From a virus, in the IMG/VR virus record IMGVR_UViG_3300032313_001394, positions 75,244 to 139,243 of that record: a stretch of DNA of 64,000 nt. One strand, given 5' to 3'. Under the pieces are notes generated by a model that saw only the letters and a list, made by a program, of their open reading frames with translations, did no database searches and was not told the origin of the DNA. The translations under genes were made by a program, and so were the position numbers. Of the stretch, positions 1 through 64,000 are shown one piece after another (the stretch's first letter is position 1; the number at the start of each line of letters is the position of its first letter).

Positions 1-88
1 ACCCATAGCTCTAATGCTTGTTCAATTACGAATTGATCGTGTCCGTTTAACTTTTTCATGTTTGTTTGTTTAAATTTTTAACTTATAA

Positions 89-106
89 TTAAATATAATT
101 AAGAAA
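89..106 (-). promoter_or_regulatory. Repeated phage promoter-like motif, consensus TTTCYTWATTATATTTAA (first copy)
   Basis: Near-identical 18-mers upstream of ORF starts at 89, 529, 1132, 1636, 2439, 2779, 4494, 5581, 7953, 8824, 9109, 9786, 9908, 14649, 17304, 37452, 44672, 54277, 59063, 61689, 63612 and others. Confidence 0.8.
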
Positions 107-113
107 AGGTGAC

Positions 114-491
114 CTAAATGGCCACCTCTTCTCTTTCTAATTCAACAATATCGTCTTCTTTTAACTTATACAATTCCATTTCTAAATAGGCGATCTTTGC
201 TTTGCGATACTCTTCATTTACAATTTGTAATAAGTCATTTAACTCTTCATCTGTAATGTCGATTTGAAATCCTACTTTGTAATTGTTATCACGAGTTGAA
301 TATCTCATAATTTCTACCTTTTCATTGTAACGTTCTCCAAATGTAACTGATGTTACGTTGTGATTTTCGGAATACCATACTGTGATATGATCTGAAAATT
401 TGCTGTGTGTTTCGTTTGGTAGATTCTGTAATATACCTAATCCACGTACTTGCTCGAATAATGTTTTGAATTGATTTAATTCGTTTCTCAT
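114..491 (-). CDS. hypothetical protein
   Basis: 125-aa ORF with AAACAA leader and promoter motif at 529-546. Confidence 0.75.
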   Translation of the reverse strand: MRNELNQFKTLFEQVRGLGILQNLPNETHSKFSDHITVWYSENHNVTSVTFGERYNEKVEIMRYSTRDNNYKVGFQIDITDEELNDLLQIVNEEYRKAKIAYLEMELYKLKEDDIVELEREEVAI

Positions 492-553
492 TTGTTTGTT
501 ATTTAAATTATTTAACTTTTATTACATATTAAAGATAATAAGGAAATTTTTGA

Positions 554-907
554 TTACCAACTCGAACTGTAGTACAAGTCGTCTAAACAGTATGATTTAA
601 ATTCGAGTATATAATTGATTTCACTTTTTGTTTCTTTCAAATTATAATAATAACTATCATCATATTCAACACCACCGAAGAAGAATCCGCTTTGAGTAGG
701 TAATAACTGTTCTGCTAAGTTATTATCATTCAATACATCATTACAGGCATTATGTAATTGAATTAAATGTTCTTTAGTTACTTTATATTGACCACAATCA
801 TCAACACCGTTTTGAACGTTGTCTACGAACCATTTGTGTATAGCATTTGCTTTACGCCATGAGGTAATCGCATTACCATCATGAATTAACATCATGTCTA
901 ATCCCAT
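554..907 (-). CDS. conserved phage hypothetical protein (MGLDM...WRKANAIH family)
   Basis: MGLDM start, WRKANAIHKWF, LPTxSGFFFG and YxSSW end recognised as a widespread phage family. Confidence 0.75.
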   Translation of the reverse strand: MGLDMMLIHDGNAITSWRKANAIHKWFVDNVQNGVDDCGQYKVTKEHLIQLHNACNDVLNDNNLAEQLLPTQSGFFFGGVEYDDSYYYNLKETKSEINYILEFKSYCLDDLYYSSSW

Positions 908-909
908 AA

Positions 910-1107
910 TTATTTTTTTAAATTTAAACGTATATGTTCTTTACTAATGAAGTAATCTAAACTCGCTGCTGCGTTTTGAATTACTAATAGTAAATCGATT
1001 TGTGATAGTACTGGATCGGTATTTAACAGTTGCTGTGATGCTTTAGCAATCATATTGCTGTAGTACTCAATTTTGGGCATGTAGCCGTTCGGATATTTAT
1101 TTTTCAT
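910..1107 (-). CDS. hypothetical protein
   Basis: ORF behind promoter motif 1132-1149. Confidence 0.65.
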   Translation of the reverse strand: MKNKYPNGYMPKIEYYSNMIAKASQQLLNTDPVLSQIDLLLVIQNAAASLDYFISKEHIRLNLKK

Positions 1108-1152
1108 GTTTGTTTGTTTTAATTATTATATTTAAATATAATTAAGAAAGTC

Positions 1153-1413
1153 TTAAAATTCAATCATTGAAATTGGTACATTATATGAACCAACCGTACC
1201 TTCAATCTGTAGAATCGCTTTAGTACGTTTTACTTGTTTTACAATCAATGATTTGCCTTGTAATGTGGGGTGATTTACTTTCACTTTATCACCAATATTC
1301 AATTCAAATTGAGCAATTAACTGTTTACGTTTCAATTTAATTGTTTTAACAACCATTTCGTTTAATGTACGTAATTGCTCTAATGTTAGTTGATTTAATT
1401 GTGCTTGTGTCAT
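1153..1413 (-). CDS. small SH3/KOW-like protein
   Basis: IGDKVKV...VKQVKRTKA...YNVPISMI pattern. Confidence 0.6.
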   Translation of the reverse strand: MTQAQLNQLTLEQLRTLNEMVVKTIKLKRKQLIAQFELNIGDKVKVNHPTLQGKSLIVKQVKRTKAILQIEGTVGSYNVPISMIEF

Positions 1414-1419
1414 GTTTAT

Positions 1420-1608
1420 TTATTTATATAAATTCATTAATAGACCATCTATGAAACAATGTAATTCATTTTCAGTTTCAATACATCCTTCATAATAATC
1501 AACTACTTGATCAATAAATCGTTGTTGTAATTCAGGTGTTGTTAGATAACTGTCTTTAAAATCTTCTGCTAATTCAGTTATATAGGCTTTTACACTTTGA
1601 GTATCCAT
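1420..1608 (-). CDS. hypothetical protein
   Basis: ORF behind promoter motif 1636-1653. Confidence 0.65.
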   Translation of the reverse strand: MDTQSVKAYITELAEDFKDSYLTTPELQQRFIDQVVDYYEGCIETENELHCFIDGLLMNLYK

Positions 1609-1664
1609 ATGTTTGTTTAAATTATTTATTACAAGTTAAATATAATAAGGAAAACTTTAATACT

Positions 1665-2414
1665 CTATTGAGCATTAAAGTAATCCATGACCTCGTTAAC
1701 AGACATCTTTCTGAATACAGTGTCTACTTTCTCACGTGTATATTCTCTATCAGGTGTACTATATACTTCAAACACTATATAACTACCTGATTTAAATGTA
1801 ACTGTAACAGTATCGAATTCTGTATAATTACCTCTACCACGATTATAACCTTTACCTGCTTTTACTTCAGCGTCTGGGTATAGTTTCTTGTATTTATCAA
1901 TTGTATATTCTACTGTTGATTTAGTTTTATTAGCGATTTCGTATTTGTATTTAGCCGTTTCAGCTGCTTTAGCGATGTTAGCTAATAATGTTGTTGGTTT
2001 AAGAGCGCGTGAATTTTGAGTTAATGAATAACATTCAAGTTTATCACCACGTAAATCAACCCATGCTTTGCGTTTAATAATTTTATTTTGGCCAGCATCA
2101 TATTCATCAAATAAGATATAAAATTTACCATTGAAATGATCTAATTCAACTTCAACCATTTTACGATCTTCTCTCCATGAGTTGACATTAATTTCACGCA
2201 TCACCTTAATACAGTCAGTACTATAACCATATTGAGAATTTGTAAATCCAGCTTCATCAACTAAATTTACTTTACGTAACACTTCATCTTGTTGACGTTG
2301 CATTTGCTTTGTAGCTGATATTTTTTCATCTGCAACTCGTTGTTCTTGTTCTACAGTTAACATATCTGCAAACAATGGTAATTGGTTTGGGGCAATTTCG
2401 ATTATATTTTCCAT
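1665..2414 (-). CDS. hypothetical protein
   Basis: 249-aa ORF behind promoter motif 2439-2456. Confidence 0.8.
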   Translation of the reverse strand: MENIIEIAPNQLPLFADMLTVEQEQRVADEKISATKQMQRQQDEVLRKVNLVDEAGFTNSQYGYSTDCIKVMREINVNSWREDRKMVEVELDHFNGKFYILFDEYDAGQNKIIKRKAWVDLRGDKLECYSLTQNSRALKPTTLLANIAKAAETAKYKYEIANKTKSTVEYTIDKYKKLYPDAEVKAGKGYNRGRGNYTEFDTVTVTFKSGSYIVFEVYSTPDREYTREKVDTVFRKMSVNEVMDYFNAQ

Positions 2415-2456
2415 ATTTGTTTGTTTAAATTATTATACTTAAATATAATTAAGAAA

Positions 2457-2753
2457 TTAAACACCTATATTATTAAGTGCTTTTTCATATTTATCAATCT
2501 CAGGAATAATAACTGTTTGAATATAATCATTAAACAACGTTTCGTGTTCAATCATTTCTGCAGGCGCCCAATTGTAAGTACATACATCATAATATGATCT
2601 ATGATACGACATTGACTCGTTTGGATAATTTTCATTAGTCAATGTGTACGTTCCATCACCCTCAATATCGTCTACTTCATACTCTGGATAGTTTTCAGTT
2701 AACCATGTTAGGAACGTTTTGTTAATTAATTTGCGTTTTTCTGTCTTATTCAT
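2457..2753 (-). CDS. hypothetical protein
   Basis: ORF behind promoter motif 2779-2796. Confidence 0.7.
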   Translation of the reverse strand: MNKTEKRKLINKTFLTWLTENYPEYEVDDIEGDGTYTLTNENYPNESMSYHRSYYDVCTYNWAPAEMIEHETLFNDYIQTVIIPEIDKYEKALNNIGV

Positions 2754-2795
2754 ATGTTTGTTTATTTATTTGTACAGATTAAAGATAATAAGGAA

Positions 2796-2813
2796 AGAGG
2801 GCTAAAGCCCTCT
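2796..2813 (-). terminator. intrinsic terminator hairpin
   Basis: AGAGGGC-TTTA-GCCCTCT followed by T-rich bases on the minus strand, just after the stop at 2821. Confidence 0.7.
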
Positions 2814-2820
2814 ATCCATG

Positions 2821-3069
2821 TTATTCACCTCTATTTCCCGCTTTCTGGAATTTCTTATAATCAGGAATACCTTCGAAATTACGTTGCCAATAATCGAAGT
2901 CCTTCTCGCTCATCGGCATTCCGAATACGTGGTATTCTTTTAATTTGCGATCACCTTGTGGAATGAATGCAGGTCCATCTGAGTTGTGGAATTGTTTCTT
3001 ACCACCTCGATCAATGTAATAGCCGATTGTTCCGTCTGCTGTTTTAAATTTACCGTACTTTAATTTCAT
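2821..3069 (-). CDS. H-x-x-DGPA repeat-type protein
   Basis: FHNSDGPAFI...EYHVFG motif typical of viral DGPA-repeat proteins. Confidence 0.6.
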   Translation of the reverse strand: MKLKYGKFKTADGTIGYYIDRGGKKQFHNSDGPAFIPQGDRKLKEYHVFGMPMSEKDFDYWQRNFEGIPDYKKFQKAGNRGE

Positions 3070-3195
3070 AACTTTATTTTTTAATGTTCCACTTTTTTTC
3101 TAAATAATCGTAATAGCGTTGTGTTTTATTTCCATTATATAGGAAATATACTAAATGGATATCAATCCAAAATTCAATTTTACGTAGTAGCTGTT

Positions 3196-3921
3196 TCATC
3201 TTTTATATGTGTTAAATTTAATTTCACCGTTATCCGTACTAATTTGTTCTAAAATCATATACTGACCTGATGTACCTAATGTATCAATATAGTAGTAACG
3301 ACCACCTGTTGATTTACCTTCAGTATCAATCTTACCTTGTGTAGTATGACCTACAACTTGAATAAATTGGTCACGTAATGTATCACGATTCGCAGCCTGT
3401 AATGAATAGGGGCGAATCCAAATCGGTGATGATATTTTACTGTCACCATATGGATCACGACCTGCAAATCCAAATACATTTGGGGTATATTCCCATAAAT
3501 CATTTACTTTCTCTTCAACTGATTCCCATCCTTCCCATTTATTAATCTTTAACCAATCATAACTAACACCAGCATGAGTAAATAAGAAATCACCCATTTG
3601 ATAACACATTTGCATGTGTTGTCTATTTTCATATAATAACTGCTCAATGGCGGGTCTTGCCCCACTTTGATATCCTGAATAATATTGAGTAACACCACGC
3701 ATGTAATGGTAATCGTGGTTACCAATCAACATAATTACTTCAGATTGGCCTGATTGTTTCCAATCAATAATTTCCTGAAAGTTATGCATCTGCTCAACTG
3801 CGGTATTATCAAATGAATCAAAGTAATCACCAATGAATATAACTCGATCTGGAGATTCGCTTGCTACGATTTGCTTCCAATGTGGGCGACCATGTGTGTC
3901 GCCTAATATAACTGTTTTCAT
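3196..3921 (-). CDS. calcineurin-like metallophosphoesterase
   Basis: GDTHG, GDYFD, GNHD, THAG, GHT motifs. Confidence 0.9.
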   Translation of the reverse strand: MKTVILGDTHGRPHWKQIVASESPDRVIFIGDYFDSFDNTAVEQMHNFQEIIDWKQSGQSEVIMLIGNHDYHYMRGVTQYYSGYQSGARPAIEQLLYENRQHMQMCYQMGDFLFTHAGVSYDWLKINKWEGWESVEEKVNDLWEYTPNVFGFAGRDPYGDSKISSPIWIRPYSLQAANRDTLRDQFIQVVGHTTQGKIDTEGKSTGGRYYYIDTLGTSGQYMILEQISTDNGEIKFNTYKR

Positions 3922-3923
3922 AA

Positions 3924-4142
3924 CTATATATGTAAATGGTCTTTAATGTTTTGAATATGCTTACACACTTTAGTACGTCCACATTGGAATGCTAAGCAAT
4001 TGCATTTCAATTGGTTATCTTGATTTCGTACTACCTTATAATCTTGGTATTTACCTTTTTTATCTTTGGATCCCATCACTATATAAGTGATTGTCCATTT
4101 TTCAGTTGGTATCTGTGTTGATTTTGGTCGTCCTCTGGGCAT
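3924..4142 (-). CDS. AT-hook plus SWIM zinc-finger protein
   Basis: PRGRPK N-terminus; CNC...CKH. Confidence 0.7.
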   Translation of the reverse strand: MPRGRPKSTQIPTEKWTITYIVMGSKDKKGKYQDYKVVRNQDNQLKCNCLAFQCGRTKVCKHIQNIKDHLHI

Positions 4143-4513
4143 CTGATAGTTGGTTTTGTAATTGACGTATTTCTAATTGTAACATTTTATATTCATTTGA
4201 GCGTAGTCCATCTTTACTCGACAACAATATTATTGTTGACTGATTGTGTAAATTCATCAGTTGAGTAATTATAGTATTTGTTTCCACTGCTCATATTATA
4301 TACACATATAAATATAATGGGACATATCTCTATGTCCCTTATGTTTTACTTGATATAATTTATCTCGTTTACCTTTACCTGTTCGTTGTGTTGTCATTCT
4401 GGATATGATATGACAACTTTCACCTATTGATAGTGGTTCCGGTTTAAATTGAGATAATATTTCTGCGAATGTTAATTTGTTATTTTTCATATCTTAAAGA
4501 TAATAAGGAAATC

Positions 4514-5131
4514 TTATTTATCCAAACCTGCTAACTTACCTAATCGCTCATACATTGAAGCATAGTCACGAGGTACTTCACGGTTCGCTTCCTCTTCCTC
4601 ATAATCGTCTACCATTGCTTTATCTCTATCTGATAATGGTTTATTAGGTAATGCTTTATCTTCATCACTTAGATGATCAGTATTATCAGGTTCGATTTCG
4701 TCTATTGCTTCTTGAGCACGAGCATAATATTCGCTTGCTTTATCAAGGTATAATTTGGTTGCTTGATCATTGATAGTTGGATCCATAGCTAATGTTCTAT
4801 ATTCATAGAATTTATCCATTAAAAACTTTATATAATCAGCTGGACTCATTTCGTCTTTAGCATCAGGACCAAACTCTTCTATCACTTCATTAATTTCAGA
4901 TGTTAATGGAGATAATTCATACCAATATAAATAACCTGTATCTTCATCATAATCATCATATTCTTCTGCTTTTAAACCTAATTTAGCTAAACCAGCATTT
5001 AATCCATTTAAATCTCTTTGACGATTCCAATATCCTGTTCTGATATATGGTTTTGCACTTTGTAAACGATCAATTTGAGCATTAGGTTCTAATTCTAAAA
5101 CGCCTTGTATTTGTTCTGGAGTTAATTTCAT
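4514..5131 (-). CDS. acidic hypothetical protein, possibly virion-internal
   Basis: 205 aa, ends ERLGKLAGLDK; ATATTTAT motif upstream. Confidence 0.75.
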   Translation of the reverse strand: MKLTPEQIQGVLELEPNAQIDRLQSAKPYIRTGYWNRQRDLNGLNAGLAKLGLKAEEYDDYDEDTGYLYWYELSPLTSEINEVIEEFGPDAKDEMSPADYIKFLMDKFYEYRTLAMDPTINDQATKLYLDKASEYYARAQEAIDEIEPDNTDHLSDEDKALPNKPLSDRDKAMVDDYEEEEANREVPRDYASMYERLGKLAGLDK

Positions 5132-5169
5132 TTTATTATTTATTCATTTGATATAAATATAATTAAGAA

Positions 5170-5190
5170 AAGGGAACCTAAGTTCCCCTT
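5170..5190 (-). terminator. intrinsic terminator hairpin
   Basis: GGGAAC-TTAG-GTTCCC followed by TTTTC on the minus strand. Confidence 0.7.
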
Positions 5191-5211
5191 AATTAAAATA
5201 CTAATATGAAA

Positions 5212-5385
5212 TTACTGAACATTCTTAGCTGTATCAACAGCAGCAGTATCAGCAACAACTGTATCTGCAGCAATAGTATCTACTGTAGTTGAGTCAGCAG
5301 TAGCAGTTTCTGTTTTAGAACCACATGATGTAGCTGCTAATGCGATAAATAATGCAACGAATGTTAATGCGAATAAATTTTTCAT
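5212..5385 (-). CDS. small lipoprotein with D-(S/T)-hydrophobic repeats (not in ORF track)
   Basis: Manual translation MKNLFALTFVALFIALAATSCGSKTETATADSTTVDTIAADTVVADTAAVDTAKNVQ; lipobox ATSC. Confidence 0.8.
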   Translation of the reverse strand: MKNLFALTFVALFIALAATSCGSKTETATADSTTVDTIAADTVVADTAAVDTAKNVQ

Positions 5386-5386
5386 T

Positions 5387-5575
5387 TTACTTTGGTTTAT
5401 TTTTATTTAATTGTTTAATATACTCACGATTACGAATATGAAATCCATTAATCCCTAAACGATGGTAACGTTTTAAGTTAGTACGTTTGTGGTGGAATCG
5501 TCCAGTTTCACGTACATACGTATAACAACTCGACGTTAAAACTGAAATTACGATAAATAATAATAACTTTTTCAT
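5387..5575 (-). CDS. small basic lipoprotein
   Basis: MKKLLLFIVISVLTSSC signal and lipobox. Confidence 0.7.
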   Translation of the reverse strand: MKKLLLFIVISVLTSSCYTYVRETGRFHHKRTNLKRYHRLGINGFHIRNREYIKQLNKNKPK

Positions 5576-5601
5576 ATGATTTAAATGTAGTTAAGAAATC
5601 C

Positions 5602-6750
5602 TTAAAATCCAATCTTGCGTTTTGTATCTACTGCTTTGTATTCTACTTCTTGTAAGTTATATATTTCAGTTAATGTCATATCATCAGTAGCGACATGATC
5701 TATTCCTAAATGCTTAATCAATTTATTTACGTCGTCGACTTTTAATTTATCGAATTTATGTTCAGCAATTAATCTACCTTTACGTAATAATGCTGTATCG
5801 ATTTTCTTACGATCCATATTGAATGTAGCAACGATCTGGATATTTAATATATCACCTAATATACCGTCAGTTAAGTTCAGGATATTTGATACACCGTTTG
5901 CTCCATTAGCATCTCGGTCAGTAATAACACGTTCAGCGTCTTCAATGAATAGAATCGAATCACTGTTTTCAATTAGAAACGGAGTCATCTCAGGTGAGGT
6001 GATGAAGTCCACCAAATAGGGTGGAACGAACATCACCTTCTTGTCCTTGATTTTAGAGGCTAAATATTTTAAATAATGTGTTTTACCTGTACCTGGTTCA
6101 CCATGTAATAGTACTAATCCCTTACCTTTCTTTTGATTCAGTGTTTTAAGTATTTTATCATGAATGGGGAGAAATGATGAACCATAGTTATGTTCTAAAT
6201 CTAATTTCTGTTTAGGCAGATCGAATGTTTGGGTATCATATCCATGACGAGTCTGAACGATTAATGATATATTATTTTCCCGTTTTGGTTTTTTCTTTAG
6301 AATCTTAAGTAAACTATCCTTCAATAACTGGAATCCATCATTACTAATATTGGAATATAATGTTATACCTCCTTCATTATAATCTTCATCATCGTCATCT
6401 TTAGTATGGTTTACTTCAGTAAATGGACTAAACTTTAATAATACCATTGCTGGTTCTTGATTTGAATCTAGAACTAATTTTCTAAATACTTTCGTTTCAG
6501 AACGTTTTTTATATGAAGTATAATTTACACTATGTATTTCTTCAAAATTCCATTTAGTTAACCATGATTTCATCTCCTCTAACTTAAACGAATATCCTGA
6601 AAGATATTCATATATAGTCATCCACTTATCAGTTTGAGCTGTAAAATAGTGAGCTATTGGGAATTCATCAATATCAGAATTATGGAATGGAGTATTATTC
6701 ATTGTTTCGTGTTTACCCTTAGTTAAATCATTTATGCTTATATAAGTCAT
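5602..6750 (-). CDS. AAA+ ATPase
   Basis: Walker A GEPGTGKT, Walker B LFIEDAE, IDTALLRKGR second region of homology. Confidence 0.9.
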   Translation of the reverse strand: MTYISINDLTKGKHETMNNTPFHNSDIDEFPIAHYFTAQTDKWMTIYEYLSGYSFKLEEMKSWLTKWNFEEIHSVNYTSYKKRSETKVFRKLVLDSNQEPAMVLLKFSPFTEVNHTKDDDDEDYNEGGITLYSNISNDGFQLLKDSLLKILKKKPKRENNISLIVQTRHGYDTQTFDLPKQKLDLEHNYGSSFLPIHDKILKTLNQKKGKGLVLLHGEPGTGKTHYLKYLASKIKDKKVMFVPPYLVDFITSPEMTPFLIENSDSILFIEDAERVITDRDANGANGVSNILNLTDGILGDILNIQIVATFNMDRKKIDTALLRKGRLIAEHKFDKLKVDDVNKLIKHLGIDHVATDDMTLTEIYNLQEVEYKAVDTKRKIGF

Positions 6751-6989
6751 TATTTAATGTAGATATACTGTGACTTATTACGCTTTTCAAATGCTTTATC
6801 AGCTTTCCAATTTTGAATCTGCCATTCAGCTAATTCTTTACTTTGAAACGAAGCATAGTGTTCTACCCAATGTAGTCCAACTCGTTGAGATGGAGTGTAA
6901 TACGTTTGTGCTTCGGTTTCGTTTACTCTAATTCGATAAGCTGAGCAACTACTTAGTAGTACTGTTGCTAATATTAGTAATTTTTTCAT
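6750..6989 (-). CDS. small lipoprotein
   Basis: MKKLLILATVLLSSC lipobox. Confidence 0.7.
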   Translation of the reverse strand: MKKLLILATVLLSSCSAYRIRVNETEAQTYYTPSQRVGLHWVEHYASFQSKELAEWQIQNWKADKAFEKRNKSQYIYIK

Positions 6990-7612
6990 TGTATTCGTTT
7001 TACGTGATGATCAAATTCAAATCCTGATTTGATCGGTTGATTATTTATCAATGTTAATACTTTACTTAACGATATTGGATCCATTCCGTTACCATCCATC
7101 CCTACATCCATCATTTTACCTTTACCAATACGACGATCAGAAGGTAAGTGAACGTGTCCGTGTAAGTGAATTACACCATCATTCATTTTATTCCATGACA
7201 TGATTGGATAGTGCATCAATACGAAGTTATGTTGCTTATTAACTTCTAACTCAACGTATTGATTAACTGAAGTAAATAATCGTCTAATATCTTCACGATC
7301 TCGTTCGATGTGATGATCGTGGTTACCTAATATTAAGTGGATGTTTTTACAATTAATACGATTACGGAATTGTTCAATCATTTCAAACCCACCAAACGAC
7401 CAATCACCTAAGTGGAACAAGATATCATCTTGACCTACTTCAGCATTAATACCAGCTACAATTCGATCATTCATTTGATCTAATGTTTTAAAATCACGAG
7501 TAATATCTTCAGCATCAGTCCAACGAGTTGTACCTCTACAAATGTTAGTATGATTGTAATGAGTATCTGATGTAAAGTATAATCGTTGATTTGGTTCTAA
7601 TTTTAATCTCAT
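6986..7612 (-). CDS. calcineurin-like phosphoesterase
   Basis: SDTHYNH, HLGDW, GNHD, MHYP, HGHVH motifs. Confidence 0.9.
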   Translation of the reverse strand: MRLKLEPNQRLYFTSDTHYNHTNICRGTTRWTDAEDITRDFKTLDQMNDRIVAGINAEVGQDDILFHLGDWSFGGFEMIEQFRNRINCKNIHLILGNHDHHIERDREDIRRLFTSVNQYVELEVNKQHNFVLMHYPIMSWNKMNDGVIHLHGHVHLPSDRRIGKGKMMDVGMDGNGMDPISLSKVLTLINNQPIKSGFEFDHHVKRIQ

Positions 7613-7970
7613 CCTATTTGTATTTTATCGTCTTCATCTAATCCAAATAAATCATCACCCTTATAATTTGGATGATTTTTATGCATATAATCAATTCCAA
7701 TGGCCCAACGCCAAACAATAACAGCACATACTATTAAAACTAATAATACACCCGGAATATATTTTACGAATTCCATGCTTCGATTGATGTTTTAGTTTTA
7801 TTCTGTTTTAATTCAGTTAGATTATACTTACGCATGTATTCTTGTTTTTGACGAGAATAATACTCATTTAACTCCTTATCAATTGATGATATTACAGTTG
7901 TAGGAACTAATTTAATATTGAAAATATCTTTTTTAGCTGTCATAACTTTTTATTTAATATAATTAAGAAA

Positions 7971-7993
7971 AATAGGGGGCATAGCCCCCTATT
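7971..7993 (-). terminator. intrinsic terminator hairpin
   Basis: AATAGGGGGC-TAT-GCCCCCTATT followed by TTTC directly after the stop of 7995-8786. Confidence 0.8.
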
Positions 7994-7994
7994 A

Positions 7995-8786
7995 CTAGTT
8001 GGCCAATACATATTCATCTGCTAACTCCCATAATTTGGAATTGAAATCAATATTTTGAGTAAAATTCTTAATCTTTCTAGCTTTACGTGACTTACCTTTT
8101 TCATTTTGATAATGAAACCCACCATTAACTAATTTCTCTTGAACTCGATTCAATACAGCCCACATTGAATTATTAGCGTCTTCTTGACGTTCAACTAATA
8201 ATAACATATTTGGATCTAAATTTTTAAAATTATCTCCAAAACGTAATTGAGCTGCTTTTAAAGCAAACGCTTGAGCCATTTCATCCGATATAGGTGAATC
8301 AGCAAACTTATTAATACGACCAACTACATCAGGTAATTTTTCGATCATTGTATTAATTAATCCTCTTAACGTTTCGAAATTATAACCCATGTGTCTAATT
8401 TTTAACTCACCTAAGTCATGATCCTTAACTACTAATCCATTCGAACATACTAATCTAAAAATACCAATTTCAAATCTAAATGTAGATGAACCATCATGTG
8501 AATTAGTTAATAACACTTCAATATATGAATCTACATTTCCATTCTCATCAGCCATAAACACACCTTCGTTTCTAAACTTAACTAAGTGTTTCTTAATTGA
8601 TGAATTACCTCCCTTACGTGCTTTAACTCCAATTGCCTGAACTGGCTCCCAACCTAATTTTCTCATGTCTTCAACGACTTGAATAGTTGGAATGTGAGTG
8701 TAATGTTCTGATAAACCTGCTTTATGTTCTGTTGACATAACTGCTGGTGCTAAACTTGCGATTTGTTCATTTGATAATGTAGTCAT
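7995..8786 (-). CDS. DUF932/DUF945 family protein
   Basis: LLTNSHDGSS, GIFRLVCSNGLV, IRH, WAVLNRVQE, NSKLW motifs. Confidence 0.85.
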   Translation of the reverse strand: MTTLSNEQIASLAPAVMSTEHKAGLSEHYTHIPTIQVVEDMRKLGWEPVQAIGVKARKGGNSSIKKHLVKFRNEGVFMADENGNVDSYIEVLLTNSHDGSSTFRFEIGIFRLVCSNGLVVKDHDLGELKIRHMGYNFETLRGLINTMIEKLPDVVGRINKFADSPISDEMAQAFALKAAQLRFGDNFKNLDPNMLLLVERQEDANNSMWAVLNRVQEKLVNGGFHYQNEKGKSRKARKIKNFTQNIDFNSKLWELADEYVLAN

Positions 8787-9128
8787 AATATTTGATTTAT
8801 TTGTTTAATTTATTTATTACGTATTAAATATAATAAGGAAAGTCCTTTATTACTAATACTTATAATTAACTTCTTCAGTCATATCTTCATCTCTTATTGG
8901 TTCAATTGGTTTTGAATAAGTATAAGGCACAATTGTATAACCCATAGTTTCAAGCATTAATTTTAAATTTGCTACTTTCGGGTATGCCATTTTTTCTAAT
9001 TCAGAGCCGATACCTTTAAGTAAAAGCATCTCTTTATAATCGCGGGGTGTTTTTTTGTTTGTACTCTCCATTCTGTTTGTTTTTTAAATTGAAAATTTAT
9101 TTTATAAGGTAAATATAATTAAGAAAAT

Positions 9129-9752
9129 TTAAATCGATCTATATGCTTGTCTAATTCGTTTTTGAACTAGCTCTTTATAACCATCAGCAGCGGCTATAAA
9201 TTCACCTCGTGATGCATTCCATAACTCTAATTCTGCTTTACGACGACGTACTAATCCTTTACGAACACGTCCACCTGCTAATTTATACTGTAGTAGGTAT
9301 GGTTTGATATTTTTACCACGTTTAATTGCTCTACCTAAACCATCAGTGCTGAAACGCATTCCGATGTTATAGGCAATCATTGATGTTAATATAATCTTTT
9401 TATATGATTTAACTTCAGGAAAACGACGTTTAACGTCTTTAATGAATTTTTGATAATCTTTATCAAATAGGCGATCTGCTTCCTCTAATGTAATACCATG
9501 TCTATATTTACGACGTTCGGTTTTAGTCATAACATGGCCCCATCCAATTGTCCATTTACCACCTGGGCATTTATATGGTTTTAATTTTAATGACTCTTCT
9601 GACTTAATGAATAATGTAGCTGTATTGTAGAGTTTATCTTCGGTAGGTTCAGCTACTGTAATGTGTTTTGGTTCTTGTGGTGGTTTGTCTTGTTTATTAT
9701 TATAACCTATCCACAATGCGGCTAGCATAGCTGTTATGACTATTTTCTTCAT
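9129..9752 (-). CDS. GH24 (T4-type) lysozyme with N-terminal hydrophobic segment
   Basis: E-x8-C-x5-T-IGWGH catalytic pattern; GLVRRRKAE. Confidence 0.85.
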   Translation of the reverse strand: MKKIVITAMLAALWIGYNNKQDKPPQEPKHITVAEPTEDKLYNTATLFIKSEESLKLKPYKCPGGKWTIGWGHVMTKTERRKYRHGITLEEADRLFDKDYQKFIKDVKRRFPEVKSYKKIILTSMIAYNIGMRFSTDGLGRAIKRGKNIKPYLLQYKLAGGRVRKGLVRRRKAELELWNASRGEFIAAADGYKELVQKRIRQAYRSI

Positions 9753-9928
9753 AAGTAATGTTGGTTAAATTGTTAAACTTATAATTTAAAGTTAATTAAG
9801 AAAGCCTTAGTTTCCTAAGGCTCGTCATCAAATTCAGGGAATGGATAAAAACCATTTAAAACCGCTTCAATATAAATTTCATCCATCGTCTTAATTTTTA
9901 GTACGATGTAAATATAATTGAGAAATTT

Positions 9929-10657
9929 TTAAAATCCGAATGTTTTTATTTTATTATCCTTATCGATTAAGATTGCGGTCTTCGACTCTACCCAATCTCC
10001 TGAATTAATATAATGTGTGTTTTTAATTAATTTATTGTCTGGGGTATGGATGTGACCAACAATAACTCCATCATAACCGTATTGTTTAGCTATTTTAACA
10101 GCGTTTTCTTCAAAATCACCTATAAATGAAACCGCTTGTTTTACTTTAGCTTTAATTTGTTTACTAATTGAGTAATAAGGTAAACCACGCCATAACCTAT
10201 ATCTATTATACCATGTATTTAATGTGAGCGCTATATCATAACCAATCGATCCAATTTTAGCTATCCACGTCCATTTTGAACTGAATAAATCTAATATATC
10301 ACCATGAAATACAAGGTATTTTCTACTGGTTACTTGGCCACCTATTGTTAATATATAGTTTTCACATATAGTGATATTATTCATTTTAATATGAAAGTAA
10401 TCTTTTAAGAAATCATCATGATTACCTCTAATCAATACTATATTAGTTTTTTTAGATAATTCTAATAATTTTAATACAACCTTGCTATGTTGTTTCTTCC
10501 ATTTAGAACCACGTTCCAAAGCCCATCCATCGATGATATCTCCATTTAGTATTAATTGGTCAGTTGGGTGTTCATCTAAGAATTTAATGAATTCTTTAGT
10601 CTGACTATCTTTAGTTCCTAAATGAATATCAGATACTATAATTGTTTTATACTTCAT
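9929..10657 (-). CDS. PlcP-like phospholipase / UDP-2,3-diacylglucosamine hydrolase-family metallophosphoesterase
   Basis: SDIHLG, GDIIDGW, GNHD, HGD, GLPYYSISKQIKAKVKQAVSFIGDFE, GHIH, NSGDWVES. Confidence 0.85.
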   Translation of the reverse strand: MKYKTIIVSDIHLGTKDSQTKEFIKFLDEHPTDQLILNGDIIDGWALERGSKWKKQHSKVVLKLLELSKKTNIVLIRGNHDDFLKDYFHIKMNNITICENYILTIGGQVTSRKYLVFHGDILDLFSSKWTWIAKIGSIGYDIALTLNTWYNRYRLWRGLPYYSISKQIKAKVKQAVSFIGDFEENAVKIAKQYGYDGVIVGHIHTPDNKLIKNTHYINSGDWVESKTAILIDKDNKIKTFGF

Positions 10658-11546
10658 TTTTATCGAATAATTTATAATCAATATATTCTACTATTATTTT
10701 GGCAATGTCGACCCCACAATATTTTTCAAAACCTTTAAATCCAGGTGCACTATTTGCTTCACATACTACAAACTTATCATTATCAAATAATAAATCAATC
10801 CCCGCTATATGTAAATTTAATATTCTTGCTGTTTCTCTTGCTATGAAATCAATTTCAGATGTTATGTTAAATTTTTCACCTGTTCCTCCATTTGAAATAT
10901 TTGCTCTAAAATCACCTTTAGGTCCAATTCTTTTCATAGCACCAATTACTTTACCTCCTATTACTAAAACTCGAAGGTCTTCTCCTGGGTTTGATCCCAT
11001 ATATTCTTGAAGTAATAATGTTTTTGATATCCCTACGTTATGGACAAACTCCATAAGTTTATTAAAATCTCTCCGCTTTTCACATAAGTAAACTCCAACA
11101 CCCTGAGTGCCTGTAATTACTTTAACAACACATGGGAATCCTATTCTATCTTTTACAATTGTTGAATCAACAGGATGTTTTACCATCATTGTATTAGGTA
11201 TTGATATATTATGTTGTGATAGTATTTGAGAAGTTTTTAATTTGTCTGAAGCTGTTTCTACAGCATCGGCTTCATTTATACATATGACTCCAGCTTTATC
11301 TAATTGCCTTAACACAGCTAACATGAAATTATTTGTTTCGGCACCTGTTCTAACTAATACAACTTTAGGCAATTCAACTAATTGCCCATTATATAAAATA
11401 CTATTTTTAATATTTTTATTTACAATGATATCAAAACTACTTGGTTCAACTACTTTAGAAGTAATGTTTTTCTTAGTAAAAGTTTCTATTAATCTTTTAT
11501 TCTCATAATCTACTTCACTATTTCGAGAAAAAATCCAAACATCCAT
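10647..11546 (-). CDS. RimK-family ATP-grasp ligase
   Basis: DKLKT, GTQGVGV, QEY, DLRVLVIGG, FRANISNGG, GIDLL, EANSAPG; start moved to MDVWIF. Confidence 0.9.
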   Translation of the reverse strand: MDVWIFSRNSEVDYENKRLIETFTKKNITSKVVEPSSFDIIVNKNIKNSILYNGQLVELPKVVLVRTGAETNNFMLAVLRQLDKAGVICINEADAVETASDKLKTSQILSQHNISIPNTMMVKHPVDSTIVKDRIGFPCVVKVITGTQGVGVYLCEKRRDFNKLMEFVHNVGISKTLLLQEYMGSNPGEDLRVLVIGGKVIGAMKRIGPKGDFRANISNGGTGEKFNITSEIDFIARETARILNLHIAGIDLLFDNDKFVVCEANSAPGFKGFEKYCGVDIAKIIVEYIDYKLFDKNEV

Positions 11547-11553
11547 ATGAGTT

Positions 11554-11841
11554 TTATTTTTTAAATAATTTATTCCAAATTTTATTACGCGGATTACCAA
11601 ATTGCATACCCAAATATTTTCCTAATACAGAGCCAATTACATAAAATATCACAATAGTAAATCTACCATTTAATAAATCATCAATTGCATAATAAGTAGA
11701 GGCCAATGCAATTAAATTTATCCAAACTGAATTCAATAATAATGCTCCTATTTTATTTTGGTATGTATATTTTATTTCCAATACTTTAAGAATATTATAT
11801 ATCGTTTGTGCAAATAATACAATTACTTCTTTATACATCAT
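11554..11841 (-). CDS. small three-TM membrane protein (DUF5698-like)
   Basis: Hydrophobic segments; YVIGSVLGKYLGM. Confidence 0.6.
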   Translation of the reverse strand: MMYKEVIVLFAQTIYNILKVLEIKYTYQNKIGALLLNSVWINLIALASTYYAIDDLLNGRFTIVIFYVIGSVLGKYLGMQFGNPRNKIWNKLFKK

Positions 11842-12826
11842 ATAATACGTGTTCTATTGCTTGTAGTACTTCTTCGTCTGTTGATATTTTAAAATAATTC
11901 TGAATACCTGATTCAAATGTTTTATATAGGAAATGTTCTAAATATACTGGAGCTAATGTACCTTTATAACCATTAGGAAATCTACTTGCTGCAGTTGCAT
12001 TACATTCCTGTTCGTATTGTCCTTTAATTGGTATTGTTAATACAGGTTTATTTAAGTATAATGCTTCAGCTACTGTTTCAAATCCACCACCTGTAATTAC
12101 TCCCCTACACTGCAGTAAAGCATACATAAATTCGGATTGATTAACTGATCTAAATTTAACATTTGAGTTATTCCAGCCTGGTTTATCTATTTGAGATGAG
12201 AATATCACAAATTTAAAATCCTTATATTTACTAAATACATTAACTAAGTCTTCTACTTTATATGCTGATAAGTAAACTAATATATAATCTTTACGTTCAG
12301 CTTTATCTTTATTATCACGTATAACACTCCTAATATGAGGTGATAATATAAAGTCATCATACTTATTAAAATGGAATCCAATATTATACTTACACGGAGC
12401 ATAATTCTTTAATACCCATTCAGCCATATGATCTATTTCATATGACCGTGGAGTATTTTTAGACAGGAATGCAGCGTGATGAGATAATGATAACGACTTA
12501 ACAACTCGTAGTTTAGCAGCATATGCTGATATTGGTTCAAAATCAGATATAACTAAGTCATATTGTTCAACAGATAATGAACATACATCTTTGATGAATT
12601 GAAATATATTTAGTTGTCTGAATGTTTTCCAATAATCTAATTTACCATTACTATAAGCAAATGTAAATCCTTTAAAACGATATTTAATTTTTTGTCCAAT
12701 ATCGATTGGATTCATTTCACCTGATACCATTATATCAACTTCATGGTGTTGTAATAAAGGTAATATTGACATCGCTCGCGATGCATGTCCATAACCGGTG
12801 CCGTTGAAGGCATATAATATTTTCAT
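11831..12826 (-). CDS. GT-B glycosyltransferase, MJ1255/VC2487 (GT28-like) family
   Basis: MKILY...GTGYGHASRA, ISDFEP, GGGFETVAEALYLNKP, GQYEQECNA. Confidence 0.85.
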   Translation of the reverse strand: MKILYAFNGTGYGHASRAMSILPLLQHHEVDIMVSGEMNPIDIGQKIKYRFKGFTFAYSNGKLDYWKTFRQLNIFQFIKDVCSLSVEQYDLVISDFEPISAYAAKLRVVKSLSLSHHAAFLSKNTPRSYEIDHMAEWVLKNYAPCKYNIGFHFNKYDDFILSPHIRSVIRDNKDKAERKDYILVYLSAYKVEDLVNVFSKYKDFKFVIFSSQIDKPGWNNSNVKFRSVNQSEFMYALLQCRGVITGGGFETVAEALYLNKPVLTIPIKGQYEQECNATAASRFPNGYKGTLAPVYLEHFLYKTFESGIQNYFKISTDEEVLQAIEHVLYDV

Positions 12827-12925
12827 TAGCGTTTTTTAGTAATTTGATCTACTATTAAAGCAATAACTGCTAAACTTACTACTACAGCAAATGAAATAAT
12901 CCAAGGGAAAATTGTGCTCATAACT

Positions 12926-13462
12926 TTATTCTTTTAGTTTATATATTTCGTCTAAACAACGTCCTTGTTCATCGTAGTCTAATCCAAAACCAATAATAAA
13001 TTCATCATCGGTTAATTCCATTCCTACGTAATCAACAACCACATTAGTCTTGTAATTCTTGGGGCGTGTAAATAAAGAACATATTTTAACGCTGTTAACT
13101 TGCTTCTCATTAATTAGATAGTCTTTTAATTCAACCATTGTTAAGCCTGTCTCAACAATGTCCTCGACTATAATTATATTACGTTTATAGAGGTCGCGGG
13201 ATATTCCAAGAACTTGTTTTACAGTACCTATTGATTCAGTACCATCATATGATGATAATCTAACGAATTCTAATTCGGGGCTTAATGGATATAATTGTTC
13301 AGCTAAATGTGCTCCAAATATACCTGCTCCTTTTAATACTATAACTAATACCGGATTATAATTTTGGTCATGTATTATTTCCATTGCTAATGCCTTAATC
13401 ATAGCATTTAGCTTTTGTTTAGGTATTAGTGGTTCGAAATGTTTATCTTTTATCTTTAGCAT
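12926..13462 (-). CDS. hpt: hypoxanthine phosphoribosyltransferase
   Basis: VLKGA, LSSY, IIVEDIVETGLT PRPP-binding loop, FIIGFGLDY. Confidence 0.9.
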   Translation of the reverse strand: MLKIKDKHFEPLIPKQKLNAMIKALAMEIIHDQNYNPVLVIVLKGAGIFGAHLAEQLYPLSPELEFVRLSSYDGTESIGTVKQVLGISRDLYKRNIIIVEDIVETGLTMVELKDYLINEKQVNSVKICSLFTRPKNYKTNVVVDYVGMELTDDEFIIGFGLDYDEQGRCLDEIYKLKE

Positions 13463-14031
13463 GTTCTTTTTTTAAATCCTCAGCTATCTGCTTAATAATA
13501 TCATCAGGCGTCATCATTAACAGAGTATTTAATTTATATTTTCCTCTATATCTGTCGTATGAAGTAAGTACTTCACGAATTAGGCTCTCTGTTATTGGAG
13601 TTTGGATATCGTTCTGCATAACTTATTGTATGATGTGTTGTTTTTATTTTATGCCCCATATTATATGGGTTGTAGTTTATTTCTAATGTCAATGTAGATA
13701 ATGTATCATCCTCACACTGCTCATATAGATCAGCAAGTGCTTTAATTAACATTTGACGTTGTGCCGATTTTATTTCTTGAGCATTCATGATTAATCTACA
13801 AAGTCGCTTACATTTTCATCAGCGAATAGATCTTCTGGAAATTCCTCATAATCATCATCTTCATCTAATAAATCTTCGTCAGCCCAAATTATTTCCCATT
13901 TATCACCCTCTAATTCATTTAATGGATCAATAATTTCTTCTAATCCATAATATTCTAAATCCTCCTCATATGTTTCGTTATAAGCGATGTTATCAATATC
14001 AATATTGAGTGGTGTTTTAGGATCGCGTGGT

Positions 14032-14406
14032 TTATAAGTCTGTGATTGCATCTACAATTGATTTTTTAAGTTTTTTACGAGTAAATTTAATTGTTGGTAC
14101 TAATTCCTTTAATTTAATAATCTTAGCACAATATTCATACTCTTCTGCTTCTTCTAATGTTGGTAAACAACCATCTAAATTCTCTAAATAATCAGTATCA
14201 TCCATTGCTAATGATGTAGCCATATTCATACCTCCTATTGTTGGTGATAATATAATACAAGCAATAACATATTTTATCTTATGATTACAAGCAAATTCGA
14301 CCGCTTTAACAGTTTGCTTAGCAATCTCTAACCTGTATTCAGGTCCGGGTGTGCCAAACTTACCTCCTTTAATTATAAGCGGCTCGAATTCATCTTGTTC
14401 TTTCAT
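14032..14406 (-). CDS. hypothetical protein with UVR-like motif
   Basis: EEYEYCAKIIKL. Confidence 0.65.
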   Translation of the reverse strand: MKEQDEFEPLIIKGGKFGTPGPEYRLEIAKQTVKAVEFACNHKIKYVIACIILSPTIGGMNMATSLAMDDTDYLENLDGCLPTLEEAEEYEYCAKIIKLKELVPTIKFTRKKLKKSIVDAITDL

Positions 14407-14418
14407 TACTAATAAATA

Positions 14419-14628
14419 TTATGCTTCAATCACGGAAACAATAGTTGATTTAGATGCTGATTTAATTTCAAAATCATTCTCACCACGTTCAGCTAAATAT
14501 TCTGTAATACGTGCTTCAGCTTCTGTAACTGACATTGCATCAACTAAATAATTTTCCGTTTGTTTTTTAATTTTACCTTTTGCGTCTTCTACTTCGAAAA
14601 CAGCTTTTACTGTGAAATACTGAGCCAT
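14419..14628 (-). CDS. DUF4494-like protein (Bacteroidota family)
   Basis: GKIKKQTENYLVDAMSVTEAEARI. Confidence 0.75.
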   Translation of the reverse strand: MAQYFTVKAVFEVEDAKGKIKKQTENYLVDAMSVTEAEARITEYLAERGENDFEIKSASKSTIVSVIEA

Positions 14629-14668
14629 ATTTATTTTGTTTTATTTTAATTAATATAAGTAAGAAATT

Positions 14669-15307
14669 TTACAATTTAGCAATTAAACTATCTTCATCTG
14701 CTTCTTCATCCCACAGTCCTAATGATTTCATATTTGCAATTTGTTTATCATCTAATTGCCAGTCAAAGTCTTTACTTTTAACTTCTTGATTTGATTCAAC
14801 TGAGCGTATTTGAGAATTAGTAAGCACATCACCTACATATAAGAAATAGCAATTATAACATAACAATTGTAAATTTTCTAATCTATAATCTGATTTATTA
14901 TTATTTCTGAAGTTAAGTAATAAAGGTACTTTATAATCAATTACACGACGTTCTGAAAAATCACATTTGTCACAACATTCTCTTAAGAATCCTTCATTAA
15001 TAGCTCTGATTTTGATTTTCTCAGGCGTAAAACTCTGCCAACCATCTCCACCTTCGAGAATATGCTTGACGGTAGGGTCCTTCTTAGTTTGAGGTAAAAA
15101 CTTAGGGATGCCTTTTCCCACTTGGTTATAATGTACTTCAAACAAAGTCGGAGAATTAGGATTGTTATCATCTATCCTATATAATTTAAAATATGGTTTA
15201 ACATGTTGATAACTACACCCCAAGTAATTAGCGGCAGCACGAATTGATTTTGTATACTGCATCGCCCGCAATAAATCTTGCTTAGTAAGCGGTTTTGCAC
15301 TCGGCAT
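14669..15307 (-). CDS. HTH plus degenerate HNH-like zinc-binding protein
   Basis: SIRAAANYLGCSY HTH; CDKC...DYRLENLQLLCYNC. Confidence 0.7.
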   Translation of the reverse strand: MPSAKPLTKQDLLRAMQYTKSIRAAANYLGCSYQHVKPYFKLYRIDDNNPNSPTLFEVHYNQVGKGIPKFLPQTKKDPTVKHILEGGDGWQSFTPEKIKIRAINEGFLRECCDKCDFSERRVIDYKVPLLLNFRNNNKSDYRLENLQLLCYNCYFLYVGDVLTNSQIRSVESNQEVKSKDFDWQLDDKQIANMKSLGLWDEEADEDSLIAKL

Positions 15308-15308
15308 A

Positions 15309-15704
15309 TTATAACAATTTTTTCACTGCTTGCCACAACTGTTCTGGATTCGATATTTCACGTTCAGTCCCATGTTCGTCAATGTAAGGAATAGAACCAT
15401 CCATTTCAATACGATCATAGCAATAGTGGATAATTAATTCGGCTGCTTTAGTACCGAATGATAAATAAATTAAGTTATCAATAATTTGTAAATATAACTC
15501 ATCATAATCAGTCAAATCAATTTTAAAGTCTGAATGTACTAATGTAGAACGATTGATTACTAATTCAATTTGAGTAATAATGTTGATAAATAATTCATGT
15601 TTGATATCTTCATTATTTTTCTTACGGCGTACTATTTTAGTGTTAGTACCAATAAGGCCATTAATTTGGTTTTGAATTCCCTCAATCTCTTTATCTACGT
15701 TCAT
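15309..15704 (-). CDS. hypothetical protein
   Basis: 131-aa ORF in operon. Confidence 0.7.
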   Translation of the reverse strand: MNVDKEIEGIQNQINGLIGTNTKIVRRKKNNEDIKHELFINIITQIELVINRSTLVHSDFKIDLTDYDELYLQIIDNLIYLSFGTKAAELIIHYCYDRIEMDGSIPYIDEHGTEREISNPEQLWQAVKKLL

Positions 15705-16009
15705 AACTTTTCTTTTAATTTAACAATTTCAGCACACGTTTCATAATCTTCAAACTTTTCATAGTATGAAATTGATTTATTGAGTGCTGACTCAAAATCT
15801 TGTTTGTCTACTGTTAAGTATTGTCCAGTTGAGTTGATTTCTATTATTTTAGCGTGTTTTAATTTACGCTTAATAGCTTCTCTAATCCCCCATACTGTTT
15901 GAGAATAAACAATATCTTGTATTACTTCATTTTCTCCAATTACTGAGTAATCTGGTTCACCGTCTCCGTTTATATTAAACTGTAGGTTCGGTATTTGTCT
16001 CTTTGCCAT
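15701..16009 (-). CDS. hypothetical protein with UVR-like motif
   Basis: EDYETCAEIVKL. Confidence 0.65.
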   Translation of the reverse strand: MAKRQIPNLQFNINGDGEPDYSVIGENEVIQDIVYSQTVWGIREAIKRKLKHAKIIEINSTGQYLTVDKQDFESALNKSISYYEKFEDYETCAEIVKLKEKL

Positions 16010-16385
16010 CTGTATTAGGATTTAAAATGTTCTTAATGAATAATTTAAAGCTCTCTAATCGGATTAAGAATCCAACTACATTCTGATATGGCACGTCTAA
16101 ATCAGTATCAACTGATAATCCCATATCAGCTAATCCTTTATTTAATTTAGTTTTTAATTTTTGGGTAATTTCTTCCTTTTTAGCCTCGTCTGTGCCTTGA
16201 GGAACAATAAATTGAATTTTAATACCCTTCTTAGTTGGGTTTTTATTTACATCGAGTATCATTTTAAGACCCGATTCAGGTGACTCTGGGGGAGTCATAT
16301 CAACAGCTGGTTGAGTATCAGTAGGTATTTCTTCACTATCTACCTCTAATATAGCTTTGATTTCATCTTCTAATAAATTTATCAT
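15975..16385 (-). CDS. hypothetical protein
   Basis: 136-aa ORF; ATATTTAT motif at 16405-16412. Confidence 0.7.
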   Translation of the reverse strand: MINLLEDEIKAILEVDSEEIPTDTQPAVDMTPPESPESGLKMILDVNKNPTKKGIKIQFIVPQGTDEAKKEEITQKLKTKLNKGLADMGLSVDTDLDVPYQNVVGFLIRLESFKLFIKNILNPNTDGKETNTEPTV

Positions 16386-16419
16386 TTTTATTTATTTGTT
16401 TAATATAAATATAATAAAG

Positions 16420-16444
16420 AAAGGTCCTAGAAATTAGGACCTTT
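16420..16444 (-). terminator. intrinsic terminator hairpin
   Basis: AAAGGTCCTA-ATTTC-TAGGACCTTT. Confidence 0.75.
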
Positions 16445-16462
16445 AACTTTAATTGTGTGTTA

Positions 16463-16861
16463 TTACTTCTTTTTAGGATAGTAACGACGTTTCTTCTTAG
16501 GTGGCTTTGGAGCGGTTTCTTCTATTGCTGATGGAGTAGATACTGCTGCTTGAGCATTAGCTAATTCATCTTGTAATTTTTCAATAGATGATAACTCATT
16601 AGCCACCTCTTGAGGAATTGAAGCTTCAACAGTATTAGTTAATACATTATCGATTTTTTCGATCATTGTTTTAACTTTTTTAGTTGATTCTTTAACTGTT
16701 TTTAAAGCATCTTCTTGAACTTGCTTTAATTCTGCTTCTTCAAATGAAGGATTAGAAGCAGTAACATCTCCATGAGAGAGATTAACGGTTTGCGTTTGCT
16801 GACGAGCAAAGTACCAGATGGCACCAGCAATACCTAACAACACTAAAATTGCAATAAACAT
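16463..16861 (-). CDS. membrane-anchored protein with basic tail
   Basis: N-terminal TM; C-terminal PPKKKRRYYPKKK. Confidence 0.7.
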   Translation of the reverse strand: MFIAILVLLGIAGAIWYFARQQTQTVNLSHGDVTASNPSFEEAELKQVQEDALKTVKESTKKVKTMIEKIDNVLTNTVEASIPQEVANELSSIEKLQDELANAQAAVSTPSAIEETAPKPPKKKRRYYPKKK

Positions 16862-16885
16862 AATTATTTGGGTTTGGTTAAAAAA

Positions 16886-17122
16886 TTAATCTTCAAAAAA
16901 GTAAATAATATACGCATAAATAACAGCTCCAAAAAACACTAAAAAGAATAATATAAATGCTAATTCAGCTACTCCTGGTATTAGTAAATACCTTTTATAT
17001 TTTGATTTATACCATCCAGTACTATCACAATCTTCTAGTAATGAATCAGTCATACCAGTAATTAATATATGAGCTAATAAACCGATAAAAATTAAAAATG
17101 CAACCATTAAATAGTAAAACAT
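16886..17122 (-). CDS. two-TM membrane protein
   Basis: Two hydrophobic segments. Confidence 0.6.
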   Translation of the reverse strand: MFYYLMVAFLIFIGLLAHILITGMTDSLLEDCDSTGWYKSKYKRYLLIPGVAELAFILFFLVFFGAVIYAYIIYFFED

Positions 17123-17327
17123 ATTATTCTTCTCTATGTTGTTTAGTTGTGTTATGATAAATAAATGCAGTCAATAATACCCATCCAAATTTAGATGTTG
17201 GAGTCCAATCAACTAGAGCAACATCATAATTAATCAATGTAAATACTCCAAATGAAAGTAAAACTGCTACGAGTGCGTATTGTATTAAAACTTTATTCAT
17301 AATTTAAATATATTAAGGAAATTTTGT

Positions 17328-18092
17328 TTAGACAAATACTTGATTGGTTTGAGGATTACGTTTCATATAATCACCCCATTTATATTTAAAGTAATAATGA
17401 CATTCATGTTCTTGTCTGTATGATTCTTGACTTCTTTCTCCTGATTTGGTACCTATTGAAACGAAATGATAGAAAGCAACATTATATAAACGAATACTTC
17501 CAATTCCATTTAAATTACATTTCATAAAGAATTCACAATCAACAACCCACCCACCTGGATATGATTCGTCCCATCCACCTACTTTTAAATAGTCTTGCTT
17601 AGACATGAATATAGGTAAAGTAGATCCATTTATATCAGTTACCATTTTAGATGAACTAACTTCAAATACTCTAAATGCTTCTAAATCAAATGTATCAGGT
17701 GTACGTCCAAAGTTTTTTATTTTGAATTGTGAGAATATACTTGGGATTGGCTCAATTTGATTTGGAGCATAAACAGCACCTGGTTGGTATTGTGATTCTA
17801 AACGTGTGTCCCAATCAGCAGGAAATACATTATCATCATTTACAATTAAAATCAATTCATTTGATGCATTATATACTCCTAAATTAGTTGCTCGGGCTAA
17901 TCCTACATTTTGTTTTAAATCAAGTACTGAAATATTATCTTGGTATTTATATAATACTTCTTTGTTTTCCTCGTAGAATCCATCTACAACAACGATAATT
18001 TCGTTTTTATTTGTTTGACCTTCAATAGCTGATCTTAAACATAAATCAAGTACTTCTGGTTCTCTGTAAGTTGGAATTATAACTGATATCAT
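17328..18092 (-). CDS. GT2 glycosyltransferase
   Basis: ISVIIPTY, VVVDG, NLGV, IVNDDN, VGGWDE. Confidence 0.9.
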   Translation of the reverse strand: MISVIIPTYREPEVLDLCLRSAIEGQTNKNEIIVVVDGFYEENKEVLYKYQDNISVLDLKQNVGLARATNLGVYNASNELILIVNDDNVFPADWDTRLESQYQPGAVYAPNQIEPIPSIFSQFKIKNFGRTPDTFDLEAFRVFEVSSSKMVTDINGSTLPIFMSKQDYLKVGGWDESYPGGWVVDCEFFMKCNLNGIGSIRLYNVAFYHFVSIGTKSGERSQESYRQEHECHYYFKYKWGDYMKRNPQTNQVFV

Positions 18093-18775
18093 ATTTTTGA
18101 CCAATCGATTAAAGGTGTTAACCAAGCTGTTTCGCCGTGAGTTGAATATCCTGGTATTGGAGTAATTAAGTAATGAGCTGAATTATATAATGAAATAAAC
18201 ATGTCGAAATCACGTGGATAACTGCCTTGAGTATATTCACGCAATACATTTTCCACCTTACGAAGTGTCTTCACTTTAGCCGCGAATGTCATCGTTGTTG
18301 AGTTAGTTACTTTCCAATGTGATGATGTAGATAACATAACACGAGTCATTTCACCTCCACCTTGTACATATGGATTCGCTCCATCAATATATTTATCTGG
18401 ATGATCATATAATGAAACAAAATCTGCTCCGATTTCATTTAATCCTTCTTCAATTATTTTTTGTGAGCCTGGTTTATGTAAATAATCATTTTCACAGAAA
18501 TAAACTATTTCATTATCATCAAACGTTAATGCTTTATCTAATGCTAAATTAAATGTACCCGCACCATGTCCAACTGAAACATATTCAATTACATCTAAAT
18601 TATCAATATATTGAAACAACATATTATTTGTTTTTTCAGATACGTTATCAGCAATAATATGCCAATCAGCATCCTTAAACACATTAACTGCATTCCATAA
18701 ACAATTTCTATTATTGATGTATTTAGGTTTTACTTTATTATAACCTGAATCTGATATTCTATAAATTATTTTCAT
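18089..18775 (-). CDS. GT-A-fold glycosyltransferase-like protein
   Basis: IIADN, GHGAGTF, VYFCENDYLH. Confidence 0.7.
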   Translation of the reverse strand: MKIIYRISDSGYNKVKPKYINNRNCLWNAVNVFKDADWHIIADNVSEKTNNMLFQYIDNLDVIEYVSVGHGAGTFNLALDKALTFDDNEIVYFCENDYLHKPGSQKIIEEGLNEIGADFVSLYDHPDKYIDGANPYVQGGGEMTRVMLSTSSHWKVTNSTTMTFAAKVKTLRKVENVLREYTQGSYPRDFDMFISLYNSAHYLITPIPGYSTHGETAWLTPLIDWSKI

Positions 18776-19536
18776 TTGTTATATATTTGAGCAAATGTTT
18801 TGATACTATCTAAAATATTATTATGTTCTAATACTTCGTATGTTATTGTTTTATCATATTTACTATTTTTGATCATATTTGCCCATCCTAAATGAAGAGA
18901 TTTATCAACAATAGGAATTAATTTAGGTTCCGAAATATGAATATGTTCTATATAGTCAATATAATCAAGAAAATCACTTATTGGATTTCTTTTTTCAAGA
19001 ATAGAATTATGAGTATCAACCATTGTTCTTATATTAATTAAGTTATTTTCTTTAATAAAATTAACTATCTCATCAATATTATGAAAGAATTGACCATTAT
19101 ATACAGAAGCGTTAGGTTCAATTACAACTTTAATATCTTTACCTTCTAATAACTTATCTACTTGAGTGAATATATTTACAAGTGTATCTTCCCACCCTTC
19201 ATGTTTTTGTCTTAAACTAGGTGAACCAAATACAAGTATCTTAGAACCCAATGTAACAGCACAATTAATTACTCGTTTAAAATGATTTACAACAACATCA
19301 ACATCAGTTATCTTACAATCAACTCCATAAAATAAAGACTGAATAGAATAAGATTTAAGATTATAATCATCTAATGCAATTTTATAATTCATTAAATCAA
19401 TATAAGTTAATTTATCCCAATCTTTGAGTTTAGTTAGAATAGTTTCAACTTGAGTAATATTATTTTTTCTTAAACAGTTAAATATATCTCCAGCATGGTA
19501 TCTATCCCAAGCAAAATTACTTAATGCTAAATTCAT
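18772..19536 (-). CDS. sugar-phosphate isomerase/epimerase (xylose isomerase-like TIM barrel)
   Basis: LALSNFAW, LVFGSP, IEPN, DT, HIHISEP, YE. Confidence 0.85.
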   Translation of the reverse strand: MNLALSNFAWDRYHAGDIFNCLRKNNITQVETILTKLKDWDKLTYIDLMNYKIALDDYNLKSYSIQSLFYGVDCKITDVDVVVNHFKRVINCAVTLGSKILVFGSPSLRQKHEGWEDTLVNIFTQVDKLLEGKDIKVVIEPNASVYNGQFFHNIDEIVNFIKENNLINIRTMVDTHNSILEKRNPISDFLDYIDYIEHIHISEPKLIPIVDKSLHLGWANMIKNSKYDKTITYEVLEHNNILDSIKTFAQIYNK

Positions 19537-20275
19537 TGATAAATTGTTTAATTTCGTTTAATACTTTATTTTTATTTGAAATGTAACCACCAAATTTAGT
19601 ATGGTAATCATATGTTACTTTACTTCCATTTTGAACTTTATCCATATGTTCAGGAAATAATTCAACAATATCTGATGTGTATATTGGTTCAGTAAATAAA
19701 TTAAATGAAGATTCATTAGGGTATTGAGTTGAAAATGAATTTATATCATTATGTAAGTTATCTAAATTATACCATTGGTAGTATGAATTTTGGTTTATTT
19801 GATCTACATTATTATTATGAATTAAATCATATATTACATTTTTCTTTATTAATGAATTAAATAATGCTGGTAATCTAAATATTTTTAAATCATCGCATTT
19901 AACCATTTCCCTAACCATTAACTCAAATAAATAACGATTATTACCATAACTTAATTTACTAATGTTTGGATTATAAGTTTCATTAGATAATAATGGTGAG
20001 TCATTATAAACATCAATAGTTGAAATTAATGTTATTTTTGAATATTGAAATTGAGATATAATACTAATAATATTATTAATGTTTTGGATATCTGCAGTTA
20101 AGTTTTTATTAACCATCCATTTTGTTGCGGGTAGACAAGTTAAAAATAATTCATCACCATCTTTAGCTAAATGCTCAAATGTATATAAATTTTTACTATT
20201 GAACTCATAATCAAACGTTTCGAACTGTTTGATTGTCTGTCCCACTAAGCCCGTATTGCCAATTAATAATTTCAT
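19517..20275 (-). CDS. NAD-dependent epimerase/dehydratase-like protein
   Basis: LIGNTGLVG, ISTIDVY, YGNNR, RLPALF, QWYNL. Confidence 0.8.
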   Translation of the reverse strand: MKLLIGNTGLVGQTIKQFETFDYEFNSKNLYTFEHLAKDGDELFLTCLPATKWMVNKNLTADIQNINNIISIISQFQYSKITLISTIDVYNDSPLLSNETYNPNISKLSYGNNRYLFELMVREMVKCDDLKIFRLPALFNSLIKKNVIYDLIHNNNVDQINQNSYYQWYNLDNLHNDINSFSTQYPNESSFNLFTEPIYTSDIVELFPEHMDKVQNGSKVTYDYHTKFGGYISNKNKVLNEIKQFINEFSIK

Positions 20276-21215
20276 CTATTTGTTTTTCTATAATGTATAT
20301 TCCTTGTATTTTACCTGTAAAGCAATTTATTATATTATTTTCTACTTTTACTACAGGGTATCTGTTTGCTGAATTACTTTTTATTTTTGATTTAACTGAT
20401 AGAAAATAATCATTATAAGTAAAATGTTCTAAAAATTCAGGATAATAATATTTAATTTTATCTTCAATTAATTTTTGTTTTTCTAAAACGTTATTGAATT
20501 TATAATTATTTAATTCATTAATATCATTAGTAGTAAATAAAGGTGTATGTTCTACATCTGTTACTGTGTATAATTTATCTTTATACGGATAAATTGAAAA
20601 GAAATTACCATCAACTAAAGTAAGAGCACCAAATGATGTTGGTTGTATTTTCTTATATAATAATGATAATGTTAATTCATAGAATGTATTATCAATTTGA
20701 TTTAATTGATTATTAGTAGCATTAATTACTAAATCATATTCTTTAGATAATGCTTTAATATCAGTTATTGTTTTCTTAACAATAATGTCTTTTAGTATTT
20801 TGTTAAAGTAAAGATTAGCTAATTCAAAATCAATATATCGTTCTTCAGTTTTTATGATTCCTTCAACATGTTCAAATTCAGAGAATTGATTTTTATGATG
20901 TTGCGGTTCATCAAATATTTTTCTGAATGTATAGTAATCTAATAATGAATCGTCGGCAACACAATATAAATTATTTTCAACTTCACTAGTTAACATTTTA
21001 TAATCATCCATAAACTGAGGAAATGTATCTTGACATAAATTCCTAGTTCTAGAATTTCGAGCATAATGATAACCTAAATGAAGACGATTCTGATTAGAAT
21101 ATGATGTTGCTTTAAACAATTCATCTTTTTCAAATAACGTTATATCATTATTTTTCATTAATTTACGAGCTAGATGACATCCAACCCAACCACCACCTAC
21201 AATTGCTATTCTCAT
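20211..21215 (-). CDS. FAD-dependent oxidoreductase
   Basis: IAIVGGGWVG, NQNRLHLGYHY, DGNFFSIYP, GKI. Confidence 0.85.
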   Translation of the reverse strand: MRIAIVGGGWVGCHLARKLMKNNDITLFEKDELFKATSYSNQNRLHLGYHYARNSRTRNLCQDTFPQFMDDYKMLTSEVENNLYCVADDSLLDYYTFRKIFDEPQHHKNQFSEFEHVEGIIKTEERYIDFELANLYFNKILKDIIVKKTITDIKALSKEYDLVINATNNQLNQIDNTFYELTLSLLYKKIQPTSFGALTLVDGNFFSIYPYKDKLYTVTDVEHTPLFTTNDINELNNYKFNNVLEKQKLIEDKIKYYYPEFLEHFTYNDYFLSVKSKIKSNSANRYPVVKVENNIINCFTGKIQGIYIIEKQIDEIINWQYGLSGTDNQTVRNV

Positions 21216-21889
21216 ACGTTTATAACCATATCTAAACCTGTACTTTGACCCCAATTTGATTTATTTTTATATAAATCTAATGATGGGTAATATTCTGTTC
21301 GACGTTGTACATCAGTACCAAACCAATTATCCCAATCAACTAAACTCCATTCACCATCTTTATCATTTCCATTATAAATTGCGGGAGATGGTTCTGTTTG
21401 CCATAATATATAATCTTCTGCGCTCACTCCCCAATATTTCCATCGTTTTAATGATTCAACTGATAAATCTGTATTTCGAATACCCATCAATTTGTCTTTA
21501 CAAGATAATAAATAATCATATCTATATGAACCAATAGACATTGATGGGGTAAGTCGCATAGCAACTTTTTCAGGCCTATCTTCAGGAATATTATAAATTA
21601 ATTCTTTAAATTTAGGTCCTATTTTACAAGTATCATGAATTAAAAACCAATAATCAGCTTCTAATTGTTTATCTACTATTTCAATTAAAGGACTATATTC
21701 ATATGAGTTATGTTCTAATTGATAATAAGTAATACCGTCATTATTTTGTTTTCCTTCATAACCAAAACCAGCTATAAACACATGAATATCTTCAGATTCA
21801 ATTCCATTTTCAATTAATGAGGGAAGAATTATTGGGAGTGATTTCTGATAGAAATTTATATTACTAGCTATTGCTATTTTTATTTTCAT
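21212..21889 (-). CDS. glycosyltransferase-like protein
   Basis: NSYEY, YWFLIHDT; cluster context. Confidence 0.55.
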   Translation of the reverse strand: MKIKIAIASNINFYQKSLPIILPSLIENGIESEDIHVFIAGFGYEGKQNNDGITYYQLEHNSYEYSPLIEIVDKQLEADYWFLIHDTCKIGPKFKELIYNIPEDRPEKVAMRLTPSMSIGSYRYDYLLSCKDKLMGIRNTDLSVESLKRWKYWGVSAEDYILWQTEPSPAIYNGNDKDGEWSLVDWDNWFGTDVQRRTEYYPSLDLYKNKSNWGQSTGLDMVINV

Positions 21890-22680
21890 ATGTAAATAAT
21901 TTGAAATTGAGGAAAATGCATATGACATACATTCTCCATCATTATATTTTTATGACTTGGATCATGAAACATATTATCTTTAATAAAATTTAATAAAGAA
22001 ATATATGTTGTTGTAGTTAATAGATGTTCTTTTTTTAAATTATTTCTTTCAACACAATCAGCTAAAAACTTTTCACAACTCCATCCTTCTATATATTCCC
22101 AAATTCGTCCATTATACTCATCTAACGATTTAACATAATCATATGTTTCATCAATATAATAAGCATCATTTAGATAATCTGTTTTTGATACATTAATAAA
22201 ATAAAAATTAGTTTGAGGATAAAAATCTTCTTTAATTACTTTATCAAAGTCAAAATCATAATTAAGTAATCCTCCATAACCAATTCCATTAAAATAATAA
22301 AAATCAGCTTCATCTACTTCTTTATCTAATAGCTCAATATGAATAATAACATCATTAGATGATTTACATAACCATTCAATATTATTTTCTTTACAATAAT
22401 TAAATATTAAATTATCTAAATCAGCAGTTCCAAAATTATGACCTCTATTATTTGTGGAATTTAATAATACACAATTTGGAAAATGATGCTTACACATTGC
22501 ATTATGAATATCAATAAATGCTTCATTATCGAAGTTAGTTGCAATTATAATTTGAGCATATTGATCTATTACATCTCTATTATAAGCAAAGTATTTATCG
22601 ATTTTAATTAAATCATTTTCTACACCTACATAACCTATTGTTCCGTAAGCTGCTTTATTAATAATTTGCTTTAAATTCAT
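21886..22680 (-). CDS. glycosyltransferase-like protein
   Basis: NRGHNFG...WLCKSSND GT-A-like pattern; cluster context. Confidence 0.55.
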   Translation of the reverse strand: MNLKQIINKAAYGTIGYVGVENDLIKIDKYFAYNRDVIDQYAQIIIATNFDNEAFIDIHNAMCKHHFPNCVLLNSTNNRGHNFGTADLDNLIFNYCKENNIEWLCKSSNDVIIHIELLDKEVDEADFYYFNGIGYGGLLNYDFDFDKVIKEDFYPQTNFYFINVSKTDYLNDAYYIDETYDYVKSLDEYNGRIWEYIEGWSCEKFLADCVERNNLKKEHLLTTTTYISLLNFIKDNMFHDPSHKNIMMENVCHMHFPQFQIIYI

Positions 22681-23305
22681 CGAATGTAATTAAATTAAGT
22701 AATTCTTTTTTGTTGTTAACAAAATAAGTATATTCAAAATCAACATTTTCTAATTCAGGTTGCATATTATTATTAACTTGAATTACTCCTACACCAAAAT
22801 CAGTATCTACAACACATGATTTCATATTAGGATACAGTTGTTTAAAACTTACAAATGCTTTCCATACATCACCATTCCAAGCAATTGTTCTACGTGGAAC
22901 GTCTTGCGCTTCATAACTAGTTGGATTACAATCATGCAATAATATAAACCCACCATCAATAATGTGATCTAGCGCATTTTTAATATCTTTTTTTACTTGT
23001 TCAGAATGATGTAATCCATCAATGAATATAATATCGTATTTAATATCATGCCCTTTAATTAAATCAAAGAATTCATCTGATGTTATAGGATAATTTGTTT
23101 CGGGAGCTACAAAATGCTCAACTGATGGATCGACTCCATCTTTATGTTTAGCTTTAACTTCTCGAATATTTTCTCCTTTGAATACTCCTATTTCTAAATA
23201 ATTAACTAAATTATATTTTTCAATTAAATAATTAATTATATGATAGCGTTTTATTTCGCTATTTAAATATCTAATTACTTCAGGATGATTTAAATTATCA
23301 ATCAT
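22658..23305 (-). CDS. class I SAM-dependent methyltransferase (Methyltransf_24-like)
   Basis: YLEIGV, GVDP, DIIFIDGLH, GGFILLHD. Confidence 0.85.
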   Translation of the reverse strand: MIDNLNHPEVIRYLNSEIKRYHIINYLIEKYNLVNYLEIGVFKGENIREVKAKHKDGVDPSVEHFVAPETNYPITSDEFFDLIKGHDIKYDIIFIDGLHHSEQVKKDIKNALDHIIDGGFILLHDCNPTSYEAQDVPRRTIAWNGDVWKAFVSFKQLYPNMKSCVVDTDFGVGVIQVNNNMQPELENVDFEYTYFVNNKKELLNLITFDEFKANY

Positions 23306-23937
23306 TATAATGTATCGTAATATGCGTTTTGTTTTTCTTGACGTTTAATATCTTTATGATGCCATAAAAATAATTCAGCTGGAATATATGAAAGAGTTTT
23401 ATGTCCTTCAAGTACTTCATGTACTTTGTTTTTCCATTTTATTTTACCATTGTTTTTGAAGATACGATGCTGCCAATCAGGAAAATTAATCAAATCTTTA
23501 TTATCAATTTTTTGAACTTTCCACCCCCATTTATCGATATGCTCTTGAGTTAATCCGTCAACTGTATTACGTCGTGCAATATAAAATGATTCAGCTAACC
23601 CACGATTAGATTCAAATATAGCTGGTAGATATGCCCAAAATTCTTTAGATGGTAATTCATCAGCATCAATTTGAACAATGTAATCGCCGGTACAATATTT
23701 TAGGAAATTGTTTTTAAATGAAGCAAAATCATTATTTAGTGAAGTTGCATACCAATCAATATCTGTAGAATATTCGGTTAATAATTTTAAATAATCTTTA
23801 ACTTCAGGAGTACCATTATCTTGATCAAACAGGATGATTATCTCATCCTGTTCTTGTTTATAATCTAAGATATTATTTACTAATGCTTGTAATTCATTTA
23901 ATTCATTACAAACCGGAATAGCAAAACTAAACTTCAT
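23305..23937 (-). CDS. GT2 glycosyltransferase
   Basis: AIPVCNE, DFASFKN, QIDADE, WKNKVHE. Confidence 0.85.
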   Translation of the reverse strand: MKFSFAIPVCNELNELQALVNNILDYKQEQDEIIILFDQDNGTPEVKDYLKLLTEYSTDIDWYATSLNNDFASFKNNFLKYCTGDYIVQIDADELPSKEFWAYLPAIFESNRGLAESFYIARRNTVDGLTQEHIDKWGWKVQKIDNKDLINFPDWQHRIFKNNGKIKWKNKVHEVLEGHKTLSYIPAELFLWHHKDIKRQEKQNAYYDTL

Positions 23938-24376
23938 TATCGTCTCTTAAAAATGTTGAATACAAATATAATGCAGCCGAAAACATTAATGGAGGAAATA
24001 CTGTTGAGTTAATCATATCCAATTTATGAGTTTGACCTACAATTACTTTATCATTTGAATTTATAGGAACATATTTAGCTACTCTCCATCCCCACTCTTC
24101 AATACTTTTACCATCTGGAAATAACATAGCTTTATTTTGTTCATTTAAGACAGTTGGATACCAAACAAAATTACTTTTATCTGTAATTTTTAAATCTTTA
24201 AATAATTCAGGTTGGGATTCATAAATTGATTTTTCTACATCACTTCCTTCAACTAATCCTTCATTAGTTTGATACCCACAACTTTCACAAATCCAAGTAG
24301 TTACTCCTCCTATTTTAGTTTCAAATACACAATTTTGATCTTCACAAACAGGACAATCATTTAGTTTTTCTTCCAT
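23927..24376 (-). CDS. zinc-ribbon protein
   Basis: CPVC...CESCG. Confidence 0.7.
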   Translation of the reverse strand: MEEKLNDCPVCEDQNCVFETKIGGVTTWICESCGYQTNEGLVEGSDVEKSIYESQPELFKDLKITDKSNFVWYPTVLNEQNKAMLFPDGKSIEEWGWRVAKYVPINSNDKVIVGQTHKLDMINSTVFPPLMFSAALYLYSTFLRDDNEV

Positions 24377-24378
24377 TA

Positions 24379-25677
24379 TTATGCTTTTTTAAGTGTTGGT
24401 AGTTTTAATTTTGGTAATTCTAATGGTATAAATTTTGGAATTGGATTAGTTTTTTCTTCTAATATAACACCCAATAATTCAGTCATTGTTTTAATTGTGA
24501 AGTTTCTATTAGTTATACTAGCTTGTTTTTTAGCTCCAGGTAGATATTTTTTATAATTTTCAAACATATCTTTTAAAGCAAATCCTACTTGAGCATCATC
24601 TGGTTTAAACCATTGAGCACTTTCTAATAACATAGTAGGCATATTAGTTGATTTATGAACGGGTTGTAATTCTCCTCCAATCAATAATGATGATTCTTTA
24701 TCTAAGAAATCAATATGACCCGACCAACCAGAAGCAATAATTGGTTTTTCAGATGTTGTGAATTCAAGTAACGGACGACCGAATCCTTCACCTTTAGTAA
24801 ACGATATCATTGCTTTTACTTTTGAGTGATTGTATAGATCATTCATATCTTCATCCTCTAAATCACCATGAATTAAATAAATATTAGGTAAACGACCATT
24901 AACTGATTTACGGAGAATTTCTATTTTATTTAAAATCTCATCTCTATCTAATAACGATGTAGTAGCTGAATTTGTTTTTAAGATTAAAGCAGGTGGATTT
25001 GTTTTACCTTTAAATACTTCTAAAAATGCTTTAATTGTATACCAAACGTTTTTTCTATCTTCACCAAAATCACCTTGTAACCAATGTCCAACAAATAAAA
25101 ATGCAAAATCTTCTTTAATACTACTTAATGATTTTGTTAAGTCAGTAATAGGTAGAGTAGTTTTAAAATATTTTTCAACATCAACACCTTCAAATAATAC
25201 TTCAATTGGTGTCTTTAATTCTACTAATCCTACTACTTGATTAGTATTTTGATCTTTTTGTTCGAATTTAGAATTTTCAAATACTGATTTAGCATGTTTA
25301 CTAGAAACCATAACCATATCCATTCGATTACATCCTTCAACCCATGTTGGATCACAAATTGTTGTTTCAATACCTGCTGTTACTCCAATACTTAAGTGTT
25401 TACCTACTTTTTGAAATTCATTTGGAACTGTAATTTGAAACCATACATCTGGTTGTTGTTTTATTTGAGGAATAATTCGATCTAGTAAATCTTTTTCTTC
25501 ATCAATTTCAGAATTTAAAAACCCGAAACGAGTACTTCCCCAACGTTGAGATAATAATTTAATATCCCACTCATCACCTTTAGCTTCAATTAAAGCTTTA
25601 ATAAAATCTCTTGAACGCGCTCCATATCCTGAGAATGTATCTACAGGTGAGCTAACTATACATAACGGTTTATTCAT
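24379..25677 (-). CDS. GT4 glycosyltransferase
   Basis: SGYG, RKN, GEGFGRPLLE, SGHIDF. Confidence 0.9.
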   Translation of the reverse strand: MNKPLCIVSSPVDTFSGYGARSRDFIKALIEAKGDEWDIKLLSQRWGSTRFGFLNSEIDEEKDLLDRIIPQIKQQPDVWFQITVPNEFQKVGKHLSIGVTAGIETTICDPTWVEGCNRMDMVMVSSKHAKSVFENSKFEQKDQNTNQVVGLVELKTPIEVLFEGVDVEKYFKTTLPITDLTKSLSSIKEDFAFLFVGHWLQGDFGEDRKNVWYTIKAFLEVFKGKTNPPALILKTNSATTSLLDRDEILNKIEILRKSVNGRLPNIYLIHGDLEDEDMNDLYNHSKVKAMISFTKGEGFGRPLLEFTTSEKPIIASGWSGHIDFLDKESSLLIGGELQPVHKSTNMPTMLLESAQWFKPDDAQVGFALKDMFENYKKYLPGAKKQASITNRNFTIKTMTELLGVILEEKTNPIPKFIPLELPKLKLPTLKKA

Positions 25678-27112
25678 TTTCTGCTACTGGATGTTTTAAA
25701 TAATTTTCTTCTAAATCTTCAATTTTATAAAAATCAAATGCTGATCTTGGAGTCCATTTTTTAAATGTTTCTTCAAATCCTTCTATAACATTTTCACACA
25801 TTTTACGAGCAGACATCATTGATTCGTCTGATGTAACCCATTCACGAGCTGTATCTCCTAATTTATTATATTCATTAGCATCTTCCATTTTTAAAGTATA
25901 TGCTGATGCTAATTGATTAGCTACATCTCTAAAATCACATCTATCATCAAAGATATAAGGTGTTGGAGGAGAACCAATTAATGAAACATTACTTGGAAAG
26001 ACAGGAAATGCAAATTTACCATGTTTTTTATATTTACCTAAATGGTTTGAACCAAATGCTTCTGTAAATTTAATCCACTCACCATTCTCATCTTCAAAAC
26101 GCATTTGATCTTGCATTCCACCTGTTACATTAGCAAGTATTGGAGTACCTGCCATCATTGATTCAGTTAATGCTAAACCCCACCCTTCATTAGATGAAAT
26201 CAAACAAGTAATATCAGCTAAATTATAATACTTATTTAACACATCCGGTGCTACTTTCTGATTTGAAAAATAGATATTATTTTGTTTTTTACCAAATAAC
26301 ATTTCAACTACTTTATTTAAATCAGTACCATTATCATCTACTGGATCTGTATGTAGAATTAAACTACATTTATCAGCTTGTTGTTTAGGTAATGTATCAA
26401 TAAATGTTTTAAATGCTAAAATTAAATCTGATGTTGATTTACGTCTTAGATTACGAGCGTTATAAAATACTATAAAATCTTTATCTTGATTCTTTAATAC
26501 TTGACTTTTAAATTCTTTAAAATCATCAGTTGTTTTATCTAATGGATAAAACGTTTTCTCATTAATCCCGTGAGGAACATATTTGATAGTTTTATTTTTA
26601 GCTTTATCACCCAAAACAACCCTATTAATGTTTTCAGTTTGTTTTGAAATCGCTAATAATGTATCACACGATTCATAAAATGTTTTATTGTAAAGTGGAT
26701 AAGGTAAATCATCCCAGATATTTAAATAAACAATTGGAACTAATTGTCTAATTTCACGCTCATGTTGCCATAACCAAACCCAATAACGTGGATCAGTAAA
26801 TAACATGATTGCATCTGGTTTTTCAATTTGGATAATTTGACGAACAAATTCAATAGAACCATAACCATCTGTAGGATAAACAGTTACTGATGCATCTTCA
26901 ATACCAGCTAATTTGTTAGTATCAGATGAAACATCAATTCGTTGTCCTTTTTCTGGATGATCAATAGCACCTCCAATGTTAACCCAATTATATTGATGAG
27001 AGGTACCGATAACGATTTCTTTAGACATAGTAGCTATACCTGAGGTAAATCTGATATCATCACCCATTAATAGAATTTTTTTCCTTTGTTCTTTAGGAAT
27101 GTAATTTGACAT
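25670..27112 (-). CDS. GT4 glycosyltransferase
   Basis: PHGIN, RNLRRK, EGWGLALTESM, TGGMQDQ. Confidence 0.9.
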   Translation of the reverse strand: MSNYIPKEQRKKILLMGDDIRFTSGIATMSKEIVIGTSHQYNWVNIGGAIDHPEKGQRIDVSSDTNKLAGIEDASVTVYPTDGYGSIEFVRQIIQIEKPDAIMLFTDPRYWVWLWQHEREIRQLVPIVYLNIWDDLPYPLYNKTFYESCDTLLAISKQTENINRVVLGDKAKNKTIKYVPHGINEKTFYPLDKTTDDFKEFKSQVLKNQDKDFIVFYNARNLRRKSTSDLILAFKTFIDTLPKQQADKCSLILHTDPVDDNGTDLNKVVEMLFGKKQNNIYFSNQKVAPDVLNKYYNLADITCLISSNEGWGLALTESMMAGTPILANVTGGMQDQMRFEDENGEWIKFTEAFGSNHLGKYKKHGKFAFPVFPSNVSLIGSPPTPYIFDDRCDFRDVANQLASAYTLKMEDANEYNKLGDTAREWVTSDESMMSARKMCENVIEGFEETFKKWTPRSAFDFYKIEDLEENYLKHPVAENE

Positions 27113-27128
27113 AACTTATTTTTTAAAT

Positions 27129-27329
27129 TTATAAACTTCCAGACATTACTAGAGCATTATGATTATGAATTTGGTTTCTAAATTCATCACTATTTAAATA
27201 AAGATGCATTGCTCTATTTACTAGTTTTTGAAAAAGAAATTTATTCTTAATCGATGCCATTTTAAATTCTTCGAAAATATCTCCGTGTACCTTTACACTT
27301 GTTAATATTAAATCTTTATTTTTTCCCAT
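27129..27329 (-). CDS. small DNA-binding protein (ribbon-helix-helix-like)
   Basis: LTSVKV strand followed by two helices. Confidence 0.55.
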   Translation of the reverse strand: MGKNKDLILTSVKVHGDIFEEFKMASIKNKFLFQKLVNRAMHLYLNSDEFRNQIHNHNALVMSGSL

Positions 27330-27364
27330 AGTGATATATTTTTATATTCGTATATAAATATATG

Positions 27365-28321
27365 CTAAGATATGAGAGACAAATCTTTATCACAAAGTTC
27401 TTTACTGTCTTTAAAAGGGCACCATTGACATGATTCTTTAGATACATTTTTAATAAAATTACCTTGTTTGTAACTTCCATCAGAATTAAAAGCACTCTCA
27501 ATAAATAACTCAATATGATTAACTGCTTTATTTCGTTTACCTTTACCTGATGCGGGTTCAACAATTTGGATACGTTTTTGAGGAAAATCTAAATTTTCAT
27601 ACAACTTACGTTTTACAACAAAGAATTCAACATCTATATTTTCAGGATCGATTCCGTATTGACGAGCAAAGAATTCTTTATAAATAATAATTTGCTGCAT
27701 TTTAGTTTCGTCTTTCTTCTCTTTATCCTTCCATCCCATCTTAGATGTTTTAATATCAAATATTTTTATTTTATTTGTATTTTCATTATATAAAACAAAA
27801 TCGATATAACCTTTTAAATATATATTTGGATATTTAGGATTAATTTTTTGTACTAATGGCATTTCAATACCTACCAAATCCCACTTACGGGTACCAAAAT
27901 ATTCTGATTTATTCTTTTTGAAGTAATCTAAAATAGCTAATCCATCTTCATAATACTCTCTCATTTCTAAAGCAGATGAGAAATGGATTCCATTATTACT
28001 GTTTAATGTTTTTTTATACTCTTCAGAAAATGCATTTTGAAAGAAACCTTCAATATCTACTCTATCAGCAGCCGCTCCTGATTCATCAAACATTGTTTGA
28101 ATATAATGTTGCATTGCTACGTGTACTGCAGTTCCGAAAACAGCAGCCATAGATGCTTGATATTTTTGTCTTCCATCCCTGTATTCTAAAGCCCAACGAT
28201 GAGGACATTTCGAATATATTGAAAATTGAGAATATGAAATAGTTTTATCAAACTGATAATTTATTTCCTTTATTGGTCTTTTTTGTATTTCTCTTACTAG
28301 GAGTGGAGTCGTTTTGGCCAT
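27365..28321 (-). CDS. PD-(D/E)XK nuclease (RecB/Cas4-like)
   Basis: ISYSQ...CP, FGTAVH, E, GYID, DIKT, CQWCPF. Confidence 0.9.
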   Translation of the reverse strand: MAKTTPLLVREIQKRPIKEINYQFDKTISYSQFSIYSKCPHRWALEYRDGRQKYQASMAAVFGTAVHVAMQHYIQTMFDESGAAADRVDIEGFFQNAFSEEYKKTLNSNNGIHFSSALEMREYYEDGLAILDYFKKNKSEYFGTRKWDLVGIEMPLVQKINPKYPNIYLKGYIDFVLYNENTNKIKIFDIKTSKMGWKDKEKKDETKMQQIIIYKEFFARQYGIDPENIDVEFFVVKRKLYENLDFPQKRIQIVEPASGKGKRNKAVNHIELFIESAFNSDGSYKQGNFIKNVSKESCQWCPFKDSKELCDKDLSLIS

Positions 28322-28694
28322 AACTGTTTAATATGTCTTTAAATTGATCGTTGCTTAATAAAGCAAGATAATCATTTGCTTCTCGTTGCGACACTTGTAA
28401 TAATAAAGATAACTTAGAAACTTTGTCTTTGTCAATTTTATTAGAAGCTGCTTTAGTATATTTGAAATACTTTTTAGATTTAGGTAATAATGATAAATAA
28501 ATATTATATACTTGTTCTGCATTTAAATCAGGAATGGCTTGCACTTCATTTACTAAAATACAATACTCAGAACTCATAGATAAGTACCTATGTAGCATAT
28601 AAACATTAATACTTTTAATTTCAGTATCAGTTAATTTGCTATAAGGTACTTTATCGTATGATAAGTAATTTAATAATTTAAAAAATTCATTCAT
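28248..28694 (-). CDS. clamp loader small subunit (T4 gp62-like)
   Basis: YMLHRYLS, LPKSKKYFKY, SQREA pattern; next to the gp44-like gene. Confidence 0.75.
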   Translation of the reverse strand: MNEFFKLLNYLSYDKVPYSKLTDTEIKSINVYMLHRYLSMSSEYCILVNEVQAIPDLNAEQVYNIYLSLLPKSKKYFKYTKAASNKIDKDKVSKLSLLLQVSQREANDYLALLSNDQFKDILNSYGQNDSTPSKRNTKKTNKGNKLSV

Positions 28695-28972
28695 TATCGA
28701 ACAATACTAAATGGTGATTTTTTAGGAGTTACATCTTCAACTGATGGTGCTTCATCAGCGGGTTTTGTTCTAGGTAAAAATTGAGCATTTACATGACCGC
28801 ATTTAGCACAAGCAAAAACAGGAATAGGCATTACTCCATCTTGTTGAGTTCCGGTAATAAAACGTGAAATACCACGTAACATTACTCCTTGATTAAATAT
28901 GTTACTACTACATTTCTCACATGTAATCTCCGTAGTATCTTCGAGATTAACATTCATTTGTTGTTGATTCAT
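28694..28972 (-). CDS. zinc-finger protein
   Basis: CEKC...FACAKCGHVN. Confidence 0.7.
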   Translation of the reverse strand: MNQQQMNVNLEDTTEITCEKCSSNIFNQGVMLRGISRFITGTQQDGVMPIPVFACAKCGHVNAQFLPRTKPADEAPSVEDVTPKKSPFSIVR

Positions 28973-28973
28973 A

Positions 28974-29351
28974 TTATTTTTTTCTATTATTTTTTATTAC
29001 TTTTTTTATATATACTCGTTTTTCATTTTTAATTAATTCAGAGTAAAAGAATATAGTTATTGGAATAATAACAGAGACAACGTTCATTGCTACAAACTTT
29101 TGAGTAAATCCAATTTCAAACCAATAAGATAAAATATTAATTGACCATGAAATTAAGCCAAAGAATATAGCTGTATTTCTTCTACCAGCCATAGTAAAGA
29201 TGAATATACTAGTTTCTAAAGAAATAGCAAATATCCAAGACATTATTTGTTCAAATAATCCACCATTTGATAAAGTATAATATATATAGGATGCGTGGCT
29301 GATTTGAGTTAATAATGCAAATAAAATAGTTACTTTAATTAAATTTTTCAT
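28974..29351 (-). CDS. multi-TM membrane protein
   Basis: Four hydrophobic segments. Confidence 0.7.
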   Translation of the reverse strand: MKNLIKVTILFALLTQISHASYIYYTLSNGGLFEQIMSWIFAISLETSIFIFTMAGRRNTAIFFGLISWSINILSYWFEIGFTQKFVAMNVVSVIIPITIFFYSELIKNEKRVYIKKVIKNNRKK

Positions 29352-30238
29352 TATTTAATTATGTTTATGATTGAGGCGATACACGCCATAAAATTGATTT
29401 CTTTATCCACGACTGTAGCGTGTTTGAATTGATATTCAGCTAACGTCATTGTAATTAAGCCATTATCTTTTCCTAATTCATCATATAACGCTCTATACAT
29501 TGGTTCAAAGTCAGATATGTTATTATCTACTAAGTATTGTCTAACTGATTTGAATGCGTCTTTACCTTGGATTAACGAAACTACATCTGATATATCGAAT
29601 TTAGTATCAATTTTAGTAATTACTAATTTGCCATCAATAGTGTGTTGTTGGGTTACATTAATAATTTTACGGATATCTGGGTAGTATGGATTAATAATTC
29701 CAGCTAATTCAGACGGTTTGTATTCGATGTTTTCTGCATCCAATATACCTGCTAAATGACGAGCAATCGATGGTTTAGATAGCGTTTCGATTTTAAACGC
29801 CTGGCATCTAGATTGTAATGGTTCAATAATACGCTCAACGTAGTTACATGTTAGAATAAAACGTGTTTTAGCAGAAAACGTTTCAATTACATTACGTAAT
29901 GATGCTTGAGCGTTAATAGTTAAATAATCTGATTCATCTAATATAACTACTTTTAGTGGTCTGAATGTAGATGTAGAGGCGAATGATTTTACTTTATCAC
30001 GAATCGTATCAATACCATTTTCATCCGATGCATTAATATACATCATATCACAATCAATATTTTGAGTGATTAATTTAGCGAGTGTTGTTTTACCAGTACC
30101 TGCTTTACCATATAATAATAAATGAGGAATATCATTTTTAGTAATCCAACTACCGATTGTAGTTTTTAATTCTGAATTACCAATATATTGATCTAATGTT
30201 TGTGAACGGTACTTTTCAGTCCAAAGAGTATGTTGCAT
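29351..30238 (-). CDS. clamp loader ATPase subunit (gp44/RFC-like)
   Basis: WTEKYR, GKAGTGKT, NASDE, ILDESD, LQSRC, PDIR. Confidence 0.95.
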   Translation of the reverse strand: MQHTLWTEKYRSQTLDQYIGNSELKTTIGSWITKNDIPHLLLYGKAGTGKTTLAKLITQNIDCDMMYINASDENGIDTIRDKVKSFASTSTFRPLKVVILDESDYLTINAQASLRNVIETFSAKTRFILTCNYVERIIEPLQSRCQAFKIETLSKPSIARHLAGILDAENIEYKPSELAGIINPYYPDIRKIINVTQQHTIDGKLVITKIDTKFDISDVVSLIQGKDAFKSVRQYLVDNNISDFEPMYRALYDELGKDNGLITMTLAEYQFKHATVVDKEINFMACIASIINIIK

Positions 30239-30405
30239 AATTAATTACCTGGTATATTATATTTTTCATGAATATGATTAAGAAATTTTAATTTATCAAT
30301 CGTATCTTCTAATATAGCGATCTTTTCTTTTAGTAAAGCGTTTTCTTCTAAAGCGCGTTCTAATTGTAATTTTACTGTCTTTACTGTCATAACATTTATT
30401 TTAAG

Positions 30406-30480
30406 TGGACCAGGTAGGGATCGAACCTACGACCTACTGATTATGAGTCAGTTGCTACTAACCTACTGAGCTACAAGTCC
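30406..30480 (-). tRNA. tRNA with CAT anticodon (likely Ile2, possibly Met)
   Basis: GGACTTG acceptor, ACTGA-CTCATAA-TCAGT anticodon arm, GTAGG-TTCGATC-CCTAC T arm, A73; no encoded CCA. Confidence 0.9.
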
Positions 30481-30485
30481 AAAAT

Positions 30486-30605
30486 TAGAGGTTTAACACT
30501 AGGATTGCCTCCATCCTATCCAACCAACGATTTGGCCCAATTCCTAAGCGAGCAGATCTTACGGTATGCCGGTGGTGTCTTCGATCTAGTCGCGCACTAG
30601 CGTCT
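30486..30605 (-). ncRNA. candidate structured ncRNA between two tRNA genes
   Basis: GC-enriched intergenic stretch with hairpins CTAGT/ACTAG, CGG-CATA-CCG and TAGGAT/ATCCTA. Confidence 0.45.
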
Positions 30606-30606
30606 G

Positions 30607-30748
30607 CTGTAGTGGGTGGAGTCGAACCACCAAGAGGCAATTAGGTTAAGGACATTGCTAGCTTGTGGTCAACCCATTATCCTTACTTTATTTTGTTATC
30701 CTCGCCCCCGAGACAGGAGGGTGCGTCTGCCAATTTCGCCACGCTACA
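30607..30748 (-). ncRNA. tRNA-Asp(GTC)-like RNA with a 73-nt expanded variable region
   Basis: Acceptor TGTAGCG/CACTACA-G, D arm GGCGAAATTGGCAGACGC, anticodon arm CCCTC-CTGTCTC-GGGGG, T arm GGTGG-TTCGACT-CCACC. Confidence 0.8.
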
Positions 30749-30753
30749 ATCTT

Positions 30754-31173
30754 TTACTCTAAATCTAATTCTAATTGATTAGCCGTATAATTTACAGTAC
30801 TTCCACTTACATGCCCATATGCGGTTGAAGTTGTTGTTAAAGTAAATGGTGGTTGCGCTCTTGTTACACTTAAATTCTGTATGAAATCATCTGTTACAAT
30901 AACACCACTACCACTAGTAGTACCACTACCATAAGTTACTTTAGTGTCTGTTTTACCTGCTTTATATGGATTTACATAATGTGGGCGTTGCCAATTTGGT
31001 GCAGTATCAGGAACAACCCATCCACCTTCACCAATAGGTGAACCAAAATCAGGACAGTCTTTAATTTTATCCAATTCCGAAACAATGGTTTCCCATTGCT
31101 TCGGTGTTGGTCCTTCTTCATTAACTGCTTTAACAAAACCTTTAAGCCAATAAATAAATTGCTCCTTATTCAT
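30754..31173 (-). CDS. hypothetical protein
   Basis: EQFIYWLKGF N-terminus followed by a low-complexity T/G/P tail. Confidence 0.7.
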   Translation of the reverse strand: MNKEQFIYWLKGFVKAVNEEGPTPKQWETIVSELDKIKDCPDFGSPIGEGGWVVPDTAPNWQRPHYVNPYKAGKTDTKVTYGSGTTSGSGVIVTDDFIQNLSVTRAQPPFTLTTTSTAYGHVSGSTVNYTANQLELDLE

Positions 31174-32800
31174 ACATTCCTGGTCCATAATTCATTGCTG
31201 AATTATCATTTTTTTCTTTTTCAGGCTCTTCATATACAATTGCCTCTGTAATAAGTATTGTACCTGCAACTGATACTGCATTCTCTAATGCTAAACGAGT
31301 AACTTTTGTTGGATCAATAATACCGTTTTCAACTAAATTAACAATTGATTTTGATTTTAAATCATAACCATTTGTTGTTTCAGATAATACAACTGAATTA
31401 GCTAACATCCATGTTTCTGTTTCTTCGTACCCAGCATTAGTTAGAATTTTAATAAATGGGGCTAAACAGGCTTTACGAACAATTTGACGACCTAATTCTA
31501 AGTTTGCTGTTTCGTATTCTGTATCTAATTTTTTACGAGCATGTAATAATGCTGATCCACCTCCTGCTACAATACCTTCTTGTAAAGCTGCTTTAGTTGC
31601 ATGTAATGCATCATCAACCCGATCCTTTTTCTCTTTCATTTCAACCTCAGTTGGAGCACCGATATTGATAATTGCTACTCCACCTGTTAATTTACCTAAA
31701 CGTTCTTGTAATTTTTCACGTTCAAAGAATGAAGTTGCTTTATCGATTTGAGATTTTAATTCTTCAATACGAGACTCAATTGATTCTTTTCCACCTTTAC
31801 CATCTACAATTGTAGTTGTTTCTTTAGCTACTGTAACTAAACGAGCAGTTCCTAACCAATCTGAATTAAATTTATCTAAACGCATTCCTTTTTCAGGCGA
31901 TACTACTGTTCCACCTGTTAAAACAGCAATATCTTCTAAGATATGTAAACGACGATCTCCAAAATCAGGTGCTTTAACAGCACATACTTTTAAAATCTGT
32001 CTCATTTTATTTACTAATAAAGTAGATAAAGCTTCACCATCAATATCTTCTGCAATAATCAATAATGGAGAACTTGCTTGTGAACAACCTTCAAGTAATG
32101 GTAATAAATCTTTAACGGCAGTTAAACGACCATTAAAAATTAAAATTTTAGGATCGTTCAATGTACAAGTCATAGCATCATTATTTGTAACGAAATACAT
32201 CGACTTATAACCTTTATCAAACTGAATACCTTCAACAATATCTAAACTAGTTTCACCAATTTTACTTTCTTCAACAGTTACTACCCCATCAGCACCTACT
32301 GCTTTCATTGCTTCAGAAATTAATGTACCAATTTCTTTATCACCATTTGCTGAAATAACAGCTACTTGATGAATTTGATCATCTGAAGTAATATCTTGTG
32401 ATATTTCTTTTAGATTATCGATAACTTCTTTAGCTGCTTTTTCAATACCACGTTTTACTTCTACTGCATTTGAACCAGCTTTAATAGCATTAAAACCATA
32501 TTCAACCATCTCAGAGGCAAGTAAAGTAGTAGTTGTAGTACCGTCACCAGCTAAGTCAGCTGTTTTAATTGCTGCTTGTTTTAAAATTTGAGCACCAACA
32601 TTCTCGATTGGATCTTTTAATGAGATAGATTTTGCAACCGTAACTCCATCTTTTGTTGATGTTGGATTACCACCTTGGTTTTCAATAATTACATTACGAC
32701 CATTTGGTCCTAATGTAGCCGTAACTGCGTCAGATAATTTTTTGACACCTTTTAATAAGCTGGTCTTTGCTTCTTGATTAAATACAATCTGTTTATTCAT
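31166..32800 (-). CDS. groEL: chaperonin GroEL
   Basis: TLGPNGRNV, TKDGVTVAK, AGDGTTT, KAPDFGDRR, GIIDPTKV. Confidence 0.97.
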   Translation of the reverse strand: MNKQIVFNQEAKTSLLKGVKKLSDAVTATLGPNGRNVIIENQGGNPTSTKDGVTVAKSISLKDPIENVGAQILKQAAIKTADLAGDGTTTTTLLASEMVEYGFNAIKAGSNAVEVKRGIEKAAKEVIDNLKEISQDITSDDQIHQVAVISANGDKEIGTLISEAMKAVGADGVVTVEESKIGETSLDIVEGIQFDKGYKSMYFVTNNDAMTCTLNDPKILIFNGRLTAVKDLLPLLEGCSQASSPLLIIAEDIDGEALSTLLVNKMRQILKVCAVKAPDFGDRRLHILEDIAVLTGGTVVSPEKGMRLDKFNSDWLGTARLVTVAKETTTIVDGKGGKESIESRIEELKSQIDKATSFFEREKLQERLGKLTGGVAIINIGAPTEVEMKEKKDRVDDALHATKAALQEGIVAGGGSALLHARKKLDTEYETANLELGRQIVRKACLAPFIKILTNAGYEETETWMLANSVVLSETTNGYDLKSKSIVNLVENGIIDPTKVTRLALENAVSVAGTILITEAIVYEEPEKEKNDNSAMNYGPGMYE

Positions 32801-33089
32801 TTTCGTTTGGAATTAAAGCTAAAACATTTCTTTCACCTGTCACTAGATATTCTACCCCATCATATTCTACTCGTACAGGGCCAATTTTAGGTAGAACTAC
32901 TTTATCGCCTATTTTAAATGATGTAGGAATTAATACTCCATTATCATTAGTGCGACCTGGTCCTACATCTACAATAATTCCGATGTGAGGCATTTCTTTA
33001 CCCATATCTGGGATGACAATAGAACCGTACATTTTATCTTCGGTATCTTCTTGTTTAATTACAATGTTATCAAATACTGCTTTGATCAT
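32793..33089 (-). CDS. groES: co-chaperonin GroES
   Basis: GSIVIPD, VGPG, KIGDKVV, EYLV; directly upstream of groEL. Confidence 0.92.
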   Translation of the reverse strand: MIKAVFDNIVIKQEDTEDKMYGSIVIPDMGKEMPHIGIIVDVGPGRTNDNGVLIPTSFKIGDKVVLPKIGPVRVEYDGVEYLVTGERNVLALIPNENE

Positions 33090-33382
33090 AATGATAATAA
33101 ATTTTTAATTTGAGTTTTAGTATCAGAATATTCATTAATAAATTCATTTAATGAATAATTTTGTTTTTTACTTGCGATTTGGTATTGAATAATTTTATTT
33201 ACAGCAGATGATAATTCGGTAAAACTACCCATAAACCCACTTGTAGGTTTAGTTGAATCTACTACTGTGTAGCTGTATTCATCTACCTGAATTTCATATG
33301 GTGCAATTAATGCATCAGAAATAATGGATTGTGATTTTGTTTGGCCCTTAACACGACCAAATGTTCTTTTTTCTTCCGACAT
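33086..33382 (-). CDS. hypothetical protein
   Basis: 98-aa ORF heading the groES-groEL unit. Confidence 0.7.
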   Translation of the reverse strand: MSEEKRTFGRVKGQTKSQSIISDALIAPYEIQVDEYSYTVVDSTKPTSGFMGSFTELSSAVNKIIQYQIASKKQNYSLNEFINEYSDTKTQIKNLLSL

Positions 33383-33456
33383 AACTTTTATTTTATTTTG
33401 TACTAATAATATAACTAAGAAAATTATGATTTCCTACTTTATATATATAAATATAC

Positions 33457-34173
33457 CTAAGTTTGAGAAGCCATAATAAAGTATTGAGAAATTACATCAC
33501 CTTCAGAAAACATTAAATGCATTAATCCATCTCCATTTACTTTCATTTCAGCATTATCAAAGTTTTTATTAGTTGCTAATATTTCTTTTAATACATCTGA
33601 TGGAAATAATAATGAAGTAAATGGAAATCCTTCAGTTACTGCCGGTATATTAAATTCTAATTTATTAGCATATCCTGATGGATCACCTAATATAATACGA
33701 GCAGTATTAGTTTGTGGTTCTAATGTGAATGTTTTAATATCGGATCCCAATGCTTTTTTACAATCAATAAATCGAGTAACGAAATCAGGTTCCATAACAT
33801 ATGTTAACTGATAATCAATATCTATAACATTAGGTGTTTTGGGAATTAATGAAATATCAGATAATGAAAACATCATTTTATACTGATTATCTTCAATTAG
33901 TAATTTTTCTACAATATTAGATGTAACTTTATACTGAATATCAATATTAGTATCTAAAATATTTAGTAGTTTTAATAATGGAGATGTTTCAAATATACCA
34001 AATTCAGCATCAGGTAATTCAATTGGTAATGCAATTTCACCTACTACATCACGATTAGTTGTAGAAAATGGAATAACTAATACATTGTTTTTAATGTTGA
34101 ACTTGACTGCTTCAGTCAGTCCATTCAGATAATATTTTTCAATACTATCTACTAATTTACGTTTATCGATCAT
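33457..34173 (-). CDS. sliding clamp (gp45/PCNA-like)
   Basis: 238 aa, FGIFETSPLLKLL, C-terminal GLMHLMF...SQYF; between polymerase and clamp loader. Confidence 0.75.
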   Translation of the reverse strand: MIDKRKLVDSIEKYYLNGLTEAVKFNIKNNVLVIPFSTTNRDVVGEIALPIELPDAEFGIFETSPLLKLLNILDTNIDIQYKVTSNIVEKLLIEDNQYKMMFSLSDISLIPKTPNVIDIDYQLTYVMEPDFVTRFIDCKKALGSDIKTFTLEPQTNTARIILGDPSGYANKLEFNIPAVTEGFPFTSLLFPSDVLKEILATNKNFDNAEMKVNGDGLMHLMFSEGDVISQYFIMASQT

Positions 34174-34195
34174 AACCTTAATTTAATAAAGAAAT

Positions 34196-34840
34196 TTAGT
34201 TTAGCTTTAAAAGCATACCAATTCCCATATAAGCATTTGGACGCATAGAACCTTCATGTACATTACCACCAACTTGTAATTGAAGTAAATTATCATTTAA
34301 TGATTTACGAACAATTGATAACCCAAATGATTGGAAGGGTTGTGTAAAGTTTGTAGTCATATGTGGTCCCATATACCATTGTATTGTTTTTGGTCGATAT
34401 ACCTCTACAATTCGTTCCTTAATTTTTGGTTTTACATCTGCAATCCATCTTCTACTTACTAGGCGATTATGTGAAATTGTATCTGTAATTATAACATTGC
34501 CAACACCTTCTTCTAATGTTAGTACTTCTCTATGTACATTCTTTGGATAGTATTGTTGCAGAATAGCAACAGTATCTAATGCTGTTGGAGCAGTTGGTAC
34601 ATTTACTAGTTTATACTCAATTTGTGGAACTTTTACAATCTGTGGTTTTGATTTTTTAATCTTTACCTGTGGTACATATTTAATTTGAGTAACATTAATT
34701 GTTTGAGGTTGTTTTATTGGAATTACTTTAGATACGGTAGCAACTCCGTTCTTATATGTTTTAATAATAATAAATTTTTGTTTTTGGCCAAACGCTGACA
34801 CTCCCATCAGCATTAGTAATAGTATGTATAACTTTTTCAT
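34196..34840 (-). CDS. exported beta-rich protein
   Basis: Signal peptide; DTV/DTI motifs; beta-strand C-terminus. Confidence 0.65.
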   Translation of the reverse strand: MKKLYILLLMLMGVSAFGQKQKFIIIKTYKNGVATVSKVIPIKQPQTINVTQIKYVPQVKIKKSKPQIVKVPQIEYKLVNVPTAPTALDTVAILQQYYPKNVHREVLTLEEGVGNVIITDTISHNRLVSRRWIADVKPKIKERIVEVYRPKTIQWYMGPHMTTNFTQPFQSFGLSIVRKSLNDNLLQLQVGGNVHEGSMRPNAYMGIGMLLKLN

Positions 34841-34860
34841 CGTATATAAATATATATTTT

Positions 34861-37437
34861 TTAATTAAAAGTGAAAAATTTATTAATATTTGCATTAAAT
34901 ATAGGCATCCCCCAACCAATATCTGAATATAATGATTCGATTTTATTTTTCATTATATTATCAAATAATAATCCTCTATCGATATATTTTTCAATAAAAT
35001 CAGTAATTTGAGATGGATCATTATAACCATTAAAACCAATACAATCTATTTTATATGGATTATCTTTTAAATAAGCAATTAACATCTTATCACCAACTTG
35101 AAATGCAGAATATTGTTTATCTAATTGTTTAAAACGTAATAAGTCATTATAACGAATAGCTGCTTTAGTATTGATTGGGCATTTAGTTTTTAATTTACTA
35201 AATATTTCACCATTACATGGTTTGGATTCTAAATATGAACTTAATTGTTTTAAACCGGTTGGTTTTAATAATTGACGCCAATCGATTGTATTTACTTTAG
35301 TTTTAAAGTCAAGTAATTGTTTATCTATTTCATGTTTGGCTTTACCAAATATAATTTGATTTAATATTGACTCACCAAATTGTCTAAATAATGGTGGAAA
35401 ATTTGATTTCATCAAATCTAATCCTTTAATATCTAGTTCTTCAACAGGTACACCTTCCTTATTTACAATAAACATTGCATAACGTCTTTTACCTGCAAAA
35501 TAACCTCGTTCAAGTACTACTTCTTGTTTTAATTCAAAATAATGAGGACGATCATGTAAATTAAATAAATCAACAACTAATGTATTTAGATGTTCATTAG
35601 CAACTTTCTGTACTTCAGTTGCAATTTCTAAAACATGTTTAACTGTTTCTTCTCTATTGCTTAAATCTAAATCAGGAAAACGTTTTTTAGCTAATTGTTT
35701 ACATTGAATAAATAATGAATCGGTATCTGATGTAACAATATAATCTACATCTTGAGTACCTACTTGTTCATTCATCCATTTATTTACAAATTTAATAGAT
35801 TCTTGAGTTAGTCGTTGACCAGTTAATGTAATGGCTTTAGATATCATTTTATGACCATCTGTGTATCGCCATGAATTTTTAGCAAACACACCATAAACAT
35901 CATTTAATTTAATTTTATATGCATGTTGACGTCTATTATAAAAATCACCCATAACTGGATCTTTATCGACTTTAAATGCTTTTTTCATTAAATCCTTATA
36001 TTCAACCCTTTTATTAAACCAATCCTCTAATATATTACAAACGATAGATTCTTTTGATTTATCAAATATAACACCAGGAGCAGATATGATTAAATTAGCA
36101 TTTTTAACCATATTAGTCATTATACCTGCTGTTGTTTCTCTTAATATAGTTGTTCTATCAGGTAATACTTTTTCAACAGTAATTGGTGTATCTGGGTCCA
36201 TTGATTCTAATATATCTAATGACCATTGATTATCATATTTATCTTTATTTACAATACGACCAACTAATGTTTCAATACCAATATTTAAAGAACGAATAAT
36301 TGATGGATATAGTGATGTAAAGTCTAAGTCAATAACCCATTCATATAAACCAGGTACAGGATCTTTTAAATAACCACCTGCATATTCTTCTTCAACATCT
36401 TTTAATATTGGATTTAATGTAGTAGGTTTATTAGGAGATACAATATTCTTACGTTTTAAATAAGTTAAAATAGCACCATCATTTAATGCAGTTGAATAGT
36501 ACATATTTTCATACTTAGTATGACATAAGTGACCAATTGTAACTGTTAAGTCAATAAATTTTAATTTTTCTTCTAATTTAACTAGAATTTCAACGTCACG
36601 AATATTATATTCAATGAATTTAGTTACATCATCTCTAAATAATTTATCTAATGAACCATAATATTCAATTTTACCTAACTTAACATATTTTTCTCCAATA
36701 TCACCTAATTTATATGATGATTCTTGCTTCATGACAAATTTTTTAAATAATTGCATGTAGTCAAGATGATTAATACCTCCAATTATAACTGGACAATCTG
36801 TATTTTGTGGATTAACTTTAACTTTACGAATCGGAGATAAGCGGTCAGCTTGTGATTTACCTAATACTTTAGCAATACGTTGGTAAGTATAACCTACGTC
36901 AAAGAATTCACTATTCCAACCCGAGATTATCGTGGGATCTATTTCCTCCCATTTATCGAGGAATTGTTGCAGCAGGACTTTTTCGGAAAGACACGATATA
37001 ACAATTTTATCGTCTTGAGTATAATTTTCAAGTAATTTATTTTCATCTAGAATATAACAATAATATTGTTTAGTTGTTGCATCATATAAAGCAATTGATG
37101 TAATTTTCGTAGGTGTTTCAATTATTGTAGTAGGTGTTAATGCACCTGCAATTTCACACTCAATATCAAAAAATACAACATTATGATATGATGGTGTATC
37201 GTCTGATTCTGAATATAAATCTACTAAAACACGTGTTTCTTTATCAACATCAGTTTCATAACAATCGGATTCATATTTTTTAGTAGGAGAAACCGGATCA
37301 CCAAATAATGTTTTATAAGTACCTTTAGGATCGGGTTTATAGAATGTTGGTTGATATTCGAATTCTTGCCATCCTAATTTATCATCACGTAAATGATATT
37401 TTTTTTCTTTATAATCGTAATAGATTGATTGAAACAT
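34861..37437 (-). CDS. family B DNA polymerase
   Basis: Exo DIE, GWNSEFFD, YNIRDV; pol DFTSLYPS, KIKLNDVYG, DTDS, KRRY. Confidence 0.97.
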   Translation of the reverse strand: MFQSIYYDYKEKKYHLRDDKLGWQEFEYQPTFYKPDPKGTYKTLFGDPVSPTKKYESDCYETDVDKETRVLVDLYSESDDTPSYHNVVFFDIECEIAGALTPTTIIETPTKITSIALYDATTKQYYCYILDENKLLENYTQDDKIVISCLSEKVLLQQFLDKWEEIDPTIISGWNSEFFDVGYTYQRIAKVLGKSQADRLSPIRKVKVNPQNTDCPVIIGGINHLDYMQLFKKFVMKQESSYKLGDIGEKYVKLGKIEYYGSLDKLFRDDVTKFIEYNIRDVEILVKLEEKLKFIDLTVTIGHLCHTKYENMYYSTALNDGAILTYLKRKNIVSPNKPTTLNPILKDVEEEYAGGYLKDPVPGLYEWVIDLDFTSLYPSIIRSLNIGIETLVGRIVNKDKYDNQWSLDILESMDPDTPITVEKVLPDRTTILRETTAGIMTNMVKNANLIISAPGVIFDKSKESIVCNILEDWFNKRVEYKDLMKKAFKVDKDPVMGDFYNRRQHAYKIKLNDVYGVFAKNSWRYTDGHKMISKAITLTGQRLTQESIKFVNKWMNEQVGTQDVDYIVTSDTDSLFIQCKQLAKKRFPDLDLSNREETVKHVLEIATEVQKVANEHLNTLVVDLFNLHDRPHYFELKQEVVLERGYFAGKRRYAMFIVNKEGVPVEELDIKGLDLMKSNFPPLFRQFGESILNQIIFGKAKHEIDKQLLDFKTKVNTIDWRQLLKPTGLKQLSSYLESKPCNGEIFSKLKTKCPINTKAAIRYNDLLRFKQLDKQYSAFQVGDKMLIAYLKDNPYKIDCIGFNGYNDPSQITDFIEKYIDRGLLFDNIMKNKIESLYSDIGWGMPIFNANINKFFTFN

Positions 37438-37461
37438 ATAACCTTTTTATTTTCAATATAA

Positions 37462-38454
37462 TTAAGAAAACATTTGAGATTGAATCCATTTATACGTTTT
37501 TTCTAAACCAATATAAAGTGGTTGTGTAGGTTCCCATCCTAATTTTTCCTTAATTAATGTATTGTCTGAATTTCTTCCTCTAACACCTTCAGGTCCAGAA
37601 ATATTTTTAATTCCTGCTCGTTTACCTGCTAGTTTAATAACTAACTTAGTTAAATCATTAATAGAAATTATTTCATTAGAACCAATATTGACTGGATCTA
37701 TAAATTGGGAATCCATTAAACGACGAACACCTTCTAAACATTCATCAATATATAAAAATGAACGTGTTTGTAAACCATCACCCCATATTTCAATTTCTTC
37801 ATCCATTAATGAATCAGCTACTTTACGGCATATTGCTGCTGGTGCTTTTTCTTTACCTCCATAAAATGTACTTTCAGGACCGAAAATATTATGGAAACGA
37901 GCAATACGAACATCTAAACCATAATTCCGATTAAATGCTAAGTATAATCTTTCACTAAATAATTTTTCCCATCCATATTCAGAATCTGGGTTGGCTGGAT
38001 ATGCAGATGACTCTTCGCAATTTGGATTATTTGGATCTAATTGATTATGTTCTGGATACATACAAGCTGAAGATGAATAGAATATTTTTTTAATTGATTT
38101 TTTTACAGCTTCATGTACTACATTTAAATTTATTAATGCTGAACTATGCATTACATTTGCATCATTTTCACCAGTAAAAATATAACCGGCTCCTCCCATG
38201 TCTGCTGCTAATTGATATACTTCATCAAATGAGTTTATATTATCTTGTTCAGATAATTGATTTGGAGCATACATTACTTTAGATACTAATGATGGGTTTC
38301 TTAAATCCCCAACAATAAATTCATCGGCTTTAGATGATGAAAATTCGGGTAATTTTAAATCAACTCCTCGTACCCAATAACCTTCTGATTTTAATTTTGT
38401 AACTAAATGATTTCCAATAAAACCACCAGCTCCTAATACTAATGCTGTTTTCAT
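37462..38454 (-). CDS. GDP-mannose 3,5-epimerase-like SDR
   Basis: GAGGFIG, LAADMGGAGYI, SSACMYP, YGWEK, RFHNIFGP, EKAPAAICRK, GVRGRNSDN. Confidence 0.9.
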   Translation of the reverse strand: MKTALVLGAGGFIGNHLVTKLKSEGYWVRGVDLKLPEFSSSKADEFIVGDLRNPSLVSKVMYAPNQLSEQDNINSFDEVYQLAADMGGAGYIFTGENDANVMHSSALINLNVVHEAVKKSIKKIFYSSSACMYPEHNQLDPNNPNCEESSAYPANPDSEYGWEKLFSERLYLAFNRNYGLDVRIARFHNIFGPESTFYGGKEKAPAAICRKVADSLMDEEIEIWGDGLQTRSFLYIDECLEGVRRLMDSQFIDPVNIGSNEIISINDLTKLVIKLAGKRAGIKNISGPEGVRGRNSDNTLIKEKLGWEPTQPLYIGLEKTYKWIQSQMFS

Positions 38455-38457
38455 ATA

Positions 38458-39828
38458 TTATTTATAATTTTTTAGATAATAATTTAAATCTTCAGGGGTA
38501 CCTAACCCCCACATTTGGGTAGCTAAAAACGGTCTTATTTGTTTTTTATCTTGAATAGCTTGATTAAATACAGGACAAACATAAAATTCATTATTTACTC
38601 TAATATTTTTATCAATCATTTGTTCAGCATATTTAACAAAATCAGAACCATGTTTCCAATAATAATATCCTACTGTAGCATTATCTGATATTGGATTTTT
38701 TTCTTCTACTAAATCTATTAATCCAGTATTTTCATCTATTTGGGCAAATGACCATTTAGGATGAGTAGATTTAAATATAACTATACCCCCATCAGCTTCA
38801 GTTTCATTCATTTTATACATAAACTCATTTGAGTCCCATTCAACAAACTGATCAGAATTAGCAAAAAACAAAGGAGCATTATTATTAATATAATCTTTAG
38901 CTAATAATGCTGTACAAGCTGCTCCTTCTGTTAAACCATCTACTTCTACAATTTTACAATTTGGAGTAATTAAATTTAATAATGTATCTAAATTATATTT
39001 TTGACGATGGTTCTTTTGAACAACATAAATATAATTAGCATCAATATTTAAATTTTCAACTACAACCTGGATCATAGGTTTATTATTTATATCAATTAAA
39101 GGTTTAGGAAATGTATATCCTGCTTGTTCGAATCGAGAACCAGCTCCCGCCATTGGAATTAATACATTTAATTTTCCATCTTGCCATTTTGGAATATTCA
39201 TGTGTTTATTTTTATTTAATTTATTTATTATTTTTTCTAATGTTAAATCAGATGGATTATCTACTCTTAAAACATTTGCTCTACTTCTACTAGCTGCAAG
39301 TAATCCATGAGGTGAATCTTCTACAATAAGAGTTTCTTCGGGTAAACAACTCATCATACTCATTGTTTTCCAATACATTTCTGGATGTGGTTTAGAATTT
39401 TTTACATCTTCATTAGATATAATTAAATCCATAAACTCAATTATACCTATTTTTGCTAACATAACTAATACAGACCTTCTAATTGAGTTTGAAGCACATG
39501 CTAACTTATACCCACCATCTCTCAATTCTTTAAACAATTTAATCTTTTCTGAATCCGGCTGTAATTTGGATATTGCTTCAATCGTTAGATGTTGTTTTCT
39601 AAACCAAATATTATCATAAAGTTCAAGATGTAATCCTTTATTTTGGGTAAGTAATTCTAATTTTTGAGTTGTTTTTAATCCATCATATATTGATAGATGT
39701 TCGGTTTCAGTAATTATATATTCATTACCATACTCTTTTAAAGCTTGATTTAAAGTATCATAATGAATTTTTTTAGCTTCTACTAAAACTCCATCTAAAT
39801 CAAATATAATTAATTTTATTTTAGTCAT
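38458..39828 (-). CDS. HAD phosphatase fused to sugar-phosphate nucleotidyltransferase
   Basis: DLDGVL, KPHP, EDS; then IPMAGAGSRF, PKPLI, NSDQ, GLGTPEDL. Confidence 0.9.
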   Translation of the reverse strand: MTKIKLIIFDLDGVLVEAKKIHYDTLNQALKEYGNEYIITETEHLSIYDGLKTTQKLELLTQNKGLHLELYDNIWFRKQHLTIEAISKLQPDSEKIKLFKELRDGGYKLACASNSIRRSVLVMLAKIGIIEFMDLIISNEDVKNSKPHPEMYWKTMSMMSCLPEETLIVEDSPHGLLAASRSRANVLRVDNPSDLTLEKIINKLNKNKHMNIPKWQDGKLNVLIPMAGAGSRFEQAGYTFPKPLIDINNKPMIQVVVENLNIDANYIYVVQKNHRQKYNLDTLLNLITPNCKIVEVDGLTEGAACTALLAKDYINNNAPLFFANSDQFVEWDSNEFMYKMNETEADGGIVIFKSTHPKWSFAQIDENTGLIDLVEEKNPISDNATVGYYYWKHGSDFVKYAEQMIDKNIRVNNEFYVCPVFNQAIQDKKQIRPFLATQMWGLGTPEDLNYYLKNYK

Positions 39829-40631
39829 TAAAATTTATTAAGATCTTTTATTAACGATCTATATTTCTGTTCATTTAAAGTTAATATATTTTTTTCAAAA
39901 TATGGATAAAAATAATATCTAGGAATTTGAGGTTCTTTAGGAAATTCTTTTATGTTTTGCCAATGTTCAGGCCAACACCCCCATTTATCAAAAAATAAAT
40001 CCCAGTTATATCCATGCCACTCATGACTATGAAATTGACCATTTAAATTGTGGATTTGGTCAATAAATTTTTCATATGGGTCTTCTATAACATTATGCTG
40101 TCTGTGATGCCATAAACCATCATTTATACTTATTTTATCTTTATGCATAACATAGGCATTCATAAAATAATCTGCTTCTTGATATCCTATTGAGCAAAAT
40201 CTTTCATCAAATATTCCTATATGTTTGATTGCATCAACATTAAAACTCATCAATTGATCCCCAGCTCCAATTTGTATAAAATCATATAGATTATGGTATT
40301 CTATTAAATTAGAAAAACAGTTAGGTTTTACAAAAGTATCATTTTGTAATGTTATAACTAAATCAGTATCTGGATTATTTAAATCTTTAAATCCATTTAT
40401 AATTGATTGATTCCAATTTCGTGATAAATGACCATTTGAAAAATCGGGTCTTAATATATTATTTAATACTTTTAAATTAGGATAATGATCAAATCCTATT
40501 AATTCAGAATAATTGTTTATAATATTTACATTATAATCATATTGTAATAAATCACTTGAATATAATCTTTCTAAGTTTTCTCTTAATACATTATCATTAT
40601 TGTAGGTTACAATATATATTTTTATTTTCAT
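39828..40631 (-). CDS. GT2-like glycosyltransferase
   Basis: IVTYN, LSRNWN, LQND, GIFDERF. Confidence 0.75.
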   Translation of the reverse strand: MKIKIYIVTYNNDNVLRENLERLYSSDLLQYDYNVNIINNYSELIGFDHYPNLKVLNNILRPDFSNGHLSRNWNQSIINGFKDLNNPDTDLVITLQNDTFVKPNCFSNLIEYHNLYDFIQIGAGDQLMSFNVDAIKHIGIFDERFCSIGYQEADYFMNAYVMHKDKISINDGLWHHRQHNVIEDPYEKFIDQIHNLNGQFHSHEWHGYNWDLFFDKWGCWPEHWQNIKEFPKEPQIPRYYFYPYFEKNILTLNEQKYRSLIKDLNKF

Positions 40632-41287
40632 AAACGATAGAAGAAATGTTTATCTATATTTAATTTACTATTATATACTGTTTGATTTTTGGAAAAATTA
40701 GTATATTCTAAATAATGTTTAGACGCATCAATTAAATGGAACATTAAACTCCATCTTCGTTCCATACCACATCCTTCGTTTTTGTTAGTAGGATATTTTA
40801 ACCACTCTTTAGGTAATTTATCTAATGTTTCTTTTCTTACTCCAAATATAGGACCAAATATTGAATCATGAGGATTATTATTTATTGTTAAACCTTCTTC
40901 ACCCCATAAACGTTGATCTTCATTTTCATAAAAATACCCAAAATTAATCCAAGGTACCACTTCATAGATATCTAGAAAATTTTCCCACATTAAAATTAAT
41001 TTAGGATTAGTTATGTTTAATGAATCTTGAAGGAATATATATTTGTTTGAAGGGTAATTATTATACGCATAAATGTAGGCTCCTGAATCCCAACAAGTAT
41101 AATCTAATGTTTCAAAAATATATTGAGGATAATTTAGTTTACATTCTTCAAAAAATGTTTTGTATTCTTCATTATCTGAATTAGTATCAATAATTAATAC
41201 TTGATTATTATTTAAATTAATAGATGATAATGTTTTTAACATATTATCTAATAAATCTATTCTATTATGTGATGCTATTACTATCAT
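40628..41287 (-). CDS. glycosyltransferase-like protein
   Basis: IIDTNS, WDSGAY, YIFLQDS, ER. Confidence 0.6.
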   Translation of the reverse strand: MIVIASHNRIDLLDNMLKTLSSINLNNNQVLIIDTNSDNEEYKTFFEECKLNYPQYIFETLDYTCWDSGAYIYAYNNYPSNKYIFLQDSLNITNPKLILMWENFLDIYEVVPWINFGYFYENEDQRLWGEEGLTINNNPHDSIFGPIFGVRKETLDKLPKEWLKYPTNKNEGCGMERRWSLMFHLIDASKHYLEYTNFSKNQTVYNSKLNIDKHFFYRL

Positions 41288-41989
41288 TTAAATAAAATTA
41301 TTAATATCTTTTTCCCAACCTAAATTAGTATAAGGTAAAGGAGTTAATGAATGTAAATAAAATAAATTAGTTAAAATAGATTGATCCCAAGTATGTCTTA
41401 CATAACCTTCATGATTATCTTCATTAATTGGTGAACATATAACATCATAATTTAAACACCATTGTTTCCATTCATTTAAAAAAGATAATGATTTAGGATT
41501 TTTTTCATATATTCCCCAATTAGCAGCTAATTGATATTTACTTCTATAAAATTCATCATCACACCCCATTAATTTAAAACATTTATCTTTAGTATATTCA
41601 TTATGTTTAAACCATCCATGACTTAATCCTATACCATTATATTCTTTTATTACTTTATCAATTAAAACATTAACGTCTTTTTTAATACTAAAATTATATT
41701 CTAATCGACCTGCATCATGGTATAAAACAACATCACCATCATTTATTTTTTCGAGTACATCCAATATTATTAATGGTTTCCAAGCATAAAAATTAAATCC
41801 TGGATCATCATTATTATCCTTAAATTGAGATGAAAATTCATCCATATTTAACATTTCAGGATTATATAAATGAAAATGTTCAATCCCAAACTGTTTAGAA
41901 GACTCAATTAATTGTTTAACACTATTAGCATAATAATTTATTACTCCATATTTTGAAGGAGTTGTAAACATTACTAAATGTACATTCAT
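41288..41989 (-). CDS. GT-A glycosyltransferase-like protein
   Basis: WKPLII, DGDVVLYHDAG, HTWDQSILT. Confidence 0.7.
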   Translation of the reverse strand: MNVHLVMFTTPSKYGVINYYANSVKQLIESSKQFGIEHFHLYNPEMLNMDEFSSQFKDNNDDPGFNFYAWKPLIILDVLEKINDGDVVLYHDAGRLEYNFSIKKDVNVLIDKVIKEYNGIGLSHGWFKHNEYTKDKCFKLMGCDDEFYRSKYQLAANWGIYEKNPKSLSFLNEWKQWCLNYDVICSPINEDNHEGYVRHTWDQSILTNLFYLHSLTPLPYTNLGWEKDINNFI

Positions 41990-41990
41990 A

Positions 41991-42506
41991 TTATTTTATA
42001 TAGGAAGAATGAATATAATAATCATCCTGAGTGTTTAATTCTTTTACAAATATATATCCTTTTTGCTTAAATAATTCTCTAGATTCATCTCTAGTTGATT
42101 GATCTCTATAATAATCAGTTTCAAAAGTAACTACATTAAATATATAATCAGTTTCAAATAATTTTTTTAATGCAGCAAATGTTAATGTAGGTGGTTCAAT
42201 ATCTACTGATAGATAATCTATTACTAATGGCATATTATTTTCTTTTAATAAAGCATCATAATCTATAATAACAGCATCAGCACATACAAATTTACTATTA
42301 GGTCTATTTTGAATCCAATCTGCTTCAAAATCACATTTTACATCAATTCCAATGCCTCTCCAATTTAGTTCATTTTCTAGATAGTAAGTATTTGAAATGT
42401 TTTTATAATGATGACAACCAATATCTAAAAAGGTTCCATCTGTTTTAAAATTTAAAGTTTCAGCAACAAATTGATCTTGAGCTGTCCATTCTTGAGAATA
42501 ATACAT
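41991..42506 (-). CDS. FkbM-like methyltransferase
   Basis: YSQ..QD, FLDIG, SNTYYLE, IDYLSVDIE. Confidence 0.85.
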   Translation of the reverse strand: MYYSQEWTAQDQFVAETLNFKTDGTFLDIGCHHYKNISNTYYLENELNWRGIGIDVKCDFEADWIQNRPNSKFVCADAVIIDYDALLKENNMPLVIDYLSVDIEPPTLTFAALKKLFETDYIFNVVTFETDYYRDQSTRDESRELFKQKGYIFVKELNTQDDYYIHSSYIK

Positions 42507-43444
42507 TATTTTATAATTATGTCAGTAATATTATACATCCAATGGGGATGATTTCCTTCAACAAAATCTACATCTATTTCTACACCATCATTACCTCTAC
42601 CATAAATAACTTGTTTATCTAAAACAGGACTATATACTTTAGCGGTAGGAGATAAAAATGAAGCCCACCAACTAAATGAACTGTTTGCTCTAAATATGGT
42701 ACGTGCAAAATATAATTTAAGAAAATCTTCTAACCAATCAAACACTATAGAATCATCATATTGAGACCCTACAGGATATGACCATCCTAAAATAGGAGTA
42801 GGTAAACGATCAATATGCCATTTTTTACTATGATCATCTGAAATCCACATAATATCTTCAGGATTATATCCGAATTTTTCAAATGCTTTAGAATATGAAT
42901 CTTTAGAAACTACTGAATATCCTTGTGGGTTGTTTTTATTATATTCTGAATTTGAAATATCATCTCTACGTAAATGAGCAATATCATAAGTTCCGGCAAT
43001 TGAACTCCAATATTTGTAAGCGTCTGTATTTTTAACTTTATCAGAAAATTCAAATACCTTTAATAAGTATTCTTTATTCATTGAGTCAAAAATATGATGA
43101 GAATAGGCACAAACTGAATCAAAAAATACAGGATAATCATATTTAGCATAATTCTGATTAATTACATCAGGATTAATTAATTTAGCATCCGGATGTAATT
43201 TTTGAATTGATTGTGTTCTAAATTCTAAAGTATTCATAGAAGATTGAGTCTGGTTAATTTCTAATCTTAAAGTATCATCTTCTACAACTTCATGATATTG
43301 ATTCTTAAATAAATGAGTTCCTTCCCAATCACTAGGTAAATAAAAAGGAATATTATTTAATTTAGCATAAGTGGCCCCATAAGCATATTGATGCATACGA
43401 TTACCAAAACGGCCATTCCAATGGGCTAATAATATAAAACTCAT
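42506..43444 (-). CDS. GT11 (alpha-1,2-fucosyltransferase-like) glycosyltransferase
   Basis: GRFGNRMHQY, HLRRDD, ISDD, NSSFSWW. Confidence 0.8.
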   Translation of the reverse strand: MSFILLAHWNGRFGNRMHQYAYGATYAKLNNIPFYLPSDWEGTHLFKNQYHEVVEDDTLRLEINQTQSSMNTLEFRTQSIQKLHPDAKLINPDVINQNYAKYDYPVFFDSVCAYSHHIFDSMNKEYLLKVFEFSDKVKNTDAYKYWSSIAGTYDIAHLRRDDISNSEYNKNNPQGYSVVSKDSYSKAFEKFGYNPEDIMWISDDHSKKWHIDRLPTPILGWSYPVGSQYDDSIVFDWLEDFLKLYFARTIFRANSSFSWWASFLSPTAKVYSPVLDKQVIYGRGNDGVEIDVDFVEGNHPHWMYNITDIIIK

Positions 43445-43935
43445 ATATTCTTTAACTCGTTTTCAGTGAAAAATTGTCTTAAATTAGGTGGGAAATATGA
43501 TAATGATTTTTGTACTTTACGATCTTCAGAACGGTATATTACATACTTATCACCACGTTTTTCAAAATGACATGGGCGACCAGAAGCAGCAGCTCTAAAT
43601 TTAGCAGTTGCATCAGCTTCTTCCTCTGTAGCACATGATTTAGATAAATTAGATGCTTGTACTTCATTATATGCAGCTAAGAATTTATCCTTTAAACCAA
43701 ATGCCATAATACCAGCTGATAATACGTACATAATATCACAGAATGCATCTAGTACTTCTACAATATCACCATCTTCTGCTGCTTCTTTATATTCGTCTAA
43801 TTCTTCTTGAATAAAATTATAAATAAAATCACGTTCCATTTTTTCTGGAATCGTAGGAGTATAATTATTTAGTTTACCAAATAATTTATTGAATTTTTCT
43901 ACTTCACTAATGAAGTGTAATTTATTATCTTCCAT
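43441..43935 (-). CDS. MazG-like/PRA-PH nucleotide pyrophosphohydrolase
   Basis: IQEELDEY, VEVLDAFCDIMYV, EVQASNLSK. Confidence 0.85.
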   Translation of the reverse strand: MEDNKLHFISEVEKFNKLFGKLNNYTPTIPEKMERDFIYNFIQEELDEYKEAAEDGDIVEVLDAFCDIMYVLSAGIMAFGLKDKFLAAYNEVQASNLSKSCATEEEADATAKFRAAASGRPCHFEKRGDKYVIYRSEDRKVQKSLSYFPPNLRQFFTENELKNI

Positions 43936-43936
43936 A

Positions 43937-44647
43937 TTAAATGTATGCTTGTAAATTAAATTTTAACATTTCTAGTACTTCTTGTTTAGCTGTTTTAGCA
44001 TGATCAGCAAATACACCTGATACTTCTGATGTCATCATACTAGCACCCATATGCTTAACTCCACGACATGATACACAATTATGTGTTGCATGCATCATTA
44101 CCATAATACCTTCATTACCTTCAATTAATTTATCCATAGCATTATGAATAGCCATAGTTAATTGCTCTTGAATAGCACCTCTACGTGAGAAATGCTCAAC
44201 TACACGATTTAATTTTGATAATCCGATTACCTTTGATTCAGGACCAGGTACATATGCAATATGACATTTACCTAAGATTGCTTGGTGGTGATGAGAACAC
44301 ATTGATATTACTGGAATATCGCGCTCTAATACAATACCATTATAACCGTCTGATGGGAATGCTGTAATATCACCTAATACTTCATAACGGCCTCTCCATA
44401 AATCATTAACGTATGCTTTAGCAACGCGTTTTGGAGTGTTAGATGAGTTTGGATCGTTTTTCCAATCAACACCTAATGCGTCTAAGAAATTACCATATGC
44501 AACAGTTGCATTATCGATAATAGTTTGTTTTTCTTCTACGGTTAGAGATCGCTCTTTACCTTCGGTTTTAATGATTTGTTGTAAATGGAGTGAGATACCA
44601 TTTGCATTACCTGAATTGGTAATTTCTAAATTGTCTATTTTACACAT
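43937..44647 (-). CDS. folE: GTP cyclohydrolase I
   Basis: TPKRVAK, SMCSHH, GLSKLNR, IQEQLT, HNCVSCRGV. Confidence 0.95.
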   Translation of the reverse strand: MCKIDNLEITNSGNANGISLHLQQIIKTEGKERSLTVEEKQTIIDNATVAYGNFLDALGVDWKNDPNSSNTPKRVAKAYVNDLWRGRYEVLGDITAFPSDGYNGIVLERDIPVISMCSHHHQAILGKCHIAYVPGPESKVIGLSKLNRVVEHFSRRGAIQEQLTMAIHNAMDKLIEGNEGIMVMMHATHNCVSCRGVKHMGASMMTSEVSGVFADHAKTAKQEVLEMLKFNLQAYI

Positions 44648-44713
44648 ATAACTTTTATTTATTTATAACAATTAAATATAGATAAGAAAAGCCTGATAAA
44701 CAAGCTCTTCTAT

Positions 44714-44995
44714 TTATTTTATTCCTGCAATTTTATTCCAGCGATACTTAGTTTCATTCATTACTCCATCTTCTACAGATGTCATATTGCTTGTATCAAC
44801 TTCTGGTTTGACATCAATTAATTGATCATAATCATCCATAGATAATACTTGACCATCTTGGCAAGCTTGGATAATATTTTCAGTTACTTTATGTAATGTC
44901 TCATCATTAGTTGCATCTTCACGAGCAAATTCGAGTAAACGAATAAATAACGGTACATCAAATGTAACTACGTCTTGTGGATTTTGTTCTTCCAT
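44714..44995 (-). CDS. acidic hypothetical protein
   Basis: DVPLFIRLLEFARE; ends RWNKIAGIK. Confidence 0.75.
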   Translation of the reverse strand: MEEQNPQDVVTFDVPLFIRLLEFAREDATNDETLHKVTENIIQACQDGQVLSMDDYDQLIDVKPEVDTSNMTSVEDGVMNETKYRWNKIAGIK

Positions 44996-45033
44996 ATTAT
45001 TATTTAATATAAATATATTAGAGAAATAAATTT

Positions 45034-46563
45034 CTATAAGTTTAATTTAGAACCTACAGTAAAGAAGAATGTAGGTTTATCAAATGTAGATGGTATATTT
45101 GATTTAATATTAAAGTTAATTCGGAAACGTTTAGATAACGGAATATCAAATGAATTACCTAACATAACATTAAAATCTTTATTTACTCTCATTATTGGAT
45201 CACTCGTAATATAAGATGTCGGAGAATAAAGTAAAAACACCTCAGGTGTAAATTTAATTTTAGTTTTTGTTTCTAATGGCCTCATATAGAATCCAGTTAA
45301 TGACGGACCATACATTTGATCGCCTGATCCTAAGAATCCAGCAATTAAAGATACGTTATAACCTGCAACACCTTTTTTACCTAATAATTTAATATAAGTA
45401 TATCCAGCAAATGTTAAATGGTCTGTAAATGTAGTTGCATATGTTAATGAGTAATTTCGAACATGACTAATAGCACCGTTTGTAGTATACATTTTAGTAT
45501 ACTTACCTGTTAATGCTAATTGTTTGAAATTTAAGTGGATCATTGAAGTAGCACCCCACGATTCATTTCCCATTAACGATGCTTTAGATGCTGATACACC
45601 CAGTACTGGAGTAAATGTATTGTCTGCATTTTGCATTAATGCAAAGTCACCTTGTACTACTAATGGATTAGTTGTATTTACTGTTTTAGCTTTCTTTTCG
45701 TCTTTTTTACTATCTGATTTCTTTTCGTCTTTTTTGCTTTCACTTTTAGCATCGTCTTTCTTTTCTTCCTTACTTTCGGATTTAGATTCTGATTTGCTTT
45801 CTTCTTTGGATTCCGACTTTGATTCGCTTTTAGATTCAGACTTGGCTTCAGCTTTAGCCTCTGCTTTAGCTTCGGCCTTTGCTTCGGCTTTAACCCCTCC
45901 CGGAGATCCACCGCCTCCTCCACCACCGCCTCCACCTCCACCACCTGGAGCGCCTCCACCACTTGGAGCGGAACTACCCGCTGATGATGCGCTTGAACTC
46001 GCTGTAGATGATGCTGAACTAGATGCACTAGATGATGCGGTAGATGAAGCTGTGTTAGCGGCAGCACCTGCGGCTGTATTGGCTGCTGTACCTGAAGCTG
46101 TGTTTGCTGCTGTAGATGCTGCTGTATTGGCAGCTGTTGAAGCTGCTGTAGAGGCAGCGGTACTTGCTGCTGTTGCGGCCGCAGTAGCAGCAGCTGTTTG
46201 TGCTGCTGTTTGAGCAGCAGTCTGGGCAGCTGTCTGTGCCGCAACTTGAGCTGCTGCTTGAGCTACTACTGCTGAAATTGTATTTGAAATTGTTTGAGTT
46301 TGAGTTTGGGCAACTACTTCTTGTGCTTTACACACATATGCTTTCATTTGCTCATTTACCCATAATTGTACCTCTCCTTTAGCTGCTTCTTCATATGAAA
46401 ATGAACGTGCAGAACTACGATATACAATCAATACTGAACCCCCGATCGGAACAGTATATAATACCATCTGTTTCGAGCAGGGGTCAAAGTATGCGTTGGT
46501 AAGTACTTGTGCCTTACTTAAAAATGAAACAGTTAAGAGTAAGAATACAAATACATATTTCAC
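45034..46563 (-). CDS. exported protein with low-complexity stalk and C-terminal outer-membrane beta-barrel-like domain
   Basis: Signal peptide; AAQT/AAST, poly-G, AEAK, SESK repeats; alternating beta-strand C-terminus FFFTVGSKLNL. Confidence 0.75.
   Translation of the reverse strand: MKYVFVFLLLTVSFLSKAQVLTNAYFDPCSKQMVLYTVPIGGSVLIVYRSSARSFSYEEAAKGEVQLWVNEQMKAYVCKAQEVVAQTQTQTISNTISAVVAQAAAQVAAQTAAQTAAQTAAQTAAATAAATAASTAASTAASTAANTAASTAANTASGTAANTAAGAAANTASSTASSSASSSASSTASSSASSAGSSAPSGGGAPGGGGGGGGGGGGGSPGGVKAEAKAEAKAEAKAEAKSESKSESKSESKEESKSESKSESKEEKKDDAKSESKKDEKKSDSKKDEKKAKTVNTTNPLVVQGDFALMQNADNTFTPVLGVSASKASLMGNESWGATSMIHLNFKQLALTGKYTKMYTTNGAISHVRNYSLTYATTFTDHLTFAGYTYIKLLGKKGVAGYNVSLIAGFLGSGDQMYGPSLTGFYMRPLETKTKIKFTPEVFLLYSPTSYITSDPIMRVNKDFNVMLGNSFDIPLSKRFRINFNIKSNIPSTFDKPTFFFTVGSKLNL
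45690..46270 (-). repeat. coding low-complexity tandem repeats
   Basis: 12-nt period repeats encoding AAQT, AAST, AEAK, SESK and a Gly run. Confidence 0.85.
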
Positions 46564-47393
46564 TAAGCTAGTAGCTTATAATATTCTTTAAAATGTTTGA
46601 TACGATCTGGTAGACCAATTGTACCACCATTAACACGTTTTGTGATTTGAGTAACTACAGCATCGGAAGCACCACTATCAGCCATCTTGTGTAATCCGTT
46701 TTTAGAGAAAAACCAAGCAGCTGAGAGTAAGGCATATTTCGATGAAACCACATCTGGGTTAGACAAAATGTCTTCTCCAATGGACTTACCGAATGCAGTG
46801 TAGTTTTCTTTACCAGTTAACTGTATGTAACCTCTTCCGCGAAATTTATATCCTTCACCTGATGCTTCATTACCATTACCCATTCTACCTCCGTAGACAC
46901 GAGCAGCAATTTTAGCAGGTTTGCGTTCATACTGGGCAGCTAATGATGCGTTTGGAAAATATTTTTTAAATATTCCCATTAATCCTTTAGCTGAATAATT
47001 TAAATTTTCTTGAGTTGCGCGGAATCCACCTGATTCGTGTCCGCACTGTGCTAAAAAGTGAGCTAAACGTAATGGGGTATTGATAGCAAATTTAGCTGCT
47101 GTATCAGGAATCATTGCAATTACTGCATCAGGAATGTGTCCTTTTAAATTAGCTAATTTTAGATTACCTGAATTAGTAATTGGAGCAACTACTGGTGCTG
47201 CTGGAGTAGCAATACCAAATAATTTACCCCAAGTACCAGCTCCAACTATACCATCAGCTGTTAATCCGTTAGCTGATTGCCAAGCTTTAACTGCTGCATC
47301 TGTTTTAGGTCCAAATTTACCAATGGCTTCTATACCTAATTTTACTTGAAGCTTTTTTACATCTTCACCCTCGGATCCTAGCTTTAATAGCAT
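46563..47393 (-). CDS. endolysin: PG-binding domain plus GH19 muramidase
   Basis: ADGIVGAGTW; HFLAQCGHESGG, ENLNYS, FRGRGYIQLTG, TKRVNGG. Confidence 0.95.
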   Translation of the reverse strand: MLLKLGSEGEDVKKLQVKLGIEAIGKFGPKTDAAVKAWQSANGLTADGIVGAGTWGKLFGIATPAAPVVAPITNSGNLKLANLKGHIPDAVIAMIPDTAAKFAINTPLRLAHFLAQCGHESGGFRATQENLNYSAKGLMGIFKKYFPNASLAAQYERKPAKIAARVYGGRMGNGNEASGEGYKFRGRGYIQLTGKENYTAFGKSIGEDILSNPDVVSSKYALLSAAWFFSKNGLHKMADSGASDAVVTQITKRVNGGTIGLPDRIKHFKEYYKLLA

Positions 47394-47440
47394 CGTTTAT
47401 TGTTTTTATAGTTAATTATTACAGTTGTACTCTTTTACTC

Positions 47441-47860
47441 TTAGAACTGGATTTTATCCAATTTGTAAGTCAAACCTAATCCTGGTGTGAAGTTAGATCC
47501 AACTAGATTTCCAATGACCCAAATTTTAAGTCCTTCGGATTTTAATGGAGCGTATCCTATCCACACGTTAGGCTTATTTACATTATCTACAGGTTGAATA
47601 CCCATACCTAACATTAAGCGCTCACTAGCAAACATACGAATAACACCAAATTTCATAGTTTTATCAAAACTACCTGTTTTAGTTGATACCATTGGATCAG
47701 CGTCATACTTAAAACCAGCATAAATACCCCATCCTTTTTTGATATAACCACCTGTTAAGTATCCGTCCATACCTTTATTAGTAGCAGAACCGAAAAATTC
47801 TTGTGCGTTAGCAGCTACTGCAGACAAACACAAAATTGCAATCAATAATAACTTTTTCAT
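47441..47860 (-). CDS. small outer-membrane beta-barrel-like protein
   Basis: Signal peptide; Gly/aromatic alternating strands; terminal Phe. Confidence 0.65.
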   Translation of the reverse strand: MKKLLLIAILCLSAVAANAQEFFGSATNKGMDGYLTGGYIKKGWGIYAGFKYDADPMVSTKTGSFDKTMKFGVIRMFASERLMLGMGIQPVDNVNKPNVWIGYAPLKSEGLKIWVIGNLVGSNFTPGLGLTYKLDKIQF

Positions 47861-47863
47861 AGT

Positions 47864-48577
47864 TTAATTTTTAAATATATTCTTTTTTATCATACGTGAT
47901 ACTATCCTAGAAGCTGCTGTTTCCAACGCTTTTTTAGTGGTAATTCCGATTGTTGATTGATTAAATTTAATCTCATCAAATGAATCAGATAACGCACCTT
48001 GTTTTACTGTACTTGCTTCACCTAAGCCTGAACCAGTGATATACTCAGCAGTTTCAGCATTAACGAACTTAACTTGTAAGCCCAGCCTGGTAGTTTGAGT
48101 TTGCTTAACACCATCTTTTAATTTTAATTGTTCGTCTTCAGAAACAGAGAAGTCGTATACCTCTACATATACAAAATATTGTGCAAGCTTAATTTTTCCT
48201 CTACCATCTAATTTATTTTCTGTAATACCTGATTGAGAAGCTTGGAATTGTTTTACCATTCTATTCTTAATCTCGGCTTTATCTTCAGTAAAAGTAAATC
48301 GATTAGTTTCTTCTAAAAATTCAACTACAATATTTGTTAAACCTAAACCAACTCGTTTATCTTTTAATTCAGGATACATTGCAAATATCTCATCTGTAAT
48401 TCCAATTGATAATAATTGAATTGGAATTTTAGGTCCTTCATAATCAGATACAACATCTATTGATTGTTTCTTTTCAAAATCAGCTTGGTATGCTTCTGTC
48501 TTTACAGAACCAATAGTTTGTCCAAGCACAGGCAAACATAATAAAGAAAGAAATAAAATCAATAAATTAGCCTTCAT
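47864..48577 (-). CDS. CsgG-family exported protein
   Basis: Signal peptide; LEETNRFTFTE, VYDFSV, RLGLQVKFVNAET, KKALETA. Confidence 0.7.
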   Translation of the reverse strand: MKANLLILFLSLLCLPVLGQTIGSVKTEAYQADFEKKQSIDVVSDYEGPKIPIQLLSIGITDEIFAMYPELKDKRVGLGLTNIVVEFLEETNRFTFTEDKAEIKNRMVKQFQASQSGITENKLDGRGKIKLAQYFVYVEVYDFSVSEDEQLKLKDGVKQTQTTRLGLQVKFVNAETAEYITGSGLGEASTVKQGALSDSFDEIKFNQSTIGITTKKALETAASRIVSRMIKKNIFKN

Positions 48578-48863
48578 ATTCTTCTTCTTTTTTTTCTGCT
48601 TTAGTAGCTTCTGAAATTTGTTTTTTCATTCCTGTAAATTTATCTACTGAAGATAAACCTAATGAACCGAACGCAAGTAATGCTACTGCATTTACTAATG
48701 ATTCTGCAGGTGCGATATGTGCTTCAGAAAATGAATTTTGATACATTGTAATACACAATGTTAATGCAGCTAATAAACCCACAAATCGTTTTGATGATAC
48801 AGCACCTTTTTCATCAGCTAGTAATGAGTTAGCACCATCCATAAATTTTTTTAATATTTCCAT
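48567..48863 (-). CDS. holin-like two-TM protein
   Basis: SSKRFVG plus two TM segments and a charged tail; near the endolysin. Confidence 0.6.
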   Translation of the reverse strand: MEILKKFMDGANSLLADEKGAVSSKRFVGLLAALTLCITMYQNSFSEAHIAPAESLVNAVALLAFGSLGLSSVDKFTGMKKQISEATKAEKKEEEYEG

Positions 48864-48864
48864 T

Positions 48865-49017
48865 TTACCACGGTTGTTTTGATATTTTAGCTGCTATTTC
48901 ATTTGCTTTATCATTCTGATTGGTAAAATGTAGGTATACAAAATACATCTGAGTGCTAAAGCCAACTATAATTCCAGCTAAAACTAATTTTGAATAAATT
49001 TTATATACCTTTTCCAT
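48865..49017 (-). CDS. small single-TM protein (not in ORF track)
   Basis: MEKVYKIYSKLVLAGIIVGFSTQMYFVYLHF... 50 aa filling the operon gap. Confidence 0.6.
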   Translation of the reverse strand: MEKVYKIYSKLVLAGIIVGFSTQMYFVYLHFTNQNDKANEIAAKISKQPW

Positions 49018-49022
49018 TTTTA

Positions 49023-49580
49023 TTATCCTTCTATAGATTCTTCTACATCCTTTATTTTACCACATTTAAGACATTCTTCATCTCCGTCTCCATCAGCATC
49101 ACCCCATACGTGTTCGCATTGGCGATGAGCGAAGTATTCATCGATTTTACCGTCGCCATCATGATCTAAACCATCCATTGTGCCATCTCCATCTTCATCG
49201 ATTTCAACGCCCTTCTTTTCGGTAGTTGGTACAGGAGTTGGTGCGTCACCTCCTTTAGTATCGGATAATGACACACCATCTTCCTCGTCCATTTTCTGAA
49301 CTAACATTTTATCTTTATCTGTATCAGAGAACCAGTAATCAATAATTTTACCATATGAACCAATGAATGCTCCAAGTAACAACAACATTAATTCTTTCCA
49401 TTCTCCTGCAATATCAGTGCCTTGAACAATAGCGGCAAATATACCACCAATTATTAACATAAATCCACCTAAAACTATAGCGGTAATATACCATCTACGT
49501 TTCATCATTGCATTTAATAGTTCCTTAAATCCCGTAGGAGTAGGTTGTGACATAGGTTGTTCTTCTTTAAATAACTTCAT
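49023..49580 (-). CDS. two-TM membrane protein with DxDGDG repeats
   Basis: Two TM segments, IIDYWFS, DEDGDG/DHDGDG/DADGDG, CEH...CLKC. Confidence 0.75.
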   Translation of the reverse strand: MKLFKEEQPMSQPTPTGFKELLNAMMKRRWYITAIVLGGFMLIIGGIFAAIVQGTDIAGEWKELMLLLLGAFIGSYGKIIDYWFSDTDKDKMLVQKMDEEDGVSLSDTKGGDAPTPVPTTEKKGVEIDEDGDGTMDGLDHDGDGKIDEYFAHRQCEHVWGDADGDGDEECLKCGKIKDVEESIEG

Positions 49581-49586
49581 TGTTAA

Positions 49587-49892
49587 TTACCATTTAGGAG
49601 CTTCTTCTAGCTCTTCTTTAGCTGTTTTAGGTTTTGGTTTAACGGGAGCAGCAGCAGGAGATCCTGCGTTTTTATTTATTATAATAGTTTTTGGAGCTGC
49701 TGCAGGTGCAGCGGCTGCTTGATTGATATTAATTACTGGTGCTGGTGCTGATACAGCTGTTGCTGGTTCATCTTTTTCACCTGTAATAATTTTTGTTACA
49801 TATGCTGCAATACCTAATGATATTGTACTTACAACTGTAATTAAAACTCCTTTAAGAGATTTTCCTGTTGATTCTTCTTGTTCTTCTGCCAT
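49587..49892 (-). CDS. single-TM Ala/Pro-rich protein
   Basis: TM followed by PVININ and AAAP repeats. Confidence 0.7.
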   Translation of the reverse strand: MAEEQEESTGKSLKGVLITVVSTISLGIAAYVTKIITGEKDEPATAVSAPAPVININQAAAAPAAAPKTIIINKNAGSPAAAPVKPKPKTAKEELEEAPKW

Positions 49893-49893
49893 T

Positions 49894-50229
49894 TTATTTC
49901 TTTAACGATTTAATTTTAGTTTTTACCTCTTCAACTTCTTTTTTTGTGTCTTCAACAAATGTTTTTGAAGATTCAAAAGCATCTGTAGCATCAGCTAGAT
50001 TTTTAGTTTTAATAGCTTTTTCAATTTTTTCAGCAACTGCTTGAGATTCATCAATTTGAGCTTCTAACTTCTCTTCAATTTCATCAATTGCTTGTAAAGC
50101 TTTCTTAGCATCTGCTGCTAAACCAGGAGCGTATTTAGCTGATTTATCAATTAAAAGTTCAGCTTGTTCTTCTAATTTGTCAATTTTAACAAATAATCCT
50201 TTAATAAAGGCAAATAACTTTTTGATCAT
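49894..50229 (-). CDS. coiled-coil protein
   Basis: Amphipathic N-terminus; E/K/A heptads. Confidence 0.7.
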   Translation of the reverse strand: MIKKLFAFIKGLFVKIDKLEEQAELLIDKSAKYAPGLAADAKKALQAIDEIEEKLEAQIDESQAVAEKIEKAIKTKNLADATDAFESSKTFVEDTKKEVEEVKTKIKSLKK

Positions 50230-50240
50230 TTTTTTTTTAT

Positions 50241-50609
50241 TTATCTTTTAATTATTAATGGTTTTTTAACTGTACCTCCATTGATATCAGTTAATGTTAT
50301 ATCGTATAATCCATCTTCTAAATCTTTGAAATCGTATATTTTAGTTACAATCTCACTTTCAGCAGTTAATGGTAATGTTTTTGTAGGTTCTACAGCAGCA
50401 AATTTATATATTTGTACAGAGTACTTAGCTCCAGTCGTAACCGCGTATTGTACTGTAACTTGACCACCTGTTGATACTACACTAAGTATATCTGTGGACT
50501 TTGCTGTAACTCCTAATTTAATTTCAGGTGTAGATAAAACTTCTATATCACTGCATCCTGCGGTAATAAATATAAGGCCGATTAAAACAATTGATAATAA
50601 GTTTTTCAT
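50241..50609 (-). CDS. lipoprotein with Ig-like beta domain
   Basis: Lipobox TAGC; LEDGLYDITL resembles T9SS-CTD/Ig-like folds. Confidence 0.7.
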   Translation of the reverse strand: MKNLLSIVLIGLIFITAGCSDIEVLSTPEIKLGVTAKSTDILSVVSTGGQVTVQYAVTTGAKYSVQIYKFAAVEPTKTLPLTAESEIVTKIYDFKDLEDGLYDITLTDINGGTVKKPLIIKR

Positions 50610-50611
50610 AT

Positions 50612-52405
50612 TTAAAAGTTGTTATATCCTGTTAATTTTATTGTTTCTGTGTTTAAATTTATTCCCAACTGAGATCCGCTAGTTGATGCGGCATCTGTTG
50701 CAGAAGTAATTTTAATAAATGAATTAATATCTAATCCGCTTACTAATGTGCTGAATTTCAATTTGAATGGAATCACAGCACCTTTAATTGGAGTTTTTAA
50801 TTTTTGATCAATTGCTCCGAATTTTACTTTACCTGTTGCCGAATTAGCAAATACATACCAATCGTTAGGTACTTCTGAAGCCATTGATTCGAACTTAACT
50901 TTGCTTGGATCATATGCGAATTCAAATTGTAGAGCAGCTACTTCATTTCCGTTTGTATTAACTGAAACTGGTATTTCAATTGAATTTGAAGTTACTGTTA
51001 CGTTTTTAATATTAACATCAATAGCAGGAACAGATTGAGGAGTATTAATAAATCCTATAGTTCTATTCATTATAGCTTTATTAGCAATACTTTTATTTAA
51101 TGATACTACTGCATTTGTTTTTATAACACCACCAACAACTACTTGAGATGAATGTGAACGATTTATATCACCAGGAAGTACATATTTTACATTAATTGTT
51201 AATGGTGTTCCTGGGGTAGCTGGAGTAGTGTATTCATAAGCACGCTGTGCATTAGTAGGTAAAGTAGTAAATACGTTAGATGGAGTAGCAGCGTCAAATT
51301 CCGTAGCTTTAAACGTAGGTAAACTCATCCACCCATTAGATCCAACTGTATATCCTTCTGGTAATACGATTAATTGATTTACACCAACTGCTTGTGCGTA
51401 TAATTTAGTTAAATCACCACCATCGAATCCGTTTGATCTGTTAACATCTACCGCCCAATATCCCATACCAGTTATAATACTAGTATTTTTATATGTTCTA
51501 TCTAGATTTTGAGATACAAATTCTGCTTGTGCTGTTGTATAATCTGATACTGATACTGCTGAGTTCATTATACCTGGTAATTGATCCATATTAGCCATTA
51601 CCATAATTTGATAAGCCGTATTTGCAGTTAGTAATGAATCTACAATATTTACTGTACCATTTGCTGTTACATTAAACATTGGTCCAGTATTATCAGCTTT
51701 TTTAAATAATACTTTAACGTGAGTTGGATTAATATTTCCATTTAAATCCAATACTGCTTTAACAAATTTCTTAGCGTCTGGATTTTGTGTAATTACTGTA
51801 GTTAATGGTATTTCGTTTAAACAAGCACCTGATGAACCATTTTGGTTAAATGATGCTGCAAAGTTCATTTTAATTGGATCCCATGCATCACCTACTGCTG
51901 TTGTTTTTAATCTAAAACGTAATTTTAATAAATCACCATAAGTATTATAAGGTAGTGGTGAATTAGTAGCCCAGTTTAAATAAACACGAATAATTGTTTT
52001 AGGACCACCTTGAGTAAAACTGTATCCCGCATTGTTATAATTTTGATTACCATTAGGGGATGTGTTATTACCATTTCCAGCAAATGAATAACCTGGATAT
52101 GTGTAATTATCCATTGTAATACTAGCACCTGTAGGTAATACACCACCATTTCCACCTGTTCCTGTATTAACTACATTTATAAAATCAAATGCAGCATTAT
52201 TGAATTCAAAATCAAAATACAATGAACGAGAAGTTGTATTTCCATTACCATTTAATTGGACATTGACGATGAATTCATCACCTTTGTCAATAACTCCACC
52301 AGCAATATCAACTTTAGTAGAGTCATCAGCTAATCTAATTTTTGGTTCTTGCGCGAACGCGGTTAAACTTACTAGCGATAGTAGTAAGAATAATAATTTT
52401 TTCAT
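50612..52405 (-). CDS. exported cohesin/dockerin-like domain protein
   Basis: Signal peptide; cohesin-like GDEFIVNV...FDFEFNN and IEIPVSV...ALQFEFAYDPSKVKF; dockerin-like DVNRSNGFDGGD. Confidence 0.7.
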   Translation of the reverse strand: MKKLLFLLLSLVSLTAFAQEPKIRLADDSTKVDIAGGVIDKGDEFIVNVQLNGNGNTTSRSLYFDFEFNNAAFDFINVVNTGTGGNGGVLPTGASITMDNYTYPGYSFAGNGNNTSPNGNQNYNNAGYSFTQGGPKTIIRVYLNWATNSPLPYNTYGDLLKLRFRLKTTAVGDAWDPIKMNFAASFNQNGSSGACLNEIPLTTVITQNPDAKKFVKAVLDLNGNINPTHVKVLFKKADNTGPMFNVTANGTVNIVDSLLTANTAYQIMVMANMDQLPGIMNSAVSVSDYTTAQAEFVSQNLDRTYKNTSIITGMGYWAVDVNRSNGFDGGDLTKLYAQAVGVNQLIVLPEGYTVGSNGWMSLPTFKATEFDAATPSNVFTTLPTNAQRAYEYTTPATPGTPLTINVKYVLPGDINRSHSSQVVVGGVIKTNAVVSLNKSIANKAIMNRTIGFINTPQSVPAIDVNIKNVTVTSNSIEIPVSVNTNGNEVAALQFEFAYDPSKVKFESMASEVPNDWYVFANSATGKVKFGAIDQKLKTPIKGAVIPFKLKFSTLVSGLDINSFIKITSATDAASTSGSQLGINLNTETIKLTGYNNF

Positions 52406-52893
52406 AGTTTATCTAACAATTTAGTAGTTAATGAAACCGATGCTTTCTTCAATGCATTTGATAATGACGTTTGATTAAAACCACCAGCTTCAGAAATTAC
52501 TAAAGTAGACATTGATATCTCACTTGATTTTTCTGTTGCAGTTTTTGTTTTTATAACTTTATCACCTTTCAGTAGTTTACCTACCATACTGATAATAACT
52601 GATTGTTTATCTTGATGCATTATACCTATACTCACATTTGATGTTTCTACATCTAAAAATACGATATCGACTTGTACTGAATAATCAGCAGCGTCTTTGG
52701 TAGGTACTAATGAATAATTTTCGGATAATAGTTCTTCAACTATATTTTTGACACCAAATGCTAAATTTCTATTTCCCGCTAATTTACCGATTTGGATTTT
52801 GTTTTCTACGTTGTGTAGAAATAACTTAGGAGTTTGTGCTTGGCTAATGAATGATGCCAAAACTAATATTAATATAGCAATTACTTTCTTCAT
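52402..52893 (-). CDS. exported CsgG/LptE-like alpha-beta protein
   Basis: Signal peptide; FGVKNIVEELL and FNQTSLSNALKKA resemble 47864-48577. Confidence 0.6.
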   Translation of the reverse strand: MKKVIAILILVLASFISQAQTPKLFLHNVENKIQIGKLAGNRNLAFGVKNIVEELLSENYSLVPTKDAADYSVQVDIVFLDVETSNVSIGIMHQDKQSVIISMVGKLLKGDKVIKTKTATEKSSEISMSTLVISEAGGFNQTSLSNALKKASVSLTTKLLDKL

Positions 52894-53046
52894 AGATAGA
52901 ACTAGTTCCCCCATAAATATAGTATATACTACAAAGCCATAGTTGAATATTATAGGCGTAGTGTGGATTTTTCAACGAACATTATGGCAATTTGTCGTTT
53001 TCGTAGAAGTGTTATATACGTATTGTCGAACAAAATATAAAATAAA

Positions 53047-53208
53047 ATGCCATTATTAGCAATCTCATTATTAATTAGTACATTATTTAGCGTAGTTTTA
53101 GTTAAATTTGACAATACTGAGCGGAAATCAAAACAACCCATCTCTAACCGCAGACATACTGGTGGAAGAAACGGGTTATTAGATATTAATAGAGAAGTAA
53201 TCGATTAG
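53047..53208 (+). CDS. small TM peptide, only plausible plus-strand gene
   Basis: MPLLAISLLISTLFSVVLVKFD... 53 aa with A-rich leader AAAATAAAATG. Confidence 0.45.
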   Translation: MPLLAISLLISTLFSVVLVKFDNTERKSKQPISNRRHTGGRNGLLDINREVID

Positions 53209-53222
53209 TAAAAACGTTATAC

Positions 53223-53570
53223 CTATAATGTTATAGGTTCTATTTTAATGCGCTCTAATGAATCTTTTTCAATGATTTGTTTGAGCGCTTTAATTTTCTT
53301 CTTAGTTTGAGTAAGATCTTTTTTATGTTGGATTAATTTATCATCAGTTTTTTTCTCTTTAAACCAACTAGCGGCAAAATCAGTTTTTTCTGTTTTATTT
53401 GCTTCATCCCATATTTTACGATATTCAAGTGCTTTAATTTCAGCATTGAGTTTCTGCTCCATACCTAATTCAGTACCTAATTTTTGTCTGTAAAATGTCA
53501 TGTCTTGACTAGGCATCGGACCTCCAACGGCTAATCCAAGCATTATAAGTAATTCTTTTAAATCTAGCAT
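53223..53570 (-). CDS. hypothetical protein
   Basis: 115-aa ORF, hydrophobic N-terminus, coiled coil. Confidence 0.65.
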   Translation of the reverse strand: MLDLKELLIMLGLAVGGPMPSQDMTFYRQKLGTELGMEQKLNAEIKALEYRKIWDEANKTEKTDFAASWFKEKKTDDKLIQHKKDLTQTKKKIKALKQIIEKDSLERIKIEPITL

Positions 53571-53573
53571 AAC

Positions 53574-53705
53574 TTATCCTTTTAATAGTTGTTTTTTATT
53601 ATCGTTGCATTCACATTTACATTTAGGACAATCAAATGCTAATAGAGTACAAATACATCCTAAACCAAATCCAGCCAATGAGGCAATTGCAATTGTTGTT
53701 ATCAT
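53574..53705 (-). CDS. small Cys-rich membrane peptide
   Basis: MITTIAIASLAGFGLGC... downstream of tRNA-Glu; shorter than the track ORF. Confidence 0.5.
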   Translation of the reverse strand: MITTIAIASLAGFGLGCICTLLAFDCPKCKCECNDNKKQLLKG

Positions 53706-53720
53706 AATAATAAATATTTG

Positions 53721-53792
53721 TAGCCCCAACGGGAATCGAACCCGTGACTCATCCGTGAAAGGGACGTGACTTAACCGCTTGTCGATAGGGCC
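53721..53792 (-). tRNA. tRNA-Glu(TTC)
   Basis: GGCCCTA/TGGGGCT acceptor; CGTCC-CTTTCAC-GGATG; ACGGG-TTCGATT-CCCGT. Confidence 0.92.
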
Positions 53793-53795
53793 ATT

Positions 53796-53901
53796 TAGGA
53801 AAGTAGAAGATGGGTGCGTGGACATCTACTTTTATGATTGGCATTTCTAACCGATCGTACCTGCCCTTCCTACAGTTAAAGGATACATCCCAATCAACCT
53901 A
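53796..53901 (-). ncRNA. candidate multi-helix ncRNA inside tRNA cluster
   Basis: Closing TAGG/CCTA; stems TGATTGG/CCAATCA and AAAGTAGA/TCTACTTT; inner TCCT/AGGA hairpin. Confidence 0.55.
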
Positions 53902-53903
53902 TG

Positions 53904-53978
53904 AGTTAAGTGCTGGATTCGAACCAGCGGTTTTATCGTTTTGCAAACGAGCGCGTTTGGCCACTCCGCCAACTTAAC
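53904..53978 (-). tRNA. tRNA-Cys(GCA)
   Basis: GTTAAGT/ACTTAAC acceptor, U73, loop TTGCAAA, GCTGG-TTCGAAT-CCAGC. Confidence 0.9.
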
Positions 53979-53983
53979 TTATG

Positions 53984-54054
53984 CACGTCCTAAAGGATTC
54001 GAACCTTTATCATCGCTTTTGGAGAGCGGTATTCTACCATTGCACTAAAGACGC
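53984..54054 (-). tRNA. tRNA-Trp(CCA)
   Basis: GCGTCTT/AGGACGT acceptor, G73, loop CTCCAAA, AAAGG-TTCGAAT-CCTTT. Confidence 0.9.
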
Positions 54055-54060
54055 TTAATT

Positions 54061-54258
54061 TTACTTCTGTATTTCTTGTTTTAATTTCTCTAAATATAGG
54101 ATACCATCCATCAACTCATCTTGGGCATGTTCGATCCAATCGATCTTTTCTAAATCGGCACGATCTAAATCAGTACCGTATTTTTGGTTCCCCATACGAG
54201 CTCTACGCTCAAATTTAGCAATAATACTTGCTACTACTGTATCTATTTTGAATTCCAT
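54061..54258 (-). CDS. small MazG-like all-alpha protein
   Basis: GNQKYGTDL...WIEHAQDELMDGILY. Confidence 0.65.
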   Translation of the reverse strand: MEFKIDTVVASIIAKFERRARMGNQKYGTDLDRADLEKIDWIEHAQDELMDGILYLEKLKQEIQK

Positions 54259-54312
54259 ATTATAACTTTTATTTATTTAAATGTAACTAGGAAATACTTA
54301 AGAAACAAATTA

Positions 54313-54936
54313 TTACTTAAATGTAAATCCAGTTAATTTTTCTATTTGTGCTAATGGAACTTCGTTATTTTGAAATCCATCTGATGGAGATAAGTCATTA
54401 TTAAATAGATAGGCATGCCATTTACCTGCCACCTGAACTACTTTCCAACATTGAGTAGGAACTGATACTAGACCAATCTTTTTTGCTTCACCAACTGAAC
54501 CACTCCATACTCTTACTTTTGAACTAATAGCTGCCCAATTTCTAGTTGCAGTTTCTAATGATTTCCAATCTCCAGCATTTAATCTATGTGTTTGAGCAAC
54601 CATATTTGAAAAATAGAAACACTCATCTTGTACTGCTTGTGTTTGGCAAAGATTATCTGCTGCGGGCATTACGTGTCCTCTATCGTATCCGCTCTTTACA
54701 TAGTAAAATGCAATATTAGTTTCATCTACTAATTGTGGGTCTGGCTTAAAATTGTCTTTACGTTTTAAAGGTGTAGGACAACCTACCATTGCTTTTGTTG
54801 TTTCCCATTGTACTAATACTGGGTATCTTTTTGATTTACTGAAGTGTGTTGTGTAGTTTGTGTGTTTGATTACTACAATGTCTTGTGCTGTTAAACCAAA
54901 TGATGCGAGTAATAATAGTAATAATAATTTTTTCAT
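54313..54936 (-). CDS. exported DNA/RNA non-specific endonuclease (NucA-like)
   Basis: Signal peptide; GYDRGH, FYFSNMVAQ, LNAGDWKSLE. Confidence 0.9.
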   Translation of the reverse strand: MKKLLLLLLLASFGLTAQDIVVIKHTNYTTHFSKSKRYPVLVQWETTKAMVGCPTPLKRKDNFKPDPQLVDETNIAFYYVKSGYDRGHVMPAADNLCQTQAVQDECFYFSNMVAQTHRLNAGDWKSLETATRNWAAISSKVRVWSGSVGEAKKIGLVSVPTQCWKVVQVAGKWHAYLFNNDLSPSDGFQNNEVPLAQIEKLTGFTFK

Positions 54937-54940
54937 AGTT

Positions 54941-55999
54941 TTATTTAAAATAATTTGCCCAGATTTTACGTGTTTTATCTGTATATGATTTCAATAAACA
55001 TTTATTCATATAAACATTCACATGTGGGTAATTATACGTATCACATAAAGTACTAAAAATGTCATTTGTGTTGGTTTGACGTGTTGTAAACCAATGACTA
55101 GCCCAAGGTATTTCAGGTGATGCTACTAATGGTACACCTTGTGAAATAATGTCAGCTGCTACAATATTGAATGTTTCATTAAACGATACTTGCATTCCAA
55201 TATCCATCTTAGAGCATAATTCTAAAAATTCTTCACGTGATGCCCATTTATGGATTACTAATTTATGTCCCTTATTTTCTAATTGTTCAAATAAAGCAAC
55301 CAAATTGTTGAATATAGGTTCGCCTTTTTGCTCTAATCTAAAGTTAATATGGAAGTTAAGTTTTTTACCTATCTTATCAGCTAATCCAATAGCAGCTAGT
55401 GCCTGTATTAAATGATTTTTTAATGGGCGAACAGCGCCAAAACAAGATATATCGATAGTATCTTTTGATTTATCTAATTTTTTAGATTTATAGTCTTGGG
55501 GATAATAATTAGGTAAGAATATTACTCGTTGTTTTTGAATTTCCTTATTCCAATCATTTTTATGCCCTAAATAGAATTGAATATCTTTTGTTGTTTGAGG
55601 TGAATTACAAGCCACAACTATATTATCGTACTTACTATAATTACCCAACCAATCCATTGCCATTCCTTCATTTGCTAAAAATGGCACTTCACTATGTAAG
55701 CGAATCACCCACTTAACGTTTGGATGTAATTTAACTAATACATCAAACTTAGATGGAACTACCCATAGCGCTTCAATAATGACGTGGGATGGATTAAATT
55801 CTGTTACTTCACGATCAATATCGTTGTTATCAGTTACCACCACCATTTTAGATTCAATGTGATCTTTCTTTAGCATCTCATCCATAAAGAGAGCTGAATT
55901 GTACAGGCCAGTGCTTAATCCTACGTGGGAATATTGTTCAGCACCATAATTTTCGTTGCGTTTTAAAATAAAGAGTACTTTATTTTTGTTGGGTTTCAT
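54941..55999 (-). CDS. GT4-like glycosyltransferase
   Basis: FGAVRPLKN, SFNETFNIVAAD...GVP. Confidence 0.8.
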   Translation of the reverse strand: MKPNKNKVLFILKRNENYGAEQYSHVGLSTGLYNSALFMDEMLKKDHIESKMVVVTDNNDIDREVTEFNPSHVIIEALWVVPSKFDVLVKLHPNVKWVIRLHSEVPFLANEGMAMDWLGNYSKYDNIVVACNSPQTTKDIQFYLGHKNDWNKEIQKQRVIFLPNYYPQDYKSKKLDKSKDTIDISCFGAVRPLKNHLIQALAAIGLADKIGKKLNFHINFRLEQKGEPIFNNLVALFEQLENKGHKLVIHKWASREEFLELCSKMDIGMQVSFNETFNIVAADIISQGVPLVASPEIPWASHWFTTRQTNTNDIFSTLCDTYNYPHVNVYMNKCLLKSYTDKTRKIWANYFK

Positions 56000-56495
56000 A
56001 AAAGTTTTAGATAGACATTATTGTATATATATAAATATCGGCCTTATCTTTTATGTAAATTAACTTAATTATTACTATTTCCTGTATATTTTATAGTGGT
56101 TCCTATTTGATAGAAAATATAACAAATACACGATAGCAAATATTCCAACTACTGCTCCTACTTTATATATCATTGTTTTTAAAGGTAATTAATTCTGGGT
56201 GTGTTTCTATAATATGTGCTATAGCATGTACTATTTCTTCAGTACCGAATGTAGTTTTCCAATCGCATTCATCCGCTACTTTATTTACCCATTCCATGTA
56301 TAATGTATGTAGTTCTTCTTTATTAATTTCCATATTATTTATGTTTTGATTCAAATTTATCACAAGTGTGTTCCCGATGCTCAATAATCTTTGGAGGACT
56401 TGATAATCGACAGCGAAGTCCCAATCCTAATCCAACCATCCACATCATTTGTTGACAGTTAAAACACACTTTTTTATCTTTAGGAATAGTATTCA

Positions 56496-57113
56496 TTATT
56501 GAATTTTTGGGAATAAAACTGTGTCCATAAAATATTTAGCACGTTCTGCACCTAATTTAGCTTTTAATACATTATATGTACGTTCATTTTTAGATTGTTG
56601 TTCGCAATAATAATTTTGTGCTTCAACTACTAATTTAGGGTCAGCAAATAGACCTACTGTTTCAGTATACGATTCAAATAAATCAGTTGCTTCACGACAT
56701 AATCGAACCATTTCTTCAGTACCTGGTCTGATTGCTACAGCATGTTCTGAAAATATATTATTAGCCCATTCAGGTAATGGGTATGGTGTTTTAAATTCGT
56801 GGTTAATGAATTTATCTGGTGAATATGTAACTGGAGACAAATCAATAAATGCAGCTAATGGTTTTTCATTAGTGCATATAATATCAAATCCAAATATTGG
56901 ATCTGCGTAATTTAATTGTGGAAATGCTGTAAAGTGTAATACTTCTAATGCTCTATCACTATAGCGTTCAATATGAGCTATACGAAACGAATCAGAAACA
57001 TATCTGGTGTTTTCCCACCCGAAATCTTCTGTTTCGATTTCAAATCCATTATCTTCAATCAGAATACTTTCTAAAATATTAGCTGTTTGATCCAGTAGTG
57101 TTTTGTAATTCAT
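56496..57113 (-). CDS. ferredoxin-dependent bilin reductase, PcyA/PcyX-like
   Basis: FRIAHIE, VLH, FP, PIFGFDI, AAFIDLSP, LPEW..IFS, QNYYCEQQSKNERT, FMDTVLFP. Confidence 0.88.
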   Translation of the reverse strand: MNYKTLLDQTANILESILIEDNGFEIETEDFGWENTRYVSDSFRIAHIERYSDRALEVLHFTAFPQLNYADPIFGFDIICTNEKPLAAFIDLSPVTYSPDKFINHEFKTPYPLPEWANNIFSEHAVAIRPGTEEMVRLCREATDLFESYTETVGLFADPKLVVEAQNYYCEQQSKNERTYNVLKAKLGAERAKYFMDTVLFPKIQ

Positions 57114-57597
57114 CTAATATGTTAATTATGAATTGAAATCCTTTATTTACCTCGTCGGCCCAATCATCACTTTGAACCGCTCTAATTGATCCTACTGCAT
57201 CCATCATATTATCGAAATCATACATTCGACCTGATCCGTGTATTTTACTCTTCATCATTTGGCCACCAAATGCTAATGCAAGATAGTTTAAATAGATATG
57301 TGGTAATATTGTACTATTACTTAACGTTGATAAGTAATTATTATATTCGAGTGTAGATGGCATTGTAAATGTAATTGGTGTGCCTAATTCTGTTAAATCC
57401 TCAAATATTTTTACATTACGAGTTAAATCTGGGTGAGGTAATGTAAATGATTGTTCTATTATTTTAAATATAGAATGTTGTTGTTGTAAATATCGTACAT
57501 ATTGCTCAACAGGTAATTCTCCACGAAACATTCGCTGGTTAAATTCCATTTTTTCTGCTTTACTGTGCAGTTCAGATGTTGCTTCTTTTAATTCCAT
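57079..57597 (-). CDS. heme oxygenase
   Basis: LKEATSELHSKAE proximal His; HIYLNYLALAFGGQMM distal helix. Confidence 0.88.
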   Translation of the reverse strand: MELKEATSELHSKAEKMEFNQRMFRGELPVEQYVRYLQQQHSIFKIIEQSFTLPHPDLTRNVKIFEDLTELGTPITFTMPSTLEYNNYLSTLSNSTILPHIYLNYLALAFGGQMMKSKIHGSGRMYDFDNMMDAVGSIRAVQSDDWADEVNKGFQFIINILDELQNTTGSNS

Positions 57598-57977
57598 TTT
57601 TCTAATTTTAATAGTTCAATATTTTCTCTTTCAAGTTCATGTGAGTATCTTTCTCTCATTCCCACGATTCTATGGAAATCTTTATATGATGATGGGTGGT
57701 AATACTTTAAATAAGATAACCCCATTTCATAGTCTGAAATAACATCTTCATATCTATGTTCTCTAGAATCAAATCCTTCTTCTAATATTTTAATATCGGA
57801 TTGTAAACTAAAAATTACATTTTGTAATGAATCAGCTTTACATTCTGTAGTGACTGGTTCTAGTGCTATATTATTGGGTTTAATTACTAAATGAAATAAT
57901 AATTGAAATCCAATAAATCCAATAGTAAATGCTAATAGTATTTTTATACTATCTCCAAACTTGTGCGTATCTTCCAT
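57588..57977 (-). CDS. membrane-anchored hypothetical protein
   Basis: N-terminal TM plus coiled coil. Confidence 0.65.
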   Translation of the reverse strand: MEDTHKFGDSIKILLAFTIGFIGFQLLFHLVIKPNNIALEPVTTECKADSLQNVIFSLQSDIKILEEGFDSREHRYEDVISDYEMGLSYLKYYHPSSYKDFHRIVGMRERYSHELERENIELLKLEKWN

Positions 57978-58236
57978 GTCTGTATACTGTTTTTTGTTTT
58001 TTTGCCCTAGGTGGTTTTAATGATCGTGTTACTCTATTGTCGTCTTCAGACGGCATCCGCCTATAGTCTTCTTTAGTATCGAATGAATAGCGTATATCAC
58101 TGTCAGTAAGCCAAGTTTCATATGAGTGTGTGTTATCGACAGGAAAATCGATTATAACGTAGTATCTCTCGTGTTCTACACGTAGTATACTACCAACACC
58201 TAAATCTGTAACTATGCGTTGGTCTACTTGGTACAT
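57949..58236 (-). CDS. hypothetical protein
   Basis: 95-aa ORF. Confidence 0.6.
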   Translation of the reverse strand: MYQVDQRIVTDLGVGSILRVEHERYYVIIDFPVDNTHSYETWLTDSDIRYSFDTKEDYRRMPSEDDNRVTRSLKPPRAKKQKTVYRHGRYAQVWR

Positions 58237-58239
58237 AAC

Positions 58240-58818
58240 TTAGTATAATATATTTCGTATTTTACTTTCTAATTGTCTTTGTTCAGCAAATGCTTCTATT
58301 TCCCAAGGTCTATCATTATATTTTGATTCAGACACCTCATACCCGGAAATAACCTTACCATCCCAAATAACTTCATTTTTATGCAATATTAGTTTTTGAG
58401 TAACATACTGTCGTAGATGTATTAATTCATGCGATAATACCTTAATAGATTCATCTCTACCCATATCATCTAAGAATATAATATATTGTCTGCCTCTGCC
58501 AAGTATATGTGCTTTTAAAGTACCTTCAGAATCGAACTGTTGTTTTACTTCATCGGTTATAGGTCGTATAGTAACTGCTATACTATCCATGCCCAACTCA
58601 TTTAATCCAACATAAACAACTGAATCCAAGTAATTATCTTCAGTTCTATTCGCTACCATATTAGTGGTTTCTATATCGAACTGTTTAAATGTTTGTTCCT
58701 GATATATTCCAATATTCATTTTGAATTTTAATCCATCTAAGAATGACTTCTTAAATAGGATAAATCCGATAATGATTAATAGTATAATTCCTATAATCCA
58801 TTTTACTTTTGTTGTCAT
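58240..58818 (-). CDS. membrane-anchored HExxH metallopeptidase
   Basis: N-terminal TM; SHELIHLRQY, PWEIEA. Confidence 0.8.
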   Translation of the reverse strand: MTTKVKWIIGIILLIIIGFILFKKSFLDGLKFKMNIGIYQEQTFKQFDIETTNMVANRTEDNYLDSVVYVGLNELGMDSIAVTIRPITDEVKQQFDSEGTLKAHILGRGRQYIIFLDDMGRDESIKVLSHELIHLRQYVTQKLILHKNEVIWDGKVISGYEVSESKYNDRPWEIEAFAEQRQLESKIRNILY

Positions 58819-58821
58819 AAT

Positions 58822-59046
58822 TTATGATAATAATTGGTCTAAATCGATATTATATTCATTCATCATTTGAATGAATTTCTCTCTATATTCATATGCTCCT
58901 TCATTACCACCATGTTTGTATTCTGATCGTAAATACTGGTCATATTTCCACATCATCAATACTAAATCCAATGACATGACAGCTCTTAAATGAGCTTGTT
59001 TATCTTCTGGATCGTTTAAATCGTATGTTAGTGTTGCTGTTGCCAT
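58822..59046 (-). CDS. hypothetical protein
   Basis: ORF behind promoter motif 59063-59080. Confidence 0.7.
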   Translation of the reverse strand: MATATLTYDLNDPEDKQAHLRAVMSLDLVLMMWKYDQYLRSEYKHGGNEGAYEYREKFIQMMNEYNIDLDQLLS

Positions 59047-59087
59047 AACTTTTATTTTATACTTAAATATAATCAGGAAAGGTCGAA

Positions 59088-59228
59088 TTAACGACCTTGT
59101 CCACGATATCTTTTCTCGTAATTTTTTGATTGCTTTGCAAATGATGATTTATTTTTTGCGTGACGACCAATACTCTTTTTTTTAATTTCTACTTTACGTG
59201 ATTCTGATGCTGCTTTAGCTTTTGCCAT
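59088..59228 (-). CDS. small basic protein ending YRGQGR (not in ORF track)
   Basis: Manual translation MAKAKAASESRKVEIKKKSIGRHAKNKSSFAKQSKNYEKRYRGQGR; ATATTTAT motif upstream. Confidence 0.75.
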   Translation of the reverse strand: MAKAKAASESRKVEIKKKSIGRHAKNKSSFAKQSKNYEKRYRGQGR

Positions 59229-59261
59229 TATATAACAAGTTAAGGGTTTAGTATAAATATA

Positions 59262-60035
59262 CTAAACTTCCCTCTTGTCACCGTATGCAATGATGTGATC
59301 TCGTCCTGAAAAATTATATGAATGTGCTGTACAGTAATCTAATACTATTGGGTACATTTTAATTAATTCTTCACGAGTATCACCAGCAGGCATAATCCAT
59401 GTTTTATGTTTTGGTATATTAAAGCGTTTTCTGAATGCTTCAATTTCATACATTAATTCAGGTGTACCATCCCATACTGGTTTAAAATGGTAGTTCTTAT
59501 GGTATGCTAATAATTGGCGAATTGCATCATATTTTTCTCTATATTTATTATGTTGATCAATCATTTTCTGATCTACAATTTTACCTTGTGGTGTTTCAAC
59601 ACCAATTACTGGGATTGAATTAGAGAATTTAGGTGATAATGAAATAACATCAATACGATGATCAGTAATTAATGGATGTGACCCTTCAGTTTCAATAGTT
59701 ACAATACCTTTCTTAGCGTGTAGTGCTTTAAATAAATTAATTATTTCATTACACATTTCAGGGTGCATTGTGGGAGATCCACCAGTTAGCATCAAATGAT
59801 TAATGTCCCAATTATCAGAAAAGAACTGCTTAATATCAGTTAATGTATATTTACCTTTTTCTGGATGGATTGATGTATACCATGAATCACACCACCCACC
59901 TTCACCAAAGTAACACCTATGAGTACATCCTGTAGTACGTACAATGATATGTGGTTTACCAGCTAGTGAACCTTCAGTTTGAACGCAACGATATACTTCA
60001 ATTATCGGTTGATTTTTAGTATAATCTAGTGCCAT
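59262..60035 (-). CDS. queE: 7-carboxy-7-deazaguanine synthase (radical SAM)
   Basis: QTEG, RTTGCTHRC...WCDS, TGGSP, IETEG, SLSPK; que cluster. Confidence 0.9.
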   Translation of the reverse strand: MALDYTKNQPIIEVYRCVQTEGSLAGKPHIIVRTTGCTHRCYFGEGGWCDSWYTSIHPEKGKYTLTDIKQFFSDNWDINHLMLTGGSPTMHPEMCNEIINLFKALHAKKGIVTIETEGSHPLITDHRIDVISLSPKFSNSIPVIGVETPQGKIVDQKMIDQHNKYREKYDAIRQLLAYHKNYHFKPVWDGTPELMYEIEAFRKRFNIPKHKTWIMPAGDTREELIKMYPIVLDYCTAHSYNFSGRDHIIAYGDKREV

Positions 60036-60249
60036 CTTGTTTTTCTTTTAATTTTAAACGTTTAGCTAATTTTTTATCTACAACTACTTCTGCATTAATA
60101 TCTACCTCAACGGTTTTCTTATTTGTATCACGTACTTTAGTTTTCCATTCGGCTTTAGGAGCAAATGTCCATCCATGTACTTTTACTTTTATATCAGCAT
60201 CTACATCTGATACTCTACGGAGTTCACCGTCTTTTTTAATACATTTCAT
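60016..60249 (-). CDS. small basic protein
   Basis: RRVSD...GWTFAPKAEWK. Confidence 0.65.
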   Translation of the reverse strand: MKCIKKDGELRRVSDVDADIKVKVHGWTFAPKAEWKTKVRDTNKKTVEVDINAEVVVDKKLAKRLKLKEKQDGTRLY

Positions 60250-60385
60250 ATTTTGAATTTTAATTTAATTAATTGTTGAATGTAAGTAAGAAAATTCACA
60301 TCACCAGCGAGTACAGATAAAATGTTAGGGTGTGCATCGCCGCACACTCCTAACAAATGACTAATAATATGTCTAATTTCCTCCA

Positions 60386-61420
60386 TTATTTGGCGTATTC
60401 AACTAATACTTTTTCTACTGCTGCTTTAGCAACTTCCCATGTTACTGGACCTGTTTCATCAGCATACTCAACTGGATCTGGACGTCCTAAACGAATAAAT
60501 GCTTCGATACGTTCAACTGATGCTGCTGACTTATAGTCTGAATACCATTTGAATGCTCTTGTTTCAGGACGATAATAGAATTTAATTGGTTTGTATGATG
60601 TATTAGTACGTTTATATACTTCATCAAAATCTAAACCTAATTTCTCACAGCATTCTAATCCATCTTCTAAAATAGTAAATTTATTTCCATCCAAATATGG
60701 AGTATAGTGATATACTAATTCAGAATCCCAGTTACCAATTTTAAATGCTTCCATATCGGCATCACGGAATTCTTGACGGCAGTCTGGATAGATCTGGTGG
60801 TCACCGCTGTGGATCCCCATAGCAATTGCTACTTCTTGTTTACCTCCCCATGTTTTTGAAAATTCGGGTACTGTTTTAATTAAATTTTCAAATTCATTTA
60901 TATCAGGATAAGATTTTTCTAACAGTTCAGGTGGCATTTTATCGGCCCATTCTTTTTTGTGTTCTTCAACATATCGTTTATAAGCATCATCTAAATTTCC
61001 TTTAGTTGCTATTGATAGAGCAGCTGCTTGGATTAATGAAGCGAAAATCTTATTACGATTTGGTACAACAGTTTCTTTCATGTTGTCTTGCTCGTAATGT
61101 CCTTCTGGTACATCGTTTCCACCTGTAACTAATGCCGAATGAAGTAAATCTTGTAATCCATCTAATTTAATAATTTGATGTTTTATTAATGGGAAATTTT
61201 CACCAGTTACTGTAATTGTTCCTAATTGATCTTGTTCTGTTTTTTGAGAACATCCATTTAGATACTCAACCAATGAAGCGGCGCGTTCTAATTCAACACG
61301 GTGTTTCTGACCGTAATCAAATGATAATGCTGTAACTTCATAACCATTAGCTAATAAGTGAAGTAATAATGTTGAGGAATCCATTCCTCCGGATAATGAT
61401 AAAACTGCTTTTTTAAACAT
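60386..61420 (-). CDS. queC: 7-cyano-7-deazaguanine synthase
   Basis: SLSGGMDS, FDYGQKH, TVVPNRN, HSGDH..YPDCR. Confidence 0.92.
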   Translation of the reverse strand: MFKKAVLSLSGGMDSSTLLLHLLANGYEVTALSFDYGQKHRVELERAASLVEYLNGCSQKTEQDQLGTITVTGENFPLIKHQIIKLDGLQDLLHSALVTGGNDVPEGHYEQDNMKETVVPNRNKIFASLIQAAALSIATKGNLDDAYKRYVEEHKKEWADKMPPELLEKSYPDINEFENLIKTVPEFSKTWGGKQEVAIAMGIHSGDHQIYPDCRQEFRDADMEAFKIGNWDSELVYHYTPYLDGNKFTILEDGLECCEKLGLDFDEVYKRTNTSYKPIKFYYRPETRAFKWYSDYKSAASVERIEAFIRLGRPDPVEYADETGPVTWEVAKAAVEKVLVEYAK

Positions 61421-61458
61421 AAAATTATAAAGTATAATGTTGGAACGTATTAATTTAT

Positions 61459-61662
61459 TTATCGATTAGTTCCGATAACCGATTTTGTTTTAAAGAACTC
61501 ATCTAAAAATTCAGGCATATAAGTTAAAATAGCGCCTTTGTATTTTGGACTTTCAACATAACGGCTACTAACTGCTGCTTTACGAATTTTAGCATATTCT
61601 GCTACTTGTTTACCTAATTCTGGACCAGCTGGATGGCCTAAATAATCGAATAATGATACCAT
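61459..61662 (-). CDS. hypothetical protein
   Basis: ORF behind promoter motif 61689-61706. Confidence 0.7.
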   Translation of the reverse strand: MVSLFDYLGHPAGPELGKQVAEYAKIRKAAVSSRYVESPKYKGAILTYMPEFLDEFFKTKSVIGTNR

Positions 61663-61706
61663 AACTTTTATTTGTTTTAGTTTATAAATTAAATATAATC
61701 AAGAAA

Positions 61707-62186
61707 TTAAATTGGAGTATATTCTTCTTCATATGAAGCTGAATTACGTCCATTTTCAAATACTTCTACTTTAGTTACTCTAACTCTATAATAAGTTTCT
61801 TCTTGAACAAATTCATCAATCTTTTTAAATAGATATTCAGCAAAACGTTCAGCACCTGTATAAGGTAAAATACGTAATTGAATAATTCCATCTGCTTCCA
61901 TTTGTTTGAATTGTTCTAAATACGGATCATCTTCAGCAATAATTGTTGTATGATCTAATAAATAATCAAACCATTGTTTTGGATTCATTCCATCGATATT
62001 ACCGTTAGCACGTTTCATACCACCGAAATCCCATACCCAATTACGTTCGTCTAGATCTCCTTCGAAATCAACTTTAAAAGACACTGCATACCCATGTAAG
62101 AATCTACAGTGGGTTCCTTCTGCTTTCCACTGTCTAAATACAGTAGAGAATCCATCATATAATTTTGATGACTTAAATGTAATCAT
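61707..62186 (-). CDS. queD: 6-carboxy-5,6,7,8-tetrahydropterin synthase
   Basis: HCRFLHGY, WVWDFG, LDH, AE, VFE. Confidence 0.9.
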   Translation of the reverse strand: MITFKSSKLYDGFSTVFRQWKAEGTHCRFLHGYAVSFKVDFEGDLDERNWVWDFGGMKRANGNIDGMNPKQWFDYLLDHTTIIAEDDPYLEQFKQMEADGIIQLRILPYTGAERFAEYLFKKIDEFVQEETYYRVRVTKVEVFENGRNSASYEEEYTPI

Positions 62187-62977
62187 GATAATAGTGTTCT
62201 AAAATGTTTAACGTTATATAATACGTCAGAAATTTGTTGATCAGACAATTTTTGATCAAAATATACTTCTAATTTTTCTTTCGGTTTATCTAATAATACC
62301 TCATCTGGATACTTACCATGTTTTAAACCATAAATAACTGGATTAGATGTGTCGATTGTTTTAATAAAATTATATTCTTTACCTTTATAATATGAAAATT
62401 CATTAGGTAATGTAGCACCTAATAAGTGATGATGAATATCATTTGAAAATCCTTTTAATCCTGATAACATATTAACAAATTTAATACGTCCAGTCATTAA
62501 ACTAAGCAATTCATTTTGATGTTTATATAATTCTTTATAAAATATACCTGAATGATTTAATGCAATATGTGTATAACCTAATTCAACAAATTTACTATAT
62601 GTAAGCATAGCATCAGATACAGTTTTTGCTTGTACTACTGCCATTAAATTAATAGTAGATGGAATTTTATCTACATAATAATCAATCCATTTTTTAGCAT
62701 TTTTAACTGTTGTATGAGGATCATTCCAAGCATCAGGAACGATAAATATACTTGGTTTAATGTCATTGATTTTCTCGAGTAAATCTTCGATTGTATGCGA
62801 TACTCCTTCAAATAAACCATTATCCATGATAATTAAATCACCACGTTCAGATGCATTTTTAAAGAATTGATAATACTGTTTATTTTCTAATAAATGAGGT
62901 AAACAATAATGATAGTCATTAAATTTTAATGACTCATCTAATAGATCTAATGGTACTTCGTGTGAAATAAGAGTCAT
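62183..62977 (-). CDS. DpdA/TGT-like TIM-barrel transglycosylase
   Basis: MDNGLFE, VPD, AVVQ, HLLG, IDTS pattern of TGT/DpdA; adjacent to queD. Confidence 0.72.
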   Translation of the reverse strand: MTLISHEVPLDLLDESLKFNDYHYCLPHLLENKQYYQFFKNASERGDLIIMDNGLFEGVSHTIEDLLEKINDIKPSIFIVPDAWNDPHTTVKNAKKWIDYYVDKIPSTINLMAVVQAKTVSDAMLTYSKFVELGYTHIALNHSGIFYKELYKHQNELLSLMTGRIKFVNMLSGLKGFSNDIHHHLLGATLPNEFSYYKGKEYNFIKTIDTSNPVIYGLKHGKYPDEVLLDKPKEKLEVYFDQKLSDQQISDVLYNVKHFRTLLS

Positions 62978-62979
62978 AA

Positions 62980-63474
62980 CTATTTATTATAATTTTTTAA
63001 ATATTCGTAAAATTCTATTGTAGTACCATCAAACTCACCTGATAATTCATTAATCAAATCTATACGAGCTATTTTATCAGGTCCTAAATGTCTTAATTCT
63101 GAAGCTAATTCAGAAACTAATTCATTCCAAATTTTTGGTTCTTCTTTATTAAAAGCATCCATTAATTTATGATAACGATCGTATTGTTGTTTTTCAATTA
63201 CTTCTTTACGATTTCCCCAAGCTTCATGAGATGGATATTTAGAACGTTCTTTTTTTAATCGATCGTCTAATAACCACAACTCATAAAACGCTTGTTGACG
63301 ATAATCTGATATTTCGAAATCACCGTTTTTAATTCGATACTCTACAGGAACATACTTATGCATTGATTGTCTCGGTTTCCATCTTCTCCAATAATAGAAT
63401 ACATTGAACTTAGCTTGTTCAAATTTGCTCTCCACTATTTGATTGATATTCTTCGGGTATCTCGACGTGTGCAT
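62980..63474 (-). CDS. hypothetical protein
   Basis: 164-aa ORF. Confidence 0.65.
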   Translation of the reverse strand: MHTSRYPKNINQIVESKFEQAKFNVFYYWRRWKPRQSMHKYVPVEYRIKNGDFEISDYRQQAFYELWLLDDRLKKERSKYPSHEAWGNRKEVIEKQQYDRYHKLMDAFNKEEPKIWNELVSELASELRHLGPDKIARIDLINELSGEFDGTTIEFYEYLKNYNK

Positions 63475-63610
63475 TATCTAATGTTTTTAAAACCTGTTCT
63501 GCGAGCTCATTTAAACGTTGAACCCGCTGATCTTCTGGTATTGATTGAAAGTCAACAGAATCAATTTCTGATTTTAATTTTGTTAACTCTTTAATTAATT
63601 CTCCTAACAT
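63419..63610 (-). CDS. hypothetical protein
   Basis: ORF behind promoter motif 63612-63629. Confidence 0.6.
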   Translation of the reverse strand: MLGELIKELTKLKSEIDSVDFQSIPEDQRVQRLNELAEQVLKTLDNAHVEIPEEYQSNSGEQI

Positions 63611-63631
63611 ATTAAATTTAATTAAGAAATT

Positions 63632-64000
63632 TTATCCTTCGCAAGCTACACAAGCTGCAGTTCTATCTAAATTGTCACCCCTCAATACAGATTCTGTACG
63701 TAAGTAGTATAATGTTTTAATACCAGCTTTATGAGCTTCTTTATGTACTTCTGACATCCAACGTGGTGTATCGTTTGGATCAAAACATAAATTTAATGAT
63801 ACGGTTTGATCAACATATTGTTGGCGAATACCAGCTTGGCGTACAATTTCTAATTGATTGATTTCTTTAAATGTACGGAATACTTCTTTTTCTTCGTCTG
63901 ATAAAATGTGTTCTTGTATTCCATAAACTGAACCTTGATCTATTGCTATTTGATCCCACACTGATGAAATGTTAAATCCTTTAGACTCAAGCAATTGTTC
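63632..64000 (-). CDS. nrdA: ribonucleotide reductase class I alpha subunit, C-terminal part (truncated by window)
   Basis: RQQYVDQTVSLNL, GIKTLYYLR, terminal CVACEG. Confidence 0.92.
   Translation of the reverse strand, partial: EQLLESKGFNISSVWDQIAIDQGSVYGIQEHILSDEEKEVFRTFKEINQLEIVRQAGIRQQYVDQTVSLNLCFDPNDTPRWMSEVHKEAHKAGIKTLYYLRTESVLRGDNLDRTAACVACEG

What the first reader, a model, noticed from the sequence alone, without database searches (positions are those of the whole stretch)
30607..30748. 142-nt tRNA-Asp-like RNA with a 73-nt multi-helix variable arm
Seen: intact acceptor, Leu-type D arm, T arm and GUC anticodon (30712-30714), with C38 and G73 but an abnormal U37. The variable region (30632-30704) folds as GAGG/CCTC, then TAAGGATA/TGTCCTTA, capped by small hairpins. 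Known: G34-U35-C36, C38 and G73 are AspRS identity elements; U33-G34-U35 is the TGT/queuosine target; normal variable arms are about 4-24 nt. Inference: a new tRNA-derived ncRNA class that may be aspartylated but ribosome-incompetent. It could be a decoy for anticodon nucleases, an Asp donor for non-ribosomal transfer, or a substrate for the phage preQ0/TGT-like system.
Basis: partly seen in the sequence, partly recalled or inferred. Interest (0 to 1): 0.85.

Follow-up and report, generated by a model that had tools for sequence, protein, structure and literature searches.

The report
Phage copy of giant-armed tRNA-like RNA
This phage carries a real 142-base RNA gene shaped like an aspartate tRNA with a 73-base folded side arm; it belongs to a large, uncatalogued RNA family shared by Bacteroidota bacteria and their phages, and its job is still unknown.

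Summary
On the minus strand (30748->30607) lies a complete 7/5 cloverleaf with a class II (Leu-like) D arm, the loop CUGUCUC, G73 and a 73-nt variable arm. ARAGORN and Rfam 15 miss it. It is not a decayed tRNA. A covariance model built here finds 99 distinct full-length relatives in viral and metagenome contigs: 98.2% of cells pair, and 27 of 32 pairs show compensatory change. The window copy matches all 39 near-invariant columns.

The family is not phage-born. The model also hits 102 of 120 fetched bacterial loci, all Bacteroidota chromosomes. These copies are often tandem, and 59 of 98 sit beside a divergent Lrp/AsnC gene. Canonical tRNA-Asp coexists with them.

U35, C36, pyrimidine-37, C38 and G73 are conserved. 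G34 is invariant in the 99 aligned viral and metagenome copies but is U or A in some bacterial paralogs. U33 is relaxed.

My best reading (about 0.4) is an RNA processed like a tRNA, probably charged by AspRS, with the arm serving as a handle for a partner and not used for routine decoding. Charging and expression are untested. The TGT idea is not supported across the family. I found the family in neither Rfam nor the papers searched. This scan has noted it before on other DNA.

The parts
30607..30748 (-). Whole tRNA-like RNA gene (142 nt, 5' end at 30748, G73 at 30607)
   Evidence: Sequence read. Model R1 scores it 161 bits, though it is one of the 8 seed sequences. It matches 39 of 39 columns that are >=95% conserved among the other 98 members.
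30742..30748 (-). Acceptor stem, 5' strand (UGUAGCG); U1-A72, G2-C71, U3-A70
   Evidence: All 7 acceptor pairs show changes on both sides across 99 members. The window is the one member of 99 with a non-pair at 6-67.
30608..30614 (-). Acceptor stem, 3' strand (CACUACA); followed by G73 at 30607, then C at 30606, no CCA
   Evidence: G73 in 98 of 98 aligned members and in 180 of 181 parsed members. Among the 181 parsed members, all 69 viral and 13 metagenome members and all but one of the bacterial members tallied in the printed classes have C at position 74 (the bacterial tally printed only the 12 commonest classes, 94 of 98).
30723..30739 (-). D arm: 3-bp stem GCG/CGC and an 11-nt loop AAAUUGGCAGA (class II, Leu-like). 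The window has no D-loop hairpin insert.
   Evidence: A14, A15 and G12-C23 are invariant in 99 of 99. The D loop is 10-13 nt in 46 of 99 members and 20-38 nt in 53 of 99.
30705..30721 (-). Anticodon arm: stem CCCUC/GGGGG, loop CUGUCUC (G34 U35 C36 at 30712-30714, U37 at 30711, C38 at 30710)
   Evidence: All 5 stem pairs covary. G34, U35 and C36 are present in 99 of 99; position 37 is U93/C5/A1; position 38 is C98/A1; position 33 is U80/C17/A2.
30632..30704 (-). Giant variable arm (73 nt)
   Evidence: The variable region is 24-101 nt long (median 79) across 99 members.
30700..30703 (-). Base helix of the variable arm, 5' strand GAGG, pairing with CCUC at 30634-30637
   Evidence: Of the 4 pairs, 3 change on both sides and 99.7% of cells pair.
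30678..30685 (-). Inner helix of the variable arm, 5' strand UAAGGAUA, pairing with UGUCCUUA at 30647-30654. It closes with the near-invariant AUA/UGU, which includes a U.G pair.
   Evidence: 6 of 8 pairs change on both sides. The U.G pair is present in 94 of 95 and the A-U pair in 95 of 95.
30665..30675 (-). Tip hairpin motif GGGUUGACCAC, read as a small stem with a UUGA loop and a bulged A
   Evidence: Each position is conserved in 81-95 of 99 members. One compensatory form is seen, in L088. The fold of the motif was read by eye and not tested.
30686..30699 (-). A-rich 5' strand of the asymmetric internal loop (AUAACAAAAUAAAG). It faces the 3' strand ACCUAAUUG at 30638-30646.
   Evidence: Several A and U positions are conserved in 85-96 of 99 members, and two adjacent A positions of the 3' strand in 96 of 99 each, the U that follows in 82 of 99. 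Its role is unknown.
30615..30631 (-). T arm: stem GGUGG/CCACC, loop UUCGACU
   Evidence: UUCGA is invariant in 99 of 99, and 4 of 5 stem pairs covary.
30405..30480 (-). Canonical tRNA-Met(CAU), 126 nt downstream on the same strand (context)
   Evidence: ARAGORN and Rfam RF00005 at 61.1 bits. The same pairing of this RNA with a downstream tRNA-Met is seen in L002, L004, L005, L086, L088 and L090.

Best explanation
Identity (near certain, about 0.95): 30607-30748(-) is a functional gene for one member of a large family of tRNA-shaped RNAs. The family has these features:
- A standard 7/5 acceptor/T branch.
- A class II, Leu-like D arm.
- An anticodon-type loop with invariant U35 C36 Y37 C38. G34 is present in all 99 aligned viral and metagenome copies.
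- G73-C74.
- A variable arm enlarged to 24-101 nt in the 99 aligned viral and metagenome members; bacterial members as long as 212 nt imply still longer arms. It carries its own conserved helices and a conserved tip motif.

The family lives in the chromosomes of Bacteroidota (Chitinophagales, Cytophagales and Saprospiraceae-type lineages). Phages of these bacteria have picked it up, and this phage's copy sits 5 nt after a small ORF and 126 nt upstream of its tRNA-Met.

Mechanism (inferred, about 0.4):
- The RNA is cut out and CCA-tailed by the ordinary tRNA machinery.
- It is recognised by aspartyl-tRNA synthetase through G73, G34, U35, C36 and C38.
- It is not used for routine decoding, because of pyrimidine 37, the relaxed position 33 and the bulky arm.
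- The giant arm serves as a docking handle for a still unknown partner. The RNA would then act as an off-ribosome aminoacyl carrier or adaptor.
- The phage carries its own copy, as it does tRNAs and in some relatives tmRNA, to keep this host function supplied during infection.

Shown: the structure, conservation, distribution and coexistence with canonical tRNA-Asp. Inferred: processing, charging, the lack of decoding, and the partner. The confidence number given with this explanation (0.4) is for the mechanism; the identity alone I put at about 0.95.
For: - Structure: 98.2% of cells pair and 27 of 32 pairs are compensatory on 99 distinct members. The window matches 39 of 39 near-invariant columns.
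- tRNA core: U8, G9, A14, A15 and T-loop UUCGA are invariant in 99 of 99. G73 is present in 180 of 181 members and C74 nearly always.
- Asp determinants: the five strong ones per PMC9976931 (passages) are G73, G34, U35, C36 and C38. All five are in the window, and each is present in 98-99 of 99 aligned members.
- Signs against routine decoding: position 37 is a pyrimidine in 98 of 99, in 46 of 49 members collected without regard to the loop, and in 16 of 16 bacterial copies found by model only. In 378 canonical tRNAs from the same loci, 354 have a purine there. U33 is present in 30 of 49 members against 359 of 378 canonical tRNAs.
- Not the only Asp tRNA: matches with the form of a canonical tRNA-Asp 3' half in 5 of 5 host genomes, of which three loci from two genomes were confirmed by ARAGORN. 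It is also present in 5 of 5 phage arrays with 23 or more tRNAs that also hold this RNA.
- The arm as a functional module: it has a conserved tip motif, an invariant U.G pair and an A-rich loop.
- Host origin: model hits in 102 of 120 bacterial loci. The window copy is 79.6% identical over 147 nt to a Chitinophagaceae copy.
Against: - No expression or charging data. No RNA run holds the stretch.
- U1-A72 in 95 of 98 members, whereas G1-C72 is described as strictly conserved and crucial in bacterial tRNA-Asp (PMC9976931).
- G10 is present in only 58 of 99 members.
- Some bacterial paralogs carry A34 or U34 and G33: loops CGAUCUC, CGUUCUC and CUUUCUC. AspRS should reject these, so the invariant core is UCYC, not GUC.
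- U33 is kept in 93 of 98 pattern-found bacterial copies and 12 of 16 model-found ones. This fits a decoder.
- As I recall, class II synthetases such as AspRS approach tRNA from the variable-arm side, so the arm might clash. No call tested this.
- No partner protein was identified. The phage record encodes no AspRS-type or SerRS-type enzyme.
- ARAGORN calls the 93-nt short forms plain tRNA-Asp.
Confidence: 0.4

Rival explanations
1. It is a genuine decoding tRNA. On this view it is a specialised tRNA-Asp isoacceptor, with rare Glu-type paralogs, that reads GAN codons on the ribosome despite its giant arm. The arm would add regulation or recruit a factor.
For: - It lies in phage tRNA arrays next to normal tRNAs and tmRNA.
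- All tertiary-core nucleotides of elongator tRNAs are invariant.
- Where position 34 varies in paralogs, the triplet stays in the GAN box (GUC, UUC, AUC) with U35 and C36 fixed.
- U33 is kept in 93 of 98 pattern-found bacterial copies.
- ARAGORN calls the 93-nt forms tRNA-Asp in 4 of 4 loci.
- Engineered tRNAs with hairpin aptamers on the variable arm stay translationally active (PMC7590224, passages).
- 13 of 21 phage loci with this RNA and 8 or more tRNAs show no canonical Asp within the fetched stretch.
Against: - Pyrimidine 37 in 98 of 99 members, against purine in 354 of 378 canonical tRNAs.
- C, A or G at position 33 in many members.
- Canonical tRNA-Asp is present beside it in hosts and in the largest phage arrays.
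- A roughly 50-nt aptamer placed in the variable loop left only marginal tRNA activity (PMC7590224). Arms here reach 101 nt in the 99 aligned members, and bacterial members of up to 212 nt imply longer ones.
Confidence: 0.25
2. It is an uncharged mimic. On this view it is a decoy, sponge or regulator that binds a protein which reads the tRNA-Asp anticodon loop, such as AspRS itself, an anticodon nuclease or toxin, or a modification enzyme. It could also be a sensor tied to the neighbouring Lrp/AsnC regulator in bacteria.
For: - The loop's 3' half UCYC, G73 and the arm motifs are conserved, while features needed for decoding are relaxed.
- A divergent Lrp/AsnC gene lies 124-315 nt upstream in 59 of 98 bacterial loci.
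- Phages often carry tRNA variants. That these counter tRNA-targeting defences is recalled, not tested here.
Against: - The conserved G73-C74 and the perfect acceptor/T minihelix point to a CCA end and to use of the 3' end.
- The RNA sits at a conserved chromosomal position in the bacteria themselves, here with a Bacteroidota-type promoter motif within 60 nt upstream in 35 of 97 copies. That makes a purely anti-defence role unlikely for the host copies.
- No nuclease or toxin gene was found linked.
Confidence: 0.2
3. It is charged with serine by SerRS through its long variable arm and G73, like the allo-tRNAs. It would then be a missense tRNA or a seryl carrier.
For: - G73, G2-C71, a large variable region and mostly R4-Y69 match part of the bacterial Ser identity set (PMC9976931).
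- Allo-tRNAs often carry GUC (PMC5389517, passage).
- An earlier unchecked note of this scan reports a member next to a phage serS gene.
Against: - A72 stands where the Ser set has C72, the 30-40 pair is never the G-C of the Ser set, and C11-G24 is present in only 48 of 99.
- The arm's base helix is only 4 bp and is followed by a large asymmetric loop. A single bulge in the variable stem stopped SerRS charging of allo-tRNAs (PMC7590224).
- The branch is 7/5, not 8/4 or 9/3.
- No PF00587-type enzyme is encoded in this phage record.
Confidence: 0.05
4. The 73-nt insert is an intron or mobile insertion. It would be removed to give a normal-sized tRNA.
For: Short members exist, at 93 nt in phages and 109-121 nt in bacteria.
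Against: - The insert covaries as a folded domain joined to the tRNA by a conserved 4-bp helix.
- Removing it would leave no variable loop.
- It lies outside the anticodon loop and is far shorter than group I introns, and Rfam reports no intron.
- The short members still have a class II arm of about 21 nt or more.
- ARAGORN with introns allowed finds nothing at default stringency.
Confidence: 0.03
5. It is a decayed pseudo-tRNA or a chance cloverleaf.
For: - The window copy has a C6.A67 mismatch.
- The single-sequence fold energy is not exceptional.
- Standard finders miss it.
Against: - 99 distinct relatives with compensatory changes in 27 of 32 pairs.
- 39 of 39 near-invariant columns are kept in the window copy.
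- The family is present in 102 bacterial loci.
Confidence: 0.01

Closest known systems
Class II elongator tRNAs (bacterial tRNA-Leu, tRNA-Tyr, tRNA-Ser; Rfam RF00005)
   Same: - 7-bp acceptor and 5-bp T stem.
- U8, A14, G18G19 and T loop UUCGA.
- 3-bp D stem with a long D loop.
- A helical variable arm that starts one base after the anticodon stem.

Model R1's best non-member hits are 80-86-nt tRNAs: tRNA-Tyr at 39.5 bits, tRNA-Leu at 39.3 bits, and 82-86-nt hits at about 48-56 bits in many Bacteroidota genomes.
   Different: - The arm is 24-101 nt in the 99 aligned members (longer in some bacterial copies), against about 13-21 nt as I recall for class II tRNAs. It has two helices, an internal loop and a conserved tip.
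- The triplet is GUC, not a Leu, Ser or Tyr anticodon.
- Position 37 is a pyrimidine.
- About half the members carry a hairpin inside the D loop.
- RF00005 and ARAGORN do not detect the window copy.
Bacterial tRNA-Asp(GUC)
   Same: G73, G34, U35, C36 and C38, the five strong Asp determinants (PMC9976931). The loop differs from the phage and host canonical tRNA-Asp loop CUGUCAC only at position 37.
   Different: - Class II body, where tRNA-Asp is class I.
- U1-A72 instead of G1-C72.
- U37 instead of A37.
- G10 is not conserved.
- It coexists with a canonical 75-77-nt tRNA-Asp.
Allo-tRNAs (Mukai et al. 2017, PMC5389517; abstract and passages seen)
   Same: Natural non-canonical tRNAs of bacteria and phages with a long variable arm and anticodons that do not fit their body. 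GUC is among the predominant ones.
   Different: - Allo-tRNAs have an 8/4 or 9/3 acceptor/T branch, ordinary-length arms and many different anticodons.
- This family is 7/5, with a giant arm and a fixed UCYC loop.
- The word Bacteroidetes does not occur in the main text of that paper. Its supplements were not seen.
Phage T4 rnaC (species 1 RNA, 139 nt) and rnaD
   Same: A phage-encoded stable RNA of about 140 nt inside the tRNA gene cluster, with a tRNA-like acceptor stem and a GGUUCGAAUCC T arm. Its function is still unknown (PMC3014915, passage).
   Different: No sequence or model homology: R1 gives 14.6 bits at E 0.63. By eye, rnaC has no D arm or anticodon arm but two long hairpins in their place. 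No host counterpart is known to me.
Engineered tRNAs tagged with an aptamer on the variable arm (Mukai 2020, PMC7590224; abstract and passages seen)
   Same: The variable arm is used as a handle that recruits or sequesters a protein while the tRNA body stays intact. This is the working principle I propose for the natural arm.
   Different: These are man-made, with small hairpins on an allo-tRNA chassis, and their partners are known.

Membership tests
Giant-armed GUC tRNA-like RNA family of Bacteroidota and their phages (defined here by model R1; no Rfam accession) | Full-length match to the covariance model (acceptor, D, anticodon, two variable-arm helices, T arm) | tested here: met
   161 bits, model positions 1-149. 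The window is one of the 8 seed sequences, so the score is partly circular. Independent members score 63.7-164.5 bits.
Giant-armed GUC tRNA-like RNA family of Bacteroidota and their phages (defined here by model R1; no Rfam accession) | Near-invariant nucleotides: U8 G9, A14 A15, U35 C36 Y37 C38, variable-arm AUA/UGU closure, tip GGGUWGACCAC, UUCGA, G73 | tested here: met
   The window agrees at 39 of 39 columns that are >=95% conserved in the other 98 members.
Canonical elongator tRNA (Rfam RF00005 / ARAGORN) | Detected by the RF00005 model or by ARAGORN | tested here: not met
   No hit at gathering score or at E<=10. No ARAGORN call with default settings or with introns allowed.
Canonical elongator tRNA (Rfam RF00005 / ARAGORN) | Purine at position 37 and U at position 33 | tested here: not met
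   The window has U33 but U37. In the family, position 37 is a pyrimidine in 98 of 99 and position 33 is U in 80 of 99. The control is 378 canonical tRNAs, with purine 37 in 354 and U33 in 359.
Canonical elongator tRNA (Rfam RF00005 / ARAGORN) | Cloverleaf with 7-bp acceptor, 5-bp T stem and conserved tertiary nucleotides | tested here: met
Substrate of bacterial AspRS (tRNA-Asp identity) | G73, G34, U35, C36, C38 (strong determinants, PMC9976931) | tested here: met
   All five are present in the window and in 98-99 of 99 members. However, A34 or U34 occurs in 6 secondary bacterial copies.
Substrate of bacterial AspRS (tRNA-Asp identity) | G1-C72 and G2-C71 pairs; G10 | tested here: not met
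   U1-A72 in the window and in 95 of 98 members. G2-C71 is met (97 of 98). G10 is present in the window but in only 58 of 99 members.
Substrate of bacterial AspRS (tRNA-Asp identity) | Actual aspartylation | not testable with these tools
   This needs in vitro charging or analysis of acylation in vivo.
Allo-tRNA (PMC5389517) | 12-bp acceptor branch arranged 8/4 or 9/3 | tested here: not met
   7 acceptor pairs plus 5 T-stem pairs, with two bases (U8 G9) before the D stem.
tRNA with group I intron | An intron of roughly 200 nt or more in the anticodon loop, with the group I core | tested here: not met
   The insert is 73 nt and lies in the variable region. Rfam finds no intron family at E<=10.
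tmRNA | tRNA-like domain plus a tag reading frame; detected by ARAGORN or Rfam | tested here: not met
   ARAGORN and Rfam find none at this place. They do find tmRNA in related phage loci L084 and L224.
T4 rnaC-type stable RNA | Sequence or structure homology to T4 species 1 RNA | tested here: not met
   R1 on the T4 locus gives 14.6 bits at E 0.63, over the T-arm region only.

The most novel reading that the evidence does not exclude
Bacteroidota keep a second, non-decoding 'tRNA' whose giant variable arm docks a dedicated partner. The RNA would work as an off-ribosome aminoacyl carrier or as a tmRNA-like adaptor for acidic-codon (GAN) situations. Phages would copy it because their replication depends on it. 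That would make it a new functional class of tRNA-derived RNA with its own protein machinery.
Probability: 0.3. Interest if true: 0.85.

Novelty: new variant of a known kind. Interest (0 to 1): 0.7.

Why it matters
Natural tRNA-shaped RNAs that keep synthetase marks but drop decoding marks are rare. When understood, they have revealed new biology, such as tmRNA, cell-wall tRNAs and viral tRNA-like ends.

This family is large, with 181 distinct sequences parsed here. It is invisible to ARAGORN and Rfam at the sizes typical of the family. It sits at a conserved chromosomal position in several orders of Bacteroidota and has been captured repeatedly by their phages.

It offers three things:
- A testable natural example of a variable arm used as a functional domain.
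- A marker for assigning uncultured phages to Bacteroidota hosts.
- A gap to close in tRNA and ncRNA annotation.

For this window specifically, it points to a Chitinophagaceae-like host. It also shows that the phage imports a host RNA of unknown function alongside its four tRNAs.

Tried and rejected
- Expression: the look-up of sequencing runs on window:29300-32800 listed 20 holders and no RNA holder. No expression test was therefore possible, and read laying was not used.

- GatCAB / asparagine platform. U1-A72 is, as I recall, a GatCAB mark, and together with an AsnC-type neighbour it suggested Asp-to-Asn conversion on this RNA. gatB and asnS are present in 5 of 5 carrier genomes. However, gatB is in 127 of 151 sampled Bacteroidota while the RNA is in only 14 of 151. 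There is no specific co-occurrence, so I dropped the idea to a remote speculation.

- Sole tRNA-Asp of the host: rejected.

- Replacement of tRNA-Asp in phage arrays: not supported. Both are present in 5 of 5 arrays with 23 or more tRNAs, and canonical Asp is present in 8 of 21 arrays with 8 or more tRNAs. The loci are partial views.

- Anti-Shine-Dalgarno mimicry. The 5' strand of the anticodon stem contains CCUCC. The stem covaries freely (CCCAC, CCGUA, UCCGC), so that sequence is not constrained.

- T4 rnaC homology: rejected.

- Cultured phages. blastn of the window element and of a 170-nt member against 50,697 GenBank phage records found no match. The 701-nt query matched only through tRNA-Met.

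- The 76 more distant GroEL-bearing phage loci L006-L081 hold no member.

- Pairing between the loop and the A-rich strand of the arm was looked at by eye only. No covariation is possible because the loop is invariant.

- Literature. Searches found no description of a Bacteroidota or phage tRNA-like RNA with such an arm. Supplements were closed and the library is open-access only, so absence from print is not proven.

- My first tRNA-Asp pattern used a wrong gap and gave only chance-level matches. It was corrected.
Full report
WHAT IS THERE. The window is part of a 139-kb uncultured phage record. Its replication genes are distantly T4-like: clamp loader, GroEL and family B polymerase. The nearest cultured relative of the polymerase is only 34% identical.

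The finding lies on the minus strand. Read 5'->3' from 30748 to 30607, it is a full cloverleaf:
- Acceptor UGUAGCG/CACUACA, with one C6.A67 mismatch.
- U8 G9.
- A 3-bp D stem with an 11-nt loop, the class II, Leu-like type.
- A26.
- Anticodon stem CCCUC/GGGGG with loop CUGUCUC.
- A 73-nt variable region (30704-30632).
- T arm GGUGG-UUCGACU-CCACC.
- G73.
- No encoded CCA.

Standard tools do not see the gene. ARAGORN finds only four ordinary tRNAs in the window and in the whole record, and nothing here even with introns allowed. Rfam 15 gives no hit at E<=10. The minimum-energy fold of the single sequence is not exceptional (z -0.18).

IT IS CONSERVED AND IT COVARIES. The four closest GroEL relatives and four further viral contigs carry the same gene with the insert in place. 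That gives 8 distinct sequences of 142-161 nt.

With a hand-drawn structure on these 8 sequences, 96.1% of cells pair. When the partners are slid, 45-55% pair. Nine of 32 pairs change on both sides.

From this alignment I built the covariance model R1. The model plus three kinds of pattern scan gathered many more members. One scan was anchored on the anticodon arm and two on the tip of the variable arm.

R1 aligned 99 distinct full-length members from 100 source loci. On these:
- 98.2% of cells pair, against 44-56% when slid.
- 27 of 32 pairs change on both sides.
- None of 500 shuffles reaches any of the five measures.

This alignment was fitted to the model, so it leans towards the structure. 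The 8-sequence MAFFT alignment does not have that bias.

The window's copy agrees with the consensus at all 39 columns that are >=95% conserved in the other 98 members. Its only blemish is the C6.A67 mismatch, unique among the 99.

WHAT IS CONSERVED. The following are invariant or nearly so:
- U8, G9, G12-C23, A14, A15, and T-loop UUCGA.
- G73 (98 of 98).
- U1-A72 (95 of 98) and G2-C71 (97 of 98).
- In the loop, G34, U35 and C36 (99 of 99 each), U37 (93; C 5; A 1) and C38 (98).

Position 33 is U in 80, C in 17 and A in 2 of the 99.

About half of those 99 were collected with a pattern that contained the loop. I therefore checked the 49 distinct members that came only from variable-arm-tip patterns. 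In these, position 33 is U30/C17/A2 and position 37 is U44/C2/A3. The parser in that script required GUC, but the raw candidates showed GUC in all intact members.

As a control, I took 378 distinct canonical tRNAs called by ARAGORN in the same loci. They have U33 in 359 and a purine at 37 in 354.

The variable arm has a fixed plan:
- A 4-bp base helix, of which 3 pairs covary.
- An asymmetric A-rich internal loop.
- A 7-8-bp helix, of which 6 pairs covary. It closes with a near-invariant AUA/UGU that includes a U.G pair.
- A tip motif GGGU(A/U)GACCAC.
- Often one more, variable hairpin. The window copy lacks this extra hairpin.

The variable region ranges from 24 to 101 nt, with a median of 79. 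In 53 of 99 members the D loop also carries an inserted hairpin.

THE FAMILY IS BACTERIAL AS WELL. R1 confirms members in 68 of 80 and 34 of 40 of these loci.

By their record titles, all 102 confirmed loci are Bacteroidota. They include Chitinophaga, Saprospiraceae, Lewinellaceae, Cyclobacteriaceae, Cytophagaceae, Flammeovirga, Aquirufa, Ohtaekwangia, Spirosoma, Runella and Nibrella. The 18 loci without a model hit are Streptomyces, other Actinomycetota, Pseudomonas and Lichenihabitans, and I read them as chance pattern matches.

In an even sample of 151 Bacteroidota genomes, R1 finds true members (more than 60 bits, more than 100 nt) in 14.

The bacterial copies have these properties:
- They are often tandem, for example five copies at a 197-nt period in Flammeovirga pacifica.
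- ARAGORN called no tRNA in the 23 of these loci scanned, and Rfam (gathering scores) no family in the 4 scanned.
- 35 of 97 have the Bacteroidota -7 promoter motif TAnnTTTG within 60 nt upstream, most often 35 nt before the mature 5' end. That this motif is the Bacteroidota promoter element is recalled.
- In 59 of 98 loci a divergently oriented Lrp/AsnC-family gene lies 124-315 nt upstream. Nine loci have no room upstream, and 30 have none, mostly Saprospiraceae and Flammeovirga.

The window copy is 79.6% identical over 147 nt to the copy of a Chitinophagaceae genome. This argues for capture from a host and for a host of that kind.

IT IS NOT THE ONLY ASP tRNA. All five carrier genomes examined also hold canonical tRNA-Asp genes. 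One search found them, and ARAGORN confirms three loci as 75-77-nt tRNA-Asp.

In phages, L084 carries 25 tRNAs, a tmRNA, a canonical tRNA-Asp and the giant RNA. Among 21 distinct phage loci with a member and 8 or more tRNAs, canonical Asp is present in 8, including all 5 arrays with 23 or more tRNAs. These loci are partial views of the contigs.

This phage record is 84% complete. It has no canonical tRNA-Asp and no AspRS-type or SerRS-type enzyme.

RESULTS THAT COMPLICATE THE 'ASP' READING. Sixteen bacterial copies were found by model alone, so they are unbiased at the loop. Their loops are UUGUCUC (6), CUGUCUC (3), UCGUCUC (2), CUGUCCC, UUGUCCC and CGGUCUC (1 each), and CUUUCUC (2), which is a UUC triplet.

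Secondary, shorter copies lie next to primary ones in Cyclobacteriaceae-type genomes. They carry CGAUCUC (3 loci), CGUUCUC and CGGUCUC.

The strictly conserved core is therefore U35 C36 Y37 C38. G34 is fixed in all viral and metagenome members aligned here and in primary bacterial copies, but not in paralogs. Where position 34 varies, the triplet stays within the GAN (Asp/Glu) box.

U33 is kept in 93 of 98 pattern-found bacterial copies. The relaxation at position 33 is thus mainly a phage feature.

The 93-nt phage short forms are called tRNA-Asp by ARAGORN in 4 of 4 loci. No tRNA was called in the nine loci holding the 112-121-nt bacterial short forms.

HOW IT MOST LIKELY WORKS. The perfect acceptor/T minihelix, G73-C74 and the position inside tRNA arrays suggest ordinary tRNA processing. 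By that I mean release by RNase P and 3' trimming, followed by CCA addition. This is inferred.

The conserved loop positions coincide with the strong aspartate determinants G73, G34, U35, C36 and C38 (PMC9976931, passages). The positions that decoding needs, U33 and purine 37, are not kept. A canonical tRNA-Asp is present alongside. The arm carries sequence-specific conserved motifs, as a binding site would.

I therefore favour, at about 0.4, an RNA charged by AspRS that serves off the normal decoding path, with the arm as a handle for an unknown partner.

Against this stand:
- U1-A72, where bacterial tRNA-Asp has the crucial G1-C72.
- The variable G10.
- The paralogs with A34 or U34.
- The recalled geometry of class II synthetases, which approach tRNA from the variable-arm side.
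- The lack of any identified partner.

The main rival, at 0.25, is a true specialised decoder of GAN codons. Supporting it, engineered tRNAs tolerate hairpin aptamers on the arm. Against it, an aptamer inserted into the variable loop (about 50 nt as I recall) left only marginal activity (PMC7590224).

An uncharged mimic or regulator comes next, at 0.2. Serylation in the manner of allo-tRNAs is unlikely (0.05), for three reasons:
- The identity set fits poorly.
- The 4-bp base helix is followed by a large loop, and a single bulge blocked SerRS in allo-tRNAs.
- The triplet is fixed.

Splicing of the insert (0.03) and decay (0.01) are contradicted by the covariation.

COMPARISON WITH WHAT IS KNOWN. 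The body is that of a class II tRNA, and the loop is that of tRNA-Asp apart from position 37.

The nearest things in print that I could find are these:
- Allo-tRNAs (PMC5389517). They have long arms and often GUC, but an 8/4 or 9/3 branch, normal arm sizes and diverse anticodons, and Bacteroidetes does not occur in the main text.
- T4 species 1 RNA (rnaC). It is a 139-nt phage RNA with a tRNA-like acceptor and T arm and unknown function, and it is not homologous.

Rfam 15 has no family for this RNA. Seven full-text searches found no description. Supplements were closed and subscription journals are not covered.

EARLIER NOTES OF THIS SCAN. The same family has been noted many times on other DNA: 61 notes in at least 48 genomes. 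Those notes gave me the allo-tRNA paper. They also warned that an 'asparagine platform' story had failed a check. My own test, run before I saw them, agrees: gatB is present in 127 of 151 sampled genomes, against 14 of 151 for the RNA. A note that the RNA is highly expressed in another genome could not be checked here.

VERDICT.

This is a real phage copy of a widespread, uncatalogued, host-derived tRNA-like RNA. Its structure is well supported and its function is open. I rate it a new variant of a known kind (non-canonical class II tRNA or tRNA-like RNA), with interest 0.7.

Noticed in passing
window 30481-30606 (-): The 126-nt GC-rich spacer between the giant RNA and tRNA-Met is 92% identical to L004:7311-7436. 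That is more conserved than the giant RNA itself between the same two phages (75%). In L004 it sits about 250 nt further from the RNA. L088 has no such spacer: its RNA and tRNA-Met are 4 nt apart. The predicted fold is -30.8 kcal/mol, and Rfam finds no match at E<=10. Two earlier notes of the scan also flag it.
   Followed up: partly
L224:11178-11262(-) and L179:2233-2317(-): An 85-nt class II-bodied tRNA that ARAGORN calls tRNA-Gly(UCC). It lies in the same phage arrays and is the best non-member hit of model R1 (48.6-49.2 bits). It has a Leu-like D arm and an odd anticodon loop. It may be a short relative of the family or another non-canonical phage tRNA.
   Followed up: partly
L629 (two copies), L501:4017-4134, L544:6709-6824, L524:3537-3654, L562:5461-5579, L481:7366-7524: Secondary bacterial copies, all but one (159 nt) short at 109-119 nt, whose loop reads CUUUCUC, CGAUCUC, CGUUCUC or CGGUCUC. 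The triplets are UUC, AUC or GUC, often with G33. They lie next to a primary GUC copy.
   Followed up: partly
L084:1363-1749 and L224:4532-4940: Related phage contigs that carry the giant RNA also encode a tmRNA and 10-25 tRNAs in the fetched stretch.
   Followed up: no
L443 (minus strand, about 4159-4370): A viral member with an intact variable arm, T arm and 3' acceptor strand, but with its 5' half replaced by unrelated sequence. It is the only one of 100 source loci that R1 did not match at E<=1e-12.
   Followed up: no
window 30754-31188 (-): A 144-aa ORF ends 5 nt before the 5' end of the RNA. It matches only PHROGs of unknown function (phrog_28500, E 6.5e-07). A TAGATTTA motif, which resembles the Bacteroidota -7 promoter element, lies at 30760-30767, inside the end of this ORF and 11 nt before the RNA.
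   Followed up: no
L515, L469, L499, L518, L548, L484, L482, L532 (bacterial loci): The Lrp/AsnC-family gene that diverges from the RNA gene is followed, in the three loci where the next gene was checked by Pfam or by size (L515, L499, L482), by sufB of the Fe-S assembly operon. Downstream neighbours vary: peroxiredoxin, a TrmB-like methyltransferase, an AMP-binding enzyme.
   Followed up: partly

Follow-up and report, generated by a model that had tools for sequence, protein, structure and literature searches.

Several described systems bear comparison with the phage locus reported here. In pelagiphages of the HTVC008M and HTVC023P types, curli clusters encode CsgG, CsgF and CsgA/B, and in the sections of the reports drawn on here, their authors propose a role in exclusion or in cell aggregation (“sibling capture”) (PMC7029224, PMC9599517). 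In the Bacteroidota, type A cargo proteins of type IX secretion systems (T9SS) are known for a C-terminal sorting domain (Pfam code PF18962) and the PorV shuttle (PMC12618676), and, as far as the cited portion of the preprint goes, phage resistance in F. columnare maps to T9SS and gliding genes (bioRxiv 10.1101/2020.10.02.323337). The two-component spanins, such as Rz/Rz1 of lambda (spanins are surveyed in PMC6139136), consist of an N-in inner-membrane protein with outer-membrane partners and adjoin the holin and endolysin genes. Further, the cultured Flavobacterium phage vB_FspM_immuto (NC_055915) has a run of genes, gp014 to gp019, annotated as hypothetical or “cohesin domain-containing,” which, as shown below, belong to the same family of loci.

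The locus lies in a stretch of 64,000 nucleotides (hereafter the window) from IMG/VR record IMGVR_UViG_3300032313_001394, the genome of a large phage from a lake, whose hosts are Flavobacterium-type bacteria. As the first-pass annotation had it, the block consists of 12 contiguous genes (g01 to g12), back-to-back open reading frames running from 52914 down to 45034 on the minus strand, to which all gene coordinates below refer, with gaps or overlaps of only a few bases. The motif ATATTTAT that was noted in front of the block is present at 52913-52920, overlapping the first ATG of g01, but as an 8-mer it shows no enrichment across the window (23 copies versus 29.8 expected). The 7-mer ATATTTA, on the other hand, turns up in 35 of the genome's 62 upstream intergenic gaps, where about 4 would be expected, and the motif is therefore promoter-like. 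Similarly, TATATTT has 104 coding-strand copies, of which 36 are intergenic, mostly 20 to 50 nt before start codons. The promoter-like motif in its form TATATTTAT is situated at 52913..52921 (minus strand), immediately upstream of the first ATG of g01, with which it also overlaps; its next copy, at 45009..45017 (minus strand), precedes the following gene (44714-44995) by 22 nt and delimits the block on the downstream side. The flavor of the motif with a final T and lacking the TTTC box also heads the structural gene blocks and presumably marks late expression. The block does not, for its part, comprise ordinary tail components: the capsid, portal, terminase, baseplate and tail-fiber genes are found elsewhere in this record, at a distance of 60 to 120 kb, and its products are exported envelope proteins, with export signals predicted on g01, g02, g03, g09, g10 and g12.

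Searches with g09 recovered 6,298 homologs, and in every one of the 62 related viral loci that are informative, their flanks reaching at least 4.5 kb upstream of g09 and 2 kb downstream, the same five genes, g01, g02, g05, g09 and g12, were found together, as judged by HMM matches for g01, g02, g05 and the C-terminal domain of g12. The idea that the genes of the block are co-conserved thus holds for five of the 12; the other seven (g03, g04, g06, g07, g08, g10 and g11) are accessory or movable, a division absent from the first reading. The core genes are arranged in at least five different ways, and the start and stop codons of g05, g09 and g12 overlap in relatives (e.g., the g05 stop with the g09 start). 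Complete records carrying the core measure 32 kb, 130 kb and 308 kb, and only one of these three has a relative of the capsid protein of the window's phage; in the complete 32.1-kb phage, the core takes up about 4.8 kb, or 15% of the genome. The family is almost absent from the host side, with a g09 relative in only 3 of 301 host-family genomes, and the genome_contigs search likewise returned only three loci, all on contigs of metagenome-assembled genomes (MAGs). In immuto, the five core genes are arranged as g02'-g02-g05-g09-g12-g01, with a g09 that is 62% identical to that of the window, whereas gp015, its cohesin protein, has a mere 243 aa and retains the T9SS sorting domain, g03 is lacking, and the endolysin follows downstream at about 6 kb from the core. 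Taken together, the cassette is conserved and phage-only, and has products for every layer of the host envelope. A literature search found no description of it in print, in keeping with the first-pass view of an undescribed set.

The core protein g09 (47864..48577; 237 aa, exported) has the CsgG fold. Its AF2 model (pLDDT 81.4, pTM 0.73) retrieves CsgG (4uv2/4uv3) as the top Foldseek match (E = 5.8e-9), which bears out the CsgG fold of the first-pass annotation for this protein, and superimposes on it in VIA with a Z of 13.6 and an rmsd of 3.1 Å over 171 residues at 15% identity; the next-best VIA matches are PelC (Z 9.3), FlgT (8.9) and LptE (8.8). Divergent members of the g09 family exceed the cut-off of the Pfam CsgG model (PF03783), whereas a Pfam search of the block proteins gave no direct CsgG match for g09 or g01. 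Unlike E. coli CsgG, g09 lacks a lipobox throughout its phage clade, and the segments equivalent to the membrane hairpins TM1/TM2 are polar and charged, with the invariant residues S144, S146, E147 and E149. Hence, without a lipid-anchor signal and with charged hairpin segments, a CsgG-type pore is unsupported for g09, as is the earlier suggestion of CsgG-like outer-membrane secretion pores. The second CsgG-like exported protein of the first-pass annotation, g01 (52402..52914; 170 aa, with a likely true start at M8, position 52893), is short, of the size of CsgG/PelC/LptE, and has a signal peptide (...SQAQ|T). Its alignment with the g09 family (hhalign probability 94.9%, E = 4e-8) marks it as a distant paralog of g09; it also weakly matches NCBIfam PRK11627 (E = 2.3e-4), far under the cut-off of that model. 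Both are accordingly Sec-exported CsgG-fold proteins lacking a lipid anchor or membrane-type hairpins.

Two further core proteins extend the set to the inner membrane and, probably, into the outer membrane. The 101-aa g05 (49587..49892), for which a search of PDB sequences gave no match, has an acidic N-terminus, a membrane helix at residues 15-33, a Pro/Ala-rich tail and a C-terminal end ...PKW; it is anchored in the inner membrane with an extended periplasmic tail. In family alignments, g12 (45034..46563; 509 aa) comprises a signal peptide, a domain of about 55 aa with two invariant cysteines, a low-complexity linker of about 220 aa (A/T/S/Q, a G run and KSE repeats) and a conserved 214-aa C-terminal domain. 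The first of these domains is a small disulfide domain, and the long linker is disordered. The C-terminal domain is a probable outer-membrane β-barrel: OMP_b-brl is weakly matched by 4 of 23 family members, the 10 best named Atlas neighbors from a language model (scores 0.93-0.94) are all outer-membrane barrel families, and hhalign against the host OMP_b-brl gave a partial match (62.9% over 55 columns). A CsgG/LptE-fold protein next to a barrel-type partner, as in g09 or g01 with g12, recalls PelC with PelB and LptE with LptD, as well as FlgT; this likeness is one of fold level only, with Z values near the level that VIA calls common, and the block, unlike those systems, has no polysaccharide or LPS export genes. 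The second barrel of the first-pass annotation, the exported g10 (47441..47860; 139 aa, ending ...KIQF), has nothing beyond its signal peptide and C-terminal F to speak for a barrel. It has no PDB or Pfam match, is unrelated to the C-terminal domain of g12, and occurs only in close relatives (10 of 84 loci).

A connection that the first reading had not made comes from the cohesin-domain protein g02 (50612..52405; 597 aa, exported, ending ...LTGYNNF), whose family is tied to the host T9SS. The cohesin part of its earlier “cohesin/dockerin-like” label stands, with Pfam Cohesin at 30.9 bits over residues 464-543 (cut-off 24.1 bits); among the faint PDB profile matches to cohesin and dockerin, the dockerin part is seen only through 8ajy_B (E = 0.75). 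Within the family (n = 23), Cohesin is detected in 18 members and Por_Secre_tail in 8 (best E = 9.1e-12), and the tails of homologs show the canonical T9SS sorting pattern YPNP...GxY...K-x-x-I-K. Thus g02 homologs, like type A cargo, combine a Sec signal peptide with a canonical C-terminal sorting domain, and gp015 of immuto carries such a tail (E = 3.1e-7); unlike described cargo, they are phage-encoded, and the window's own g02 lacks the domain in the C-terminal alignment. What follows it is g03 (50241..50609; 122 aa), a lipoprotein (lipobox ITAG|C, which bears out the Ig-like lipoprotein of the first-pass annotation) with an Ig-like domain resembling the T9SS sorting domain. Por_Secre_tail is found in 8 of 15 members of the g03 family (best E = 7.9e-4), and a weak likeness (57%, E = 1.1e-4) was obtained on aligning it by hhalign with the tails that form the sorting domain in g02 homologs. 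A g02 without the sorting domain is accompanied by g03 in 51 of 74 loci, whereas g02 keeps the domain and g03 is missing in the other 23, with no exceptions, a complementary distribution that may reflect one evolutionary event and not 74 independent ones. In the window's lineage, g03 replaces the sorting domain, being encoded exactly at its place; to our knowledge, such a split has no counterpart among described T9SS cargo. The window's own g03 has no Pfam match, Por_Secre_tail included, and PF18962 has none in the whole phage record at E ≤ 0.01, so that T9SS use by this phage rests on its relatives and on the split-gene argument. The lipobox cysteine is followed by acidic residues, as in 14 of 15 family members by script (the single miss being an artefact of the script), a pattern that resembles the Bacteroidota signal for surface-exposed lipoproteins. 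On the host side, the T9SS component PorP/SprF is present in 13 of 13 relatives of one Flavobacterium MAG, the assembly of which includes a cassette contig.

The genes around the core include those of lysis. The GH19 endolysin of the first-pass annotation, g11 (46563..47393), was recovered in full: it has a peptidoglycan-binding domain (PG_binding_1, E = 6.6e-12) and a muramidase domain (Glyco_hydro_19, E = 1e-10), lacks a signal peptide, and matches phrog_181 “endolysin” (E = 1.4e-71). Endolysin homologs are present in 54 of the 62 informative loci, their median distance to the nearest core gene being 141.5 nt, with 37 of the 54 within 300 nt; together with membrane proteins of the g08/g06 type, they stand before, inside or after the core, depending on the lineage. 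Endolysins 76-82% identical to g11 also occur standalone in phages that, short loci cut near the lysin excepted, have no g09 relative within 8 kb; in eight such loci, no holin-like gene or spanin-type pair adjoins the lysin. The several transmembrane proteins noted earlier are likewise borne out by hydrophobic membrane segments in g05 to g08. Of these, g08 (48567..48863; 98 aa), with two hydrophobic segments in the family alignment and a charged C-terminus, belongs to a family found in 44 of 62 informative loci, inside the core or upstream of the endolysin; it may be called holin-like by shape, though it matches no holin family or other family. The 185-aa g06 (49023..49580), also with two hydrophobic segments in its family alignment and with an acidic tail bearing a Cys motif, is accessory (22 of 62 informative loci), and domain and phage-family searches matched it to no family, holins included. 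The single-pass g07 (48865..49017; 50 aa, ending ...QPW) has BLAST matches in 12 of 84 loci, all close relatives of the window. Lastly, g04 (49894..50229; 111 aa), coiled-coil-like with weak Pfam matches all under the cut-off and no signal peptide, is a lineage-specific insert without a BLAST match in the 84 loci compared. In an RNA-library contig from a relative, a kind of evidence that attests to the presence of genes and not to their expression or timing, 49830 is joined to 50232 with 61 other letters between.

Overall, the observations of the first-pass annotation are confirmed in part, and its interpretation, an undescribed machine of the envelope, is partly supported; what the machine does can be read in several ways. 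The chief rival of the reading favored below, a real if somewhat unlikely possibility, is a new outer-membrane-breaching lysis device doing the job of spanins in Bacteroidota phages. Here g05 in the inner membrane, g09/g01 in the periplasm and g12 in the outer membrane, its linker being of sufficient length to bridge the periplasm, would form an envelope-spanning complex that tears or fuses the membranes once the holin-like proteins have fired and the endolysin has cleared the wall, while g02 and g03 would dock it to the large T9SS translocon or jam the translocon open. The closeness of the endolysin to the core, the shifting of the endolysin and g08/g06-type proteins around it, as lysis-cassette parts do, and the topology of g05, N-in with one helix like an inner-membrane spanin subunit, fit such a device. 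So do the lack of a canonical spanin pair in the window, where just three lone small lipoprotein genes are seen, and the large share of the 32-kb genome given to the core. Nevertheless, the periplasmic part of g05 is Pro/Ala-rich with no coiled coil, g03 is a 100-aa Ig-like lipoprotein unlike the short spanin-type ones, and g06 and g08 match no holin family; five conserved parts take the place of the spanins' two, and it is not obvious what one of them, a T9SS cargo bound for the cell surface, would contribute to membrane fusion. The cassette-free phages with endolysins 76-82% identical to g11, and the eight lysin loci among them, also speak against it.

The tie to the T9SS could alternatively mean a blockade, with the sorting domain of g02 or its lipid-tethered mimic g03 binding PorV/SprA from the periplasmic side and the other core proteins holding the plug, so that host type IX secretion and gliding are shut down and nothing is displayed. 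We consider this improbable: five genes would make an elaborate inhibitor, the binding itself is conjectural, and the acidic residues after the cysteine of g03, if they do resemble a surface-exposure signal, fit a periplasmic plug poorly. In its favor are the Por_Secre_tail matches among g02 and g03 relatives, the tail of gp015 and the complementary 51-to-23 distribution; moreover, a sorting domain held by a lipid anchor in the outer membrane would presumably compete at high concentration, and Flavobacterium phages, according to the portion of the literature cited above, use the T9SS and gliding surface structures. Far less probable is a curli-type (type VIII) channel like that of the pelagiphages, in which g09 and g01 would be a lipoprotein pore exporting a fiber subunit. 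CsgG is the best structural match of g09, divergent relatives pass the Pfam cut-off, JGI labels relatives “CsgG,” and the pelagiphage clusters (PMC7029224, PMC9599517) resemble the cassette as phage-borne, multigene, exported outer-membrane sets with a CsgG-fold protein, common in aquatic phages and with functions proposed for both. In contrast to those clusters, though, none of the 12 proteins matches CsgF, CsgE or the CsgA/B curlins with their repeats, and the CsgG-fold proteins lack lipobox and membrane hairpins, with g09 itself failing the Pfam model. The partners differ as well, being a cohesin/T9SS protein, one that joins a linker to a probable barrel, and an anchor in the inner membrane, and the cassette is endolysin-linked in phages of Bacteroidota, not SAR11. 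Equally hard to credit is the absence of any joint function, i.e., a pile-up of unrelated exported genes near the lysis genes. Accessory genes often collect next to lysis cassettes, and 7 of the 12 vary between lineages, yet the five core genes stay together in every informative locus, in several orders and in phages of 32 to 308 kb, with overlapping start and stop codons of g05, g09 and g12 in relatives.

The block is best explained as a phage-only “envelope cassette,” mobile and merged with genes for lysis; its five core products are made for the host envelope. As to its action, we tentatively favor, with rather less than even confidence, a late-made assembly of the surface and outer membrane that uses the T9SS. 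The tight linkage with the endolysin and the two-segment membrane proteins speaks for a role in lysis with at least equal force, and 15% of a 32.1-kb genome is a lot for an exclusion function, which counts against a re-dressing of the cell. Under the favored assembly reading, a late-type promoter would drive the block, including the holin-like g06 and g08 and the endolysin g11. The products of g12, g09, g01 and g05 would then build a platform of phage origin within and beneath the outer membrane, and the overlapping start and stop codons of g05-g09-g12 seen in relatives suggest that its stoichiometry is fixed. By way of the host T9SS, g02 would reach the cell surface, directly or accompanied by g03, where its cohesin modules, perhaps with dockerin-like ones, might bind partners or each other. 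Thereby, the surface of the infected cell would be re-dressed at the time of release. Since Flavobacterium phages depend on the T9SS and gliding structures, masking or occupying these might exclude competing phages and keep the progeny off the debris; alternatively, the cohesin layer could glue neighboring host cells together.

The 12 genes g01 to g12 follow one another on the minus strand with almost no spacing, from 52914 down to 45034, as the first-pass annotation had described. They encode proteins of 170 aa (g01, 52402-52914), 597 aa (g02, 50612-52405), 122 aa (g03, 50241-50609), 111 aa (g04, 49894-50229), 101 aa (g05, 49587-49892), 185 aa (g06, 49023-49580), 50 aa (g07, 48865-49017), 98 aa (g08, 48567-48863), 237 aa (g09, 47864-48577), 139 aa (g10, 47441-47860), 276 aa (g11, 46563-47393) and 509 aa (g12, 45034-46563). 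Signal peptides, each ending directly before a glutamine, are present on g01, g02, g09, g10 and g12; g03 has a lipobox, and g05, g06, g07 and g08 possess hydrophobic membrane segments. Just two of the 12 proteins, g02 and g11, are matched by Pfam and a single one, g11, is named by PHROGs; NCBIfam added nothing solid, PADLOC matched none of the 12, and PDB sequence-profile searches gave no useful match for g09, g01, g05, g10 or the N- and C-terminal domains of g12.

Relatives of g09, recovered through exact peptide patterns, occur on 155 viral-contig stretches, the best 80 of which were kept and searched with HMMs based on window proteins aligned with their relatives. Among these best 80 of 155, 62 loci were informative, with at least 4.5 kb upstream and at least 2 kb downstream of g09, and in all 62 the HMMs placed g01, g02, g05 and the g12 C-terminal domain beside it; the synteny comparison suggested in the first-pass annotation thus bears out a co-conserved core of five genes. 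The remaining genes are more sporadic: a g11-family endolysin is found in 54 of the 62 loci, the g08 type in 44, g03 in 39 and the g06 type in 22, with g04, g07 and g10 restricted to this phage or its close relatives. The commonest gene order is g08-F7-lysin-g01-g02-g03-g05-g09-g12; that of the window type is g01-g02-g03-g05-g06-g08-g09-(g10)-lysin-g12, and further arrangements include g01-g02-g05-g08-g09-g12, g02-g05-g09-g12-g01-...-lysin and one whose lysin is encoded on the other strand. The genes g05, g09 and g12 have overlapping stop and start codons in relatives, and the core is also present in the cultured Flavobacterium phage vB_FspM_immuto (gp014-gp019).

Complete records carrying this cassette measure 32 kb, 130 kb and 308 kb, and a relative of the capsid protein of the present phage is found in only one of the three; the cassette therefore moves between unlike phages. 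On the host side, the g09 family is almost missing, with 3 of 301 host-family genomes positive, and in the genome_contigs collection it is carried by three contigs of metagenome-assembled genomes (MAGs). Many metagenomes from lake water contain near-identical or related DNA, of which pieces also turn up in metatranscriptome libraries. In four metatranscriptome runs from lakes or wetlands, contigs that are 90-99% similar cover many parts of 44000-54000, one of them (845 nt) joining the 5' end of the lysin gene, g10 and the 3' end of g09; such contigs record presence, neither transcription nor its level, and uncovered bins carry no meaning. At 49831-50231, the region of g04, a contig from a related phage in an RNA library connects 49830 with 50232 via 61 other letters; no g04 homolog occurs in any fetched locus, and g04 behaves as an insertion. 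The accessory family F7, absent from the window and found at L017, L020, L047 and other loci, is a protein of about 200 aa encoded between the holin-like gene and the endolysin in the commonest order; its N terminus carries a membrane anchor and its end (...YGVGYYYKLK) is beta-rich. PHROGs gave no match for F7 or for the accessory families F9, F10 and F16.

The g09 family comprises 6298 relatives in a large protein collection, some labelled CsgG by JGI, and only 295 matching representatives at 50% clustering; it is therefore narrow. An AF2 model from a 40-sequence alignment (pLDDT 81.4, pTM 0.73) finds CsgG (4uv2/4uv3) as its best Foldseek match (E 5.8e-9, TM 0.52-0.57), and a VIA comparison gives Z 13.6 with an rmsd of 3.1 A over 171 residues, the families that come after CsgG (Cj1090c, PelC, FlgT, LptE and the TolB N-domain) reaching Z 10.3 at most. 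A fold search of BFVD gave two matches at E <= 0.001, one named CsgG, neither with functional information. The structure-modeling check suggested for this gene hence assigns the predicted g09 structure to the CsgG alpha/beta fold, and g01 is a distant, shorter paralog of g09 (hhalign 94.9%, E 4e-8). The claim of two CsgG-like proteins holds in this sense of fold and paralogy, but neither protein is matched by Pfam CsgG (PF03783) at E <= 0.1, and only divergent relatives pass its cut-off of 20.8 (P0243 with 39.7 bits, P0250 with 45.8 bits).

The signal peptides of the phage clade of g09 end in ...GQ|T, a conserved cysteine being absent, and no lipobox cysteine was found in these sequences; divergent full-length family members outside the clade possess lipoprotein signal peptides (...GC/AC). 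The segments of g09 equivalent to the hairpins of CsgG read SVSEDEQLKLKDGVKQTQTT and STVKQGALSDSFDEIKFNQ; they are charged, with S144, S146, E147 and E149 invariant, and are shortened in some relatives, and g09 appears from its sequence to lack the two amphipathic membrane beta-hairpins of CsgG. The curli partner families csgF, csgE and csgA/B matched none of the 12 block proteins. Because of the missing lipobox and the charged hairpin equivalents with their invariant acidic residues, we take g09 and g01 for CsgG-fold proteins of the periplasm that may form rings, rather than for a curli-type pore. The outer membrane secretion pore of which the first-pass annotation had spoken thus finds no support, and a true curli-type pore, for which the CsgG fold itself would speak, now seems extremely unlikely. 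Distant members of the g09 family (P0203, P0216, P0233, P0231, P0250 and P0251) are fused to caspase (Peptidase_C14) domains or occur as C-terminal domains of Ser/Thr protein kinases, in the latter case after a long linker; reuse of the CsgG-like module thus extends beyond secretion.

The protein g02 scores 30.9 bits against Pfam Cohesin (PF00963), above the gathering cut-off of 24.1, in agreement with its earlier description as cohesin-like, and the same match is seen in 18 of 23 homologs. PDB-profile matches of g02 are limited to faint cohesin and dockerin ones (dockerin ScaH, E 0.75, profile positions 311-334), and Pfam dockerin was not matched by g02 or its family. Eight of the 23 homologs possess Por_Secre_tail (PF18962; best E 9.1e-12), the sorting domain of type IX secretion systems (T9SS), in an extra tail of about 90 residues with YPNP, GxY and K-x-x-I-K motifs, and gp015 of immuto likewise has a T9SS sorting-domain tail. 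No PF18962 domain was found in the window g02 or in the whole phage record; g02 ends directly after its C-terminal cohesin domain, and g03 starts two bases on. Weak matches to Por_Secre_tail are seen in 8 of 15 members of the g03 family (E 7.9e-4 at best), though not in the window copy, and the alignment of this family to the g02 tails is in register (hhalign 57%, E 1.1e-4). A full-length g02 occurs at 74 loci: at 51 it is tailless and joined by a separate g03, at 23 it is tailed and g03 is absent, and no locus combines tail and g03 or lacks both. This complementarity is best explained by the sorting domain having been split from, or fused to, g02, with g03 as its separate form, in what may have been a single event; together with the position of g03, it favors g03 being a homolog of the sorting domain. 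Acidic residues directly after the lipobox cysteine in the g03 family resemble what we take to be the Bacteroidota signal for surface-exposed lipoproteins. PorP/SprF, a part of the T9SS, is present in all 13 relatives of a Flavobacterium MAG whose assembly holds a cassette contig. A sorting domain existing as a lipoprotein of its own would offer a natural test of how the signals of the T9SS operate.

The last core protein of the block, g12, consists of a signal peptide, a domain of about 55 residues with two invariant cysteines (DPC...PC), a low-complexity linker of highly variable length and, at its C terminus, a conserved domain of 214 residues. The latter is weakly matched by OMP_b-brl (PF13505) for 4 of 23 family members (E 0.012 at best), and its hhalign comparison with host OMP_b-brl proteins reaches 62.9% in an out-of-register stretch of 55 columns. 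Its 10 best named neighbors in the language-model Atlas all belong to outer membrane barrel families, at 0.93-0.94, a score that a third of shuffled proteins likewise attain. Judged from these comparisons, it is a probable outer membrane beta-barrel. Against seven host PorP/SprF (PF11751) sequences the g12 alignment reached only 2.7% in hhalign, Pfam PF11751 had no g12 match, and Phage_OMP (PF24653) had none in the phage record; PF27936 is listed for one g12 relative. A word-index protein search returned nothing for residues 296-509, despite the close relatives of this region, and 735 entries for the whole protein from L017. No relation was detected between g10 and the g12 C-terminal domain (0.4%). 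Of the membrane proteins, g05 begins with an acidic cytoplasmic stretch, followed by a single membrane helix and a Pro/Ala-rich tail with short beta segments that closes in an invariant ...P-x-W. The two-segment membrane proteins g06 and g08, with charged tails, are holin-like in predicted shape, and for g08 the earlier mention of a holin-like gene fits in this respect, but no holin family of Pfam, PHROG or NCBIfam matched either protein, and PHROGs gave none for the g08- and g06-type proteins of relatives.

The assignment of g11 as a GH19 endolysin stands: it combines PG_binding_1 (E 6.6e-12) and Glyco_hydro_19 (E 1e-10), both above the Pfam cut-off, and belongs to the endolysin family phrog_181 (E 1.4e-71). 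In loci that have the endolysin gene, its median distance to the closest core gene is 141.5 nt, and its place is ahead of, within or behind the core. When 80 loci centered on the endolysin were fetched, 77 of them new and with lysins 76-94% identical, a g09 relative was missing from 67 of the 77 (a few of them short loci, truncated near the lysin, that retain other core genes), and in eight cassette-free loci inspected the lysin stood alone, with the membrane-protein neighbors absent. The core is thus usually accompanied by the lysin and the lysin often lacks the core, so that it is the core that seeks the lysin and not the reverse. Many other phages, among them contigs of 180-330 kb (L104-L170), carry the PG_binding_1-GH19 endolysin, 76-82% identical, by itself; the lysin gene moves independently of the cassette. 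At L109 and L124 it is adjoined by a gene for a lipoprotein of 59-61 aa.

No canonical spanin pair was seen in the window. The block itself lacks the typical parts of a two-component spanin, an inner membrane subunit with a periplasmic coiled coil and a short outer membrane lipoprotein: the Pro/Ala-rich tail of g05 is not a coiled coil, and g03 is an Ig-like lipoprotein of about 100 aa. They may nevertheless do a spanin-like job. Elsewhere in the window, three lone genes on the minus strand (5212-5385, 5387-5575 and 6750-6989) encode lipoproteins of 57, 62 and 79 aa, which have no adjacent coiled-coil membrane partner and may be of the exclusion or spanin type. A second muralytic enzyme, a 207-aa Phage_lysozyme protein (9129-9752, minus strand; E 3.1e-19) with a hydrophobic N terminus (MKKIVITAMLAALWIG...), could be a signal-anchor-release or exported lysozyme.

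The window constitutes the last 64 kb of the 139,243-base record, which is 84% complete (CheckV) and derives from a large, myovirus-type phage. The genes for the major capsid protein, portal, terminase, baseplate wedge and tail fibers all lie within the first 65 kb of the record, and the window, with all genes on the minus strand, holds replication, nucleotide, sugar and 7-deazaguanine-type genes and four tRNAs; the block therefore lies outside the virion genes. The possibility, raised in the first-pass annotation, that its products are ordinary tail components was rejected in view of the Sec or lipoprotein signals on the proteins and the location of the structural genes elsewhere.

Several neighboring features deserve mention. 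Two ORFs (53574-53825 and 53810-53977) overlap tRNA-Glu, tRNA-Cys and tRNA-Trp (53720-54054) and probably do not represent genes; RNA-library depth is very high at 53686-54000, which fits tRNA-like sequence of many organisms. An exported DNA/RNA nonspecific endonuclease with a signal peptide (Endonuclease_NS, E 7.3e-36; 54313-54936, minus strand) is encoded about 1.4 kb upstream of the block, and its homolog gp012 occupies the matching position in immuto, where a C-type lectin protein comes next. DNA modification of the 7-deazaguanine type is suggested by genes encoding GTP cyclohydrolase I, a radical-SAM enzyme, QueC and a PTPS/QueD-like enzyme (43937-44647, 59262-60035, 60386-61420 and 61707-62186). 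Heme oxygenase and ferredoxin-dependent bilin reductase genes are located at 56496-57597, and a GroEL-type chaperonin gene at 31166-32800.

The ATATTTAT motif that had been noted ahead of the block is, as an 8-mer, not enriched in the window (23 copies versus 29.8 expected). The 7-mer ATATTTA on the coding strand, in turn, precedes genes in 35 of 62 upstream gaps of at least 35 nt, versus about 4 expected, and TATATTT has 104 copies, 36 of them intergenic and mostly 20-50 nt ahead of a start codon. Two flavors can be distinguished, with examples at 52913-52921, 45009-45017, 34846-34853 and 27354-27361: TTTC(T/C)TnATTATATTTAA, with a TTTC box before and an A at the end, is dense among the small genes at 70-92 kb of the whole record, and (A)TATATTTAT(A), without the box, stands before g01 and before structural blocks at record positions 18774, 22516, 54735 and 66023. 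These are probably early/middle and late promoters. As the next copy after that of g01 precedes the gene following g12, the motif positions fit a block transcribed as one late-type unit.

The question of function starts from a phage-only set of five genes with export signals, a CsgG fold, a cohesin-family T9SS sorting domain and linkage to an endolysin. As the best explanation, one that we hold tentatively, we propose that the cassette specifies an assembly made late, within and upon the outer membrane, that re-dresses the cell surface at release. In such an assembly, g12, g09, g01 and g05 would form the platform, and the cohesin protein g02, alone or together with g03, would reach the surface through the host T9SS; the re-dressed surface of the infected cell might then serve in exclusion, in protection of the progeny or in cell-cell sticking. 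That the five genes are unrelated neighbors is hardly credible, given their joint presence in every informative locus.

The main alternative, which we regard as rather doubtful, is that the core parts make up a device that spans the envelope and, following endolysin action, breaks through the outer membrane. The linkage of the cassette to lysis genes argues for this, as does its size, about 15% of the 32-kb phage and a large share of a small genome, whereas the direction of the g02 cargo to the surface and shapes that are not spanin-like argue against it. Such a device, itself somewhat unlikely in this form, would combine an inner membrane anchor (g05), CsgG-fold rings (g09/g01) and the linker-plus-barrel protein g12, with the T9SS-addressed cohesin protein engaging the type IX translocon and the outer membrane rupturing after the wall is cut. 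A blockade of the T9SS by the cassette, a reading that concerns the same sorting domain, is improbable. With spanins the cassette shares only its genomic company and the envelope-spanning idea. Among described phage systems, the closest are pelagiphage curli (type VIII) clusters (PMC7029224, PMC9599517), which have in common with the cassette only a CsgG-fold component and an open question of function. The literature outside subscription journals yielded no description of a phage cassette of this makeup or of a phage-made surface structure borrowing the host T9SS.

The surface-assembly proposal and its alternatives are amenable to experiment, since the core is present in the cultured phage immuto, whose Baltic Sea host, Flavobacterium sp. 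LMO8, is likewise cultured. To our knowledge, the passage of Bacteroidota phages through the outer membrane is an unsettled question in lysis, for which the cassette, with its many carriers, offers a concrete candidate. If the envelope-spanning reading were true, it would account for the last lysis step of many Bacteroidota phages, add a third kind of outer membrane disruptor to spanins and disruptin, and represent the first known phage system exploiting the T9SS. If the cassette is no lysis device, it would represent a surface structure made by the phage, for which the type IX secretion system of the host is borrowed.
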